Shown piece by piece: positions 1-64,000 of a DNA stretch of 64,000 bases; the stretch's first letter is position 1, and each line of letters starts with the position of its first letter. The notes beneath the pieces are model-generated. The model was given only the letters and a program-made list of their open reading frames with translations, did no database searches and was not told the origin of the DNA. This DNA comes from Strigamia acuminata (lineage: Eukaryota): positions 31,372,001 to 31,436,000 of the forward strand of contig OX442314.1 in the NCBI GenBank assembly GCA_949358305.1, given 5' to 3'. A program made the position numbers and the translations under genes.

Positions 1-559
1 ATGACAGCTCTCAAAAGCAACAAATTCGAACTTACAGCGATGAAATACACCTTAGTCCTCTGCTACCATGTTGTATTTAGGGAAGATAAGAAGCAAAAGT
101 GGTAAAATCCATCAGGAGTTTTATTCACATGCACTTGGGTGAAAAACAGAAAACGTAAGCAATCATAAGCAATGATAAAACGAGATACAGAGTCGGGTTA
201 ATGGAAATCCCGACGACACAGTCTAAACTATACAAAACTATGGGATCTCATATGATCCATTCGGAAACGATGTTTACAAAATAAGAAACACATAAATATC
301 AAACATTAATGCAAACATCGAGAATAAACAACTATAAATCAATCTCGGGGAACAAAAAGGCCAACAGTTCTCCCATATCATCTACTTCCTGTACCAATCT
401 CGCTGTTGGCCTCGTTGGTATTTTTGGAGGAGGATGTGGCGTTTGTCCACTGTCTTGGTTTCTATTACCGCTATTATCTGGCCTGCTATCGCAGTAATTC
501 GTCAAGAGCTCTCTGCTCTTCTGGTGGCAAATACTTTGCATAGCGATCATCAATATACA

Positions 560-900
560 TCTAATTATCACGCATGAATTGGGTTAATTTCTCGAATGAA
601 CTTGCCATTGGAGCACCCACCATAGTCAATACCTTTTCAGAGAATTCTGTTAGTCCCAGTCGAATTTGTCTATCTGCTGGGAAATCGCCAACATTATTCC
701 GTTTGATGCAAATATGACCGCAGATTCTCTTCCAGCATCTATTGCAGATTATCCCAGTAGCTTACGAGGGTTGCATGCAATTCGCCATATTCTTTCATGA
801 ATTCTCTGACAAAAGCATCCCAATGCGGAAATTGGTGTTCATAAAACCAATTTGCGGCTCCTCCTGTCAGCATCTTGATAGGCTTGTAGGCGCCGGACAT
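560..900 (-). pseudogene. Decayed retrotransposon gag (capsid-like) fragment
   Basis: LTGGAANWF...WDAFVREFMKEY...NLQ*MLEENLRSYL resembles the Ty3/Gypsy gag pattern (L.G.A..W, W..F...F, LRQ...E.+..Y); several in-frame stops. Confidence 0.5.
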
Positions 901-1610
901 CAACGAAAAGGAACTGACACTCGATTTAAACGGTGCGGGAACTCGCATTATGCGACCGCCATCTTTATTCATCGTGATGAAGAGAGAGAACATAAAAGCG
1001 CACCTCTTTCGAGGCTACAAAGCTTAAAGGTAGAACAAATCATTGTTAACAAGCAATGATTTGTCCTTTACATGATAAACAATAAAGGAGGAGCAAATAA
1101 TCGATAAACAACTTAAAAGCAATGGAATAACTAAACGAATATTGCTCATTTGAGCGGACGACGAGAAGGCACATCTTTACAAGTAAATAAACTAGTTGCG
1201 GCACATAACAAGCAAGGTAAAAAAAAAAACGGGATCAACTAGTTTAACTAAGTCACAGCAAAGTAAAGACATGCACGTTGCATTTAGCCATAAATATGCA
1301 ACTAATAAATCTCAAACAGTTGGGCATTTCCCAACACATCTTAGGTATTATCTTTTTTAATGCATCGTAAGGATCTACCTTGTGACATCTAATGACTTGC
1401 ATTACTTCGTCTAGGAATTGTGTTCCTGCAAGCCAAGAACTGTCAAGCATATCTGGGGTTATTCGGTCCCATTTAATTTGACTTGTTGCGGCTTAACAAT
1501 GTATCCAATTTGACGTACAGTACTTCCGAATTTGTTTCTGCAGAACTTCCTCCATTTCTTGTGATCTGGACGGAATTTTTGATAGACGTTTGTCGATCTG
1601 CCTTTCAATA

Positions 1611-2375
1611 CAGGGTGGTCAGAAAGTCTGGTTCTATGTAAATAATTCCCAAACTGTTCTAGATGTTGATTCAGCAAAATTATTGTAAGAATAGTATGTC
1701 GGGGGAAATCCAATTATGACATCCAACTTGACCTCAGAGGTCATCTTTAAGGTCATCCACATTGTAACTCGAGAACCGTGACAGATAGAGAGAAAAAGTG
1801 AATCAAAAAGTTGTAGAGGACCATCTAATTAGTCTAGAACTGTTCTTAAAAAAATTATCTCTTACCGAAAAGTTTTGAGAAAAAAAGGTTTGAAATGTTA
1901 GTCTACTCAGCTTTGTAACCTAAAACAATCATGTTGGAATGTATTTCCAAAATAAATTATTTCTTTTCTTTTGTGTTTCCTCTCTTCCACTTACAAGTAT
2001 GACCAAATAAAGCGTCCTAATTGAGGCTTAGCTTGGTTGCCTCAATAGTTTTAGGTTACAAAGCTGAGTTACAATGCTGAGTATAGTAATGTTTCAGACC
2101 TTTTTTCTCAAAATTTTTCAGTAAGAAATAATTTTTTTAAGAACGGTTCTAGACAAATTGGATGATGCTCTACAACTTTCTAATTCATCTTTTTGCTTTA
2201 TCTGTCACGGTTCTCGAGTTACAATGTGGATAACTTTGAAGATGACCTCAGAGGTCAAATTGGATTTCATAATTGGATTTCCCCCGACATACTACCCTTA
2301 AAATAATTTTGCTGAATCAACATCTAGTACAGTTTGGGAATTATTTACATAGAACCAGACTTTCTGACCACCCTG
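1611..2375. mobile_element. Tc1/mariner-type MITE (foldback) with long imperfect TIRs
   Basis: Starts TA|CAGGGTGGTCAGAAAGTCTGG and ends CCAGACTTTCTGACCACCCTG|TA; inverted similarity extends about 300 bp; TA TSD. Confidence 0.9.
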
Positions 2376-4325
2376 TATATTCTTGCCACTGCATTGCATT
2401 ATCCGTTGGACCAGGAATATTAGCAGATGGTGGTGGGTCTCTGTGTTGAGAATAATCAAATCGTTCTTGTCGATTTCCGCTACGACTCGCGTAATTGGCG
2501 TTATCGCGCTGGAAACGTTCAGATTCAGAATATTTCCAATCTTCTTGCCGATATCTCGATCTGCTTGGAGAATTTGCACGTTGTCTATTCCATTCCTGCT
2601 GATGTGCATAATCTTCTTGTTGACGTGAATATTCTCCATGTCGTGATTCATTACGTCCATACGAGTCCTCTTTACGTCTTGAGTATTTGTCATGGTATTG
2701 TCTATCTCTTTGGTTGTGACGATACTCTTCTTCTCGACGTGGGTCATTGCTGTAACGATATTCATCTCTGTGATGTCTATCGTCACCTTGACGATTCCTT
2801 TGACGTTGTTCATCATTTCATTACGATAATATTTGTCTCTTCGTCATTGTTCTTCTCTTTGGCGCTTGTCAGTGCGATGTTGCTCGTCTGCTCGACGTTG
2901 TTCGTCTGTTCGACGTTCGTCCGCTCAGCGTTGTTCGTCCGCTCGGCGTTGCTCATCAGTATGATGTCGCTCGTCTCTTTGACGTTGCTCGTCGGTGGTA
3001 CCAATGTCGTGACCATCGACCCCCTCTACCAAGGTGAAGGACGGGAGGGTTGTCACCCCGTCCGGCCACAGGAGGGGCCCTTCGGTCAGGTAGGTGAGCT
3101 TGCGTCTGGGTGATGACAGTGTGGGGGCGACCAATCCGCTGTTTTCAGGCGTTGTTTCTCGGCGACTGTGATAGGTAGAGTGACCGGAAGAAGTAAGGAT
3201 GAAGGATGCGAAGTCCTAAGAGGAACCACCTGAGTCGAACTGGTGTCTAGGATCTTTCCGCCCAACAGACCTGTGGAATATGTGGATGACAACGAAAACG
3301 AGGGCAAGACGAGGGTGCGTGTCACGGTCTTGGTCACTGTGATTCTGGCCAGGGATCCACGGATCACGTTTGAGCGGATACCATCTTTCCCCGCGACGAC
3401 TGTTTCGTATACTCGAGCGAGCAAGGACAGAATGACGCTCATAATGCCCAACCACACCAATCTTCGGGCAACTGCGAGTACGATCCTTATTAACTAGAAA
3501 AAATTATGTAAATGGTGGGGCAGGGAAGAAATGTAAATCGAGACAAAACAGAGAATATAGAACAAGGACGAAAAGTGAAGAATGGAGAAGTGATTTAAAA
3601 AAAAAAAAGAACTTACGGTTGCCCGGGGAATCTGGCCCCGTCGTTTGGCTCCTGACGTAAAATACGTATCTTCCTTCGTAGCTGTCAAGGAGGTACTGGT
3701 GGACGGGGTTTGTCTTGCACTTCAATAATATTCCATCCCAGCCGGTCGGATATTAGGCAACGGTCTTCCCCCGAATGTTACTGACTCTCTTTGTAGTTCC
3801 ACCTCTTCTTTTCGCTGTTTCCATTCCTCTCGTAAGCGTACGAATCCTTGGTCGACAGTTTCTCCGTGGTCCAACGCTTGTCTCACCAAATTGCTCCGGA
3901 GCAGGACTGGATCATACAAAATGGAGAGCCAGTTTTTGAGGAGCTCTCTTGTCATATTCATCGGTGCTATCCACAGTAAACTAACTGCGGTGAAAGCTGC
4001 TTCGTGCGTTGTGAAAACGTCTGGATATAGTAGTCGCTGCATGATTTTCATTGTGACTTTCTGAAACTTTTGTAGCCTTGCCTCGGTCTGCTCTGCTAAA
4101 GGCCATTCCAGAAACTACATTGCTCTCCGCTGCAACTCGAAGATGGCTTCCCTCAACTGAGCCAGCTGGTATGTGTCTAATCTTTGTTGGAAAACTTCTT
4201 GTGTTTCGGCCGAAATTTGTTTGTATTGTCCCCACATCTCGTAAAAATTTTTATAGGTAATATACCGAGCGTGACGTGTAATTGTCGAGATAATTAGGTC
4301 AGCACGAATCTTCTTGCCTAATGGG

Positions 4326-4708
4326 TTTCGAGACTTCGAAATAATCCAGCTGCGATTGCAGCACGCACAAATAACAATTCGAGGTATAAAATGTTAAAAC
4401 TAATTTAATCGATGATAGAAATTCTAATGAGAAGGAAACGCGTGGTATTGCGAGTCCTTGTACAAAAAAAGATGGTGGTCGACCCAAAAAACGGGGTCGA
4501 CATCCGGTCAGCAAGGACCGGTCACTCAATTTACATACTAGAGGGCTCTTTTAACAGCCCTCGATAATAATAGCAAATTTCAGTAATTCAAACACTTGTA
4601 ACAAATTCAATACTCAATAAATTCAAAGTAAACAAACATTTCGACTAATTTAAACTAACATAAAAATTAAATCAACATTTAAAAACATTTAAATCAACAG
4701 ATTTTACA
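4326..4708 (-). repeat. Bel/Pao 3' LTR
   Basis: Direct repeat of 10038-10420. Confidence 0.95.
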
Positions 4709-4746
4709 CTGCCGGGGGAACATGACAAAAATCACGACAAACAATC

Positions 4747-7700
4747 TCACTCCGACACCTCCAACGAACAAAGTCTTTGTACTGGTCTTCTCAAAATTTT
4801 CCCGCCGGGTAGCAATAGCTTGCACGAACGAATTTTTCCGTCTCTTCCGACGAATGTCTCGAAAACTTTTGCCGTCTTCCAAGTTAAACGAGGTTGCCCT
4901 TGTTCCTGGATAAGGACTAAATCTTCGACTTGAATCTCTCTAGAGGCACGTACGTGTCGAAATTCCCTCAATTCGACCAAATATTCATGCGACCATCGTC
5001 GCCACAGCAAATTTATAAGTCTTTGTCGTAGCTTCCATCGTTTTACAAGTTCTGGCCTCTTCGAATTATCGACTCGACATTCTGAACTGTAGATATCCGG
5101 CAAACTGGTAATTCTTGTTCCGATTAAGAAATGTGACGGGGTCAGTGGTTCTCGCTCTTCCGGATTGTCCGTCACGTAGGTTATTGGACGTGAATTGATC
5201 ACCGCCTCAACCTCAGTTAGTACGGTGGTGAGCTCCTCGAAACATAATGACGATCGACCGAGAACCTTCTTGAGACTGAGTTTGACGGTTTTGACGAGGC
5301 GCTCCCAGAAGCCACCCCACCAAGGCGCCAATTCAACAATAAACTTCCATTGGATCTTGTGTTGTGACAAAAATCCTTGTAATTGTTCGCCCGAAAATTC
5401 GTTGATAAAAAGGGCCAAATCCTTTTCTGCCCTCTTGAATGTCTTGGCATTGTCCGAGTATACGATGCTCGGGATTCCTCTTCGCGAAATTAAACGTTTG
5501 AATGCCATAATAAATTTTTCCGTGGTCAGATCGGACACCAATTCGAGGTGGACTGCTCGTACTACCGCGCATGTAAATAGGGCGATATAGGCTTTCTCTC
5601 CATTTCGGGTGTAAAGCGGTCCTGCAAAATCCACTCCGATTATTTGAAATGGCGCTGCTCGATTGATACGATCCGCTGGAAGGAGTCCTATTGCTTGCGT
5701 CATTAGCTTTGCATTTATTCGTCGACAGGTTATGCACTTCGCGACGAACGTCTTGACCAATTTTCTGGCGCGCTGGGCCCAATACCTCGACCTAAACTCT
5801 GCCAAGGTGTCGCCGAGTCCTCCGTGTAGTGCTCGCTTGTGGCAATCTTGAATTATCAGTCTTGTTAACGGCGAACTTGCATCCAGGATGATTGGAATAA
5901 TGAAGTCTTTGGCTCCTGCATGATGTCGTATACGCGAATTAATTCGTAGCAATCCATTTTCGTCAACAGCTATTGACATTTCTGACAACGGGGAGTCTTT
6001 GTTCAGTTTTACTTTATTCTGCAAGTTGTGCATTTCTTCCGTAAATTTTGAACGTTGCATAAAGCCAAACCAATAATTTTCTGCTTCTTCCACTTCTCTT
6101 GCTTTTATCGGACCAACAAATGATTGTCGCTTCCTAGCATTGCGTACGAAACGTAGAATCCAAGCGGTTATTCGAATCCCTCGGTTCCAACTGCCAAACT
6201 TCTCAACGTCAAAAATCGGGTCCATTTTCTTTTGAGACCGAGTCAAATTGATTTGAATTTCGACTTCTTCGAATTCTTCGACATTGTCATCCGAATTTTC
6301 CAATCCCTGTGGCCAGTGAGTTTCGGATTTTTTCAACCACTCGGGGCCTTGCCACCATTCGACGTCCAGTAGTAATTTTTCAGCTTCCATGCCCCTCGTT
6401 AGTTTATCCGCAGGATTGACCTTCCCCGGGCAGTGTCGCCAGCGAGCGACGTCTGTATTGGCGCGGATCTCCCGGACGCGATTTGCAACGAATGGATTCG
6501 ATTTCTTCTGCTGTTCACGAATCCAGAAATAGGTGATTGAAGAATCCGTCCAGTAGAAAACTCGCTGAACACCCAAAACTTGAATTTTCGTGGCGATTCG
6601 CGACAACAACAAGGCGCTCATTAGTTCGAGCTTTGGCAGCGTAAGCGACTTTAAGGGGGCAACACGCGATTTTGACAGGCAAAGCGAGACGTCGACTGTG
6701 TGTCCATTCTTGGTTCGGACGTAGAGCACTACGCCGTAAGCCTTCGGGCTCGCGTCACAGAAAAAATGAAGTTCTTGCTGCGATTTGTCGTCTAAGTTCA
6801 GGCTGTAGGGACGTCCGACAGAAATCTTTCGCAACAACACGATTTGTTCAAACCAATGGGCCCATTGTTTCGCAACGTCGGGGGGCAGGGCATTATCCCA
6901 TCCAATATTTCGTGCCCACAGCTCCTGGAACATCAGTTTTCCGATGATGGCAAAGGGTGAAGCGAAGCCCAAAGGGTCGTAAATTTTTGCAACTGACTGT
7001 ACTATTTTTCTTTTCGATCCCTCGCCAGCAACAATCTTTTCTTCTGCCCATTCGCCAATTTCTAACTGCAATGTGTCTGCAACGTAGTCCCAGACCAAAC
7101 CCAGCACGGTGGTTTGGTGTTTGTCGGAGTCCATTAATTTGGAATCTTCGGGGATTTCTTTGGCGAAAATTTCACGTAAACGTTGGGAGTTCGAGTGCCA
7201 TTTGCGGAGCGGCATGTGGGCTTTCATCATCAGTTCTCGCGCCTCGTGGAAAATCGTCAACACTCGTTCTTCGGTGCGCATGGAGTCGAGTAAATCGTCA
7301 ACATAAAATTTTTCTTTGATTTGTTCAACGGTGTCGGGGTATTGTGTCTTCATCTCCTCCAGGTGTAACTGAATCGAGTCATTCAGCAGGTAGGGGCTCG
7401 AAGAAACTCCAAAGACCACTCGAATTTGGCGCATAACTCGAGGGGTGAGGAAATCAAGCCCATTCCAATTTTCAGGTACCCACAAGAAACTCACGTAATT
7501 TCGGTCCTGGTGTCGTAACAGCAACTGTAGAAATGCCTTCTCGATGTCGGATAAATACGCGATCAACTCTCTTCTGAACAACACCAATAGCTTTAAAATT
7601 TCGGGCAGCAAATTCGGACCACTGTCCAAGCAGTCGTTTAACGACAATTCGTTTTTTCCCTTCGACGATGCATCAAAAACGATTCGAATTTTCGTGGTCG

Positions 7701-9951
7701 CGCGCTCTTCTCGTACGACCGCTCGATGAGGCATAAAATAGGAGTGTTCCGGGTCGTGTTCCGTAACTTCTTCAATTATTCCGTCCCTTAGCTGTTCGTC
7801 AAAAATCTTCTTATAGGACTGATAGAAGCCCGGATTTCGTTTAAATTTTCGCACAAGGTTCCAGAATCTCCGCTTTGCCACTTCATAATTGTTGTTCAAT
7901 TGGCTCGGATCCACCAGCCATGGCAGTGGAACAACGTATCTGCCGTCTTCACGTGTCACCTGCTCGCGGAATCGAATGGCACACGAATTGCGGTCAGTCG
8001 ACGATTCGTCTTCAGTTTCATGTCGAATCCCGATCGCTTCCAGCTCCCAAAATTTTTTCAAGCCGTCGTCCAGTCGTTCTTCGAGGCGCACGCTAAAAAC
8101 TCGGGTGACCATGGTCGAAAGAGAGACCACATTTGCAGAGGAGCCCATCAAAGTCCATCCGAATATAGTTTCAACCGCGAGTAAATCGTCCTCGACCTTT
8201 TGAATCCGCCCCGTCAGTATCTTCGCGATACAGTCCGCACCTATCAAACAAAAAATATCGAAATTAGTATATTTGTTAAATTCAACATTTATATCGTCGC
8301 GTTCTAGGGCGGCTCGCAAGCCAGCCTGCAACTCCGTTTTAATTGGCTTGGTTATCCAAGCTGTCTCGAGCGCCACGACATCAATCGATCGATTTGTGTC
8401 GTCAACATGACACAATTTCAAGTCAAATCGACCTCTGACCACATCTTGCGGCGTTTGATTGCCAAAAGTGTGAACTGTCAAACGTTCTGTGCTTTTCTTT
8501 TCCAACTTCAAGTCTTTGGCGAGACTCGACAACACAAACGTGCTCTGACTTCCCGGATCGATTAGACATTGTATGATGGCTTCACGAGATTGAAACTTTG
8601 CTCGCACAAAAATCGTCGCCAACGTTGCAACAGGAGGAGGAGTTAACACGGGCAATTCGACGTTCGTTGACACGTGGGTGTTTACTCTGTCGGGGTCTGA
8701 GTTCGATGCACCGCTACAAACCAAGTAATTGTGATTTTTTTGGCAAAGTTTGCAAGTAACACGGTAGGAACACGTTTTTGACGTGTGCCCTTTCTTCATG
8801 CACTTAAAACATCGTCCATTTTTCATAACATATTCCCTTCTTTCAGCTAATGTGGTGGCACAACCGTCCCGTTCATGACTCTTGCTGCAAAACATGCAGT
8901 TCGAAATAGTCGTGTTTAAAATACGTGCAGACGGCGTACGATCGTTATTCTTGCGGAACGTCCTTTCTGGATCCGATTTTTCGACTTTTTCTTTTTTCTC
9001 TCCCTCTTTGGTACGGTGAAGGTCTTGAAAGTTCTCGATTTTGTTGTGATGGACCAACTCAGCACGAATCATGTTGAGAAGATCTTTAGCTTGGTACTTC
9101 CCATCCGGATGCTGTCTGGAGAACTCCAACGAAATCTGTTTTGGCACCAGACCCATGATGAGAGGGCAGGCAGTCGCGTCGATTGCTTCGCTATTCATCT
9201 TAGCAGCATGTAAACCTCGGACATGAGATTCACATCGATCGTAAAGCTTCTGGAGTGGTACAGGATCCAAAATGTCGCTCACCGGCTTCATTTTCATCAA
9301 CGCTCTCATGTGGGCGCTGAGAATCACGTCCGTACGACCATAACGCTCGACTAGCAGCTCTTTTGCGATTGGGTAGTTCTCGTCGACAGGCGGTAGTCCC
9401 TTCAAGACGAGCGCCGCTTCGCCATCCAAGTAGGATTTCAAGTAAACCAGCTTGCTTTTGTTGGTAATACTGGTTTTGGAGTCAATACTAATTTCGAAAT
9501 TACCCCAAAAGTCATCCCACTCGAGTGGATCGCCTCGGAATTTGATGGCTTCATACTTCGGCAACTTCATGGTCGCCTCGTGAGGAACGTTCGCCGTCCC
9601 ATGGTAGTTGTTGGTGATCGGTGTGGCCGGAGGAGTAGCTGGTGGTACGTTGATTTTACGTAACGCCTCATCGATTTCGACCTCACAGTCGATCGCCTTT
9701 TCGTTGTAATTATCTTCACATTGGGTTATTTCGGCGTCTATTTCATCCTCGTCGGTCAGCGTTGCCAGTATTCTCGCGTCGAGCACCTTCAATTCAGAAA
9801 TTTTGGTTTTAAGATGTACTTTGATTTTTTTCAGATCGAGTTCGTTTAATGGTATTGTTGCGAGAATTGTCTTCGCCTTCGTGATTGTATTCGTAGCCAT
9901 TCGTCTTGCCACGCTACGTTGCATTTTTACAACGCTAATTTCTTCAGCCAT
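4747..9951 (-). CDS. Bel/Pao gag-pol polyprotein (gag with Cys/His knuckles, aspartic protease, RT, RNase H, integrase)
   Basis: 1734 aa uninterrupted; LPKYEAIKFRGDPLEW gag, CMFC/CFKC/CKLC knuckles, LIDPGSQ protease, RIVFDAS and YVDD RT, FCDAS RNase H, GVDFAGP/SDNA/PWWGGFWERLV integrase. Confidence 0.96.
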   Translation of the reverse strand: MAEEISVVKMQRSVARRMATNTITKAKTILATIPLNELDLKKIKVHLKTKISELKVLDARILATLTDEDEIDAEITQCEDNYNEKAIDCEVEIDEALRKINVPPATPPATPITNNYHGTANVPHEATMKLPKYEAIKFRGDPLEWDDFWGNFEISIDSKTSITNKSKLVYLKSYLDGEAALVLKGLPPVDENYPIAKELLVERYGRTDVILSAHMRALMKMKPVSDILDPVPLQKLYDRCESHVRGLHAAKMNSEAIDATACPLIMGLVPKQISLEFSRQHPDGKYQAKDLLNMIRAELVHHNKIENFQDLHRTKEGEKKEKVEKSDPERTFRKNNDRTPSARILNTTISNCMFCSKSHERDGCATTLAERREYVMKNGRCFKCMKKGHTSKTCSYRVTCKLCQKNHNYLVCSGASNSDPDRVNTHVSTNVELPVLTPPPVATLATIFVRAKFQSREAIIQCLIDPGSQSTFVLSSLAKDLKLEKKSTERLTVHTFGNQTPQDVVRGRFDLKLCHVDDTNRSIDVVALETAWITKPIKTELQAGLRAALERDDINVEFNKYTNFDIFCLIGADCIAKILTGRIQKVEDDLLAVETIFGWTLMGSSANVVSLSTMVTRVFSVRLEERLDDGLKKFWELEAIGIRHETEDESSTDRNSCAIRFREQVTREDGRYVVPLPWLVDPSQLNNNYEVAKRRFWNLVRKFKRNPGFYQSYKKIFDEQLRDGIIEEVTEHDPEHSYFMPHRAVVREERATTKIRIVFDASSKGKNELSLNDCLDSGPNLLPEILKLLVLFRRELIAYLSDIEKAFLQLLLRHQDRNYVSFLWVPENWNGLDFLTPRVMRQIRVVFGVSSSPYLLNDSIQLHLEEMKTQYPDTVEQIKEKFYVDDLLDSMRTEERVLTIFHEARELMMKAHMPLRKWHSNSQRLREIFAKEIPEDSKLMDSDKHQTTVLGLVWDYVADTLQLEIGEWAEEKIVAGEGSKRKIVQSVAKIYDPLGFASPFAIIGKLMFQELWARNIGWDNALPPDVAKQWAHWFEQIVLLRKISVGRPYSLNLDDKSQQELHFFCDASPKAYGVVLYVRTKNGHTVDVSLCLSKSRVAPLKSLTLPKLELMSALLLSRIATKIQVLGVQRVFYWTDSSITYFWIREQQKKSNPFVANRVREIRANTDVARWRHCPGKVNPADKLTRGMEAEKLLLDVEWWQGPEWLKKSETHWPQGLENSDDNVEEFEEVEIQINLTRSQKKMDPIFDVEKFGSWNRGIRITAWILRFVRNARKRQSFVGPIKAREVEEAENYWFGFMQRSKFTEEMHNLQNKVKLNKDSPLSEMSIAVDENGLLRINSRIRHHAGAKDFIIPIILDASSPLTRLIIQDCHKRALHGGLGDTLAEFRSRYWAQRARKLVKTFVAKCITCRRINAKLMTQAIGLLPADRINRAAPFQIIGVDFAGPLYTRNGEKAYIALFTCAVVRAVHLELVSDLTTEKFIMAFKRLISRRGIPSIVYSDNAKTFKRAEKDLALFINEFSGEQLQGFLSQHKIQWKFIVELAPWWGGFWERLVKTVKLSLKKVLGRSSLCFEELTTVLTEVEAVINSRPITYVTDNPEEREPLTPSHFLIGTRITSLPDIYSSECRVDNSKRPELVKRWKLRQRLINLLWRRWSHEYLVELREFRHVRASREIQVEDLVLIQEQGQPRLTWKTAKVFETFVGRDGKIRSCKLLLPGGKILRRPVQRLCSLEVSE

Positions 9952-10018
9952 TTTGTATTTTCTCGAGTTCTACTTGCGGTTTTATGGATTTCAGTTCTAA
10001 CGGTTCCTGGAGTTTATT

Positions 10019-10036
10019 TCCCGGGTTTCGGCACCA
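10019..10036 (-). other. Primer-binding site complementary to tRNA-Phe 3' end
   Basis: Element strand reads TGGTGCCGAAACCCGGGA, 1 nt after the 5' LTR. Confidence 0.9.
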
Positions 10037-10037
10037 A

Positions 10038-10420
10038 TTTCGAGACTTCGAAATAATCCAGCTGCGATTGCAGCACGCACAAATAACAATTCGAGGTATA
10101 AAATGTTAAAACTAATTTAATCGATGATAGAAATTCTAATGAGAAGGAAACGCGTGGTATTGCGAGTCCTTGTACAAAAAAAGATGGTGGTCGACCCAAA
10201 AAACGGGGTCGACATCCGGTCAGCAAGGACCGGTCACTCAATTTACATACTAGAGGGCTCTTTTAACAGCCCTCGATAATAATAGCAAATTTCAGTAATT
10301 CAAACACTTGTAACAAATTCAATACTCAATAAATTCAAAGTAAACAAACATTTCGACTAATTTAAACTAACATAAAAATTAAATCAACATTTAAAAACAT
10401 TTAAATCAACAGATTTTACA
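10038..10420 (-). repeat. Bel/Pao 5' LTR
   Basis: Begins TGTAAAATC on the minus strand; followed by the PBS. Confidence 0.95.
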
Positions 10421-10613
10421 ATGGGCACTCGTGATCTTATCTGACAAGAAGATGAGTGCTGACCTAATCCCGACAATTACTAAAGCGCGAGGTGTATTTG
10501 ATACGAGTATTTACCGATAGAAAATAAGGTAGATAGTGAAAATGAGATAGTGAACATGAGAATTTATTATGAAAAAAGCAAAAAGAAAAAAAATGGAGAA
10601 TAAAAGTTAAATG

Positions 10614-10754
10614 AAACAAAGAATAAGAAATAAAACAATTAAACAAAGAATAAGAAATAAAACAATGAAACAAAGAATAAGAAATAAAACAATTAAACAA
10701 AGAATAAGAAATAAAACAATGAAACAAAGAATAAGAAATAAAACAATTAAACAA
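10614..10754. repeat. 27-bp minisatellite (about 5 copies)
   Basis: AAACAAAGAATAAGAAATAAAACAAT(T/G) in tandem. Confidence 0.9.
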
Positions 10755-12239
10755 ATTAACAATAAAAATTTTGAATTTTAAATGTGCAATCATTAAATAC
10801 TGGTTTGTATTTAGAAGTTGTTGTAGTCACTTCTGTTGTGGTAGTCAGTTCAGTATTCAAATCTCGAACTTCTCATGCTGAGAGCTGGTCATCTGTAGGT
10901 ATGGTTGGATAGAGCTACCAGAAGTGTGCCCGGTTAATTTATCAGCTGTTGTTCTGGTACTCCTGCTGCAGCTAGCTGAGTCACTGCTGTTGCACGGTGA
11001 CTGTGATTGGTTTTTTTTTTTTTGCAGGATAAACCAACGTGTTGCGATGTTTGCTTGGTCCATTTGGAGATTTCATTCTTTCCTGCTGGTGTATTTTTAT
11101 ACCAGCCTAAAAAATGACACCAAAGCGAAAAAGACGTGTCGCGCCACGTAATATGTACACATGTTGCGCTATGTCATATCATTGCGTCTGAACATCACGG
11201 TGTCGCGCCAGGTCATACCACCGGCATGCTTAATAGCGACGTCGCGCTAAATCATCCGGTATGCAACTGCCCAGATGCATAGGTGCGAATTTGAGTGTCG
11301 CGCCAACCCATGTCGCTCGTAGTACACATCACCAAAAAGGGTTATATTTCACTTGCTTCCTATTCCAAAACCTGAGAAAAAGAAAGCCAAGGCTAATAAA
11401 AACAATCTCACATAATAGATTGGAATAAAGCTCATCATACAAATCTAAGAAAAAAAATTAAGTTTATTTTTTTTCGTCTAAAATTTTAAAAATGTAAAAA
11501 ATAAACCTTATTTGTGCAAACAGCACGCTCCGTGTTTTGTTGCATTGTTGCAACAGCATCTTGCGTGTTTTGTTGTCTTGCTGGAACATCATTTTAAATG
11601 TTTAAAACCACATCCATTTTGCCAAATAAAAATGCTTGTTGATAAAAAAGTAGGGGATTTGATACAAGGAAGTAAACAGAGAAGGGAGATATAATCCCAT
11701 ACTAATCCCCCTACATTACGATGCGCGCCAAAAGTATGGAATAATCAGTTTTTTTGTAATATTTTTTTTTACGCTTCATCTAGAATCAATCCAATTTTTT
11801 AATCCATGTATTTTGTCCTTTGAATTCGTTTAAAATTAACAAATTTATCATTTTTTTAGAAAAATAAATTTGGCAGTGATTTTACACAAAAATGGGGGTG
11901 ACATAAGTATGGAATATTTCAGGTTTGCTGCAAAAAAATAAATAAAATTAATTTCACATAACATGCCTTTGTCTGATTATTTAATCAGTGAATATGTCAT
12001 CAATTTTCTGCCATTTTTGAATTGTTGCTATTTTCTTATTTTGATGCAATCCCTTGTACAAAACTTGCAACCAGTGTGGAAATCGCTGAAATAAAGCGAT
12101 TAAAGGCACTGGGGCTCGCCAAAGAACAAATTGATAGAAAATTAGGAGAAATTGAAAGAAATTAGTCAATTGCATCAAAAATTCTAACCAAAACATGAAA
12201 TCCAAATGTGAAAGCAGACAGGGAAGACCAAAAGTGACC

Positions 12240-12500
12240 AAGTGAGCATTGTCCTGCTGAAACACCCATTTATTGCCACAATTTTCCATCCAAATAGCAA
12301 TAAATGCATGTTTAACACTTCCTTATACTTCTGGGAATCTTTCAATCCTTTCATTATTAAGATGTTTGCCTCTAATTTTCGCCCGAATGTCACCCAAACC
12401 ATCACTTGATTCTGCCCACTGAGAAAACTTCTCTCCTCTCCTTAAATCTTGCCACTTATTACACTAACCATCCAGACCATCTAAGTTGAACTGTATTTTG
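12240..12500 (-). pseudogene. Tc3-like DDE transposase remnant
   Basis: FNLDGLDG..WQDLR, VMVW and WVFQQDNA motifs in broken frames. Confidence 0.8.
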
Positions 12501-13518
12501 TTTGTAAAAAGCACTCAGGTTCATGATTTGGTCCAGGGCAGCTTGGTATTTGTGAAAACTAGAATTTTTGAAGACTTGGAAAAAAGTGTTTATTTTTTAT
12601 TGAAAGTGTTTTTAAATGAAAAGAAGTTGTTTTTAATAATGTTTTAATTTTGAATATTGTTTGTTGAAATGATTTGAGTACGACCTCTTGGATTATTCAG
12701 GAATTTATTGATATTTGACTTACTTATTGTATTTTTGACCCACATTCGATTTAATGAACTATTAATCTTTATCACCTCCCATTTTGTGATGTCATTTTCT
12801 GTATTGGCGAATGATATCAATTGTATTGTTCTTTTTGTTTCTTTGTTTTAAAACCACGAGAATAAAGTCAGTGTGTGAATTTTACAACCATTGAACGTGT
12901 GTCTGCGTACATTTTATCGTGAATTTCTACATTCTTCAAACTGCGACAAGTTTGAATACGATTTTGAACAATTGGACTAAGTGGATTTGCAAGAGGCGAC
13001 TCACTTGCATTATTTGAACCGTTTGATTGCTTTTTCGAAGCTTGCAGTGTGTTAGACTTAACAGTATTAGTCTAATCAGAGCACTTCAATTTATAGGCTT
13101 CAGTTAACCACAGTTGTACAGCTACTTTTTGATAACAAAGGTGATCACAATTGTTTAGTCTGCTTTGAATTGTTTGCTAAAGACACAATTACATCTACAT
13201 GTGTGCAAATTTTATTTGCAGACAACAGCAGAGTCAGTGCCAGGCTCAAAATATTCCTGTCAATTTGCTGCATGGTCACTTTTGGTCCTCCCCATCTTGC
13301 TTCCATATTTAATTTTCATCTTTGCATTAGGACTTTTAATATAATTGATTAATTTCTTGCTCATCTTCTATGGATTTGCTGTTTGGAGAGCCCCAGTGAC
13401 TTTAATTGCCATATTTCAGCGATTTCTACAATGGTTACAAGTTTTGCACAAGGGATTGCATCAAAATAAGAAAATAGCAAGTAATACAATTCAAAAATGG
13501 CAGAAAATTAATGACATA

Positions 13519-13907
13519 AGTAGGGGGATAGTGGCAGTCCTGGGCCAGTGGTTGGTGGTGAGGGGGGTGGGGGGTGGTGAGGGGTAAGTAGGGGGAGATA
13601 AGGGGAGGGGAAGATAAGTGGAGGGGGAGATAAGGGGAGGGGAGATAAGGAGAGGGGGAGATAAGGGGAGAGCTAAGTGGGGATGACTAATTGCCTCAAT
13701 CAATCAATCTTATCATTCGATCAATGTGCCCTAGGCTATTATTTGTTATTGTTTTTCTTTACTTAAGTACCTTGTTGTTGTTTTTCCCAAATTTTCAAAG
13801 GCCCCTTGTTTTTCTTTCCTTAAGCACCTTGTTGTTGTTTTTCCCAAATTTTCAAAGGACCCTTAGGCTACTTTTAACCAAAGGAGAGATATTATTGGGT
13901 ACTCATC
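13519..13907 (+). repeat. Polinton left terminal inverted repeat
   Basis: Reverse complement of 44868-45256 with very few mismatches. Confidence 0.95.
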
Positions 13908-14026
13908 AATGTCAGTGATGGAAAGGAAGGGTAAAACAGGAAGTGAGCGGTTCAAAGGGGAGGAGTTATCCTGTATAAATGCAACTCGCATTTTGGGATA
14001 CTCACCATTTCTTTCACAAACAAGCC

Positions 14027-14680
14027 ATGACTACTACTTCAAGCAGCGGGATCTACTCTCTTGGTGGGGAGATCTATTGTCAAGTCAATCCATTTCATAC
14101 CGATGTCTACATCCACCTGAGACGATTTCTGTCATACCCGAACGGAAAGCTGTATCCCTCTCGTGATGGTATGTGCATGAACGTTAAGACATTTTACGAA
14201 TTTGTGGAACATTGGAAGCAGATAACGAGTGAAATTGCGACTTTGAAATCCAAGAAATCATCAACCATTGAGTGCGAAGGTGGCGTTTTAGTCACCATAT
14301 CTAAGTCGAAAACAGATGATGTATCTGTGATGATATGTCGTTCATTTGCACCAGAGAAGTTTATTCTGCTATCGTATGAACAATGGCGTCAACTCAAGAA
14401 GCAGCAATCATCCATATTTTCGGGCATCGATGAAGTTCTGTCAATGTTGCATGAGACCAACCTTCAATTTCCAACTATTCTCGAGGAAACAACTGCAAGT
14501 CCATTTGTAACTCCAACCACATCTCAAGCTGCGATTGTTTTGAAAAAGAAAAAGGAGAGAAAGCAAATGAAGAAGAAACCATATCAGAGACCCATCCTTG
14601 GTGTACATTTTGTGGATTCATCTGATGAGGATGTTGATTCAAAACCTACCGGTGAACCTGCTGATACTGATGATGAATAG
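14027..14680 (+). CDS. Polinton protein with tandem PC4/Sub1-like ssDNA-binding domains and a basic/acidic tail
   Basis: YSLGGEIYCQV...VYIHLRRF...GKLYPSRDGMCM and LLSYEQWRQLKKQ resemble PC4 (ISLNPEQWSQLKEQ); ORF open from 13979, but TATAAA at 13974 favours ATG 14027. Confidence 0.7.
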   Translation: MTTTSSSGIYSLGGEIYCQVNPFHTDVYIHLRRFLSYPNGKLYPSRDGMCMNVKTFYEFVEHWKQITSEIATLKSKKSSTIECEGGVLVTISKSKTDDVSVMICRSFAPEKFILLSYEQWRQLKKQQSSIFSGIDEVLSMLHETNLQFPTILEETTASPFVTPTTSQAAIVLKKKKERKQMKKKPYQRPILGVHFVDSSDEDVDSKPTGEPADTDDE

Positions 14681-14946
14681 ATTTTTACATAATTTGTTAT
14701 TTGTATTGATAGAATAGAAATTGTATACTTTAGTTTAAATTTTTGTACTTATTTCTTTTTTTTTGTATTAATTATATAAATAAAATTTGATTGAATAAGA
14801 ATACATCTTTTTTCTTTCATTAATATCTTTAACAAATAAGTTAGGTTGTAAAAAGGCTATTTGTGTTATATTAGTAGAAATGGAGGATAAAACAGAAAGT
14901 GAGTGGCGCAAAGGTGTCCTCTGCTATGATTCGTTGAAACCATTTT

Positions 14947-14966
14947 AGACAAGTTTCAACATGTCT
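14947..14966. promoter_or_regulatory. p53-family response element, 19/20 match
   Basis: AGACAAGTTT-CAACATGTCT versus RRRCWWGYYY x2. Confidence 0.55.
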
Positions 14967-15058
14967 CAGCAATGGCACTGTTTGGAAGGGGGGATAAAAC
15001 AGGAAGTGAGCGGTGCAAAGGGGAGGAGTCCTATGCTATAATTTCTTGAAACCACTTG

Positions 15059-15078
15059 GGGCAAGTTTAGACATGTCT
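15059..15078. promoter_or_regulatory. Perfect p53-family response element, zero spacer
   Basis: GGGCAAGTTT-AGACATGTCT matches RRRCWWGYYY x2; followed by ATTGG and TATATA. Confidence 0.7.
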
Positions 15079-15113
15079 CCGATTGGACAGCGGAAAAGGT
15101 TAACTGCTATATA

Positions 15114-16334
15114 CAGGGTGGAACAAAAGTCTGTTCCCCTCAAATATTTCCTCACCAATTACATCTAGGCCAACTTTGATGAAGCGATCGTATAGGAAGT
15201 TAGGGGAGAGCAATCCAATGATGTCATCAAATTTGACCTTGAAAGCCATTTTCAAGGTCATTCACTTGCTAACTTCTAACCCAATCAAGTTAGAGCAAAA
15301 AAGTCAATTACAAAGTTGTAGAGCACCATCAAATTACTACTATCCAACTTATCTTAGTCATCTAAAGTTAAATGTTTTCTTTTTAAAAAGGAGACAAATC
15401 AGAAAAAAAATCAGCAAAGTGAAATTTTTTAACCCGCGGAGGCATAAGGATAAAATGTGCCGTTTTGGTTAAAGCCATTACGGATTTATGGACAATTTTT
15501 AAGTTGATTGGTTAAAGCGCCATTTAGTTTGTTTTTAATTCGGAACTAATTTTATTGAGAACGTAATGCCTAAACAATAAAAATAAATAGATTTGAGCCA
15601 TCTGGAGGTGGTTTTAATCACTACTGGTAAATGCGAAAAGCTGTTCACTGAAGCGCTGTTTACAAATACAGCAAAGCCAGCTTAAAAGTTATGCTGGAGT
15701 TTTAAGGGGCAGAAAATTTCCAAGTTGAATATTTAATTAAATAAATGATGAATCATTACAAATTTCACCTGAGATTTACTTTGTTATCAGATAAACAAAG
15801 TCACAAATTTTTAGCAAGAAAAATTCAGAGAAAAAAAAATTTCCTATTCAAGAAAAAGCTTGTCCATAAATCCGTATCGCCAAGGATTAATCTTGTGATA
15901 AAGTAATTATTGAGGCATTAAAAAAAGGCTGTGGTTTTTCTTGTTTACTTACATAATGATGCACATTTGAATACGTTTATTTAAGTAATTCAGTATTTTT
16001 GTGATAGAAATTTAAGTTTTGTCACAATGGCTGGCTTTATTTCAGCTGATTTGTCTCCTTTTTAAAATGAAAACATTTAACTTAAGATTATTAAGATAAG
16101 TTGGATAGTACTAATTTGATGGTGCTCTACAACTTTGTAATTGACTTTTTTGCTCTAACCTGATTGGTTTAGAAGTTAGCAAGTGAATAACCTTGAAAAT
16201 GGCCGTCAAGGTCAAATTTGATGACATCATTGGATTGCTCACACCCAACTTCCTATACGATCGCTTCATCAAAGTTGGCCTAGATGCAATTGCTCAGGAA
16301 ATATTTGAGGGGAACAGACTTTTGTTCCACCCTG
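15114..16334. mobile_element. 1221-bp Tc1/mariner-type MITE, copy 1
   Basis: TA|CAGGGTGGAACAAAAGTCTG...CAGACTTTTGTTCCACCCTG|TA; long TIRs; near-identical to 38942-40162. Confidence 0.93.
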
Positions 16335-16369
16335 TATACCGAGCTGATGTTTCTTTTGGATGAAAAAAC

Positions 16370-17068
16370 ATGGAGAAGACGACAATAGAGCCTGTTTGTT
16401 GGAAAGATATTCTCAAGCAGGATTTACACTTGCAGTATGGACTTCTATTCAACAAAGAAGTAGCTGATTCTACATTTCAAAAGCTGGAAAATGAAATCAC
16501 ATACTATACAGGTAGACTGAGTCAAATCAAGATTTATGGCAAGTGGATCAATATACCGAGACAACAAGTTGCATTTGGTGATGCTGGATTGAAATATTCA
16601 TTTTCCGGTAATACTTTACCGGTTAAAAGTTGGACTCCTCTTTTGCGTGATTTACGAGATGCCGTTCAATTTGTTACCGGACATGAATTTAACTTTGTTC
16701 TCATTAATCGTTATGCAAATGGAAACCAGACTATTGGTGAACATCGAGATGATGAGGCGGGACTTCATCCAAACGCACCAATAGCAAGCCTATCTCTAGG
16801 ACAAAACAGAAACTTTGTTCTTCGTCACGTGTCTCTTAAGCGAAAGTATACTATTCGCAACTCAGTTTTACCACCAAAGCCGATTTCTCTCACGTTGGAA
16901 CACGGTAGCATTCTGCTAATGCACCAACCTACAAACCGTTTTTGGTATCACAGTCTTCCAAAGCAAAGTTCTGCACTTCATCCGCGAATCAACTTAACTT
17001 TTAGAAACATCATTCAAAGTAAGTTCCATTTATTTAATGATATTATTATAAATGAATATTTATTTTAA
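16370..17068 (+). CDS. AlkB-family 2OG-Fe(II) dioxygenase, ALKBH2-like (Polinton-borne)
   Basis: IPRQQVAFGD, FNFVLINRY, GEHRDDE (HxD), IASLSLG, WYHSLP and RINLTFR motifs intact; possible terminal intron 17019-17080. Confidence 0.93.
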   Translation: MEKTTIEPVCWKDILKQDLHLQYGLLFNKEVADSTFQKLENEITYYTGRLSQIKIYGKWINIPRQQVAFGDAGLKYSFSGNTLPVKSWTPLLRDLRDAVQFVTGHEFNFVLINRYANGNQTIGEHRDDEAGLHPNAPIASLSLGQNRNFVLRHVSLKRKYTIRNSVLPPKPISLTLEHGSILLMHQPTNRFWYHSLPKQSSALHPRINLTFRNIIQSKFHLFNDIIINEYLF

Positions 17069-17569
17069 TTCGTGTTTTAGAATGAATTCGGAACAATTAA
17101 AAAACATAGGTTGTATTATTGACTTTGAGGGATTCCAGTTTGGTCCCGACTTTCTACTCAAGGAGCTCGGAGTGTGTTTTCTATACAAGGATTCTACTTT
17201 AAGTTATCACTTTCGTGTTGGACAATTCGACAAACTAGATCCAAAATGGCAAAAAGTTGCTGCTTGGTTAAAACGCAATATCCACGGTATGAAGTTTGAA
17301 GATGGTCCTGATGATCTACCTCAAAGCTGGATTCCTTTTATCCTCACATCTTTACATATAAATTGTGTTCAGGAAGCCAACAGACCAATTATTGCATTCA
17401 AAGGTGGTCAAATTGAAAAAAAATGGTTAATCAAATGTGACATTCCATACCTCGACCTCGAATCATTGGGATGTCCGAAATATCAGGACCTTCATTTTAA
17501 TCTTGATCCTGATTCAAAACCTTTATGTCACCTTCATGAATCCTTACTTCCCTCCAAGTTAATGCACTG

Positions 17570-19316
17570 TATGACGGTTTATAAGTGCTATTTATTAATA
17601 ACACGGCCGAATTTTAAGTGTTTTTGCGAAACCCGCATTTGTCAATGCTCCGAGTCGCCACTAGATGGCGCGATTATAATTCAGCGGTAAATTCGAATTG
17701 CGAGTTAAGAAAACTGGTAAATAAATATAAGAATATATTTATTTGTATGAAACGACACTTTATTAGGATTAATATAAATATATATTAATAATTATTGTTC
17801 ACACTAAGTGATGGGAATCTCTAGTTCAGCAGAAATGGAGATTTGATAATCCATCGATCAACCGATCGATGTGATTGGTGGATCCATTTCCGGTCCTGGG
17901 TATCCAGTTCCGGTTGTGGTGTGAATTAGCATATTGCTCCTCCGTATCCACTTCCGGCGATACGGGATTGGAGGGATTCGTGGAACCCATGTTCCAATTG
18001 GTTGATTGGATTAATCTCTAATCCAGTCAGGTTATATAAACCCAAACAACCGGCCATCCGGCGGCTCTGTTTGATTATTTCTGTTTGGTATTATTACTTA
18101 AGAAATATGATTCGTTGTCCATTAAAAAACCTTTTGGTTCTTTGTTGATTTATTCACAAAGAACCGCGGCATGATTCTACCGAATCATGCAACCACCGGC
18201 AATTGAAGCCGACGTATTGGATTGTTATGTTGCATACATGTTTCAAGTTACGGTCTCGCCGAGGAGAACCTGCCTTCTGTGCAATTCAGTATCCTCCGGG
18301 CAGGACTAAGTGGTCATTTTCGGTATGAACGCATCTCGTAACCGCAAGTAAGCACCGGAACTGTTGAGAGTTGGTTCCTTCACCTGTTGGTGCAAAAGCA
18401 GTCTGTTTCACAGTAACCACGAGTAGCACCAAGTGTTTGGCAAGCTGATTCTCATGGTATTTGGTGCCAAAGCAGTCGTTTTGTTATTAGTACCGCGAAG
18501 GGCTAAACTGCTGTGCGGAGCCGCGAGCTATCGACTCCTGTGTACGTGATACCGTCAATCGCTAGACGAACGACCGTGTTGCGGCGCAGGGGACGCTTGA
18601 TACCGTTCTGCATGGCAAGGCGTTTTCTATCGATGGCAATTGTGTGTTGCGACGGGAAGTCTAACATTTATCCTTTACGTTTATAACAGAACAATATTAA
18701 CTTGGCCACAAGTTAATTAATCAAAGTCAGGAAGACTTAAAAAAACAAGAATACATTGAACTCAATGTGACAAATAAGTTGACGACAACTTATCGATGAA
18801 ATATCCAGTAGAAAAACTCACAACACTTATGAATTAAATATAATTCATAATTGGAATATTGATAAGTAAATGAATACATTTACTTACACCAATATCCTCC
18901 CAAAGTTGTGGCGGTGCAGACAAAGTCAACCGCAATGCTCAGATCATTCGATTTATCGACGTGCGATAATATTACACAGCGAACCAAGGAACCAGCGAAG
19001 CCGTATCGGACTCCAGGACACAGCCATCCGGCTTAGATGACATCTATAATCAGGTCGAGCGATGGGGAAACCGCTCCCATCTCCCAGACCCGTAATGATA
19101 TTATTTTAGGGCCAGTTGGCCAATTCTTTGTATAGTTTAATAGCTGATTTAACTTGCCAAATGTCGGCATTAGTCCTATGTATAATTTAGCCTTGATATT
19201 ATTGTTTACCAACAATAAACTGTCTTGTATTTATCTCGTATTGTATTCACTGTTTATTTATTGCGATCTCTTCCCGGTACCATTGTTAAATGGGAGTTGT
19301 GGTCGTCACCGTCACA
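17570..19316 (+). repeat. Gypsy 5' LTR
   Basis: TATGACGG...CCGTCACA; direct repeat of 29776-31522; TATATAAA near 18033 and AATAAA near 19214. Confidence 0.95.
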
Positions 19317-19318
19317 CG

Positions 19319-19337
19319 TGGAGGTCCCACCGAGATT
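19319..19337 (+). other. Primer-binding site complementary to tRNA-Gln 3' end
   Basis: TGGAGGTCCCACCGAGATT, 2 nt after the LTR. Confidence 0.88.
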
Positions 19338-19644
19338 AGGTTGCAATTAATTCGATTGAATTGTAAAAGTGAATTTTTTTGAGATAAATAAGGCTAAAAA
19401 ATTTGTAAATAAATTTTACAAATTGCAGTTTTAGAAAGTACATTCTGTTTTCTCGAAGAAAATGAATAATACAATTCTGGACGAAGGAATTGCAACCAGG
19501 AATTCTAAATCTATCACACGATGATTGAGATAGATTTAATCGAAGTATTTAAAAAACTAAAGCTTCGGAGAATTTGATGGATATAAAACACAGAATAGTT
19601 ATATTTTGATATTTACTTTATTTTTCCGTGAAAAAGTAAAAGTA

Positions 19645-19664
19645 AGACAAGTTTAAACATGTTT
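19645..19664. promoter_or_regulatory. Perfect p53-family response element in the Gypsy leader
   Basis: AGACAAGTTT-AAACATGTTT matches RRRCWWGYYY x2. Confidence 0.6.
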
Positions 19665-20145
19665 AACGAATCGCAAGACAAAGAAAACTTGCAGAATATG
19701 GAACTTCAAAGTAAAATCCAGTATTAAGGAGAAGCTATAATAATTGGAAACAATTGACAAAGGTTGAAAGTGAATTTATTTTATTTTTATGAAATATATA
19801 ATTTTGGGAATATTTACAAATAATCTCTCGAAGGAATTTTATTTTATCGGTAAAGACTAAAAGTCGAAAAGAACGGACTTAGTAGAGAACTGATGACGAA
19901 AATGATACGTTCGTTATACAATCAGTTGATAACGAACCAGCCAATCAGGAACTAGGTGATCTAAGGATCCCCAGCCCCTTGCTATTAAAGGAGAGCCAGA
20001 TCAGATTGAGATCATTCGCTTCCAGACCAGACCAGCAGACGTGTTTCAGTAACCATCCTGACTGCGCCATCCGATTCTAGTTACGATTCGAAGTTTTCCA
20101 CCGCTAAAATAGTAAAAAAGACCGATTCAATTATATTTTTATAAA

Positions 20146-22482
20146 ATGGATCCAAACAATCTTCCTAACGAAGAAAAAGTGGCTGAAGAAAAGGCCGTAG
20201 AAGAAATAGTTAGCTTGGATTCAAGTTATGTAAAACTTTGTGACCAAACGGAAATGATTCCCGATGAACTCACACAGTTTTGTACGCATTACGAACTAGA
20301 TAGAACTCAGTTCAAAACCATAATCGAAGCTTCTGAATTTGTGACGAAGCGGGCGTTACGTAACATACGTATTAATCCAACTCCGGAAAAACGAGCAGAA
20401 CTTTCGAAGGAGAGTTCGGCGAACCATAAATCTGGAAAGGACCCAATCCCGTCGCCAAGAGATCTGTCTGAAGAAAACAGATCACGACCTAAAACTCCAC
20501 AACGTAAGTTGGGAGATCAAGCAAGAATTAAAACTCCGTCGGTTCGTAACCAAGATATTCGAGAGTTATTTCGAACATCAAGCAAGGAATCGCTTGATCA
20601 GTCCAGTTTAGGAAATAGAACTCCTCACTCCAGCAACGCCAGTTGCCACAATACTCCAAGTATTTCGGAGATAGGAGGATCCAATCTTTCAACTTTTCAA
20701 CCTGAAAATGCTAAAAAGCAGCCCAATCCACATATTTATACGGAGAATGGGACGAGACATTTTGCCAAACAAACCCCTAGAGGGCGAGGCAATAAATCCG
20801 CCATTCGACGGAAATTATCTCCACTACCATCTCCAGTCTTACCTCAAACTCGACAAGAACAATTGAGATTAGACGAAGTGGAAAAGGAACGAATTAGGCT
20901 GGAAGCAACTAATCAAAAACAGATTAACGACGAAAAGATTCGCCAAGATAAACTTGAAGGAGAAGTTGTCAATCAAAACGAAGTTCGTAAGTCGATAGAC
21001 AAAAACGATAAAATTCTAATTGATCAATTACGGGCCCAATGGCGACAGGAACACGATGAAAAGTTCCAAAAGCAACAAGATCAATACAATAAGAAGTGGG
21101 CGGAAGTGAACAGAATTGAAGACAATCAACGCAAGCGGGAGAAAACCTTACAGGAAAGCATCCGGCTAAATCTCGCGGCGTCCACTCGGGCTAGCCATGG
21201 TAGTGAACCCCGAGACCAGACGAATCCGTCACGTGCATCTACCGATGACATTCCAAGTTCACATTCCTCGGCAGAAAGTTCTACAGGAACTAGACTTCCC
21301 TCTGACGGAACTAATATTTCATTTGACTATATTTTGAAAATGCAACAAAATATGGCCGCCCAATTCCAAAAACAATTGGATAGTCGAATAGATACATTCG
21401 TTCAAACTCAACAAACAACTGGGCCGCAACGATCTAATAATCCAGGACCCAGTAAAGTCTTTTTCAAAGGACAAGACCTTCCAGTTTTCGATGGAAAACA
21501 GGAGGATATAGATAAATTTTTATCAGTAGCTAAAACTGTAGCTATTTCAAAGGGATTAACTCTGGACGAAATGGTTAATCAAGGTATTCCCACCTATTTG
21601 TCCGGATTAGCCCAACAATGGTATGACGAGAATAAAACCAAGTTTACCAACTGGGAAACCTTCGTAGAATTATTTCGTGAAGAATTCGACATGATTCCAA
21701 CTACTCGACTCCGAAATTTACGAAAAGTAATCCAAGGAGACGATGAACCTTTATATGAATTTCTAGTCAGATTCACTAAAGCCCAAGGATCGTACTCCGA
21801 AAGAGGAAATGTTGCCACACTTTTCGACAACTTGAATTGGACAAGTTACAATAGATTAATCGATCGAAATCTATACAGGAGCGATTCAGTAGATAAAATT
21901 TTCCAATTCGTACGAACGAATAGAGCTCTCTTTGAACCTCAAAGGATTCGTACAGAGAATTCCAAAGAAATTGATAAAGTAGTATCTAACAACCAGAAGT
22001 ATTCTAAAGATACCAAAAATACGAGACCTTCTGCTCGATCCACTCAAATGATGGAAATAGAGCCGGAAGAAGAAATAATGGAAGTCAATGAGTTGACAGA
22101 GAATAATGTATCAATGGATAATTTATTATGTGCCATGTCGGAAAATCAGACAGGGAAATGTTTTCATTGTAAACAACCAGGTCATTTCAAAAGAGAATGT
22201 CCTCTGCTTCCAAAGCGAAAATTTAGCAATAATTTCCCTGGAAATAATAATTCCAATAACAATAGCGCTAATCAGCAGCCGAACGAATTTAAGCGACCAC
22301 GCCAAAATTGGGTAACTGCCGAAGCTATTGATCAAAAAATGGAAGAGTTAAAAACTGATATGAATAACAGTATGCAAACAACGATAAGTAAGACAGTGTC
22401 GGATTTATTTAGTAAATTCTTAGACCCGAAGAACGCTACTACGGCACCAATTACTGAAACCCCACCGGTTCCAAAAAACTAG
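20146..22482 (+). CDS. Gypsy gag
   Basis: LPVFDG, YLSGLAQQWY, WETFVELFREEF capsid motifs; CFHCKQPGHFKREC CCHC knuckle. Confidence 0.92.
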   Translation: MDPNNLPNEEKVAEEKAVEEIVSLDSSYVKLCDQTEMIPDELTQFCTHYELDRTQFKTIIEASEFVTKRALRNIRINPTPEKRAELSKESSANHKSGKDPIPSPRDLSEENRSRPKTPQRKLGDQARIKTPSVRNQDIRELFRTSSKESLDQSSLGNRTPHSSNASCHNTPSISEIGGSNLSTFQPENAKKQPNPHIYTENGTRHFAKQTPRGRGNKSAIRRKLSPLPSPVLPQTRQEQLRLDEVEKERIRLEATNQKQINDEKIRQDKLEGEVVNQNEVRKSIDKNDKILIDQLRAQWRQEHDEKFQKQQDQYNKKWAEVNRIEDNQRKREKTLQESIRLNLAASTRASHGSEPRDQTNPSRASTDDIPSSHSSAESSTGTRLPSDGTNISFDYILKMQQNMAAQFQKQLDSRIDTFVQTQQTTGPQRSNNPGPSKVFFKGQDLPVFDGKQEDIDKFLSVAKTVAISKGLTLDEMVNQGIPTYLSGLAQQWYDENKTKFTNWETFVELFREEFDMIPTTRLRNLRKVIQGDDEPLYEFLVRFTKAQGSYSERGNVATLFDNLNWTSYNRLIDRNLYRSDSVDKIFQFVRTNRALFEPQRIRTENSKEIDKVVSNNQKYSKDTKNTRPSARSTQMMEIEPEEEIMEVNELTENNVSMDNLLCAMSENQTGKCFHCKQPGHFKRECPLLPKRKFSNNFPGNNNSNNNSANQQPNEFKRPRQNWVTAEAIDQKMEELKTDMNNSMQTTISKTVSDLFSKFLDPKNATTAPITETPPVPKN

Positions 22483-22504
22483 TGGCGGGGGTCCTCGAGC
22501 CCCC
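22473..22504 (+). other. -1 programmed ribosomal frameshift signal
   Basis: A-AAA-AAC heptamer immediately before the gag TAG; GGGGG...CCCCC hairpin 7 nt downstream; pol lies in the -1 frame. Confidence 0.8.
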
Positions 22505-25500
22505 TATTAATAATTCCGAAGGAATTTTACCACCAGACTTGGAACAAGCACTTTCCGAAACTTTGGATAATTTAACTATTCAAGATAAAGAAATTAAGCG
22601 TGCTCGTCCTAACCGGAAGACACGGAAAAGGAACTGGAATTATAAGTTTAAAATCGCGTCAAATACGCCCTTTTCGGCAGAGGAGACAGCAAACCCGTTC
22701 TTGAATTTTCACGACGACCTGTTTTCTCTAGATAAGGGGGACGAATCTTTAGCTAGATTGATACAAGATACATCCAACCTTAATATTCGTGATGAATCCA
22801 CCAGTTCTAGTGGAGGAGTATTCGAGAATTTACAATCAATGATTGATAATTTGAATCCCGACTCCAAATCCTCCAGATTTGCGAGATTAAAATCTTACAT
22901 TAACGAGAATCAGTTAAAACGAAAAGATGGCATCGAACGAATTAATAAATTGGGAAATCACATCGACGACCCCCGAATGAAAATTACAATAGGTGGACTC
23001 ACCTACAATGCTTTGATGGACTCAGGAGCCACACAGTGTTTTATTGGGTTGCAATTACTAAGTAAAACTTGTGCATCTCCCGATTTCATACAAGATTGTC
23101 CAAAACACATGAGAGTTTGTGCAGTTGGAGTTACTCATATTCCACTAGGACAAATTACTTTGTGTGTACAATGGGCAGATGGAGCAGAATTCACACCAAT
23201 AAATTTTATCATTTTGGATAATAATGTGTGTGGATTAATTATCGGACATAATTTTATGCGCCGAACCAAAATTAATTTAAATCCAGCACGAGCTGTATTT
23301 ACTTGCGACAGCAAGTCCGACTGGACTGCACCCTACGAAACTGACGAGTTAAATTGTAATTTAGCTCGAGTACAAGTGTTGACTGACAACGCAACAGCCA
23401 CACACACGCCAGATAATTGGGAAGAATTGCTGGTAAAGGATTGTGACTGTTCAGAGGAGGAAAAAAGTAAATTACGCGAAGTAATTGCTAGTGTTAAGAA
23501 CGTCTTTAGAGATAAAGTCGGATGTACTAACATAATAAAGCATAAGATCACCTTTAAAAAGGATGTAACGTGGAAAAAACAACCATTTCGAATGTATAAC
23601 CCTGCTAAAATAGCCATTATGACTAAATTAGTAGAAGAATTAGAAGCGGATAATTTGATCGAAAGAGCTACTGGACCTTACATAAGTCATCCAGTGATCG
23701 TAGCCAAACCAAATGGTACTTATCGTTTATGTATCGATTATCGGTGGTTGAATGCAATCACCGAAATTAACGCCATACAAATGCCAAGTATTGATTTGTT
23801 ACTCCACAATACAAATCAGGCAAAATATTTCACGTCTCTTGACCTTACCAAAGGTTATTATCAGGTCGAGATGGACGAGGAAGATAGACAGAAAACAGCC
23901 TTTTATACTCCGAAAGGCAATTACCAATTTGTCCGCATGCCTTTTGGTCTTTGCAATGCGCCGTGTACATTTCAGTTCTTAATGGAACGAGTGATGGGCG
24001 AAGCATTATACAAACACGCGTTAGTCTATTTGGACGACGTGATAATCTTCTCCACCACTTGGGAGAAACATCTTGAACATATCAAAGATGTGTTGGAAAG
24101 ACTAGATAAGGCCAACTTATCAGTAAATAAGGAAAAATCAAAATTTGGAAAAACTACACTCAAATTTTTGGGTCATTTGATAACTCCAACCGGATTAGCA
24201 CCTGACCCAGACAAGATAGTATCCGTTAGGAAATATCCAACTCCTAAGAATTCCAAGGATATTCAACGATTTCATGGCTTGTCAAATTTCTTCCGGAAAT
24301 TTATTCCCGAACATGCAAAAATTGCTAGGCCTCTAACTAGCATGATGCATGATAAAGCAGTGTTCGAATGGGGAGAAGAACAAGAGAAAGCTTTTGAAAC
24401 AATAAAAAATATTTTATGTGACGAAACACAGGTTTTGTTAATGCCAGATATGATGAAACCATTCGTAATCTTGACAGACGCATCGCATGATGGACTTGGT
24501 AGTGTGTTATGCCAAGATGTAGAATTCTTCGATGAAGGAAAGAGAGAAATGATCATGACTCCTAGACCCGTAGCTTATGCTAGTCGAGTCTTACGAGGGG
24601 CAGAAGTACGCTACTCAACACCCGAACTCGAGTGTTTAGCAGTAGTATGGGCAGTCGACAAATTCCGACCGTATATCGAATATACGACTTTTACTTTGGA
24701 ATCAGACGCCGAAGCATTAAAATGGCTGATGGGAACACCAGAACCATCGGGACGATTTGGTCGTTGGGCAATTAAACTTCAATGTGGCGCCTTTAAGATT
24801 AAATATCGACGAGGTACCCAGAACCAAGTTGCCGACGCCTTCTCGAGAGCGCCTTTGGAGATCGAAGACATTCCAGAGAATGATTATTGTGAGCCAATCG
24901 AGATTACTCAATTCTGGCCGGAATGGGACGGAAATCGAGAAATTATTCGAAGGAATAATAGAGAAGATTGCCAATTTCTCACGAATGTGCAGCTTCATTT
25001 CGATTATTCCAAATTATTATACAATACTTTGGAAAAGGGGGAGAAGATGGATGAAGCTACAGAAGAAACACTATTTAGTGCTTTAACTGAAGTTTTAAAG
25101 GAAGTTCCACCGACTCGAGAAGAAATTATAAAAGCTCAACTAGCCGACAAAGAGTGTAGAATAATAATCGATCATCTGAAACGAGATGAAATCGAACAAA
25201 GAAAGTTTAAAAAAACTAAAGAATGGATGAAAGCAGTCCAAGGTTACCAATTAGATTTTCAAGAAGAAAATGGTAATGAAATGCTGATTTATTTCAAACC
25301 AACGTTTGAAGAGGAATTGAATGACTCTGGAAACGGATTTAAAGCTGTCATTCCACCGTCATTAGTACGAAGAGTACTGTTTGCCTGTCACGGACATCCA
25401 TTAAGTGGACATGCAGGGATGAGTAAGACGCTCGAACGAGCAAAACTTATATATTACTGGCCGAAGATGAATAAAGATACTCGCAATTACGTCCGAAGTT

Positions 25501-26774
25501 GTATTCATTGCCAGCAATACAAGCCCTGTCAACATAAAAAGCATAGAGCGAGTTACACTCCTCATAACATGTCTTACCCGTGGGAAGTAATCTGCATTGA
25601 TTTAATGGGTCCCAAACCGACAGGAAGAAGCCAATACAGATTTGTATTAGTAATTATAGATCAATGTACTAAATGGGTAGAATTATTCCCTTTAAGTAAG
25701 GCATCTAGTGAATCTATTGTGAATAGGTTAGGAGAAGTGATTCATAGATGGGGATACCCAAAGAAAATTGTTAGTGATAACGGGAGCCAATTCATATCCA
25801 CGATTTATGAAGAGTTTTGTAAAAAACACAACATCAGAATGGCTCATGTGAGTCCATATCACGCTCAGGCCAATCCTACGGAAAGGGCCAATAGAGACAT
25901 CAAAATAATGCTGGCTCTTTATTCAGACATTCACTCCCATTGGCCGAGATTCTTAAACGAATTTGCATTTGCCTCGAGAACGGCTAAATCAGAAGCTACA
26001 GGCGCAACGCCATTCTTATTGAACACAGGAAGAAATGTACCTCTTCCCTTTGATCCTCGGATCATTCAACATGCAAATGCATTTGACAAGAATAACCCGG
26101 AAGAATACGTATATAATTTACTTGGAATTTTACGTCGAGCACATCAAGAGATGCATTTGCGTATTCAAGCAAATTATGAGAGACACGACAAGATTCACAG
26201 AAATAAATTTCACATTTGTGAATATACTGTCGGTGATTTGGTATGGAAAGCCACTCACATCCTTTCAAATAAAGAGAAAGGAATTACTAAAGGTTTCGCC
26301 GAGAAACGAGATGGACCGTGGGAAATTACGGAAGTTTTACCTGGAGGTGCTTATAAGTTGAGAAAATTAGTTGATGGATCAATAGAACCATCCATAAATA
26401 CTGATGATCTCTCACCTTATATCCCATCTTACCCGATTGAGACTTGGACACTCGACCAAAAGAGTGGAAGAGTAGAGAATCACCCAAACCCTGATTGGAT
26501 GAACGAAAGTTCAACCGTAAATAATTCAAGTGAATTAAATAATCAAGAATTAGGAAATAATTCTGCTAATATGGAATTAGATCCCGAAGAAGTTACAACA
26601 CCCGCTTCAAAAGAAAGCGACATCGTAGTTAATAATCCAAAACATGATTATAACCTTAGGAAAAGGAAAAGAAGTTGTGAACTTTCACAACTGCAACCTC
26701 GTACGAAGCGAATTTCTACGACAGATCAAGAATGCACAACAGATTTTATACATCTGATTCAAGATCGCCGCTAG
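22479..26774 (+). CDS. Gypsy pol (protease, RT, RNase H, integrase)
   Basis: LMDSGAT, RLCIDYR, YLDD, TDAS, HH-CC zinc domain, IDLMGP/SDNG/TERAN; uninterrupted. Confidence 0.96.
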   Translation, partial: LVAGVLEPPINNSEGILPPDLEQALSETLDNLTIQDKEIKRARPNRKTRKRNWNYKFKIASNTPFSAEETANPFLNFHDDLFSLDKGDESLARLIQDTSNLNIRDESTSSSGGVFENLQSMIDNLNPDSKSSRFARLKSYINENQLKRKDGIERINKLGNHIDDPRMKITIGGLTYNALMDSGATQCFIGLQLLSKTCASPDFIQDCPKHMRVCAVGVTHIPLGQITLCVQWADGAEFTPINFIILDNNVCGLIIGHNFMRRTKINLNPARAVFTCDSKSDWTAPYETDELNCNLARVQVLTDNATATHTPDNWEELLVKDCDCSEEEKSKLREVIASVKNVFRDKVGCTNIIKHKITFKKDVTWKKQPFRMYNPAKIAIMTKLVEELEADNLIERATGPYISHPVIVAKPNGTYRLCIDYRWLNAITEINAIQMPSIDLLLHNTNQAKYFTSLDLTKGYYQVEMDEEDRQKTAFYTPKGNYQFVRMPFGLCNAPCTFQFLMERVMGEALYKHALVYLDDVIIFSTTWEKHLEHIKDVLERLDKANLSVNKEKSKFGKTTLKFLGHLITPTGLAPDPDKIVSVRKYPTPKNSKDIQRFHGLSNFFRKFIPEHAKIARPLTSMMHDKAVFEWGEEQEKAFETIKNILCDETQVLLMPDMMKPFVILTDASHDGLGSVLCQDVEFFDEGKREMIMTPRPVAYASRVLRGAEVRYSTPELECLAVVWAVDKFRPYIEYTTFTLESDAEALKWLMGTPEPSGRFGRWAIKLQCGAFKIKYRRGTQNQVADAFSRAPLEIEDIPENDYCEPIEITQFWPEWDGNREIIRRNNREDCQFLTNVQLHFDYSKLLYNTLEKGEKMDEATEETLFSALTEVLKEVPPTREEIIKAQLADKECRIIIDHLKRDEIEQRKFKKTKEWMKAVQGYQLDFQEENGNEMLIYFKPTFEEELNDSGNGFKAVIPPSLVRRVLFACHGHPLSGHAGMSKTLERAKLIYYWPKMNKDTRNYVRSCIHCQQYKPCQHKKHRASYTPHNMSYPWEVICIDLMGPKPTGRSQYRFVLVIIDQCTKWVELFPLSKASSESIVNRLGEVIHRWGYPKKIVSDNGSQFISTIYEEFCKKHNIRMAHVSPYHAQANPTERANRDIKIMLALYSDIHSHWPRFLNEFAFASRTAKSEATGATPFLLNTGRNVPLPFDPRIIQHANAFDKNNPEEYVYNLLGILRRAHQEMHLRIQANYERHDKIHRNKFHICEYTVGDLVWKATHILSNKEKGITKGFAEKRDGPWEITEVLPGGAYKLRKLVDGSIEPSINTDDLSPYIPSYPIETWTLDQKSGRVENHPNPDWMNESSTVNNSSELNNQELGNNSANMELDPEEVTTPASKESDIVVNNPKHDYNLRKRKRSCELSQLQPRTKRISTTDQECTTDFIHLIQDRR

Positions 26775-27581
26775 TGATAGCGTATTTTTTTAAAATAAAA
26801 ATTTAAAAAAGATAAAAAATCGGGTCACTTTTTGACCCACAAATTAGTCATGGTTAAATCATAAACCTATAGGAGAATAGGGTGAAAATACCCCGGGTAG
26901 AGAGTAGAGGATTTGTTCTCTCACAAGCTTCACACACATGTGCGAGTCAACTTTGACACCTGCGTCGATAGAAAAGTTCGTCGCGATTTCTTTCAAGAAA
27001 ACCTCGAGATTCGTGGTAAGACTCATGTATTACCAGTAAAACTCGGAAATTATGTGTCAGGACTTAATGTTATAATCCTTTCATGATAGAAAAGGACGAG
27101 AGAAAACTTCGGTGATTAATTTCGTCTGAAAGAGACAAACACGTGACCTCGGCGTGAAGAAGAAAATTTCTCCTTCGAGAAAATTCGAAATATCATCACG
27201 ACAGTTCAACGTTTACTAGAGTGTTACGTGTAAGTAATGATAAATTTAATATATCAAGAGATATTCACGGCTATTTTATATATAAAATTAGGATTTCTAC
27301 GTTGGCGGAGAACACCTTCGCTAAAAACAACGAGTTTTGTCAATTAGAAAATCGGCACCACATCATTTTGAATACTTAAGTGGATTCCGGAGATTCCTAG
27401 TGTAAGTATTCTAAAGATAATTCTATCGAATATTACGAATAGTAAAAAAGCCGCACGTAAAATCCCGATATAAAAATATATCGAAACCATCGATAAAGTT
27501 GATAAATTTTCACGATAGATGGCGGTATAAATTTTGTTAAATAAATCGTATTGATAAGATTCTCTATATTATTTTCTCTAG

Positions 27582-29264
27582 AAAAAATGGGAAAAAAAGA
27601 TCGAAAAAAAGAGAAAATACGTGTTGGTCGAATCCTCTTCCTCCGATGAAGAAGTAACGGCACCTCCTTCGGCCGCTGCCGTATTCGTAGAAGGGTGTCC
27701 CAAAACACCCGTGATTATCAACGCCAGAGGCTGGGATATTTTGAGTTGGGCTCGCCAACATCCCGAATTGCTCCCCGCTGAGCTTGGTCCACCCGGAACC
27801 CCCACGTTACAGGAGGAACCGGCCAAAAAAGAATCAACGGCGAAGCCATTTGTTATTCCAAAGATAAAAGCGGATGATTTCGCCAGAAATAATCCGCCAA
27901 TTGCAAAAAACCAGCCAAGTACCAGTAAACCGCGAAAGGTGGAAATTGTGTACAACCGAGTCAAGTCGCCCGAACGAAGAAGGAAATCCCCACCAATGGA
28001 AGCTAAACGCCGCCGAAATTCGGAAGACGCTACACCTTCCTCTTGTACTGGCCAAGAGCGTCCAAAAAGAGAATACGTTAGATTTAACGATTCACCAGAC
28101 CGAGACCGGGAAAAAAGGTCGTATTCCTCCTACCGAAGGTCCGACCGACCTAGGAATAGGTCAAATACCAGCGCATGGTCAGATCGCCAAAAGTTGGCAA
28201 ATAAAGTTCGTCAGATCCAGAAAAGACGAGAACAGTGTAAACAAGATAAAGAGAACGGAAAACCACATGATGATATGGTACTCTCGAAGGACGAAGTGCC
28301 ATGTCCTTTTTGTTCCGCCGTCGGGTGGGTCTCGGGATCGGGAACCGGAGGCCACCTGGCGCAATGTTCCAATTGCGAGGGCACAAAGAAGCGGCCCAAA
28401 GGCCAACCTTGGCGCCCCAGCTTTCTGCCGTTTGTGGTCATGGGAATTCACCCTCCCCCGGCCAGGTTGTGGGCAACTTGCCCGGAGTGTAAAATTGTCC
28501 TCTCCAGTGACGGAAGATCGCCGTACATCAGCCCGGAGTTCTTGAACGCCATAACCACTCCACTAGGAAGGGAAATGCAAGATCTGAGAATTCCGCCAGA
28601 AGCTCTAGAGAGTTCCCGAAAACCACAGAGTACGACAGTCATCGATAAAGGATGTCAAACGGTATCCAAGGAGAACGAAAAAGAAGCCGAAAATGAACTT
28701 CTTGTGGAACCCTTTTTCCCTCCACCAGGAGCGAAAATAGCGCATCTATTCGAATACGAGGTGAGCTACTATTTTCCGACGCTTTTTAGAATTGCCGAGA
28801 AAATCACGGAACAAATGCGCTCAGACTCTACCGATCCCTCGAATATCAATTATGCTGTCCATGTGATGAAATTGATATTTAACGCCAATCGAGGCGAATC
28901 TTTTGCTGTGCTGGAGCACATATGGACACTGTTAATTGACAGAGTCAACACCGACGGAAAAGGATTAATAAACCCTTCATGGTTCTACGGACTCCCCTGC
29001 ATTGCGGAGATATACGACGCTTCGAAGAAGGCTATTGAAGAAAGTTATGAGTTAGTTGAGAAGACTCCAGAATATGAACCAAGGTCTCCGGAGTACGCGC
29101 CGAAATCTCCACCCGCAGAAGATATAGGTGAAGAACCCAATTTCGTCATCGACCGAAGACCAGCGGAATTTCTTCCCCTAGAAAAGTCCGAAGTCGGTGA
29201 GTCCAGTGAGACTCTTAAGAAGGAGAGTGAAGGATCGGAGTCTGATGAAGAAGAAGTCAAGTGA
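27582..29264 (+). CDS. Gypsy accessory ORF3 of unknown function, probably spliced
   Basis: About 560 open codons beginning right after a TTTTCTCTAG acceptor; CPFC...H..QCSNC and CPEC Cys pairs; SP/RS-rich and acidic segments; no hydrophobic TM seen. Confidence 0.7.
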   Translation, partial: KKWEKKIEKKRKYVLVESSSSDEEVTAPPSAAAVFVEGCPKTPVIINARGWDILSWARQHPELLPAELGPPGTPTLQEEPAKKESTAKPFVIPKIKADDFARNNPPIAKNQPSTSKPRKVEIVYNRVKSPERRRKSPPMEAKRRRNSEDATPSSCTGQERPKREYVRFNDSPDRDREKRSYSSYRRSDRPRNRSNTSAWSDRQKLANKVRQIQKRREQCKQDKENGKPHDDMVLSKDEVPCPFCSAVGWVSGSGTGGHLAQCSNCEGTKKRPKGQPWRPSFLPFVVMGIHPPPARLWATCPECKIVLSSDGRSPYISPEFLNAITTPLGREMQDLRIPPEALESSRKPQSTTVIDKGCQTVSKENEKEAENELLVEPFFPPPGAKIAHLFEYEVSYYFPTLFRIAEKITEQMRSDSTDPSNINYAVHVMKLIFNANRGESFAVLEHIWTLLIDRVNTDGKGLINPSWFYGLPCIAEIYDASKKAIEESYELVEKTPEYEPRSPEYAPKSPPAEDIGEEPNFVIDRRPAEFLPLEKSEVGESSETLKKESEGSESDEEEVK

Positions 29265-29775
29265 CTCGCGGAGTTAATTTTCGAATTTAATAGAATTTAA
29301 GGAAAAAATGTTAGAATTAACGAAAAACTCAAAAGTATTCTGTTTAGTATTTAATAAGCGGTTGTGATATGCAAAAGTCATGGTATTTTTTTAAAAAAAA
29401 AAGGAAAATCGAGAGATAATCCTATAAATCAAAAGAAATCTTTTAATAATTGTTAAGCTAAAAAGAAATAATTTACCAAAAAATTATGTTAAGATTCCCG
29501 TTATTTGAAATAATAATTGTGTGAAGAAATGAGGCTAAGTGTTGTAAAGTTCCAAGTTTGTTTTATTGTAACCAAATAATATTTTATTCTTGATAATTCA
29601 TTAAAAAAGAATTGTTGCGCACATCAGAAATATGAAATTTATTTTGAGTCACCCGCATACGCACTCAGCTGTTCGGGATGAAAAAAGTCCTGTTTTGAGA
29701 TATTAATAAAATCATTTCGCAAGAATAACATAAACTTATGAATAAAATTTATAAGTTGAGTAATTAAGGGGGATG

Positions 29776-31522
29776 TATGACGGTTTATAAGTGCTATTTA
29801 TTAATAACACGGCCGAATTTTAAGTGTTTTTGCGAAACCCGCATTTGTCAATGCTCCGAGTCGCCACTAGATGGCGCGATTATAATTCAGCGGTAAATTC
29901 GAATTGCGAGTTAAGAAAACTGGTAAATAAATATAAGAATATATTTATTTGTATGAAACGACACTTTATTAGGATTAATATAAATATATATTAATAATTA
30001 TTGTTCACACTAAGTGATGGGAATCTCTAGTTCAGCAGAAATGGAGATTTGATAATCCATCGATCAACCGATCGATGTGATTGGTGGATCCATTTCCGGT
30101 CCTGGGTATCCAGTTCCGGTTGTGGTGTGAATTAGCATATTGCTCCTCCGTATCCACTTCCGGCGATACGGGATTGGAGGGATTCGTGGAACCCATGTTC
30201 CAATTGGTTGATTGGATTAATCTCTAATCCAGTCAGGTTATATAAACCCAAACAACCGGCCATCCGGCGGCTCTGTTTGATTATTTCTGTTTGGTATTAT
30301 TACTTAAGAAATATGATTCGTTGTCCATTAAAAAACCTTTTGGTTCTTTGTTGATTTATTCACAAAGAACCGCGGCATGATTCTACCGAATCATGCAACC
30401 ACCGGCAATTGAAGCCGACGTATTGGATTGTTATGTTGCATACATGTTTCAAGTTACGGTCTCGCCGAGGAGAACCTGCCTTCTGTGCAATTCAGTATCC
30501 TCCGGGCAGGACTAAGTGGTCATTTTCGGTATGAACGCATCTCGTAACCGCAAGTAAGCACCGGAACTGTTGAGAGTTGGTTCCTTCACCTGTTGGTGCA
30601 AAAGCAGTCTGTTTCACAGTAACCACGAGTAGCACCAAGTGTTTGGCAAGCTGATTCTCATGGTATTTGGTGCCAAAGCAGTCGTTTTGTTATTAGTACC
30701 GCGAAGGGCTAAACTGCTGTGCGGAGCCGCGAGCTATCGACTCCTGTGTACGTGATACCGTCAATCGCTAGACGAACGACCGTGTTGCGGCGCAGGGGAC
30801 GCTTGATACCGTTCTGCATGGCAAGGCGTTTTCTATCGATGGCAATTGTGTGTTGCGACGGGAAGTCTAACATTTATCCTTTACGTTTATAACAGAACAA
30901 TATTAACTTGGCCACAAGTTAATTAATCAAAGTCAGGAAGACTTAAAAAAACAAGAATACATTGAACTCAATGTGACAAATAAGTTGACGACAACTTATC
31001 GATGAAATATCCAGTAGAAAAACTCACAACACTTATGAATTAAATATAATTCATAATTGGAATATTGATAAGTAAATGAATACATTTACTTACACCAATA
31101 TCCTCCCAAAGTTGTGGCGGTGCAGACAAAGTCAACCGCAATGCTCAGATCATTCGATTTATCGACGTGCGATAATATTACACAGCGAACCAAGGAACCA
31201 GCGAAGCCGTATCGGACTCCAGGACACAGCCATCCGGCTTAGATGACATCTATAATCAGGTCGAGCGATGGGGAAACCGCTCCCATCTCCCAGACCCGTA
31301 ATGATATTATTTTAGGGCCAGTTGGCCAATTCTTTGTATAGTTTAATAGCTGATTTAACTTGCCAAATGTCGGCATTAGTCCTATGTATAATTTAGCCTT
31401 GATATTATTGTTTACCAACAATAAACTGTCTTGTATTTATCTCGTATTGTATTCACTGTTTATTTATTGCGATCTCTTCCCGGTACCATTGTTAAATGGG
31501 AGTTGTGGTCGTCACCGTCACA
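29776..31522 (+). repeat. Gypsy 3' LTR
   Basis: Direct repeat of 17570-19316, preceded by the PPT. Confidence 0.95.
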
Positions 31523-31612
31523 ACTGTCCCCAAGCTGAGTGTCTTTGCTTTAAGGAGTGGTGTATTGAAACTCAAGACCATTCTTATCTCGACGATCTTG
31601 AAGCCCTCCTTC

Positions 31613-31939
31613 ATGGAACGGGAAATGAAAATGCGAACGGAGATGATGCGGCGAATCCGGGAACGGAAGAAAACCTTTCACAACTGGCCTGTTTCTAGAC
31701 ACATCGCCGACCCTTCCACCTTAGCCCGTGCTGGATTCAGATACTTGAGTGAAAATGATCATGTTGAATGCGTCTACTGTCTCGGTCGATTAAAAGAGTG
31801 GAAACGTGGTGACATACCTCTTTTGGAACATTATTCTTGGTACACCTATTGTCCATTAATGAGAATTACTTTTGAAAAAGGACTGAATGAAGAGTGCTTG
31901 ATTTATAATTCCATCTATGGGTTAGATACACCAGGTTGA
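31613..31939 (+). CDS. Single-BIR inhibitor-of-apoptosis-like protein (Polinton-borne)
   Basis: RKKTFHNWP...LARAGFRY...DHVECVYC...W...D.PLLEH......CP: complete BIR with CCHC zinc ligands. Confidence 0.9.
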   Translation: MEREMKMRTEMMRRIRERKKTFHNWPVSRHIADPSTLARAGFRYLSENDHVECVYCLGRLKEWKRGDIPLLEHYSWYTYCPLMRITFEKGLNEECLIYNSIYGLDTPG

Positions 31940-31968
31940 TAGAAACACCACATTTTGTAACAATTTCT

Positions 31969-32493
31969 TTATTTCTTTGTTTTACTTATTTGCACGATAC
32001 AATTTTTATCATACAATGTTGACATCTTAAAATTAAAAATATGTTTAACAAATTTTGTAACTTTTTTATCATTGTAATATGGATTTCTTGGATTAAATTG
32101 ATTTTTTATATAATCAAAGTCTTTTCCTTTACACCTATTATAAATAAAATAAACGCAATAATATCCACATGCGAGACTACACGGTGATTGATAGGTTTGA
32201 GTAATCCTGTTGGTTAGTTTACATCCGATATTTTGAATAAAAGCAGTAATTTCTTTTGCTGGTGGTTTACCAAACGAATCAAAATATTCAATCGCACCGG
32301 GTACTTTCTCATCTCGAAACAATGCTACCCAATGTTCGCCTGGTTTTGTATGGGGATGAGTATTTACAACAAACGCGCATGTTTTGTTTGTTTGTTGCGA
32401 TGAGGATAGCAAATCAATTGGATATACACCCTTAAAAATTTGCCTCGTCACTGAATTCTTAGATAAAATCTCCGTTATTTGGAGCGTGTTCAT
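31969..32493 (-). CDS. Polinton adenain-like cysteine protease
   Basis: VVNT....PGEHWVA, YFDSFG, YQ.....CGYYC. Confidence 0.92.
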   Translation of the reverse strand: MNTLQITEILSKNSVTRQIFKGVYPIDLLSSSQQTNKTCAFVVNTHPHTKPGEHWVALFRDEKVPGAIEYFDSFGKPPAKEITAFIQNIGCKLTNRITQTYQSPCSLACGYYCVYFIYNRCKGKDFDYIKNQFNPRNPYYNDKKVTKFVKHIFNFKMSTLYDKNCIVQISKTKK

Positions 32494-32501
32494 AGCTTGA
32501 G

Positions 32502-33839
32502 TTAAAATTCAGTAATGATATTCCTCGCTCTATCAATCTCCAGTATGGATTGATATTCCGCCAGTACTAATACGGTTATGGTTGCAGTTAAGGCTTTATT
32601 AAATCTCATTTCAATCCTAACATTTCCTTGTTTTACTAAATTCAAATGTGGTTGACCGGCGGATGCATCTTGCGTTAAATCAAATCCAAATAAAACATTT
32701 CCGCCTAAACAATAATCAGTATACGAAATGCCTAATCCTAAATCTTTATCTGCTCTATTCATAGTTTGGTATAAGGTAATAAATTCACGAGCTGCTTGTC
32801 CTTTTGCAAAATCTGGCTTATATGGACTCATTGGTACTCCTTTTCCATCCAAAAATACTTGAAGAAAATTTATTCCTTGGTTTTCAAAATTATACGGATT
32901 ACTGGCATATGATCCGCAGTAGGCAGTGTTTTTCACAAGACCAATAATCAATCGGGATGGATATTGACCGAGAAATGCATTATCAATCATAGCAGTTTGC
33001 GATCCTGTAGCAATTGTAAATGTCTTAACTTCTACCCTTCTAATGGGATATTTTGCATTACGTTGCTCTAATGCTTGATGATGAGCTAAGAGTACACTAG
33101 CGCTAGGAACTATCTTTTTTACAAATAAAGTTGCATCATTTATAACTGTTTTATAGGCCGCCCCTTCCTCTTTTGAAATTAAACTAAATGCATCATTTTG
33201 TCTAGTAAGTGTAATTCGCAAGTCAACATTATTTATGAGATAATGTGGTTGAGAAAAGATATCGCAGTGAAGTCTTCCAAACATCTGTAATTTTCCACAA
33301 TCACCATCCTGCATGAGTCGATGATATCGTTTATAAATTCCAAACTCCTCGTTAAAATCTGCTACTGTTGGATCTAAATCATCAAATGATCCTCCTGTAT
33401 CCTCATAATACATCTCCACTGTTTTATAACTCTTTTTGGCATCATTTGAAAAACTGAGAATTGTTTCGAGATAACTTCTATAACAATAATTTGAATCGGA
33501 AGCTGACACTAGCTTATCATTTAGTCTAACATCTATTTGACTGAACAATGAATGTAGGAATAAATTTGTAGGAGAAACCTTAGCTGTTTTTGTAATTACA
33601 GCCCCAGCACCATCGGTTACAGTTACATTTAGTAACAAGTATGTTTGACTCAAGTCAATGTACGTATCAGCAGTACCCTTGATTGAAAAATCTAATGGCT
33701 GTCCTGCAGTTACGGCTGTAATTGGATGGTATTCACTCCAATAATTATCTTCCACAGTTATTTGTGTGAGTGGTAATCCAAAAATGTCTAGTTCTGGAGT
33801 CGCGCCTTCGGCGGATGATTCATGGGGAAATTGCGGCAT
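32502..33839 (-). CDS. Polinton major capsid protein (double jelly-roll)
   Basis: ELDIFGLPLTQ, NLFLHSLFSQIDV, RYLETIL-like, G.LHCDIF.Q, NPYNF, FGFDLT; 445 aa. Confidence 0.9.
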   Translation of the reverse strand: MPQFPHESSAEGATPELDIFGLPLTQITVEDNYWSEYHPITAVTAGQPLDFSIKGTADTYIDLSQTYLLLNVTVTDGAGAVITKTAKVSPTNLFLHSLFSQIDVRLNDKLVSASDSNYCYRSYLETILSFSNDAKKSYKTVEMYYEDTGGSFDDLDPTVADFNEEFGIYKRYHRLMQDGDCGKLQMFGRLHCDIFSQPHYLINNVDLRITLTRQNDAFSLISKEEGAAYKTVINDATLFVKKIVPSASVLLAHHQALEQRNAKYPIRRVEVKTFTIATGSQTAMIDNAFLGQYPSRLIIGLVKNTAYCGSYASNPYNFENQGINFLQVFLDGKGVPMSPYKPDFAKGQAAREFITLYQTMNRADKDLGLGISYTDYCLGGNVLFGFDLTQDASAGQPHLNLVKQGNVRIEMRFNKALTATITVLVLAEYQSILEIDRARNIITEF

Positions 33840-33841
33840 GG

Positions 33842-34324
33842 CTAATCAAATATGTCAGGTCCAAGAAGTGAAGTTTTCCTTTTGCAGGACTTCCTACGCA
33901 CGTTCTTCTTCGGTCGAGTTCGTCTCTTAGACTGATTCTTTTGTTTGGTTACACGTCTTTTCTTTTGTTTACCATCCATCCGCTTTTGTTTGCCTCCTTT
34001 CTGTACACCAATCTTTTTTAAAAAATCCGATTTGGTTCGAACAACCTGATCTTTAAATGCATTTCCAAATTTTCTCTTGTTTACACGCATATCGGAAATT
34101 ACGTCTAATCCTCTCTTCAAACCATACGTTGCTGCATCCAACGCTCCACTTCTCACAAAAGGCTTTACAATTCGAAATGCGTCACTTATAAGTGAACCCA
34201 AACCATGTCCTTGTTGATAGCGAGATCCTACAAATATAGGAAGATCTGCTCCACCTATTTGCGCATGATTTGAGCAATATCTATCCATGCAGATTTGAGG
34301 GTTGTGTTCATAGTGAAATCTCAT
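33842..34324 (-). CDS. Polinton basic core/virion protein
   Basis: QIGGADLPIFVG...QQGHGLG conserved-type N-terminus; very K/R-rich C-terminus ending DIFD; position between minor and major capsid genes. Confidence 0.7.
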   Translation of the reverse strand: MRFHYEHNPQICMDRYCSNHAQIGGADLPIFVGSRYQQGHGLGSLISDAFRIVKPFVRSGALDAATYGLKRGLDVISDMRVNKRKFGNAFKDQVVRTKSDFLKKIGVQKGGKQKRMDGKQKKRRVTKQKNQSKRRTRPKKNVRRKSCKRKTSLLGPDIFD

Positions 34325-34328
34325 CTTG

Positions 34329-35459
34329 TCAATCCAATCTCTTCCTGAAGTGTAACGTTGCAACGACACGTCCAAACTCGAATGGTACTTTTTCTCCGGT
34401 GTCACCCCTTATAAGCACTTGTATGGATTCAAATTGCAATTTTGCCAGCGGTTTATAATGTGGATTTTCAAAAGTTTGGGAGATGTATTGTCCTCGCTCT
34501 TTTCCTTGAATCTGTATTATTCTTAACAGTGGCGCTAAAGTATCCCCAACAATGTTTGGTTGTATTAGATTGCAATACAAGTACATATGATATAGTCCAA
34601 CTTGTTCATCCATTTTATGAAAAGCTTCTGTTGTTTTTGTAATTACACGCAAATCATTAAAACCGAGAGTTGATGCCAAGGCTTTATCAAGAACCAGCTT
34701 GGTGTTAATTGGCAAGTTAATCTCAATTTTCTTTGATGATATATTAAAACTAAATGGTGCTTTATCAATAACTACGAATGCTTTAAGATTTAAAGCATCT
34801 ACTAATTGATCAGGTCCCGAATAATTTCCAGGTTTCAAGCTTTGTTTCTGTTTACCATCAGTCTCCTTTTCAATTGATAAATTCCAATTTTTATCATTGA
34901 TAAGATTTGGTGTGAGACGTGGAGAATCACGAGCCGTCTTGGATTCATCAGCGTAAAAATCATCATCTTCATCTTTCACAAAACCTAACACATATGCCAG
35001 CCTCTGCGGGATCATGACTTGAAACTTAGGCATAATTATTATTTCAAATCTTAAACGAGTGGAATTCCAGTGAAATTTAATTCCTAATTTTTGCAATGCT
35101 TTGTCAAGATCTTTAACTTTCTCATCTTTCTTGGTTGGAGATGTTAAATTATTATTTAAAAAGTTAAGAAACTCGGATATTAGCTTATCCTGCGGTAGGG
35201 ATGCATCCACAAATTTGAATGGTGGAAATTTGATTGCATTGACTTCATTCTTCAGTATTCGAAAATCGGCACCTCGGGGCAATAGAGCAGTACTCCAGCT
35301 TCTTGGATAAAGGAATTCAACCAGACCCACTTCCCAATTTTCATCTAAATTAATATATGATGGTAATTGCGTATGAAATTCCGTCAATGTATTATTCGGG
35401 TAATAATCTAAGCTGCTATTTGATGGAAGACTCACATAGAAACTCTGTTCCGGATCCAT
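34329..35459 (-). CDS. Polinton minor capsid (penton-like) protein
   Basis: FYVSLPSNSSLDYYPNN..F...LP, WEVGL, YLYCNLI.P.IVGD..APLLR, LHFR. Confidence 0.87.
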   Translation of the reverse strand: MDPEQSFYVSLPSNSSLDYYPNNTLTEFHTQLPSYINLDENWEVGLVEFLYPRSWSTALLPRGADFRILKNEVNAIKFPPFKFVDASLPQDKLISEFLNFLNNNLTSPTKKDEKVKDLDKALQKLGIKFHWNSTRLRFEIIIMPKFQVMIPQRLAYVLGFVKDEDDDFYADESKTARDSPRLTPNLINDKNWNLSIEKETDGKQKQSLKPGNYSGPDQLVDALNLKAFVVIDKAPFSFNISSKKIEINLPINTKLVLDKALASTLGFNDLRVITKTTEAFHKMDEQVGLYHMYLYCNLIQPNIVGDTLAPLLRIIQIQGKERGQYISQTFENPHYKPLAKLQFESIQVLIRGDTGEKVPFEFGRVVATLHFRKRLD

Positions 35460-35512
35460 GCCTGCTCACTTCTGATTGCATCATTGACGTGACATCACCT
35501 CTTATATGAACA

Positions 35513-36112
35513 ATGTTTCATCATCCATTTACTGCTATTATTTCTGGAAGTTCGGGTACGGGCAAAACGGAGATATGCAAGAAAATCATCCGAAATGCGA
35601 GTAAAATGATTGATCCACCCCCACAAGATATTTGCTGGTACTATTCAATATGGCAACCATGGTACATCGAATTTCCCAATGTGCAGTTCCACGAAGGATT
35701 ACCCAATTTAAAGACTTTGGATTCATCAACGAGAAAGCTTTTCATCATTGACGATCAAATGGAAAATTTAAATCAAGAGATTGGGTTATTGTGGACTAAA
35801 TATTCGCACCATACGAGCACTAGTGTATTTTATTTGTGCCAAAACATATTTCATCAAAGCAAATATCAACGAACTTTATCATTAAATAGTCACTATTTAA
35901 TCCTTTTTCGAAATCCCAGAGATATGAATCAAATCGCAAAAGTAGGGAGTCAAATGTTCCCACAGCGAGGTAAATTTTTCATGTCAGCATTTAACGATGC
36001 AACAGCGCAAAGTTTTGGATATTTATTAATTGATTTGAAACCGGATACACCCCAAGATCAAAGAGTGAAGACTAATATATTTCCGGATGAATATACTATA
36101 GTTTACATATAG
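35513..36112 (+). CDS. Polinton genome-packaging ATPase (A32/FtsK-HerA-like)
   Basis: HPFT..ISGSSGTGKT Walker A, FIIDD Walker B, SHH, QNIF, RTLSLN, NPRD. Confidence 0.93.
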   Translation: MFHHPFTAIISGSSGTGKTEICKKIIRNASKMIDPPPQDICWYYSIWQPWYIEFPNVQFHEGLPNLKTLDSSTRKLFIIDDQMENLNQEIGLLWTKYSHHTSTSVFYLCQNIFHQSKYQRTLSLNSHYLILFRNPRDMNQIAKVGSQMFPQRGKFFMSAFNDATAQSFGYLLIDLKPDTPQDQRVKTNIFPDEYTIVYI

Positions 36113-36121
36113 ATTCCACCA

Positions 36122-36457
36122 ATGAAACGAGTAAGACGTCACGCTAATGTGCTCCGGGCCATTCCCGATTTAAATAAGAGACAAATCAAGGATTTTCTCA
36201 AACATTCTAACGATGATTTCTGTAAAACCATCTGTGAAATTTGTTTAAACATTATAAAAGGTACAATTAAGTTAGGAGCAAATCAGAAACAATCACTTTA
36301 TCGAAGGAGAAGGTTGTTAAGAAAATTGGCCACTCCTACATCTTCATTCAAACAAAGACGGAACTTGGTCATTCAAACTGGTGGATTTTTACCACAACTA
36401 CTCGCCCCAATTATTGGAGCATTAGTAGGTAAACTAATTAGTAAACGAAATGGCTAG
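36122..36457 (+). CDS. Small conserved-type Polinton protein
   Basis: ICEICLNIIKG and QTGGFLPQLLAPII amphipathic tail; lies between ATPase and integrase. Confidence 0.75.
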   Translation: MKRVRRHANVLRAIPDLNKRQIKDFLKHSNDDFCKTICEICLNIIKGTIKLGANQKQSLYRRRRLLRKLATPTSSFKQRRNLVIQTGGFLPQLLAPIIGALVGKLISKRNG

Positions 36458-37334
36458 GAAAATGGTTTTAGTACCGCAGGAAATGATGTCATCTTTACAA
36501 TATTCGAAAAAGAACTATGATGATATTGATCCGCAATATCAAAAATTGCAAAAGATTGAATCGTCAATAGAGGAAATTTTCAATGATGCAAACTTGAATG
36601 ATGAAATGAAAGCTAAACTTATATCGACACTTCAATCTCAATTTGGAAACTTCAAACAGAAGCTAATGAAACAATTAAATGCACCAAAAACTGTTACTAT
36701 ATCACCTCCAGCTCAATCCACATCTCCACCTCAATCACCACCACCAATTGTTTCGCACTTATCCACATCTCAATCGCCATTTGTTCTTCAACCATTGGAT
36801 AAAATAATGTTGAATAAAATGTCAAAAGATCAAAAGAAACAAGCTATTGCGTTAATGGAAGTTATGAATTTGAATCCAAGGTTGAAATGGAGCAATCTAT
36901 CGGAAATGATTATAGATGGAGTAAAAATTCCAAATACAACCAAAGCTGATCTTATAAACTATGCCATAAGAAACCGCCCGAAGCAAAATGTAATTCCGAT
37001 TGGTCAGTCAGAGTATATTAAAATTTTGATTGATTCAAATGTACCAAAAGAATACATTATCAACAAGAATTTAAGAAAGGAATTAATTAGACCGATGAGC
37101 ACTTCAACTCCCACAATTACTCGGGACATTCATAGAGATTCATTAAGTGGAAATGAGTCCATCCTCAATAATCAAACACTATCAGATCAAGAGCTGGCAG
37201 ACCTAGAGTACAGTTGGGCCCATTACGGAACACCAAACAAAACTTCAAGATTTCATCGAGACCGAGACGAGAGTGCATTTAAATATAAAACACCAAGTTC
37301 CGGTTCACAAAAAAGGAAAAAAATAAAGAAATAA
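36450..37334 (+). CDS. Polinton hypothetical protein
   Basis: 294 aa; MARKMVLVP start, W....EMIIDG..IP....DLI motif, basic C-terminal NLS-like tail; overlaps upstream gene. Confidence 0.7.
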   Translation: MARKMVLVPQEMMSSLQYSKKNYDDIDPQYQKLQKIESSIEEIFNDANLNDEMKAKLISTLQSQFGNFKQKLMKQLNAPKTVTISPPAQSTSPPQSPPPIVSHLSTSQSPFVLQPLDKIMLNKMSKDQKKQAIALMEVMNLNPRLKWSNLSEMIIDGVKIPNTTKADLINYAIRNRPKQNVIPIGQSEYIKILIDSNVPKEYIINKNLRKELIRPMSTSTPTITRDIHRDSLSGNESILNNQTLSDQELADLEYSWAHYGTPNKTSRFHRDRDESAFKYKTPSSGSQKRKKIKK

Positions 37335-37374
37335 ACAGCATATCTAGGAGCATAGAACAAAGGTAGAAAAACAT

Positions 37375-38469
37375 ATGGCAGAGCATCAATTGAAAGATAT
37401 CTACTTTAATCTAAGAAATCCTGCCGGATTTAGTAGTCGAGATAAATTGTTCCATGCTGCACGTAATCGGGGGGTACAAGTTACCAGAAAGGAGATTCAA
37501 GATTGGTTACAAGGACTAGACTCATATACCTTACATAAACCAGTTCGATACAAGTTTCAACGCTCTAAGACTATTGTACCATCTATTAATTACCAATGGC
37601 AATCGGATTTGGTTGAAGTTGGAAACATAGCAAAGGAAAATGATGGAAATAGATATTTAATGACTGTCATTGATGTATTTTCACGATATGCGTATATTGA
37701 AGCTTTACCAACAAAGTCTGCGCAACATATTATAAAAGCTTTTGAAACAATTCTAAAACGTGCCAAGACTAAACCCCTTTTTCTACAGACCGATAAGGGA
37801 AAAGAATACTTAAATAAAGCTTTTCAGGAATTCTTACTAAAAAATAACATCAAACATTTTACAAGTGAAAATGATGATATTAAATGTTCACTTTGTGAAA
37901 GATTAAATCGGACCATAAAGCAGAAAATGTGGACTTATTTCACATATACCGGCAGACATCGATATATTGACCAACTGCAAACATTTATTGATTCGTATAA
38001 TCATAGCGTTCATCGAACATTAGGAATGAAACCTGTTGATGTTACGAAAGAGAAAGAACCGGCAGTGTTTTACCACTTATATGGTGATACAATAAATAAA
38101 AGACATAAAAAATTTAAGTTTAATATTGGTGATGGTGTTAGAATATCAAAATCAAAAGTGGTTTTCCGAAAGGGATACAGGGGAAGCTATTCGCATCAAA
38201 TTTATTATATTGCCAATCGATTAATCTGACCACCAGAAGTTGTCTATATGCTTAAAGCTTACAATGATGAACCTTTACTCGGTACATTTTATGAATTTGA
38301 GTTGCAGAAAATTAATAAACCCAAGGATGCGGAGTATGCTGTAGAAACAGTATTAAAGTCTAAAGGCAAAGGTGCGAATAAATTATATTTTGTAAAGTGG
38401 ATGGGTTATGGAGATGAATTTAATTCCTGGATTCCCGCTGATGACTTACGAGACAACCCACCATTATAA
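37375..38469 (+). pseudogene. Polinton retroviral-like integrase with C-terminal chromodomain; one in-frame TGA at 38227-38229
   Basis: YTLHKP, WQSDL, IDVFSR, QTDKGKEY, ERLNRTIK; in-frame downstream YAVETVL...YFVKWMGY...NSWIP chromodomain. Confidence 0.92.
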
Positions 38470-38523
38470 TTTGTATACACATAAATAATAAACATATATT
38501 TCGATCATTGCATATGCACTTGT

Positions 38524-38910
38524 TTATTTAACAATAGTTACATTCGAATGGAGAAAAGAGATTGCTCGAGTTAATCTAATCCATTGATACCAATTTAAAT
38601 TAATTCCTTTGATGGATGGACCAGCTCTGCTAAACTGTCTGATATCAAATATTACATCATCTCCACGTTTGCAAATATTTAGTTGTTTTCCATTTCCTAG
38701 ATCAAAAGTGGAATTGCATCCATTGGATACAGGCAACATTTTCACTACATCCACAGTTGGTTGGATTAAGGTTGGAGGAGAGTACATCAGAATCATGATT
38801 TGTAGAATAACGATACAACATCCAACAACAGAGAAACTTCCAGTCGTAATCCATAATTTATGATTTTCAAATAAGAGCATCAGGTTTTTCTGTAATCCTG
38901 CTCTGTCCAT
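38524..38910 (-). CDS. PC4-like domain protein with an N-terminal hydrophobic segment
   Basis: FDLGNGKQL...VIFDIRQF...PSIKGINLNWYQW resembles PC4; FSVVGCCIVILQIMILMY is hydrophobic. Confidence 0.65.
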   Translation of the reverse strand: MDRAGLQKNLMLLFENHKLWITTGSFSVVGCCIVILQIMILMYSPPTLIQPTVDVVKMLPVSNGCNSTFDLGNGKQLNICKRGDDVIFDIRQFSRAGPSIKGINLNWYQWIRLTRAISFLHSNVTIVK

Positions 38911-38941
38911 GGTTTGTGAAAGAATGACACGATAATATATA

Positions 38942-40162
38942 CAGGGTGGAACAAAAGTCTGTTCCCCTCAAATATTTCCTCACCAATTACATCTAGGCCA
39001 ACTTTGATGAAGCGATCGTATAGGAAGTTAGGGGAGAGCAATCCAATGATGTCATCAAATTTGACCTTGAAAGCCATTTTCAAGGTCATTCACTTGCTAA
39101 CTTCTAACCCAATCAAGTTAGAGCAAAAAAGTCAATTACAAAGTTGTAGAGCACCATCAAATTACTACTATCCAACTTATCTTAGTCATCTAAAGTTAAA
39201 TGTTTTCTTTTTAAAAAGGAGACAAATCAGAAAAAAAATCAGCAAAGTGAAATTTTTTAACCCGCGGAGGCATAAGGATAAAATGTGCCGTTTTGGTTAA
39301 AGCCATTACGGATTTATGGACAATTTTTAAGTTGATTGGTTAAAGCGCCATTTAGTTTGTTTTTAATTCGGAACTAATTTTATTGAGAACGTAATGCCTA
39401 AACAATAAAAATAAATAGATTTGAGCCATCTGGAGGTGGTTTTAATCACTACTGGTAAATGCGAAAAGCTGTTCACTGAAGCGCTGTTTACAAATACAGC
39501 AAAGCCAGCTTAAAAGTTATGCTGGAGTTTTAAGGGGCAGAAAATTTCCAAGTTGAATATTTAATTAAATAAATGATGAATCATTACAAATTTCACCTGA
39601 GATTTACTTTGTTATCAGATAAACAAAGTCACAAATTTTTAGCAAGAAAAATTCAGAGAAAAAAAAATTTCCTATTCAAGAAAAAGCTTGTCCATAAATC
39701 CGTATCGCCAAGGATTAATCTTGTGATAAAGTAATTATTGAGGCATTAAAAAAAGGCTGTGGTTTTTCTTGTTTACTTACATAATGATGCACATTTGAAT
39801 ACGTTTATTTAAGTAATTCAGTATTTTTGTGATAGAAATTTAAGTTTTGTCACAATGGCTGGCTTTATTTCAGCTGATTTGTCTCCTTTTTAAAATGAAA
39901 ACATTTAACTTAAGATTATTAAGATAAGTTGGATAGTACTAATTTGATGGTGCTCTACAACTTTGTAATTGACTTTTTTGCTCTAACCTGATTGGTTTAG
40001 AAGTTAGCAAGTGAATAACCTTGAAAATGGCCGTCAAGGTCAAATTTGATGACATCATTGGATTGCTCACACCCAACTTCCTATACGATCGCTTCATCAA
40101 AGTTGGCCTAGATGCAATTGCTCAGGAAATATTTGAGGGGAACAGACTTTTGTTCCACCCTG
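38942..40162. mobile_element. 1221-bp Tc1/mariner-type MITE, copy 2
   Basis: Same sequence and orientation as 15114-16334; TA TSD. Confidence 0.93.
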
Positions 40163-40316
40163 TATAATAATGGTTTTATTTTATAAAAATAATAATAATA
40201 ATAATAATAATAATTTCATTTACAAAATAAATTACATGATAAGATAATGATATAATAATAATAAAAATATGTAACAGTTTTGTTTACAAAATAAATAAAT
40301 AAATAAATAACACTTT

Positions 40317-43300
40317 TTACAAAATAATATTGTAATGCCCATGAGCTAGAGTCGTTACACCATCACTCAAAATGTACCTTTTATCATCTCCAGCAGACAA
40401 AGCAATTTTCTTTTGCAAAATTGTATATAATTCGTGATCGAAAGAGCGAATTTGATTTGATGAACGTGCGTTTTCTATTTTGTTGAATAGACACTCTTTG
40501 TAGTCTTTGTGGCGAAGTTGATTTCGCACACTTCGAGGTACACCTTTTGCTGTCTTTTTTTCTTGATCTTTTGTTTTAAACGAATACATTTTACATCGAA
40601 GTCCGAGAAATTCCTGTATGCATTTCCCGGACATTTCGTCTTTAAACTTTCCAATTACCTTTTTATTCTTTGTGCTGTATAGGGAGTGTGTGGAAGGATA
40701 ATCTGAAGTGTCGAATTTTTCTAAATCTTTTTTCATGTCTGCATAAATATCATCTGTTTCGATATTATACGTTAAACTATCCGTATCAGTAAAAAGCAAC
40801 TTGGCTTTGTTCCCATATGTTTTTTTGATATGATTATAATGAAAATCATACATAAGGACTTTGCTAAGTTCTAGAATGCAAAAGCCCACGTATATGGGTC
40901 TATTTAATAGGATATTTCTTTTCTTTAAATGTACACCTACAAGATCTTCATTGAAAATCTTGAACTCGTGAAAAGTTGGTGAATTTAATAATTTAGTCAC
41001 TCGCTCTGGATTTTGCACCAACCTCACATCAACACGTTTCCTGACGGATTCGAGCGACTTCCCAAAAACACTATTATTCATCAATTTGAAGAAGTCCTTT
41101 TGAAAACTATTGGTTGCTTGTTTTCGCAACTCAGTATTTAAGCCAATGTACTTTGCAAGCCAATCAGATTGTTCAAATTCCAGAATTTTATGAATTTTCG
41201 TGACTTTCATTCCCAATTTCAAATACAATTGGAGGTTTTGATAGTGGATAATGTATTTTGTTTTGTTAGCAAGGTTAGGAACTAATTTGGGAGATGGGTG
41301 ATGTTTTTGTTCTAGTAGGTTAAGGTGTTCGAGACTGTAGGGTGATAACATGTTTTCAGTTACTGTTAGTCGTTCGGGAGCAAGAGGATAATCGTTATGG
41401 GAATCATGGAGTTCTTTGGGATATTCTAAATCTACTTCCAAAATATATCCCTTTGTGCCGGTATCACTAATGCTTAACACATCAAAATCATCGGTGGGCG
41501 GTATCCATTTGAAATTATGAGTTAGTAAATATTGGTTCATTGCCCAGCCGTACAAGTTATTCGCATCGAGATAGATGATGTGATTGGATGGAAGGTCCTC
41601 TTTATAACCATCTATATCTTTGTGATTGGCTTTAGCAAATCGATGGCTAATCATTGATATACCACCGCGAATACCATTTTCAATAAAGACATGCATAAGC
41701 GGATCCGTTAACAGTTCTAATTTGACATCCGTTAGTTTCAGACATGCCCCCCACGAGAGACCGGGTGTTGTGAAATAATTGCAACAATCCAATTTATAAG
41801 TCTCTAAACAAATCGAACGAAAATTTTCAAAGACGTCAGCTAGCAGCAAAACGTCAGTCAAAACATAAAGGTCTTGATAAACACCGAGATTTAGGATATT
41901 GAATTTATCCCACACATTCATTGCATGATTATAGTCAGATTCGGATACACTTTGCCCACTTAGAGTACTGAAAAATGCGGATATGGGAGGAAGTTGGATT
42001 TCGTTGAATTTGATCCAAGAGTCCATGTACTCATATGGAAAAATACCTTTCCGTAATAACAATCCGATTTCATCAGGTTTGAAATGTTGATTCATTATTC
42101 GGAATTGGTTTGGATCGCTTTTGAATAAATTAGCAACCAATGATTCTAAAGATGCATTCATAAATTGCAGACTATCGAGAAATCGAAGATTTCCGAGTGA
42201 AAAAGTAATATATCGTTGCATGTTGGTTGGAATACAGCTTATTTCACGATCTTTATACTTTCCAATTCCTTGCATTAACAAATGTGAATCATAATTTTTT
42301 AAGTTATGAAACACAACGGGAATTTGTTTAGATGTTCTGCGATACATCAGATTACAAAAATTATGAGCAGGGCCACGGAACTTGCCAGTAGCATGATCAT
42401 GGTCCCTTACTTTCTTTTCATTTTTTAAAAATGCCTTATTACAAATGTGACAAGATGTAGCACTTTCCATAAACAATTTTTCTTGATCCGATAATTCCAT
42501 TGGAAGATTTAAAGCCATAAGCTTTCCCAACTCTACTTCCAATTTAGTAATGTGATCAAGAAAATGATCAACTGCATTTTCACCTCGATATACCGATGGA
42601 GGTTCATGCAATTTACCTTCTGTATTGATTACGGCATAAGCATAACCCGATGGTACGTGCTTAGACACTTTTTGCACTTTGCTTGTCTCATCTTTTTCAA
42701 CATTTTTAACGAGCAGTGACTCGAAATCCGCATATATTACAAATGGGACTTTAAATTGTTTATGGAAATCAGTAAAGTGCATCCATTTTGTTTCATCAGT
42801 GGGGTATTTGACTTTTTGAAGTCCATGGGTAGAGCAGTACTCCAAGTGATCTTTTAGTATCCGTTCTGACGAACATCTATGCAGACAATATTTACAATAG
42901 TGAGCTTGGGGATCATGATGTGTTAATGAATGTAACAGTTTATTTAAATTTTTAATCCAGCAATAATGTTGGGTTTGATCATTAGCAAAAAGTAACAAAT
43001 TTATTTCGGTTTTATGTTCCATTTTGCTAATGTATAGGGGAAACACTTCTTTTTCAAAACCAAACACATGAACACTAATTGCATTCATGGATTCAAACTT
43101 GGGGATTTGTTGAATTGTCATCGGGAATGAAAGTCCAGTTAAATCTAAAGTGTTTTAGTACTTGGTATAATGTGAAACACGTTCAGGATGGGAAGGTGCA
43201 GGATGCAGAGCAGCTAAAACACTCCAGAGAAAACACAAAGAATCATCATTTTGCACATTTATTATTGCTTTCTTGTCTGCTAAAAATTTGGGGAGTGTGA

Positions 43301-44774
43301 TGTAAGATCTTCCAGCCAATGGGCGATATCTACCAATATTTACATGCATCTCTACCACCGCTTCAAATACCCAACCACTACCATCTCGTTGAAATTCGGC
43401 ACAAGAACGTTTAATTTTCTCGTACGCCTCCAATAATTGGTTCTCGAGATCCGATTCAACGAGCACAATATAGCAAATGCTTCGAAAACACGCGATGGTT
43501 TCTGTATCACCACTCTGTGATGATCGAGTAAAATGTATTTTAACGGCGATGTAATATTTTACCGCTTTCTTTTTAATCAATTGAAAATTTAAAATACGTT
43601 TCACCTGACTGTGGTGTTGGATGAAAAAGTGATTTAAATCACCACAATCATTACCGGGAATTTTATATGTGTTGACGTTTCCCTCTAATGCGTCAACACA
43701 AGGATCATCACAGGGTAGTGGTTGTGGATGTGGAACGGCGGGTAAAGGATGAACATGAACTTGCATGTGTTTAAGTAAATTATTATTTGAAGAAAAAGAC
43801 TTTTTGCAAACATTGCAGGGAAATAACTCTTTGCTGCAATTGTGAATTTTTTTAACATTTCGCAGCATGGCATCTTTGCGCGAAAAAATATTGGTACAAA
43901 TTGGGCATGAGAATGTGCTTTTAGCAAGAGTATGCGAATGAATAAGATGCCTTTTTAACGTTGAAACACATGAAAAAATTTTATTGCAGTACTCACATGA
44001 ATGTACTTTCTCTCCACCTCCAATTTGTTGCACTAAAGCCATAGGAGATGGGGGATTGACGATGCGGCTTGTTCCTGCTTGGTGCAAATTTGGTTGGTAG
44101 TGGTACACAGGAGCTGAACACTCGCATGATATCGATGGATTGCACGATTGAGATGATGCAGGTTCAGATTGATTGTCGCAGGTTGGAGTTGGCACATGTT
44201 GAAACGCATTGGTGCAAGATGGAGATGGCACGTGTTGATACTGGTTGATGATGGTAGGTGGTGAGAGTGGATAAATTGGAGAATGATTATAAATCCATGG
44301 AGAATCATTGTATCCATTTTCATCATCTGGTAGAGGATTGGGCGTGTTAACTTGAGGAAATAGAGATTCTTCAATTTCCGTAAGCATCTCTTCAAATTCG
44401 CAATTATTATGTTGTCCCACTTGATTATGAATTTGATGGTTAATCAAGAGAGGAACGGGAGACTCACATGATGTCAATGGATTGCATGATTGAAATGATG
44501 CAGGTTGAGATTGGAGGATACAGGTTGGAGATTGCACGTGTTGAGACTGGTTGATGATGGTTGGAGATGGGATGAGTTGAGACTGGTTGATAATGGTAGG
44601 CGATGAGATTGGAAGAATGGGAGAATGATTATAAATCCAACATGGAGAATCATTAAATCCATTTTCTTCATCAACATCCGATAGAGGATTAGGCGTATTT
44701 ACTTGTGGAAAGAGAGATTCTTCAATTTCCATAAGCAACTCAGCAAATTCAGAGTGAATGTGGTTAAATTCCAT
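40317..44774 (-). pseudogene. Polinton protein-primed DNA polymerase B with N-terminal C2H2 fingers; one in-frame TAA at 43155-43157
   Basis: YADFE, RDHDH..G.FRGPAH..CN, FHNLKNYDSH, YLDANNLYG, KLMNNSVFGK, FTDTDS; ORFs 43155-44846 and 40317-43121 share a frame separated by one stop. Confidence 0.95.
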
Positions 44775-44867
44775 GATACAAACAGTACCTAGCACTTGCA
44801 AGAAGTGAAGAGAAGAGAGTAGGGAATTGCAAGTATATATACCCATTACCAGTTTCCCACTGGTTAA

Positions 44868-45256
44868 GATGACTACCCAATAATATCTCTCCTTTGGTTA
44901 AAAGTAGCCTAAGGGTCCTTTGAAAATTTGGGAAAAACAACAACAAGGTGCTTAAGGAAAGAAAAACAAGGGGCCTTTGAAAATTTGGGAAAAACAACAA
45001 CAAGGTACTTAAGTAAAGAAAAACAATAACAAATAATAGCCTAGGGCACATTGATCGAATGATAAGATTGATTGATTGAGGCAATTAGTCATCCCCACTT
45101 AGCTCTCCCCTTATCTCCCCCTCTCCTTATCTCCCCTCCCCTTATCTCCCCCTTCACTTATCTTCCCCTCCCCTTATCTCCCCCTACTTACCCCTCACCA
45201 CCCCCCACCCCCCTCACCACCAACCACTGGCCCAGGACTGCCACTATCCCCCTACT
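44868..45256 (-). repeat. Polinton right terminal inverted repeat
   Basis: Reverse complement of 13519-13907. Confidence 0.95.
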
Positions 45257-45889
45257 GACATATTCACTGATTAACTAATCAGACAAAGGCATGTTATGTG
45301 ATATTCATTTTATTCATTTTTTTTGCAGCAAACCTGAAATATTCCATACTTATGACACCCCCATTTTTGTGTAAAATCACTGCCAAATCTTTTTTTCTAG
45401 AAAAATTATTAATTTGTTAATTTTAAATGAATTCAAAGAACAAAATACATGGATTAAAAAATTGGTTTGATTCTAGATGAAGCGTAAAAAAAATATTACA
45501 AAAAAACTGATTATTCCATACTTTTGGCGTGCACCTTATAGCCAGGTCTATTTCAGTCATTGGAAAAAAGAGTAACATTTACCTGGGATTTTTTAAAATA
45601 TTTTTATAATTTTATCTCAAATTTTATTAAAATAAAAAATTTCAGCCACTTCCCTTATTTTTTTACCGGAAAAAAGATCAAATCACAGGAAAATTGGTCA
45701 AAGAGACGGAGGAGAAGTGGAGGGAAAAAAACAACAACTCCTCTGCAGAGTGGCGGCCCCTAGTGTGAATTATTAGCAACAAATAATACAAAATTTAGAA
45801 TTAAAAACGAATAAAATGCAGATAAAATCACATCTCGGATGAAGAAAAACAGGAAAGATGATACAGGAAAGAAAGATGAGGTACAGGAA

Positions 45890-46137
45890 TTTTATCATTG
45901 TCTGATTCATAGCAAAATTCTGTGCAATATCTGTATTGGTTGACGTATAGCACAGAATTCTCTAATATAAGATACTAGTACCTGTAGCTGACATCTCATT
46001 GGCAGGATTATAGCACAAAAATTCTATGCCGTATCTGTACCTGCCTTCTCATTGGTAGGATTATAGCACAAAAATTCTATGCCATATCTGTACCTGCCTT
46101 CTCATTGGCAGGATTATAGCACAAAATTCTGTGCTAA
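45890..46137. repeat. ~53-bp tandem repeat with degenerate copies
   Basis: TCTCATTGGCAGGATTATAGCACAAAAATTCTATGCCGTATCTGTACCTGCCT repeated about 3 times plus diverged units. Confidence 0.8.
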
Positions 46138-47804
46138 ACGGTCCCCTTTACTACTGTTGTCGGAAATCACGCGCTTTGCACAACTAAATACCAGCTTGCT
46201 GGACACGCTGGTTGTCTGTATGCACAGATATTTCTTTGCTGTGCATTCCAGATGGGCAAAACTTCTGTTGTGCTTCTTCCACCATTCGAGTGGGTCTTGA
46301 TTTTGGCGAACCTTTGCTGAATTCATGTAACATTCAAATTCATAACGGACAATTTCAGCAGTACTTAATGTTGTTTCCTCGTAATCTGCCATTTCAAGCA
46401 TTGCCATCAAGCCACGTCTTTTCTTGGAAGCTGGGGCACTGGGAGTCTCGCTCGAACTTGACTTCTGCAAGCAGCTCATCAACAATGGCAGGCAATTCAC
46501 TACGGCAATTTTCCATTTTTTCCAAATAGCACAGACGAAACCGAGGATCCAAAATTGTTGCTTTAAACAATAAAACGATAATGCATCTCTGTTCTGATCA
46601 GTGCCATAATATCTGTCAAAGATAAAAGAAATATTGTCGTGGATAATGCCAACAAACTTTTCTATGAAGTTTAATTGTGTATCGTTGTCCTCTTCGTCCT
46701 CAGCAACCCTTTCAACAATAGATTCCAACTGCTTAACAATGTGTGCAACCACCGGCAGTACGCACGATACAGAAACATACTGTTCACCACTTAACTCTGT
46801 TGTAATTTATTCATTCGGCTTTAGCTAACTTAGGAGAACTTCTAAAATTTCCAAATTGCTGTTGTTCGGTGTTAAAGTCGAGTATTTACCGTGTTGGTAT
46901 TCCTGGCGATGTCTGCAGGCAGCATATTCTTTGTAAGTCCCATCTCGAGTTGTTTAGCATGAAAGTCTCGGTGCATCGTCGACGAATGGGCAATCGCGCT
47001 CTGGGCTTTTTTGACGTTTTGGAACACGATTTTGATCTCGTTTGCAGCAAAAACCCTCTTGATTGCGAGGTTGACGACGTGCCCAAAGCAAGGGAATCTC
47101 TTAAGTTGTGCCAGATTCATGCCACTGACAGTTAGCGACATGTACGGCTCCATCACAACCGAAGTCCAACAATCTGTTGTGATGCAACAAAACTCCATCG
47201 AGCGTAACATTTCCTTCACTAATGCTACAATGTGAATGTACAAATCCGGAATAATCCTCTCAGAAAACGTGGTTCGGTATGGAAGTTGAAAAGATGGCTG
47301 AAAACCCAAACACAAGTTCTTAAAACTTTCCTTTTCCACGGTGTTGTACGGAAGACATTCCATTGCAAGCCATTTTCCAAGCAATTTGTTAATCTTCTTC
47401 GAATCCACGTTTTTGGTTACTAATGTGCCCTGGCGCAAACTCTTCTTATTTGTATTACACTGTTATACGGCATCAACAGATTCAGCAGTATCGTTCTTAT
47501 CCAGATCAGTTAGTTGCAGGGACTTATTCAGTGATGAATTCACAGAATTGGCATTGGAAGATGACTGTTATAGAAAATTATCCATTTGTGTTTGGGGTGT
47601 TGCAGAAATTGACGATGACAATGACGACGAAATGTTCTTTGCCTTAAGGTATTCTGTTTTGTGTTTAACTTTGAAATAGGCCCGTAAATTAGAAGGCGAA
47701 CTAGAACCACAACGAACGACAGTTTTGCAAAGCAAACATGTGGCTTTAAATTCAGCATCTCGTGGTGTAAAAAACTTCCAAATGGCACTTGTAACTTGCG
47801 GCAT
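46138..47804 (-). pseudogene. Decayed hAT transposase (BED finger, DDE core, dimerisation domain)
   Basis: SAIWKFF...ATCLLC, ITTDCWTS, CFGHVVNLAI, DPLEWWK...AKKYLCI..TSVSS..VFS; frameshifts and deletions. Confidence 0.88.
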
Positions 47805-49560
47805 CCTATTCGGCAATGGGAACGCGCGATGTTGTAAGCTCTGGCGTTGTCCAAGTGGCGATGCGGAAAAAGGCGAGTCCGGGTCCGGATAAGCTCGGTG
47901 AGTTCGGGTGTCCAGCAAGGTTTGGGGCGATGTGAGCGATGCGGGTTTGGAGGGGCAAATTCCTCGAGTATGCTAGTGACTTTGCTGATGAAAATGCCAA
48001 GTTTGGAGTCGGGGCTGGGGGAGTCCAGTAAAGGTTGCCAGTCAATGGTTGAGGTCGCTCGGAATGCAGCCGGCCAATCACACCGGCGGAAAGAGTAGTT
48101 AGGAGAGAGGGAGGGGGAATGTTGAGGACGGGAGGGAGGAGGGGTGGGAGTGGAGAAAAAGAGGGTGATGAGTTTGTGGTCCAGATTGTCAACTTCAAGG
48201 AGCTTAGGGGGGGGAAAATGAATTTTTAGGCACGAAAATTTGGTTGATGAGGGTTGAGGTGGAGTTTGAGACACGAGTGGGCTGGGTTATGACCGGCATG
48301 AGGTCAAGGATGGACATGTGGGTTGATATTGCATTGCGGGAGGTGGTAGGGAGAAAATTCTCATTAAAATCACCGGCAACAGTGGTGAAAGCGTCTGGTG
48401 AGATGTGGTCAGAAAAAAGGTTGAGTGTGTCAGCAACAGGGACTGACGCGGCACAGTAGATGATAACAACTTGCGCGGTGGAGGTGGGAGTTTTTAGGTG
48501 AACGACGAGAAGTTCAGCACCATGTCCATTGACAGCCAACGAGGAGGTGAGGGAGAAGATGTCATGGTAAAACCAAGCGACACCGCCACCACGGGACTGA
48601 CGGTCAGAGCGAGCGAGGGAGTAACCGGGACGTGGAGGACATCATCAGGGCAGTCGGATGAGAGCCACGGTCAGGGGAGTGGGTTTGAATGAGACCAGTG
48701 AGATCGAAAAGTTTTGACAGAAGGGAGCAGACATTCAGGTACTACATGATAGTTAGGAAATCGGCTACGAAAAGGGGGGATTGTTTGTGGTAGGAGAAGG
48801 GGTAGTGTAGATGAGAGGGAGATTTCGGCCATGGAATGCTGTGAGGCCAGAGAGTAGGGGAGAGGAGCGGGGTGATGTCGCCGGTGGCGATGCGTAGGAA
48901 TATGGATTTGCTAGTTGTCATGTCGCTTTTAGTCCATCTAGGGCACTGCAAGACGGTCAAGTCGCGGGATTCAGCGTACGAGCGGATCTCGTCGTGAGTA
49001 GCGGAGTTGAGCAGGTTTGTCAGAAGAATGCGTGTCGTCGGAGGACTGTCGAGGGAAGTGGTGGCCTATATGGTGCTGCCAACGACGGTGCCAATTGCGT
49101 GTGAGATTTGGCACCCGATGTGACTGGGATGTCACATTTGCGTAGGGTGGGCGAGCGACAGGCGGTGTTGTCAAGTGTTTAGTTGAGTGCGGGTGTCAGG
49201 ATGTCCAACGATCGATTCGTGCAATGAGGCAAGTTCGGCGCGCATTTCACATTTATTATTATGCATTTCAGCCCGAACTTCGGAAATTGGCATCGACAAT
49301 TCGTTGCAAAATGCGGTGGATTTGTTCTGGGCCAGCCTCAGATGGGTGGGGGGATGCAGCGAATCTGCATTTTCAGCGATGGTCACACCGGTCCCAGCGG
49401 CCAAAGGCAGGGTGGCGTGGTCGTCAGCAATTGTAGAGTCGGAATCAAGAGTGTCACGAGGATCGTTGAGGCGTGTTTGTGAAATTGAGATTATTTTGAA
49501 GAATTTATCTGAATTCTTCAATTTTTGTTGATAAAAGGTTTGAAATTTCAAAGTGGCATT
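47805..49560 (-). mobile_element. Degraded non-LTR retrotransposon fragment (AP-endonuclease region and upstream remnants)
   Basis: VAGDFN, ITQPTR...STLINQIF, DHKLI, then IDWQ and PCWTPEL linker motifs; GC-rich; left boundary truncated. Confidence 0.7.
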
Positions 49561-50814
49561 TCAAGACTACCGTAGCCATGTGTGTTTGTTGTTGTTGTGA
49601 TTAGTTGTACCGGTACGATTGCTATAGTTTCATCCGTCTTCCGTAAAAGGCACATGATACGAACTACGAAGCGACGTCGCAAGTCCGTACACAGGTGGTT
49701 TTACGTAGTCTTACCACACGTTAATCGAGGTAGAGCTGAATTAGAAAATGAATCCAGAAATAGAATTTGGAGCACTTTTAGTTTCGTACAAGAAAAACAC
49801 TCGTCCAAATGCTCCCACACACGTAGTCGATAGAATAATCACCCTAAATAAGGATTTGGTAAATAAATTAGTTATTTATTGAGTTTTAATGAATTTAATA
49901 ATAATTGAATTGTTTGCATCTCCAGTTCACCATTGGTTGGGCCGTCGACGCTGATTTCACCATCAATTCGCATGTGTATCACGGATACACGCAATATTTA
50001 CCAGACGCAAGGATGCGTGGCACGTGGCGGATAATAATGTACGATAGAATGTGTGTTATTGATCATTTCATGAGTTTTTTTTTGAACAATCAACAGAGTA
50101 GGAACGGAATTTATGTTAATGAGGTGAAATTGGAGGCGCGCGGAGCCACGCGACTGAGAAATGGCGACACGGTTTGTTTAGGCGAGAAAACAGCGAGCCG
50201 GGAATTGTTTTTCACGTTCAAACCTAACGGAAGCGGAGAGAGAGATAGAGGTCCACCTGGCGGCGGATAAAATGAAGAAGGAAAACGAGAGATTGGAAAA
50301 GGAGTTGAAACGCGTGCAGCTTGAATTAAGCCAGAAGAAGAGAAAAGCCGAGGAAACGTTGAAACAAAGGCTGAAGAAGAAGGAAGAGGAATTTGAAAAG
50401 TAAATGGCAAATATTTTTTTCTTTTTAATTTTTTTAAAATAATTAATAAAAATTAATTTTGATTAATTTTTAGGCGAATGAGAAGGATAAAGTTTGGACT
50501 CTGCGGGAACGTAAATCAAAAAGTGGAAGGAGAAATTGAAGGAAAATACAATTTGAAAGATGTGTTGACAACATGAAGGGTCAGGTGGACGCTAATCAAT
50601 TGCAGTTGGAGTTGGCGGAAGACTGCGATAAGAATCAGTTGGAACGGATGCTCGAAGTGAAGGAGCGACATCTGGCGATTGTGAGCAAGGAATTGGAGAC
50701 GATGGCGGAGAAACACAAAAGTCAAAGCGAAATTGTGACGAATCTCAGCTCGGTGCTCGAAAGCGAACTCGAGTGCTGTGTTTGTTCGGAAATAATAATC
50801 AAGGTGATTTCGAC

Positions 50815-51510
50815 TTTGGTTTTAATTTGATTTTGGTTTTAATTTTCAATTTGATTTGATTTTAATTTTCAATTTGATTTGATTTTAATTTTCAATTTGA
50901 TTTGATTTTAATTTTCAATTTAATTTGATTTTAATTTTCAATTTGTTTTGATTTTAATTTTCAGAGGTAATATACTGACGTGTAATTGTCGGGATAATTA
51001 CGTCAGCACGAATCTTATCTGACAAGAAGAGGAGTGCTGACCTAATTCCGACAATTACTAAGCGCGAGGTGTATTTAAAACAAGAACTTACTGATAGATA
51101 ATAATGTAGGTAGTGAAAATGAGATAGTGAAAATGAGAATTTACCTTGTTGTTGATTGTTGTTTTGTTAGGCCTAATCTCTTTCGGAGTTATTAATAGCC
51201 CTAGCTAGTGGTAAATTTTCAATTTGATTTGATTTTAATTTTCAATTTTCAAATTTCAATTTGATTTGATTTTAATTTTCAAATTTCAAATTTCAATTTG
51301 ATTTGATTTTAATTTTCAATTTTCAAATTTTAATTTGATTTGATTTTAATTTTCAATTTCCAAATTTCAATTTGATTTGATTTTAATTTTCAATTTTCAA
51401 TTTTCAAATTTCAATTTGATTTGATTTTAATTTTAATTTTCACTTTTCAATTTGATTTGATTAAAATTTTAAAATTAATTTGTTTTGATTTTAATTTTGA
51501 TTTGATTTTT
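50815..51510. repeat. AT-rich ~23-bp minisatellite in the RNF8-like intron, interrupted at about 50964-51213
   Basis: TTTTCAATTTGATTTGATTTTAA units. Confidence 0.85.
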
Positions 51511-51974
51511 CAGGCTGTTGTGTTGAATTGTTCACATTCGTTCTGCTCGCACTGCGTCAACGAATGGAAACGGGAAAAGTGCCAATGTCCGGTTTGTCGA
51601 ACGGAGATCACGAGTGAAACTCCATCGCGAGTTTTAGACTCAATAATCGATCGCTTGGTGGAGACGTGGTCCAGCGAATTAAAAACTCGTCGTCGGCGAT
51701 TAATAGAGAGTAGAATGAGCATCCTACACCAGCAACCTGAGCAACAACATTCTGGACCTCTTCATTCTGACGAAGTTGCTATTCTAGGATTTTCTTTTGG
51801 GCTACCACTTCATGACCCAGAACCATTATTGTCTTCGTTTTCCGATTCTTCTGACTCGTTCTTGACTGAAGGGAATGATTATTCCAACTACGATGAAGAA
51901 GATGAACAAGAAATTGAACAAGAACATGAACAAGATGAACAAGAAATGGAACAAGAACATGAACAAGATGACGA

Positions 51975-52926
51975 AGAATATGGACACGAAGACGAACAAG
52001 ACGAACAAGAAGAATATGGACACGAAGACGAACAAGACGAACAAGAAGAATATGGACACGAAGACGAACAAGACGAACAAGAAGAATATGGACACGAAGA
52101 CGAACAAGAAGAATATGGACACGAAGACGAACAAGACGAACAAGAAGAATATGGACACGAAGACGAACAAGACGAACAAGAAGAATATGGACACGAAGAT
52201 GAACAAGACGAACAAGAAGAATATGGACACGAAGACGAACAAGACGAACAAGAAGAATATGGACATGAAGACGAACAAGACGAACAAGAAGAATATGGAC
52301 ACGAAGACGAACAAGACGAACAAGAAGAATATGGACACGAAGACGAACAAGACGAACAAGAAGAATATGGACACGAAGACGAACAACACGAACAAGAAGA
52401 ATATGGACACGAAGACGAACAAGACGAACAAGAAGAATATGGACACGAAGACGAACAAGACGAACAAGAAGAATATGGACACGAAGACGAACAAGACGAA
52501 CAAGAAGAATATGGACACGAAGACGAACAAGACGAACAAGAAGAATATGGACATGAAGACGAACAAGAAGAATATGGACACCAAGACGAACAAGACGAAC
52601 AAGAAGAATATGGACACGAAGACGAACAAGACGAACAAGAAGAATATGGACACGAAGACGAACAAGACGAACAAGAAGAATATGGACACGAAGACGAACA
52701 AGAAGAATATGGACATGAAGACGAACAAGACGAACAAGAAGAATATGGACACGAATACAAACAAGACGAACAAGAAGAATATGGACACGAAGACGAACAA
52801 GACGAACAAGAAGAATATGGACATGAAGACGAACAAGAAGAATATGGACACGAAGACGAACAAGACAAACAAGAAGAATATGGACACGAAGACGAACAAG
52901 ACGAACAAGAAGAATATGGACACGAA
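51975..52926 (+). repeat. Coding 36-bp tandem repeat (EEYGHEDEQDEQ), with 27-bp variants
   Basis: GAAGAATATGGACACGAAGACGAACAAGACGAACAA repeated more than 25 times, in frame with the RING exon. Confidence 0.95.
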
Positions 52927-53798
52927 GTAGAAGACGTCCGAGTTAGTAGTCGGGAGTCGGGGTCGGATTCGGCGACGGGTCACGAGGCGTACGAAACATT
53001 GTCGTCCAAGCGACACCAACTTTGCTCGTCGCTACTTTCGCTACCTTCGCACTCGCACGCGGTTGAATCGATGCACGAGTTCCACGCGTCGGACGAAATT
53101 TCGCTCTGATAGTCTTCTTCTCCGGCAGAAATCAAGTTCAATTAATAAGATATGAAGTGCTAATCATGTAAATAATCATAAAGTCAAATTTCAAATCTGG
53201 TTCACCGTCATTTATTCTTAATTTAAAATAAAATTGATAAGCAAAATAGAATTTCTTTTTGTGTACACAACGACCAATCAATCAATCAATCAATCCATTG
53301 ATTTCAAGGAAAAAATAATGAAGAAGATTGTTTTTTGTTTGCGTTCACAACGTCTTTGGATGCCAAAGAGAAAAATGAATTACGACGACGACCATGAGTT
53401 GTCTCGGTTATTCCGGTTGTTGAGGCAGCAAAATTTTGACAAACAAAACAATGATATGCCTTTAGCGTTGATCCAAGGGAATGCGTTTGAAAGCGGAGCA
53501 AATTGGTTCTCCCAGCTTCGCAAATCTCCTTTCAAGAGTTGGAGCGTGTCGTTAAGCTTGGAAAAACAAGTGAGGCTTCTTGGTAACGTCATTAAGAAGT
53601 TATTATTGTATGTAACTTTAGTTGTACAATACATATTTATTTATTTGTAATAAACATTCAGTTAATTGTATTCAAAGTTTAAGCAAAAATAAAAGGAATA
53701 CAATGTGTGACGGTTTCACTGTTATAAACATTAAAAGGACGATTATCGCGCGTTTAGCGACAAATTCGAGCTTCATTCATTTAAAGTGCTTTAATATA

Positions 53799-54768
53799 CA
53801 GGGTGTTCTGAAAGTCTGGTCCCCTCCAAATATTTCCTGAGCAATTGCATCTAGGCCAACTTTGATGAAGGGATCATATAGGAAGTTGAGTGAGAGCAAT
53901 CCAATGACGTCATCAAATTTGACCTTGAAGGTCATTTTCAAGGTCATTCACTTTCTAACTTTTAAACCGTTAAATATACAGCAAAATTTCCAATTACAAA
54001 GTTATAGAGCACCATCAAATTAGTACTATACAACTTATCTTAGTCACCTTAGTTTTTTTTAATAAAAGAAAACAAATCAGCAAATTGAAATTTTCAATCA
54101 AAAAGTTGTAGAGCACCATCAAATTAGTCTGTTCAACAAAGTTTATAAGGGATGAAAATCATCAATAAATCTATCTTCAGCTTGACTGATGCTCATTACA
54201 CACACTTTCTTTCAGAGAGGCCTGTATCAACATTCCAGATGCAATGTTGATGGCTGTACAGAACTCAATTAAATGTCGTGCAGAATTCTGTCTAACTGTC
54301 AAAGGACAACATTTCGAACAACTAATTAAGTGATACCTAGAAACCAACTACTAACTCATCCACCCACACCCCCTCCCACCCAATCATTAACCTGTGATAA
54401 TATGCGCGACATTCGTACGCGCGACATGTAAGAATAATTCCTACACGCGATGTAGCGCATGTGAATAGCGTCGCCATGCGTTACTGCGATATTGCGCGCT
54501 ATAAAAAAATTGGCTTAAGGTAACTAAGATAAGTTGTATAGTACTAATTTGATGGTGCTCTACAACTTTGTAATTGGAAATTTTGCTGTATCTTCAACGG
54601 TTTAAAAGTTAGAAAGTGAATGACCTTGAAAATAACTTTTAAGGTCAAATTTGATGACGTCATTGGATTGCTCTTACCCAACTTCCTATATGATCCCTTC
54701 ATCAAAGTTGGCCTAGATGCAATTGCTCAGGAAATATTTGGAGGGGACCAGACTTTCAGAACACCCTG
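53799..54768. mobile_element. Tc1/mariner-type non-autonomous element related to the 1221-bp MITE
   Basis: TA|CAGGGTGTTCTGAAAGTCTGG...CCAGACTTTCAGAACACCCTG|TA; ~250-bp TIRs; internal transposase C-terminal remnant. Confidence 0.9.
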
Positions 54769-54974
54769 TATAAATATAAGTTTTATACTGTATATTAAAC
54801 CACTTTGATTAAACACTTTACGGACAGTTTTTAATATGTTTTGAGATTGTTTGTGTCAATTTACTACATAATTCCAATGAATTATGTTTAAACTTCACAC
54901 CTGGTTTGGGGCGTATCATCTACCGTGTAAATTTAATCCGCAACTCGATTTTGCGCGAATCGATTTTACACGAA

Positions 54975-56734
54975 TTGTTGCCGATATCACCCGGATGCTT
55001 TTTTGATCGAAGATTATCACGCTGGGGATATAATCTGCAGCGAGTGCGTTCTGGTCGTTGGAGACAGAGTCATAGACGTCACCAACGAATGGCGATTGTT
55101 ACTAACCGTCGGCCATCATGAAACATTCAATGCTGACTCGTGTTGCGTCGGCGCCGCCGAGAATGCGCTGCTCGCCGGCTTCGATCTGTCGACCGGAATT
55201 GCTCCAGCGACCGGAGCTGCGTGTTAGGCTTGTGCGCGTTGCCAAAATAAGGGTCGGCAAAAATAACGCCTTCCGTTATTAACGAATAACGCAGTAACGC
55301 CACAACGCCGAGCAACGCCAAATAACGCCACAACGCCACATAACGATACAACGCCACAACGCTCGTTCGGCACGTTCGCAATCGCTATTTTCCGTCCGTT
55401 TGCTATTTTTCGTCCGTTGCGCGTATCGGGGGCACTTTCGGCTTTTCTGCCGAACTTCGACACGAATTGCGCGTGACGTGTGCAGCGGCTGATGGCACGG
55501 CCTCGGCATCACCGTACTTTATTTTGCGGCGAAACGATCGAGAAAAAATCGTTTTTTGGGCCGAATGGTTCAAAATGGCACTGAAAAAATTAATAATAAA
55601 ATGCAATAAAGGGGAAAATGGGAGGAAATACACTGGAAATCACTAAATGGTACGGAAAAACGTGTCAACACTGTTGACACGTTTTTTCGAGCGAATAATG
55701 GTGAAATTCACCATTTTGAAAAATTTTGAAAAATTTTAAAAAATTAAAAAAAAAATTAAAATCATTTATTTTATTTTATTTTTAAGCGTTGCTGCGTTGC
55801 TACACGTTGTGGCGTTGTGACGTTATTTGGCGTTGTCGCGTTGTGGCGTTATTTGGCGTTATTTGACGTTATTTGGCGTTGTGGCGTTATTAGGCGTTAT
55901 TTGACGTTATTTGGCGTTGTGGCGTTATTTGGCGTTATTTGACGTTATTTGGCGTTGTGACGTTATTTGTAAATAACGCCTGCGTTGCGTTATTTTATAA
56001 ATAACGCAACGCCTCGCCAAAAAAAAATAACGCACATGCCTACTGCGTGTGTGGCTGGACGAGAAAGGCGGTGCCAAATACTCCTACAAAAGACCGGTGG
56101 TGAGGAGCGCCGACCGGGTACCCACCACCGCATTTCAAGATATAAGCACGATGGCCGAAAGAATCCACTTGTTGCAAACCATAGTGGACAGAGCGAACAA
56201 TCTGTTTAAGAAGGTCCTGGAAACGAAAAAGGTGAAAGGGACCCACGAAGCCATTGCTACTTCCTGTCCGTGCAAGCAGGAAAAAGTCCCGAGGTCCCTC
56301 AAGGAAATCTGCGCCGTTTTCAAAGTCTCTGTGAAAATCATTGGACAGCGTTTCAAGTTGATCGTGAAGTCGCTTGAGACGAGCGTCGAGGATGTTGCAG
56401 TGAAGCGGGAAAGGGCGCAGATTTTATGGCCAGATATTGCGGCAAATTGGGTCTGGACATCACGGTGCGACGAGCAGCCATGTGCATTGCTGAAAGAGCG
56501 GCTATTTTGGACGGTTTAGGCGGGAGAAGTTTGCTTTCGATGGCGGAGGCAGCTCTTTACTTGACGTGCCTGGCTTCAGGAGAGAAGAAGAGCGGGAAGG
56601 AGATTGGGGAAGTGGTCGGGGTCTGTGAGGCGACCATTACGAAAGTTTATAAGATCATCTACCTCAAAGCAGCGCAAATGTTTCCGGATGGTTTCGTGTT
56701 CGCCATTCCGGTAGCTAAGCTACCCGCAAAATAA
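54975..56734 (+). pseudogene. GTF2B: Intronless TFIIB pseudogene interrupted by a hAT MITE
   Basis: HPDA..IEDYHAGDIICSEC..VVGDRVID...EWR zinc ribbon; IVDRANNLFK, VPRSLKEICAV, M.RYC..LGL, GRS..S.A.AALY cyclin repeats; frameshifts. Confidence 0.9.
55225..56042. mobile_element. hAT-type MITE
   Basis: TIRs TAGGCTTGTGCG / CGCACATGCCTA; 8-bp TSD CTGCGTGT at 55217-55224 and 56043-56050; subterminal AACGCC/GGCGTT repeats. Confidence 0.92.
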
Positions 56735-57599
56735 TTTATTTAACCATTAAACTATTCTCAACCTTTAACCTAACCAAATTAATTAAGTAATTTTGCACAG
56801 TAACTTAACTTTAACAATTTTTTTTGCCATCTGTTTAATCTGTGATAGAACTACCGTAATCGCACCCTTTCAAGCAGTTTTGGTGTACGCTTCAACACAA
56901 TTCACGTAAATGTGTATGAAGTCACCAGGCTTCAAAAACATGCACGTTAGGAGTGAATAAACCGAAAATGCGCTTGGTCGTAACTAATGGCATTTAAGTG
57001 GCAAAATAAATTAAACTAAAAAAAAACAAATATCATCCATTTTGGATCAAAGGTAAATGCATTCAATACATACAAATGCAGTGGCAAAGTATTTGTCAAA
57101 ATAACTACGAAAAAATAAATGGAAATTTGAAGAAAAAAAATGTTTTGAAATTACAAATAAGAAAGTATCCATTTTGGGAAATGCTACACTCATAGATTGG
57201 AATGTAGTCTTACAATATCTATATTTTACATTTTGGAACTGACTGACCTTAACTACAAACTAACAGAAAAAACAAACTATTTCGAAATTCGGCAGAAACA
57301 GCATCGCACATGAAATTTAAAACATTGATAAAATAAATGGAAAATTGAAAGAAAATAAGATCTTTCAAATTAAAAATATGAAATCTTTCCTTTTGGATTC
57401 ATAATAATTAATACGGAGTAACATTTATTCTGATGTTTATCATGATTCAATTTCATCAAAATCGATGAATACTACACTCGCATATTCGAATGCAGGTTTA
57501 CAACACCAGATGATTTGCCACCATTTTTGCGAGAAAAAATGGAAAAATAAATAAAACTGCAAAACCGATTCATAAATATTTTCAAGACGTAAAAAAATT

Positions 57600-57970
57600 A
57601 ACTCAAATCAAACACAAAAACTACAGTCCTGGGCAAAAAAGAATCAAACAAGGCTAGCTTAAATTCATTAAATGACAAATTAAATATATCAATAGTACTA
57701 GGCAAGTTGTTAACATTTAGACACAAACGGTAGGTGAGGTCAACAAGTAAAGGCACAAAAGTCATATGCGCACATGTAAAGTAAACCGGAGTATAAAAAT
57801 TCAACAAACCCAAAAGATGAGGGAATTAAATCAAAGATAAGCAACGCATCCCGCATAACGAAAAAAGACTTAATAGTAGGGAACCTCAATATCCTCAGAA
57901 TCTTATCGTAATTATAAGGGGAGGAGCGAAAGAAGCGACGATGCGCAAATCGCCGCTGAAGACCCTCCAA
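57600..57970 (-). pseudogene. 3' tail of a LINE ORF2 (post-RT region), decayed
   Basis: EGLQRRF...Y...LRIL.FPTI.....RD..LIF.LI resembles LINE C-terminal motif. Confidence 0.5.
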
Positions 57971-58838
57971 ATCTTATGAATCAATAAAATTATTAATAAA
58001 TACGAACGAAAACAATGATACAAATATACAATAGTAATAAATAAAACGTAAAATGCATGAATTCGAGAGAGAAAAATGGCGTGCAAAATGTCAATTTCGA
58101 ACATGAAGAAATATGAACTCAAATCAAACCACCGACTCACAATCCAAGCGTAATTCAGTTCTTTGGTTATCCATCGATGAAATTCTGCATAAATACGATG
58201 GTAAACGATTGAAAATTGTGAAGAAAAACGCACCGAAAATGCTTCTTATTCTTAGATACATGTTGCCACCAGAGCGGCGCTGCAACTCGGTGAGAGGAAA
58301 TTTTAAATTTTGATATTGATAAATGGCAAATTAGAATGCAAACGTAATGAATATTGGATGAATTTTAGTGCTAACCTTGAATTTTTAGCGAAATTAATTT
58401 TTTGAACCGAAAATTTAATTGTAGTCTTTTTAGTAGTACACTTGAGAACACTGTAGTATACTAAATTGGTAGAATTATTGATGAATTGTATTTAGTTCAA
58501 ATATTGTCACTAGTCGGCGCTATTATGCACTTATAGTTTCTATGGCAATTGCCGTTTGCTTTATTGTAAGCTTATTTTGATATATCGCACTTTTTCTTTC
58601 ATCCTCGATTAAATGCATGTTTATTACGTTTGAAAGGTTCCAAACTGTAAGCAGATTAAGGTAAAGACAGGAGAATAGATAAATCACATATTTTTGGGAT
58701 GTTATTGGATTTTTTTTTTCGGTTTATAAAGTTCTGCACAATCGTGCATCGAACGTTAGGCCTAACTCGTTTAACTGAATTCGAACCATTAGCACCCCGA
58801 CTGTCCCACATCGCGTTTTTTCGGTTCAGAGCAATGAG

Positions 58839-59971
58839 GTGAGAAGGAGATGTAACTCAATAACCACTTCCGCCACAATGCTCACCTTCTGTGAGATGAC
58901 GTCACTAAATCTCAAGCCGCCATTTTGCATACAACCTAGTAAACACTACTGTTACGGTGATAACAACTTTTATTGGTTATGTCGAATTTTATCGGTTTTA
59001 TGTCGATTTTTATTAGTTTTATGTCGATTGTTATTGGTTTTGTATCGATTTTTATTGGTTTTACCGATTTTTATTGGTTTTACCGATTTTTATTGGTGTT
59101 CTCAATTTTTATTGTTTTTTTTTTGTCGATTTTTATTTCTTTTAGTTGCTTTCAGTTGATTTTTTTCTTGATTTTAGTTGATTACTTATCGATTTTATTG
59201 ATTTTTAGTTGATTACTAACCGATTTTATTGATTTTTAGTTGATTTTTTATCAATTTTATTGATTTTTGATTGAATTTTTCTTGATTTTAATGATTTTAG
59301 TAATTAGATAATCAAGTAGAAATCAATAAAATCAATAGATAATCAAGTAGAAATCAATAAAATCGATAAGTAATCAACTAAAATCAATAAACAATCGACT
59401 CAACGCAACTAAAAGAAATAAAAATCAACAAAAAAAACAATATAAATTGATAAAACCCATAAAAATCGATACAAAACCAATAACAAGTGACATTAAACTA
59501 ATAAAAATCGATAAATTCAATAAACAATCGACTCAACGCAACTAAAAGAAAAAAAATCAACAAAAGAAAACAACATAAATTGATAAAACCCATAAAAATC
59601 GATACAAAACCAATAAAAAGTGACATTAAACTAATAAAAATCGATAAAATCAATAAACAATCGACTCAACGCAACTAAAAGAAATAAAAATCAACAAAAA
59701 AAACAATATAAATTGATAAAACCCATAAAAATCGATACAAAACCAATAAAAAGTGACATTAAACTAATAAAAATCGATAAAACCAATAAAAATTGATCCA
59801 AAACCAATAAAAATCGACTTAAAATCAATGAAAATCAGTTATTTAGTTACTAGGTTGTGTGCAAAATGACAGTCAAGTATCCCATCATGCAATGCACTTG
59901 TTGCGCATGCGCATACCAACTAGTCTGCGCAAGGAACCCGAGTTTTGTGTGGAGTTACATCTCCTTCTCAC
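58839..59971. mobile_element. Foldback-like element with AT-rich inverted internal arrays
   Basis: 20-bp inverted ends GTGAGAAGGAGATGTAACTC / GAGTTACATCTCCTTCTCAC; inner IR CAACCTAGTAA / TTACTAGGTTG; T-rich left arm mirrors A-rich right arm with ~120-bp tandem units. Confidence 0.7.
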
Positions 59972-62900
59972 TGTGATATTCTGTGAAATGACTGACATGC
60001 GCTCCATTCTAATGCTCGCTAGCAAGTGCTCTTTAATTCTCTAAACGGCCTTGTCATCGGCCTTGATCACTAACGCCATCTAGTGGCCTATTACAACACT
60101 ACATCCCTCCCCCCAATACAACTGTAATAAATTAGAATAAAAAGAATGTACAATATTAATTTACAATTCGAGCACAAAACATTATCACATCAAATACTAA
60201 ATTTCACAATAAAGTCACTATTTTCACCAAATTGTTCCTTCACCATTTCTTCTTATTTCTTCCCCGTTTCACCTTCGTTGGCACAAAGTCCCCGTACCGG
60301 GCAGGTGGCTTGCCCTGCGTCGTCCTCGACGATCGCCTCAGATTTATCGGTAATTCAGCGTGTTGTGGTGGTTCATCCTGGAGCACCGGCTCGACGTGGG
60401 GCATCCGCTCTCTTTGTAGACCCAGCTCCTCCTCCGGGATCGCCAACATTTCCGTTTGGAGCGCTGGAATCGGCTCCACCTGAGGTGCCACCTCCCTCCT
60501 CACCTCCTCCTGCGTCTCCCCTCTCTCTTCCTCTGCACAGTCCTCTCTCCGCTCCTCCTCAAATTCTCGACCCTCTTTCTCCCTCTCTTTACCCTGCAAC
60601 TTTTTGAAGAACGAGGAGTTCCGTACGATGTTCTGTGAGCCTCTGCACGCTCTAATCTGGGAACCCACAATCGAAACTATCTTAAATGGTACTGGGTCAT
60701 ACGGGGATATTAGTTTATTCGTTTTCCTTCTCTTAACCAAAACCAAATCTCCCACTGTCAGTCCATGCTCCTTAACTTGTCTCTTTTCGTCCGCCAGTCT
60801 TTTCATTTCGGTCTTTTTCTCTTCGTCCCTTTTTCTCACTAACTTATCCTCCTGTAATGCGAAAATTTGTGGCAACCTCGTCTTTATCGGTCGGCTGAAT
60901 AGCAGTTCTGCCGGCGGAACACCCGTTGTTGTGTGCGGCGTTGCCCTATAATTGAGTAAGAATTCACAAATTTCTTCGTGCCATTTCTTACCCTCCGTCA
61001 CGGCCGCCAGGATCGCCTTATTTAAAGTCCTCATAAAGCGTTCGGCTTCGCCGTTGGCCTCTGGCCATAGCGGCGTCACCCGCTGATGCCGTATTCCCAT
61101 GTCTTTCAAGAACTCGGCGAATTCGCCTGATGCAAATGGCGGGCCGTTATCTGATTTAATAACTTCTGGGATGCCCAGTTCAGAAAATCGCTTCTTCATC
61201 AAATTAATCACTCCCCGGGCTCCCGTCGACGCGACTCCATCGACGAATGGAAATCGAGAATATTCGTCGATTAATACACATAAGATCTTCCCATCTGGGA
61301 ATGGGCCCAGGAAATCTACGGCGAGTCGCTGCCACGGCCTATCTGGAAGCTCCGTCATAACCAATGGCGTCCTCGTTCGTATCGGCACACAAGCCTGGCA
61401 CGGCAGGCACCCCGCCACCGCTCGCTCGACTCGCGCATCTAACCCGGGAAACCATACTTTTTGTCGTAACAGCACCTTCGTTTTCACGATTCCCTGGTGC
61501 CCCCGGTGCGCCAGGGTTATCACTGCATCTCTTAGTTGTTCCGGGATAACAATCCGGTCTCCACGCAAAACGATTCCGTCCACCGAACTCGTTAATTCGT
61601 CCTGCAAAAGTCTAAAAGGTTTTAAACCCTCCTGTTTCCACAACCTGTCTCGTTCGCCTCCCGTGCACTGTAACGTCGTCCTTAACAACTGCAATTCCTT
61701 GTCCTCCGCCGTTGCCTTCGCGATCTGTTCCCGCGTCAACGAACTCGGCATGCGCGTTCTCACAACGAAATTGACGTAACGCTCGACCGCTCGTGTCATT
61801 GTTACACCGCATCCCTTCTCCGCACCCGAATGCCGCGACATATAGTCGCTTGGATTCGAAGCCCCTTTGGTGTATTTAACTTCAAACACGTACTGTTGTA
61901 TGCGCAAGCAGAGACGTTCTATTCTCGCGGACGGTCGCGACTTCCGATTCCCAAAGATGCTAATGAGAGGCTTATGATCTGTAAAAAGCACAAAAGTTAT
62001 TCCGTATAAATATAAATAGAAATGTTCGATGGCCCACACGGCCGCTAAAGTCTCTCGTTCGATTTGAGAATATCTTTTCTCCACTTCTGTTAATGTGCGA
62101 CTTGCGTAGGCCACGACCCGCGGTTCCATATCTGCCCCCTTAATCTGGGCTAAAATCGCTCCCAGCCCGTTCGGGCCCGCATCGACCGTCAGATGGATCC
62201 TGGCCGTTGGGTCGTAGTATGCCAATACACTCTTATTTCCTAATTGTCCTTTAATTGCCGCCCACGCCGTCTGTTGATCTTTTCCCCAAACAAACGCTGC
62301 GTTGGCCTTCTTTGCCAAGTCTCGCAATGGCTTCAACATATCAGCCATGTTTCTGACAAATCGCGCACAGTAGATGACCATTCCTAACAGGCTTTTCACC
62401 TCAGCAACTGACTTCGGGGGTTCCATTCTCTCTACCGCCTCCACCTTACGCGGGTCTATAGAGATACCCCTCGCTGAAAATACGTGGCCGAAGAAAACAA
62501 TTCTATCGCGGCGCAGTTCACACTTTTCTTCGTTTAGCGTTAAGCCCTTCTCCTCCAATCGTCTCAACACTGCGTGCATCGCTGCGTCATGTGCCTCCCC
62601 TGTCTTTCCTACAACGAAAATGTCATCTACAATATTTATGCAATTAGGCAAACCTTCGATCACTTGTCGAATCGTGTCCTGGAACAGTTCTGACGCTGAA
62701 TTGATGCCAAACAGCAGCCGTTTGAACCGAAATAGTCCTACATGAGTTGCAAACACTGTGTATTTGCGCGACTCCCCGTCAAGTTCCACTTGGTTAAAAC
62801 CGTGGTTCAAGTCCAATTTTGAAAATAGCACTGCTCCTTCCGCTACTGCAATCACATCCTCCAGTCTTGGTGACGTATGTCTCACCTGTTTGATGGCTCT

Positions 62901-64000
62901 AATAACCTCCCGCGCATCCACACACAGGCGAATGGCGTCGGGGTCGGGGTCCCTTGGCTTATCCACACAATGGATCGGCGACACCCATGGCGTCGGGCCC
63001 ATCCCCTCATCAATTCGCTCAATCACGTCCATTTGTAACAATCTTTCCAACTCCTTCTCCACCTTTTTCCTTAAATGGAACGGAATAGGGGGATATCTCT
63101 GCGCCACCGGCGCCACGCTCTCATCCACGTGCAGATGTATCTGATAGTCCTTCAGCTTACCTACGCCCCGAAAGAGCTTCGGATATTGCTTCTTAATCTC
63201 CTCTTCTAGCGTCGTTTGTTGGACACTATTCACTACTTTCACTATCTCTAATCTCTTAGCTGTTTCATAATTTAATAACGAGTCCCCCGGGCGGTCAACA
63301 ACATAAGCCGTCGTCGTAACACTTTTCCCTTCCCATCGTAATACCAACTCCACTCGCCCCAACAACGGCAGGGGCTCCGACGACCCATATGTGAACAATT
63401 TGGCCCGACTCACTTGTAATGTCGGTTTAAATGTCATATTCGTGAAAATCTCTCTCCCCAAAATGTTTACCGACGTCCCCGAATCGACGATAAACTTCAC
63501 CTTGTTACTTTCCTTTCCCACCGTCAACCGCACTTCGGGCATGTTATTCTTCCTCGTGTTTCCATCCATACATAGTCCAATCGTGAATAAATCCCCTTCA
63601 TCATCATCCCATTCTCTCTCTCGTTCATAATTCACCATATTCACCTTCTGCTTGCCCTCCGCCGACTCCGTTCGTTTCGCACGACAAAACCGCACGAAAT
63701 GCCCAGTTTTCCCGCATCCTCTACACGCGACGCCCCTCGCCGGGCAGTCCTGTGTGCTCGGGTGTGGCCAACTTCTTCCGCAATTAAAGCAACGTCTTCC
63801 TGCCGTTCCCACCGATCCACTTCGAGACCCGCCCGTCGTAAATTCGCTCCGCCGATTCTCCATACCACTATTTGTCCTTTTGCGGGTATCTTCCATTTTA
63901 CGCACTAAATTTACCTCGACTGGTGTCTCTTTATCACCTCCCTCCATTTGCCTTGCTTGCCATTCCGAGGCTTCGTAGCCACGGCCCAAATCCAAAAGCT
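59972..64000 (-). mobile_element. Ty3/Gypsy LTR retrotransposon, 3' part (runs off the window)
   Basis: PPT (minus-strand GGGGGGAGGGA) at 60104-60114 next to TGTAGTGTTG; short 3' LTR about 59972-60103 (left edge inferred). Confidence 0.85.
60240..63995 (-). CDS. Gypsy gag-pol polyprotein, 5' end outside the window
   Basis: CFNCG/CRGCGKTGHF knuckles, IVDSGTS protease, RLCVD and IVDD RT, TDHKPL RNase H, HRGHQG/VDFLGP/SDNGPPF/NGEAER integrase. Confidence 0.94.
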   Translation of the reverse strand: MDLGRGYEASEWQARQMEGGDKETPVEVNLVRKMEDTRKRTNSGMENRRSEFTTGGSRSGSVGTAGRRCFNCGRSWPHPSTQDCPARGVACRGCGKTGHFVRFCRAKRTESAEGKQKVNMVNYEREREWDDDEGDLFTIGLCMDGNTRKNNMPEVRLTVGKESNKVKFIVDSGTSVNILGREIFTNMTFKPTLQVSRAKLFTYGSSEPLPLLGRVELVLRWEGKSVTTTAYVVDRPGDSLLNYETAKRLEIVKVVNSVQQTTLEEEIKKQYPKLFRGVGKLKDYQIHLHVDESVAPVAQRYPPIPFHLRKKVEKELERLLQMDVIERIDEGMGPTPWVSPIHCVDKPRDPDPDAIRLCVDAREVIRAIKQVRHTSPRLEDVIAVAEGAVLFSKLDLNHGFNQVELDGESRKYTVFATHVGLFRFKRLLFGINSASELFQDTIRQVIEGLPNCINIVDDIFVVGKTGEAHDAAMHAVLRRLEEKGLTLNEEKCELRRDRIVFFGHVFSARGISIDPRKVEAVERMEPPKSVAEVKSLLGMVIYCARFVRNMADMLKPLRDLAKKANAAFVWGKDQQTAWAAIKGQLGNKSVLAYYDPTARIHLTVDAGPNGLGAILAQIKGADMEPRVVAYASRTLTEVEKRYSQIERETLAAVWAIEHFYLYLYGITFVLFTDHKPLISIFGNRKSRPSARIERLCLRIQQYVFEVKYTKGASNPSDYMSRHSGAEKGCGVTMTRAVERYVNFVVRTRMPSSLTREQIAKATAEDKELQLLRTTLQCTGGERDRLWKQEGLKPFRLLQDELTSSVDGIVLRGDRIVIPEQLRDAVITLAHRGHQGIVKTKVLLRQKVWFPGLDARVERAVAGCLPCQACVPIRTRTPLVMTELPDRPWQRLAVDFLGPFPDGKILCVLIDEYSRFPFVDGVASTGARGVINLMKKRFSELGIPEVIKSDNGPPFASGEFAEFLKDMGIRHQRVTPLWPEANGEAERFMRTLNKAILAAVTEGKKWHEEICEFLLNYRATPHTTTGVPPAELLFSRPIKTRLPQIFALQEDKLVRKRDEEKKTEMKRLADEKRQVKEHGLTVGDLVLVKRRKTNKLISPYDPVPFKIVSIVGSQIRACRGSQNIVRNSSFFKKLQGKEREKEGREFEEERREDCAEEERGETQEEVRREVAPQVEPIPALQTEMLAIPEEELGLQRERMPHVEPVLQDEPPQHAELPINLRRSSRTTQGKPPARYGDFVPTKVKRGRNKKKW

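Follow-up and report, generated by a model that had tools for sequence, protein, structure and literature searches.

Results

Organization of the Polinton and of the insertions in it

The window, that is, the whole stretch of 64,000 nucleotides that was analysed, contains a Polinton/Maverick element that is itself interrupted by other mobile elements (Table 1). Pfam matches were obtained for its integrase (rve) and its protease (Peptidase_C5), and the integrase chromodomain was located in a separate short ORF. The capsid ORF had 479 relatives at E ≤ 1e-50, several of them named F54H12.2-like, and we take it to encode the major capsid protein. Relatives of the Walker-A ATPase ORF were found in 27 of the 80 Polinton loci described below, and relatives of the 934-aa polymerase-like ORF in 10 of these 80 capsid loci. 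For the latter ORF, Pfam gave Endonuclease_7 only; the motifs it carries are presumably those of PolB. A second, weak PC4-like ORF (E 0.03) was noted on the polymerase strand at 38524-38910. In the divergent core promoter, what we take to be an ATF4/CEBP-type word (35475-35483) adjoins a presumed CRE-type word (35485-35492); the first of these also occurs three times in the flanking transposon and may thus be common here. The AGATAA words in the purine-rich repeat of the TIRs, five of which were counted in the left TIR, are presumably of the GATA type.

Table 1: Features of the Polinton and of the elements inserted in it.
Feature	Position	Strand	Remarks
Polinton/Maverick element	13519..45256		389-bp TIRs, 99.5% alike; 6-bp target duplication on both flanks
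Purine-rich TIR repeat	13590..13670 (left TIR), 45105-45185 (right TIR)	+ (left)	
Third promoter unit, before PC4-like gene	13902..14012	+	ETS block intact (85% over 65 bp, 13902-13966)
PC4-like ORF	13979..14680	+	Pfam PC4, slightly below cut-off
Promoter unit 1	14885..14991	+	ETS core with one mismatch at 14893-14901
p53-type site, 19/20	14947..14966		Both CWWG cores intact
Promoter unit 2	14992..15098	+	ETS-type word at 14999-15008 intact
p53-type site, 20/20, zero spacer	15059..15078		Two RRRCWWGYYY decamers, cores intact
TA run, likely TATA box	15108..15113	+	29 bp past the perfect site; struck by the MITE
MITE, 1221 bp	15114..16334		TA target; not in other natural copies
ALKBH2-like dioxygenase (AlkB)	16370..17068	+	Intronless; iron and 2-oxoglutarate residues intact
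ORF of uncharacterised family (nuclease-like)	17052..17569	+	Weak Maelstrom/3'-5' exonuclease lead; split by Gypsy
Gypsy-type LTR retrotransposon	17570..31522	+	LTRs 100% identical; 4-bp target duplication
Independent perfect p53-type site	19645..19664		Gypsy leader, between 5' LTR and gag
Single-BIR protein	31613..31939	+	108 aa; C2HC zinc ligands intact
Protease (Peptidase_C5), major capsid, two further core ORFs	31969..35459	-	
Divergent core promoter	35460..35512		53 bp; no p53 site
ATPase, two further ORFs, rve integrase	35513..38469	+	Integrase ends at 38229
Type B polymerase-like ORF and upstream zinc-finger ORF	40317..44846	-	Upstream regions without p53 site

The Gypsy element was inserted inside the nuclease-like ORF. 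The MITE, which we assume from its TA target and its ends to be of the Tc1/mariner type, has a second, 100% identical copy at 38942-40162, and both copies lie in TA runs of the same Polinton. The Gypsy and MITE insertions are very recent. Because the MITE sits in a TATA-like run, the window copy is likely silenced, and as a Polinton it is probably inactive. Several other elements were seen around it. Related MITEs occur at about 1608-2378 and 53795-54772, and the Polinton itself is inserted in one arm of a larger inverted-repeat element (11722-13518 and 45257-45533), giving three levels of nesting. The window also holds an intact Bel/Pao element with identical LTRs (4326-10420), a further LTR-retrotransposon pol (60240-63947), a long acidic tandem-repeat ORF (51715-53109) and, between the Gypsy pol and 3' LTR, an extra 422-aa ORF with no Pfam match (27996-29264). 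Together with the animal-type relatives of AlkB and of the capsid, the Bel/Pao element indicates an animal host.

The AlkB gene and its neighbours

The accessory arm of the Polinton consists, in order, of the PC4-like ORF, two promoter units, a TA run, AlkB, the nuclease-like ORF and the single-BIR ORF. The predicted AlkB protein contains both the HxD...H iron triad and the RxxxxxR 2-oxoglutarate motif, and its closest solved relative is ALKBH2 (E 1e-64; ALKBH3, E 2e-22). In a FastTree phylogeny of 48 sequences, including 43 of the 120 listed homologs, the gene sat on a long branch among animal ALKBH2 and was not placed within any host lineage. As judged from the position of a TATA-like word at 13974, the true start of the PC4-like ORF is likely the ATG at 14027. 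The ORF that begins at 17052 belongs to a widespread family, with 322 relatives recovered by exhaustive search and none by a word-indexed homolog search.

Baculovirus and DIAP1-type IAPs have multiple BIRs and/or a RING. In the BIR ORF of the Polinton, Pfam detected one BIR only, with no RING and no other domain above the cut-off. The ORF is third in the row and lies, in the window copy, 14 kb away beyond the Gypsy element. The initial annotation had proposed that p53 switches on anti-apoptotic genes of the element; a lone 108-aa BIR in this position gives that proposal no support.

p53-type sites in the AlkB promoter

The region upstream of AlkB contains a repeat with a period of 107 bp, the two units of which align well. 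A search for two adjacent RRRCWWGYYY decamers recovered one p53-type site in each, so that the two-unit repeat and both sites, one matching at 19 of 20 positions and one perfect, stand as the initial annotation described them. Its inventory of such sites was incomplete, since it had missed the second perfect site, in the leader of the Gypsy element. Under iid and order-1 to order-5 Markov models, 0.002-0.003 perfect 20-mers are expected per 64 kb, in agreement with the earlier rough estimate of well under 0.01; the chance of a second independent perfect site within one window is about 0.003. When the window was scanned with a hand-set PWM, the three p53-type sites scored 21.7, 20.1 and 18.9, and the next best match 9.7. 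Of 320 palindromic patterns of equal information, 317 had no match in the window and two matched one 10-bp tandem repeat, and the p53 pattern alone among the 320 permuted patterns formed two separate clusters. These p53-type motifs are a real, non-random feature of the window.

Other parts of the module were less regular than had been claimed. An ETS word had been assigned to each unit; GGAA is intact in unit 2, but the core in unit 1 carries a mismatch. ATTGG follows unit 2 only. The TATATA said to follow the units exists as the TA run, which doubles as the insertion site of the MITE and includes its TA target duplication. Three of the four differences between the 20-mers of units 1 and 2 keep the consensus, and the 14 core and pyrimidine positions are unchanged between them (p 0.085, not significant). 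The perfect site lies 1291 bp from the AlkB ATG in the window copy and 68 bp from it without the MITE, close to the 70 bp previously given. That the sites were derived from the MITE was ruled out, as they lie outside it and are present in MITE-free contigs. The sequence gives good support to a predicted p53-family site in the proximal promoter of the AlkB gene.

The module had been regarded as simply duplicated; it is in fact present in three copies, the third preceding the PC4-like gene and including the TATA-like word. The alignment of this third unit covers the position of the p53 site, yet no p53 site is present there. This unit is a promoter module that belongs to the element itself. In seven other non-coding stretches of the Polinton, the best p53-type match had 4-8 mismatches. 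None of the stretches before the polymerase/zinc-finger genes, the capsid gene and the ATPase/integrase genes contained a p53-type site, and no spaced half-site pair with at most one mismatch was found elsewhere in the Polinton. Within the stretches scanned, the predicted p53-type site is restricted to the promoter of AlkB. Its presence before AlkB only fits gene-specific selection and argues against SOS-like induction of the whole element; the analogy with SOS sensing by prophages, drawn in the initial annotation, fails here because the replication, capsid and ATPase/integrase promoters have no p53-type site.

The perfect site in the Gypsy leader shows no flank similarity to the Polinton unit, and its origin as a copy of that unit was ruled out. 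The independence of the Gypsy site suggests that several mobile elements of the host carry p53-type sites.

Sister copies of the element

Contigs from sequencing runs X1, X2, X3 and X6 were compared with positions 13500-17600 of the window. Of the six runs listed, three contained the stretch; these three come from two studies, and X1 is possibly the source sample. In X1, X2 and X3 (two studies, with the same reservation about X1), the sequences on either side of the MITE are joined directly, and the perfect site thereby comes to lie 68 bp from the AlkB ATG. One X3 contig (record 18) covers both sites and the MITE-free joint, differing from the window by five other letters and two gap letters over 173 promoter bp; listed difference rows outside the p53 sites account for both gap letters and for two of the five other letters. 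A more divergent X1 contig, with 34 other letters and 10 gap letters, also spans both units. Among the 40 of 620 difference rows listed, none fell in the p53 sites, where about 0.35 would be expected by a hand estimate from the 25 non-MITE rows.

The number of units varies among the copies. A joint between 14810 and 14976, seen in X1, X2 and X3, indicates that some sister copies are without unit 1 and its site, and in one X2 contig two successive ETS blocks seem to be connected with no p53 site in between. A back-jump of 107 bp suggests extra promoter units. For an AlkB relative of 82% identity (X1 record 5, X2 record 13), no promoter piece was present among the matches listed. Three listed contigs exit the window at 17570 with 33-35 of their letters left over, and these presumably represent Gypsy-free copies. 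The Polinton family is young and multi-copy.

Other Polintons and AlkB loci

Alignment of the capsid retrieved the best 80 of 460 confirmed metagenome stretches. These 80 Polinton loci comprise 409 kb and 67 clusters at 85% identity, and 40 of them have a non-coding run of at least 300 bp. AlkB, PC4, the nuclease-like ORF and BIR were all absent from the 80 loci. Perfect p53-type sites occurred in two of them (six overlapping matches; shuffle mean 0.07), and the other 78 had no such site even when one mismatch was allowed. Two in 80 is a modest result because one of the permuted patterns matches three loci.

The strongest p53 layout seen is that of locus L043, a Polinton with 36% capsid identity to the window element. 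At positions 1208-1354 of this locus, an AP-1-type word is followed by seven p53 half-sites at intervals of exactly 10 bp; 10 bp past the array stands a TATA word, and the first ORF of an ATPase-integrase-capsid run comes next. Of the 11 differences among the half-sites, 10 stay within the consensus (six of seven distinct changes), with p between 0.002 and 0.03 depending on transition bias, which is not the pattern of a drifting minisatellite. The second locus, L036, is a near-complete Polinton with three tandem half-sites in its accessory region (14557-14586); these lie between converging ORFs and are not promoter-like in placement. In another Polinton locus, L027, repeated non-coding words at 2550-2950 and 3400-3560 are presumably AP-1/ETS composites.

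The viral_contigs collection, which contains almost no animal Polintons, gave no relatives for AlkB by itself or for the capsid. Eight distant AlkB loci, most of them on large viral contigs, and one Polinton-like locus (L089) were found in it, and none of these had a p53-type site within two mismatches. The triple half-site pattern had zero matches in this collection, a result made uninformative by its scarcity of animal Polintons.

Discussion

The core idea of the initial annotation, that this virus-like element senses host DNA damage through p53, is plausible but was overstated. We consider it quite likely that a host p53-family protein binds the predicted site. That such a protein binds the AlkB-promoter site and also activates AlkB after damage is a further claim, on which our confidence is evenly poised. 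According to this reading, the best of those considered, the ALKBH2-like repair gene carried by this young, multi-copy Polinton family directly downstream of p53-consensus sites and a TATA-like box would be switched on by a host p53-family protein that likely binds there. It would do so when it is active, with DNA damage or breaks in the germ line as the likeliest occasions. Basal activity may come from the ETS-bearing promoter unit of the element, which also precedes the PC4-like gene, and the p53 site would add stress control to AlkB alone. The enzyme might then remove alkyl lesions from the replicating DNA of the element or aid survival of the host cell.

Members of the p53 family have a common consensus, and those of invertebrates act for the most part in the germ line. 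The site may accordingly be bound by a host p53/p63/p73-type protein and serve as a steady germ-line or stem-cell enhancer rather than as a damage sensor, which would tie expression of the element to heritable cells. A perfect site of its own is present in the leader of the unrelated Gypsy element, in which no repair gene was detected, and p53 has been reported, in the cited part of a study, to act on mobile elements in the fly and fish germ line (PMC7608743). We nevertheless regard steady germ-line use as unlikely, as the site precedes the repair gene only and not the polymerase, integrase and capsid genes needed for germ-line spread. Repression of the element through the site, as at the human LINE1 5' UTR, seems very unlikely to us. 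Restraint of retrotransposons by p53 (PMC4701979) and repression of LINE1 through sites in its 5' UTR (PMC7608743) are described in the cited passages, and the Gypsy site likewise lies in a 5' leader; however, purely harmful sites should be lost, yet here the site was duplicated, and the seven-fold array of L043 just upstream of a TATA word looks more like the layout of an activator.

The match might also have arisen by chance or by drift of the repeat, or be the site of another factor, with the second site a by-product of duplication of the ETS unit. Units 1 and 2 are indeed one event and not two, units without a site occur and unit number varies within the family, 78 of the 80 other Polinton loci lack a site even with one mismatch allowed, and scanning at genome scale yields rare matches post hoc. 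These points are countered by the second, independent perfect site in the same window, by the position of the Polinton's perfect site 29 bp before a TATA-like run, and by the L043 array, which varies almost only inside the consensus, unlike a drifting minisatellite. We consider this set of explanations quite unlikely. Returning to damage-induced activation by host p53, an extension of it would be that the promoters of animal Polintons came under the host p53 family repeatedly and independently, forming a lysogen-like damage switch that acts on a captured repair cassette in the window element and, in L043, on the core run of ATPase, integrase and capsid genes. This extension is doubtful. If true, the switch would be the missing trigger by which animal Polintons are activated, and would offer a means of inducing their never-seen particles.

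Comparison with known systems

The window element shares its TIRs, 6-bp duplication, integrase, C5 protease, capsid, ATPase, polymerase-like ORF and an accessory region beside the TIR with animal Maverick/Polinton elements (adintoviruses; PMC8097293, PMC8502044). Neither "p53" nor "AlkB" appears in the main text of these two surveys, and no paper listed in searches of an open-licence library refers, in its title or the opening of its abstract, to p53 sites or an AlkB gene of Polintons; the window element carries an ALKBH2 gene with p53-type sites. Maverick virions have not been observed, and the activation trigger is only speculated on in the section concerned (PMC8097293). If a host stress factor reads Polinton promoters, the question of activation becomes testable by ChIP and by RNA-seq after damage.

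The SOS system induces prophages. In the cited portions of two papers, ATM and p53 are implicated in EBV reactivation (PMC5531659, PMC8601603). As in both cases, a latent DNA element would here read a damage signal of its host; the EBV and prophage switches, however, control a lytic cascade, whereas here no p53 site stands before the replication or capsid genes.

That transposons can carry p53 sites is already established: consensus sites are reported in the zebrafish EnSpm-N6_DR transposon (PMC3485254), and sites in the human LINE1 5' UTR mediate repression of that element (PMC7608743), as far as the cited sections go. The present element resembles these in being a mobile element with consensus p53 sites. 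In EnSpm-N6_DR and LINE1, however, the sites control nearby host genes or keep the element repressed, whereas here they precede the element's own captured repair gene. The closest parallel in gene content is with human ALKBH2, on whose promoter TP53 was reported at about -190 bp in a single glioma line (PMC2920031, cited part). The enzyme family and the proximal promoter position are the same in both cases, with p53 binding a prediction in ours. Human ALKBH2 is a host gene, whereas the gene of the Polinton is intronless and long-branched and is preceded by the element's own promoter unit. If the predicted control is real, a mobile element has rebuilt the p53-to-ALKBH2 link that was reported for the human gene.
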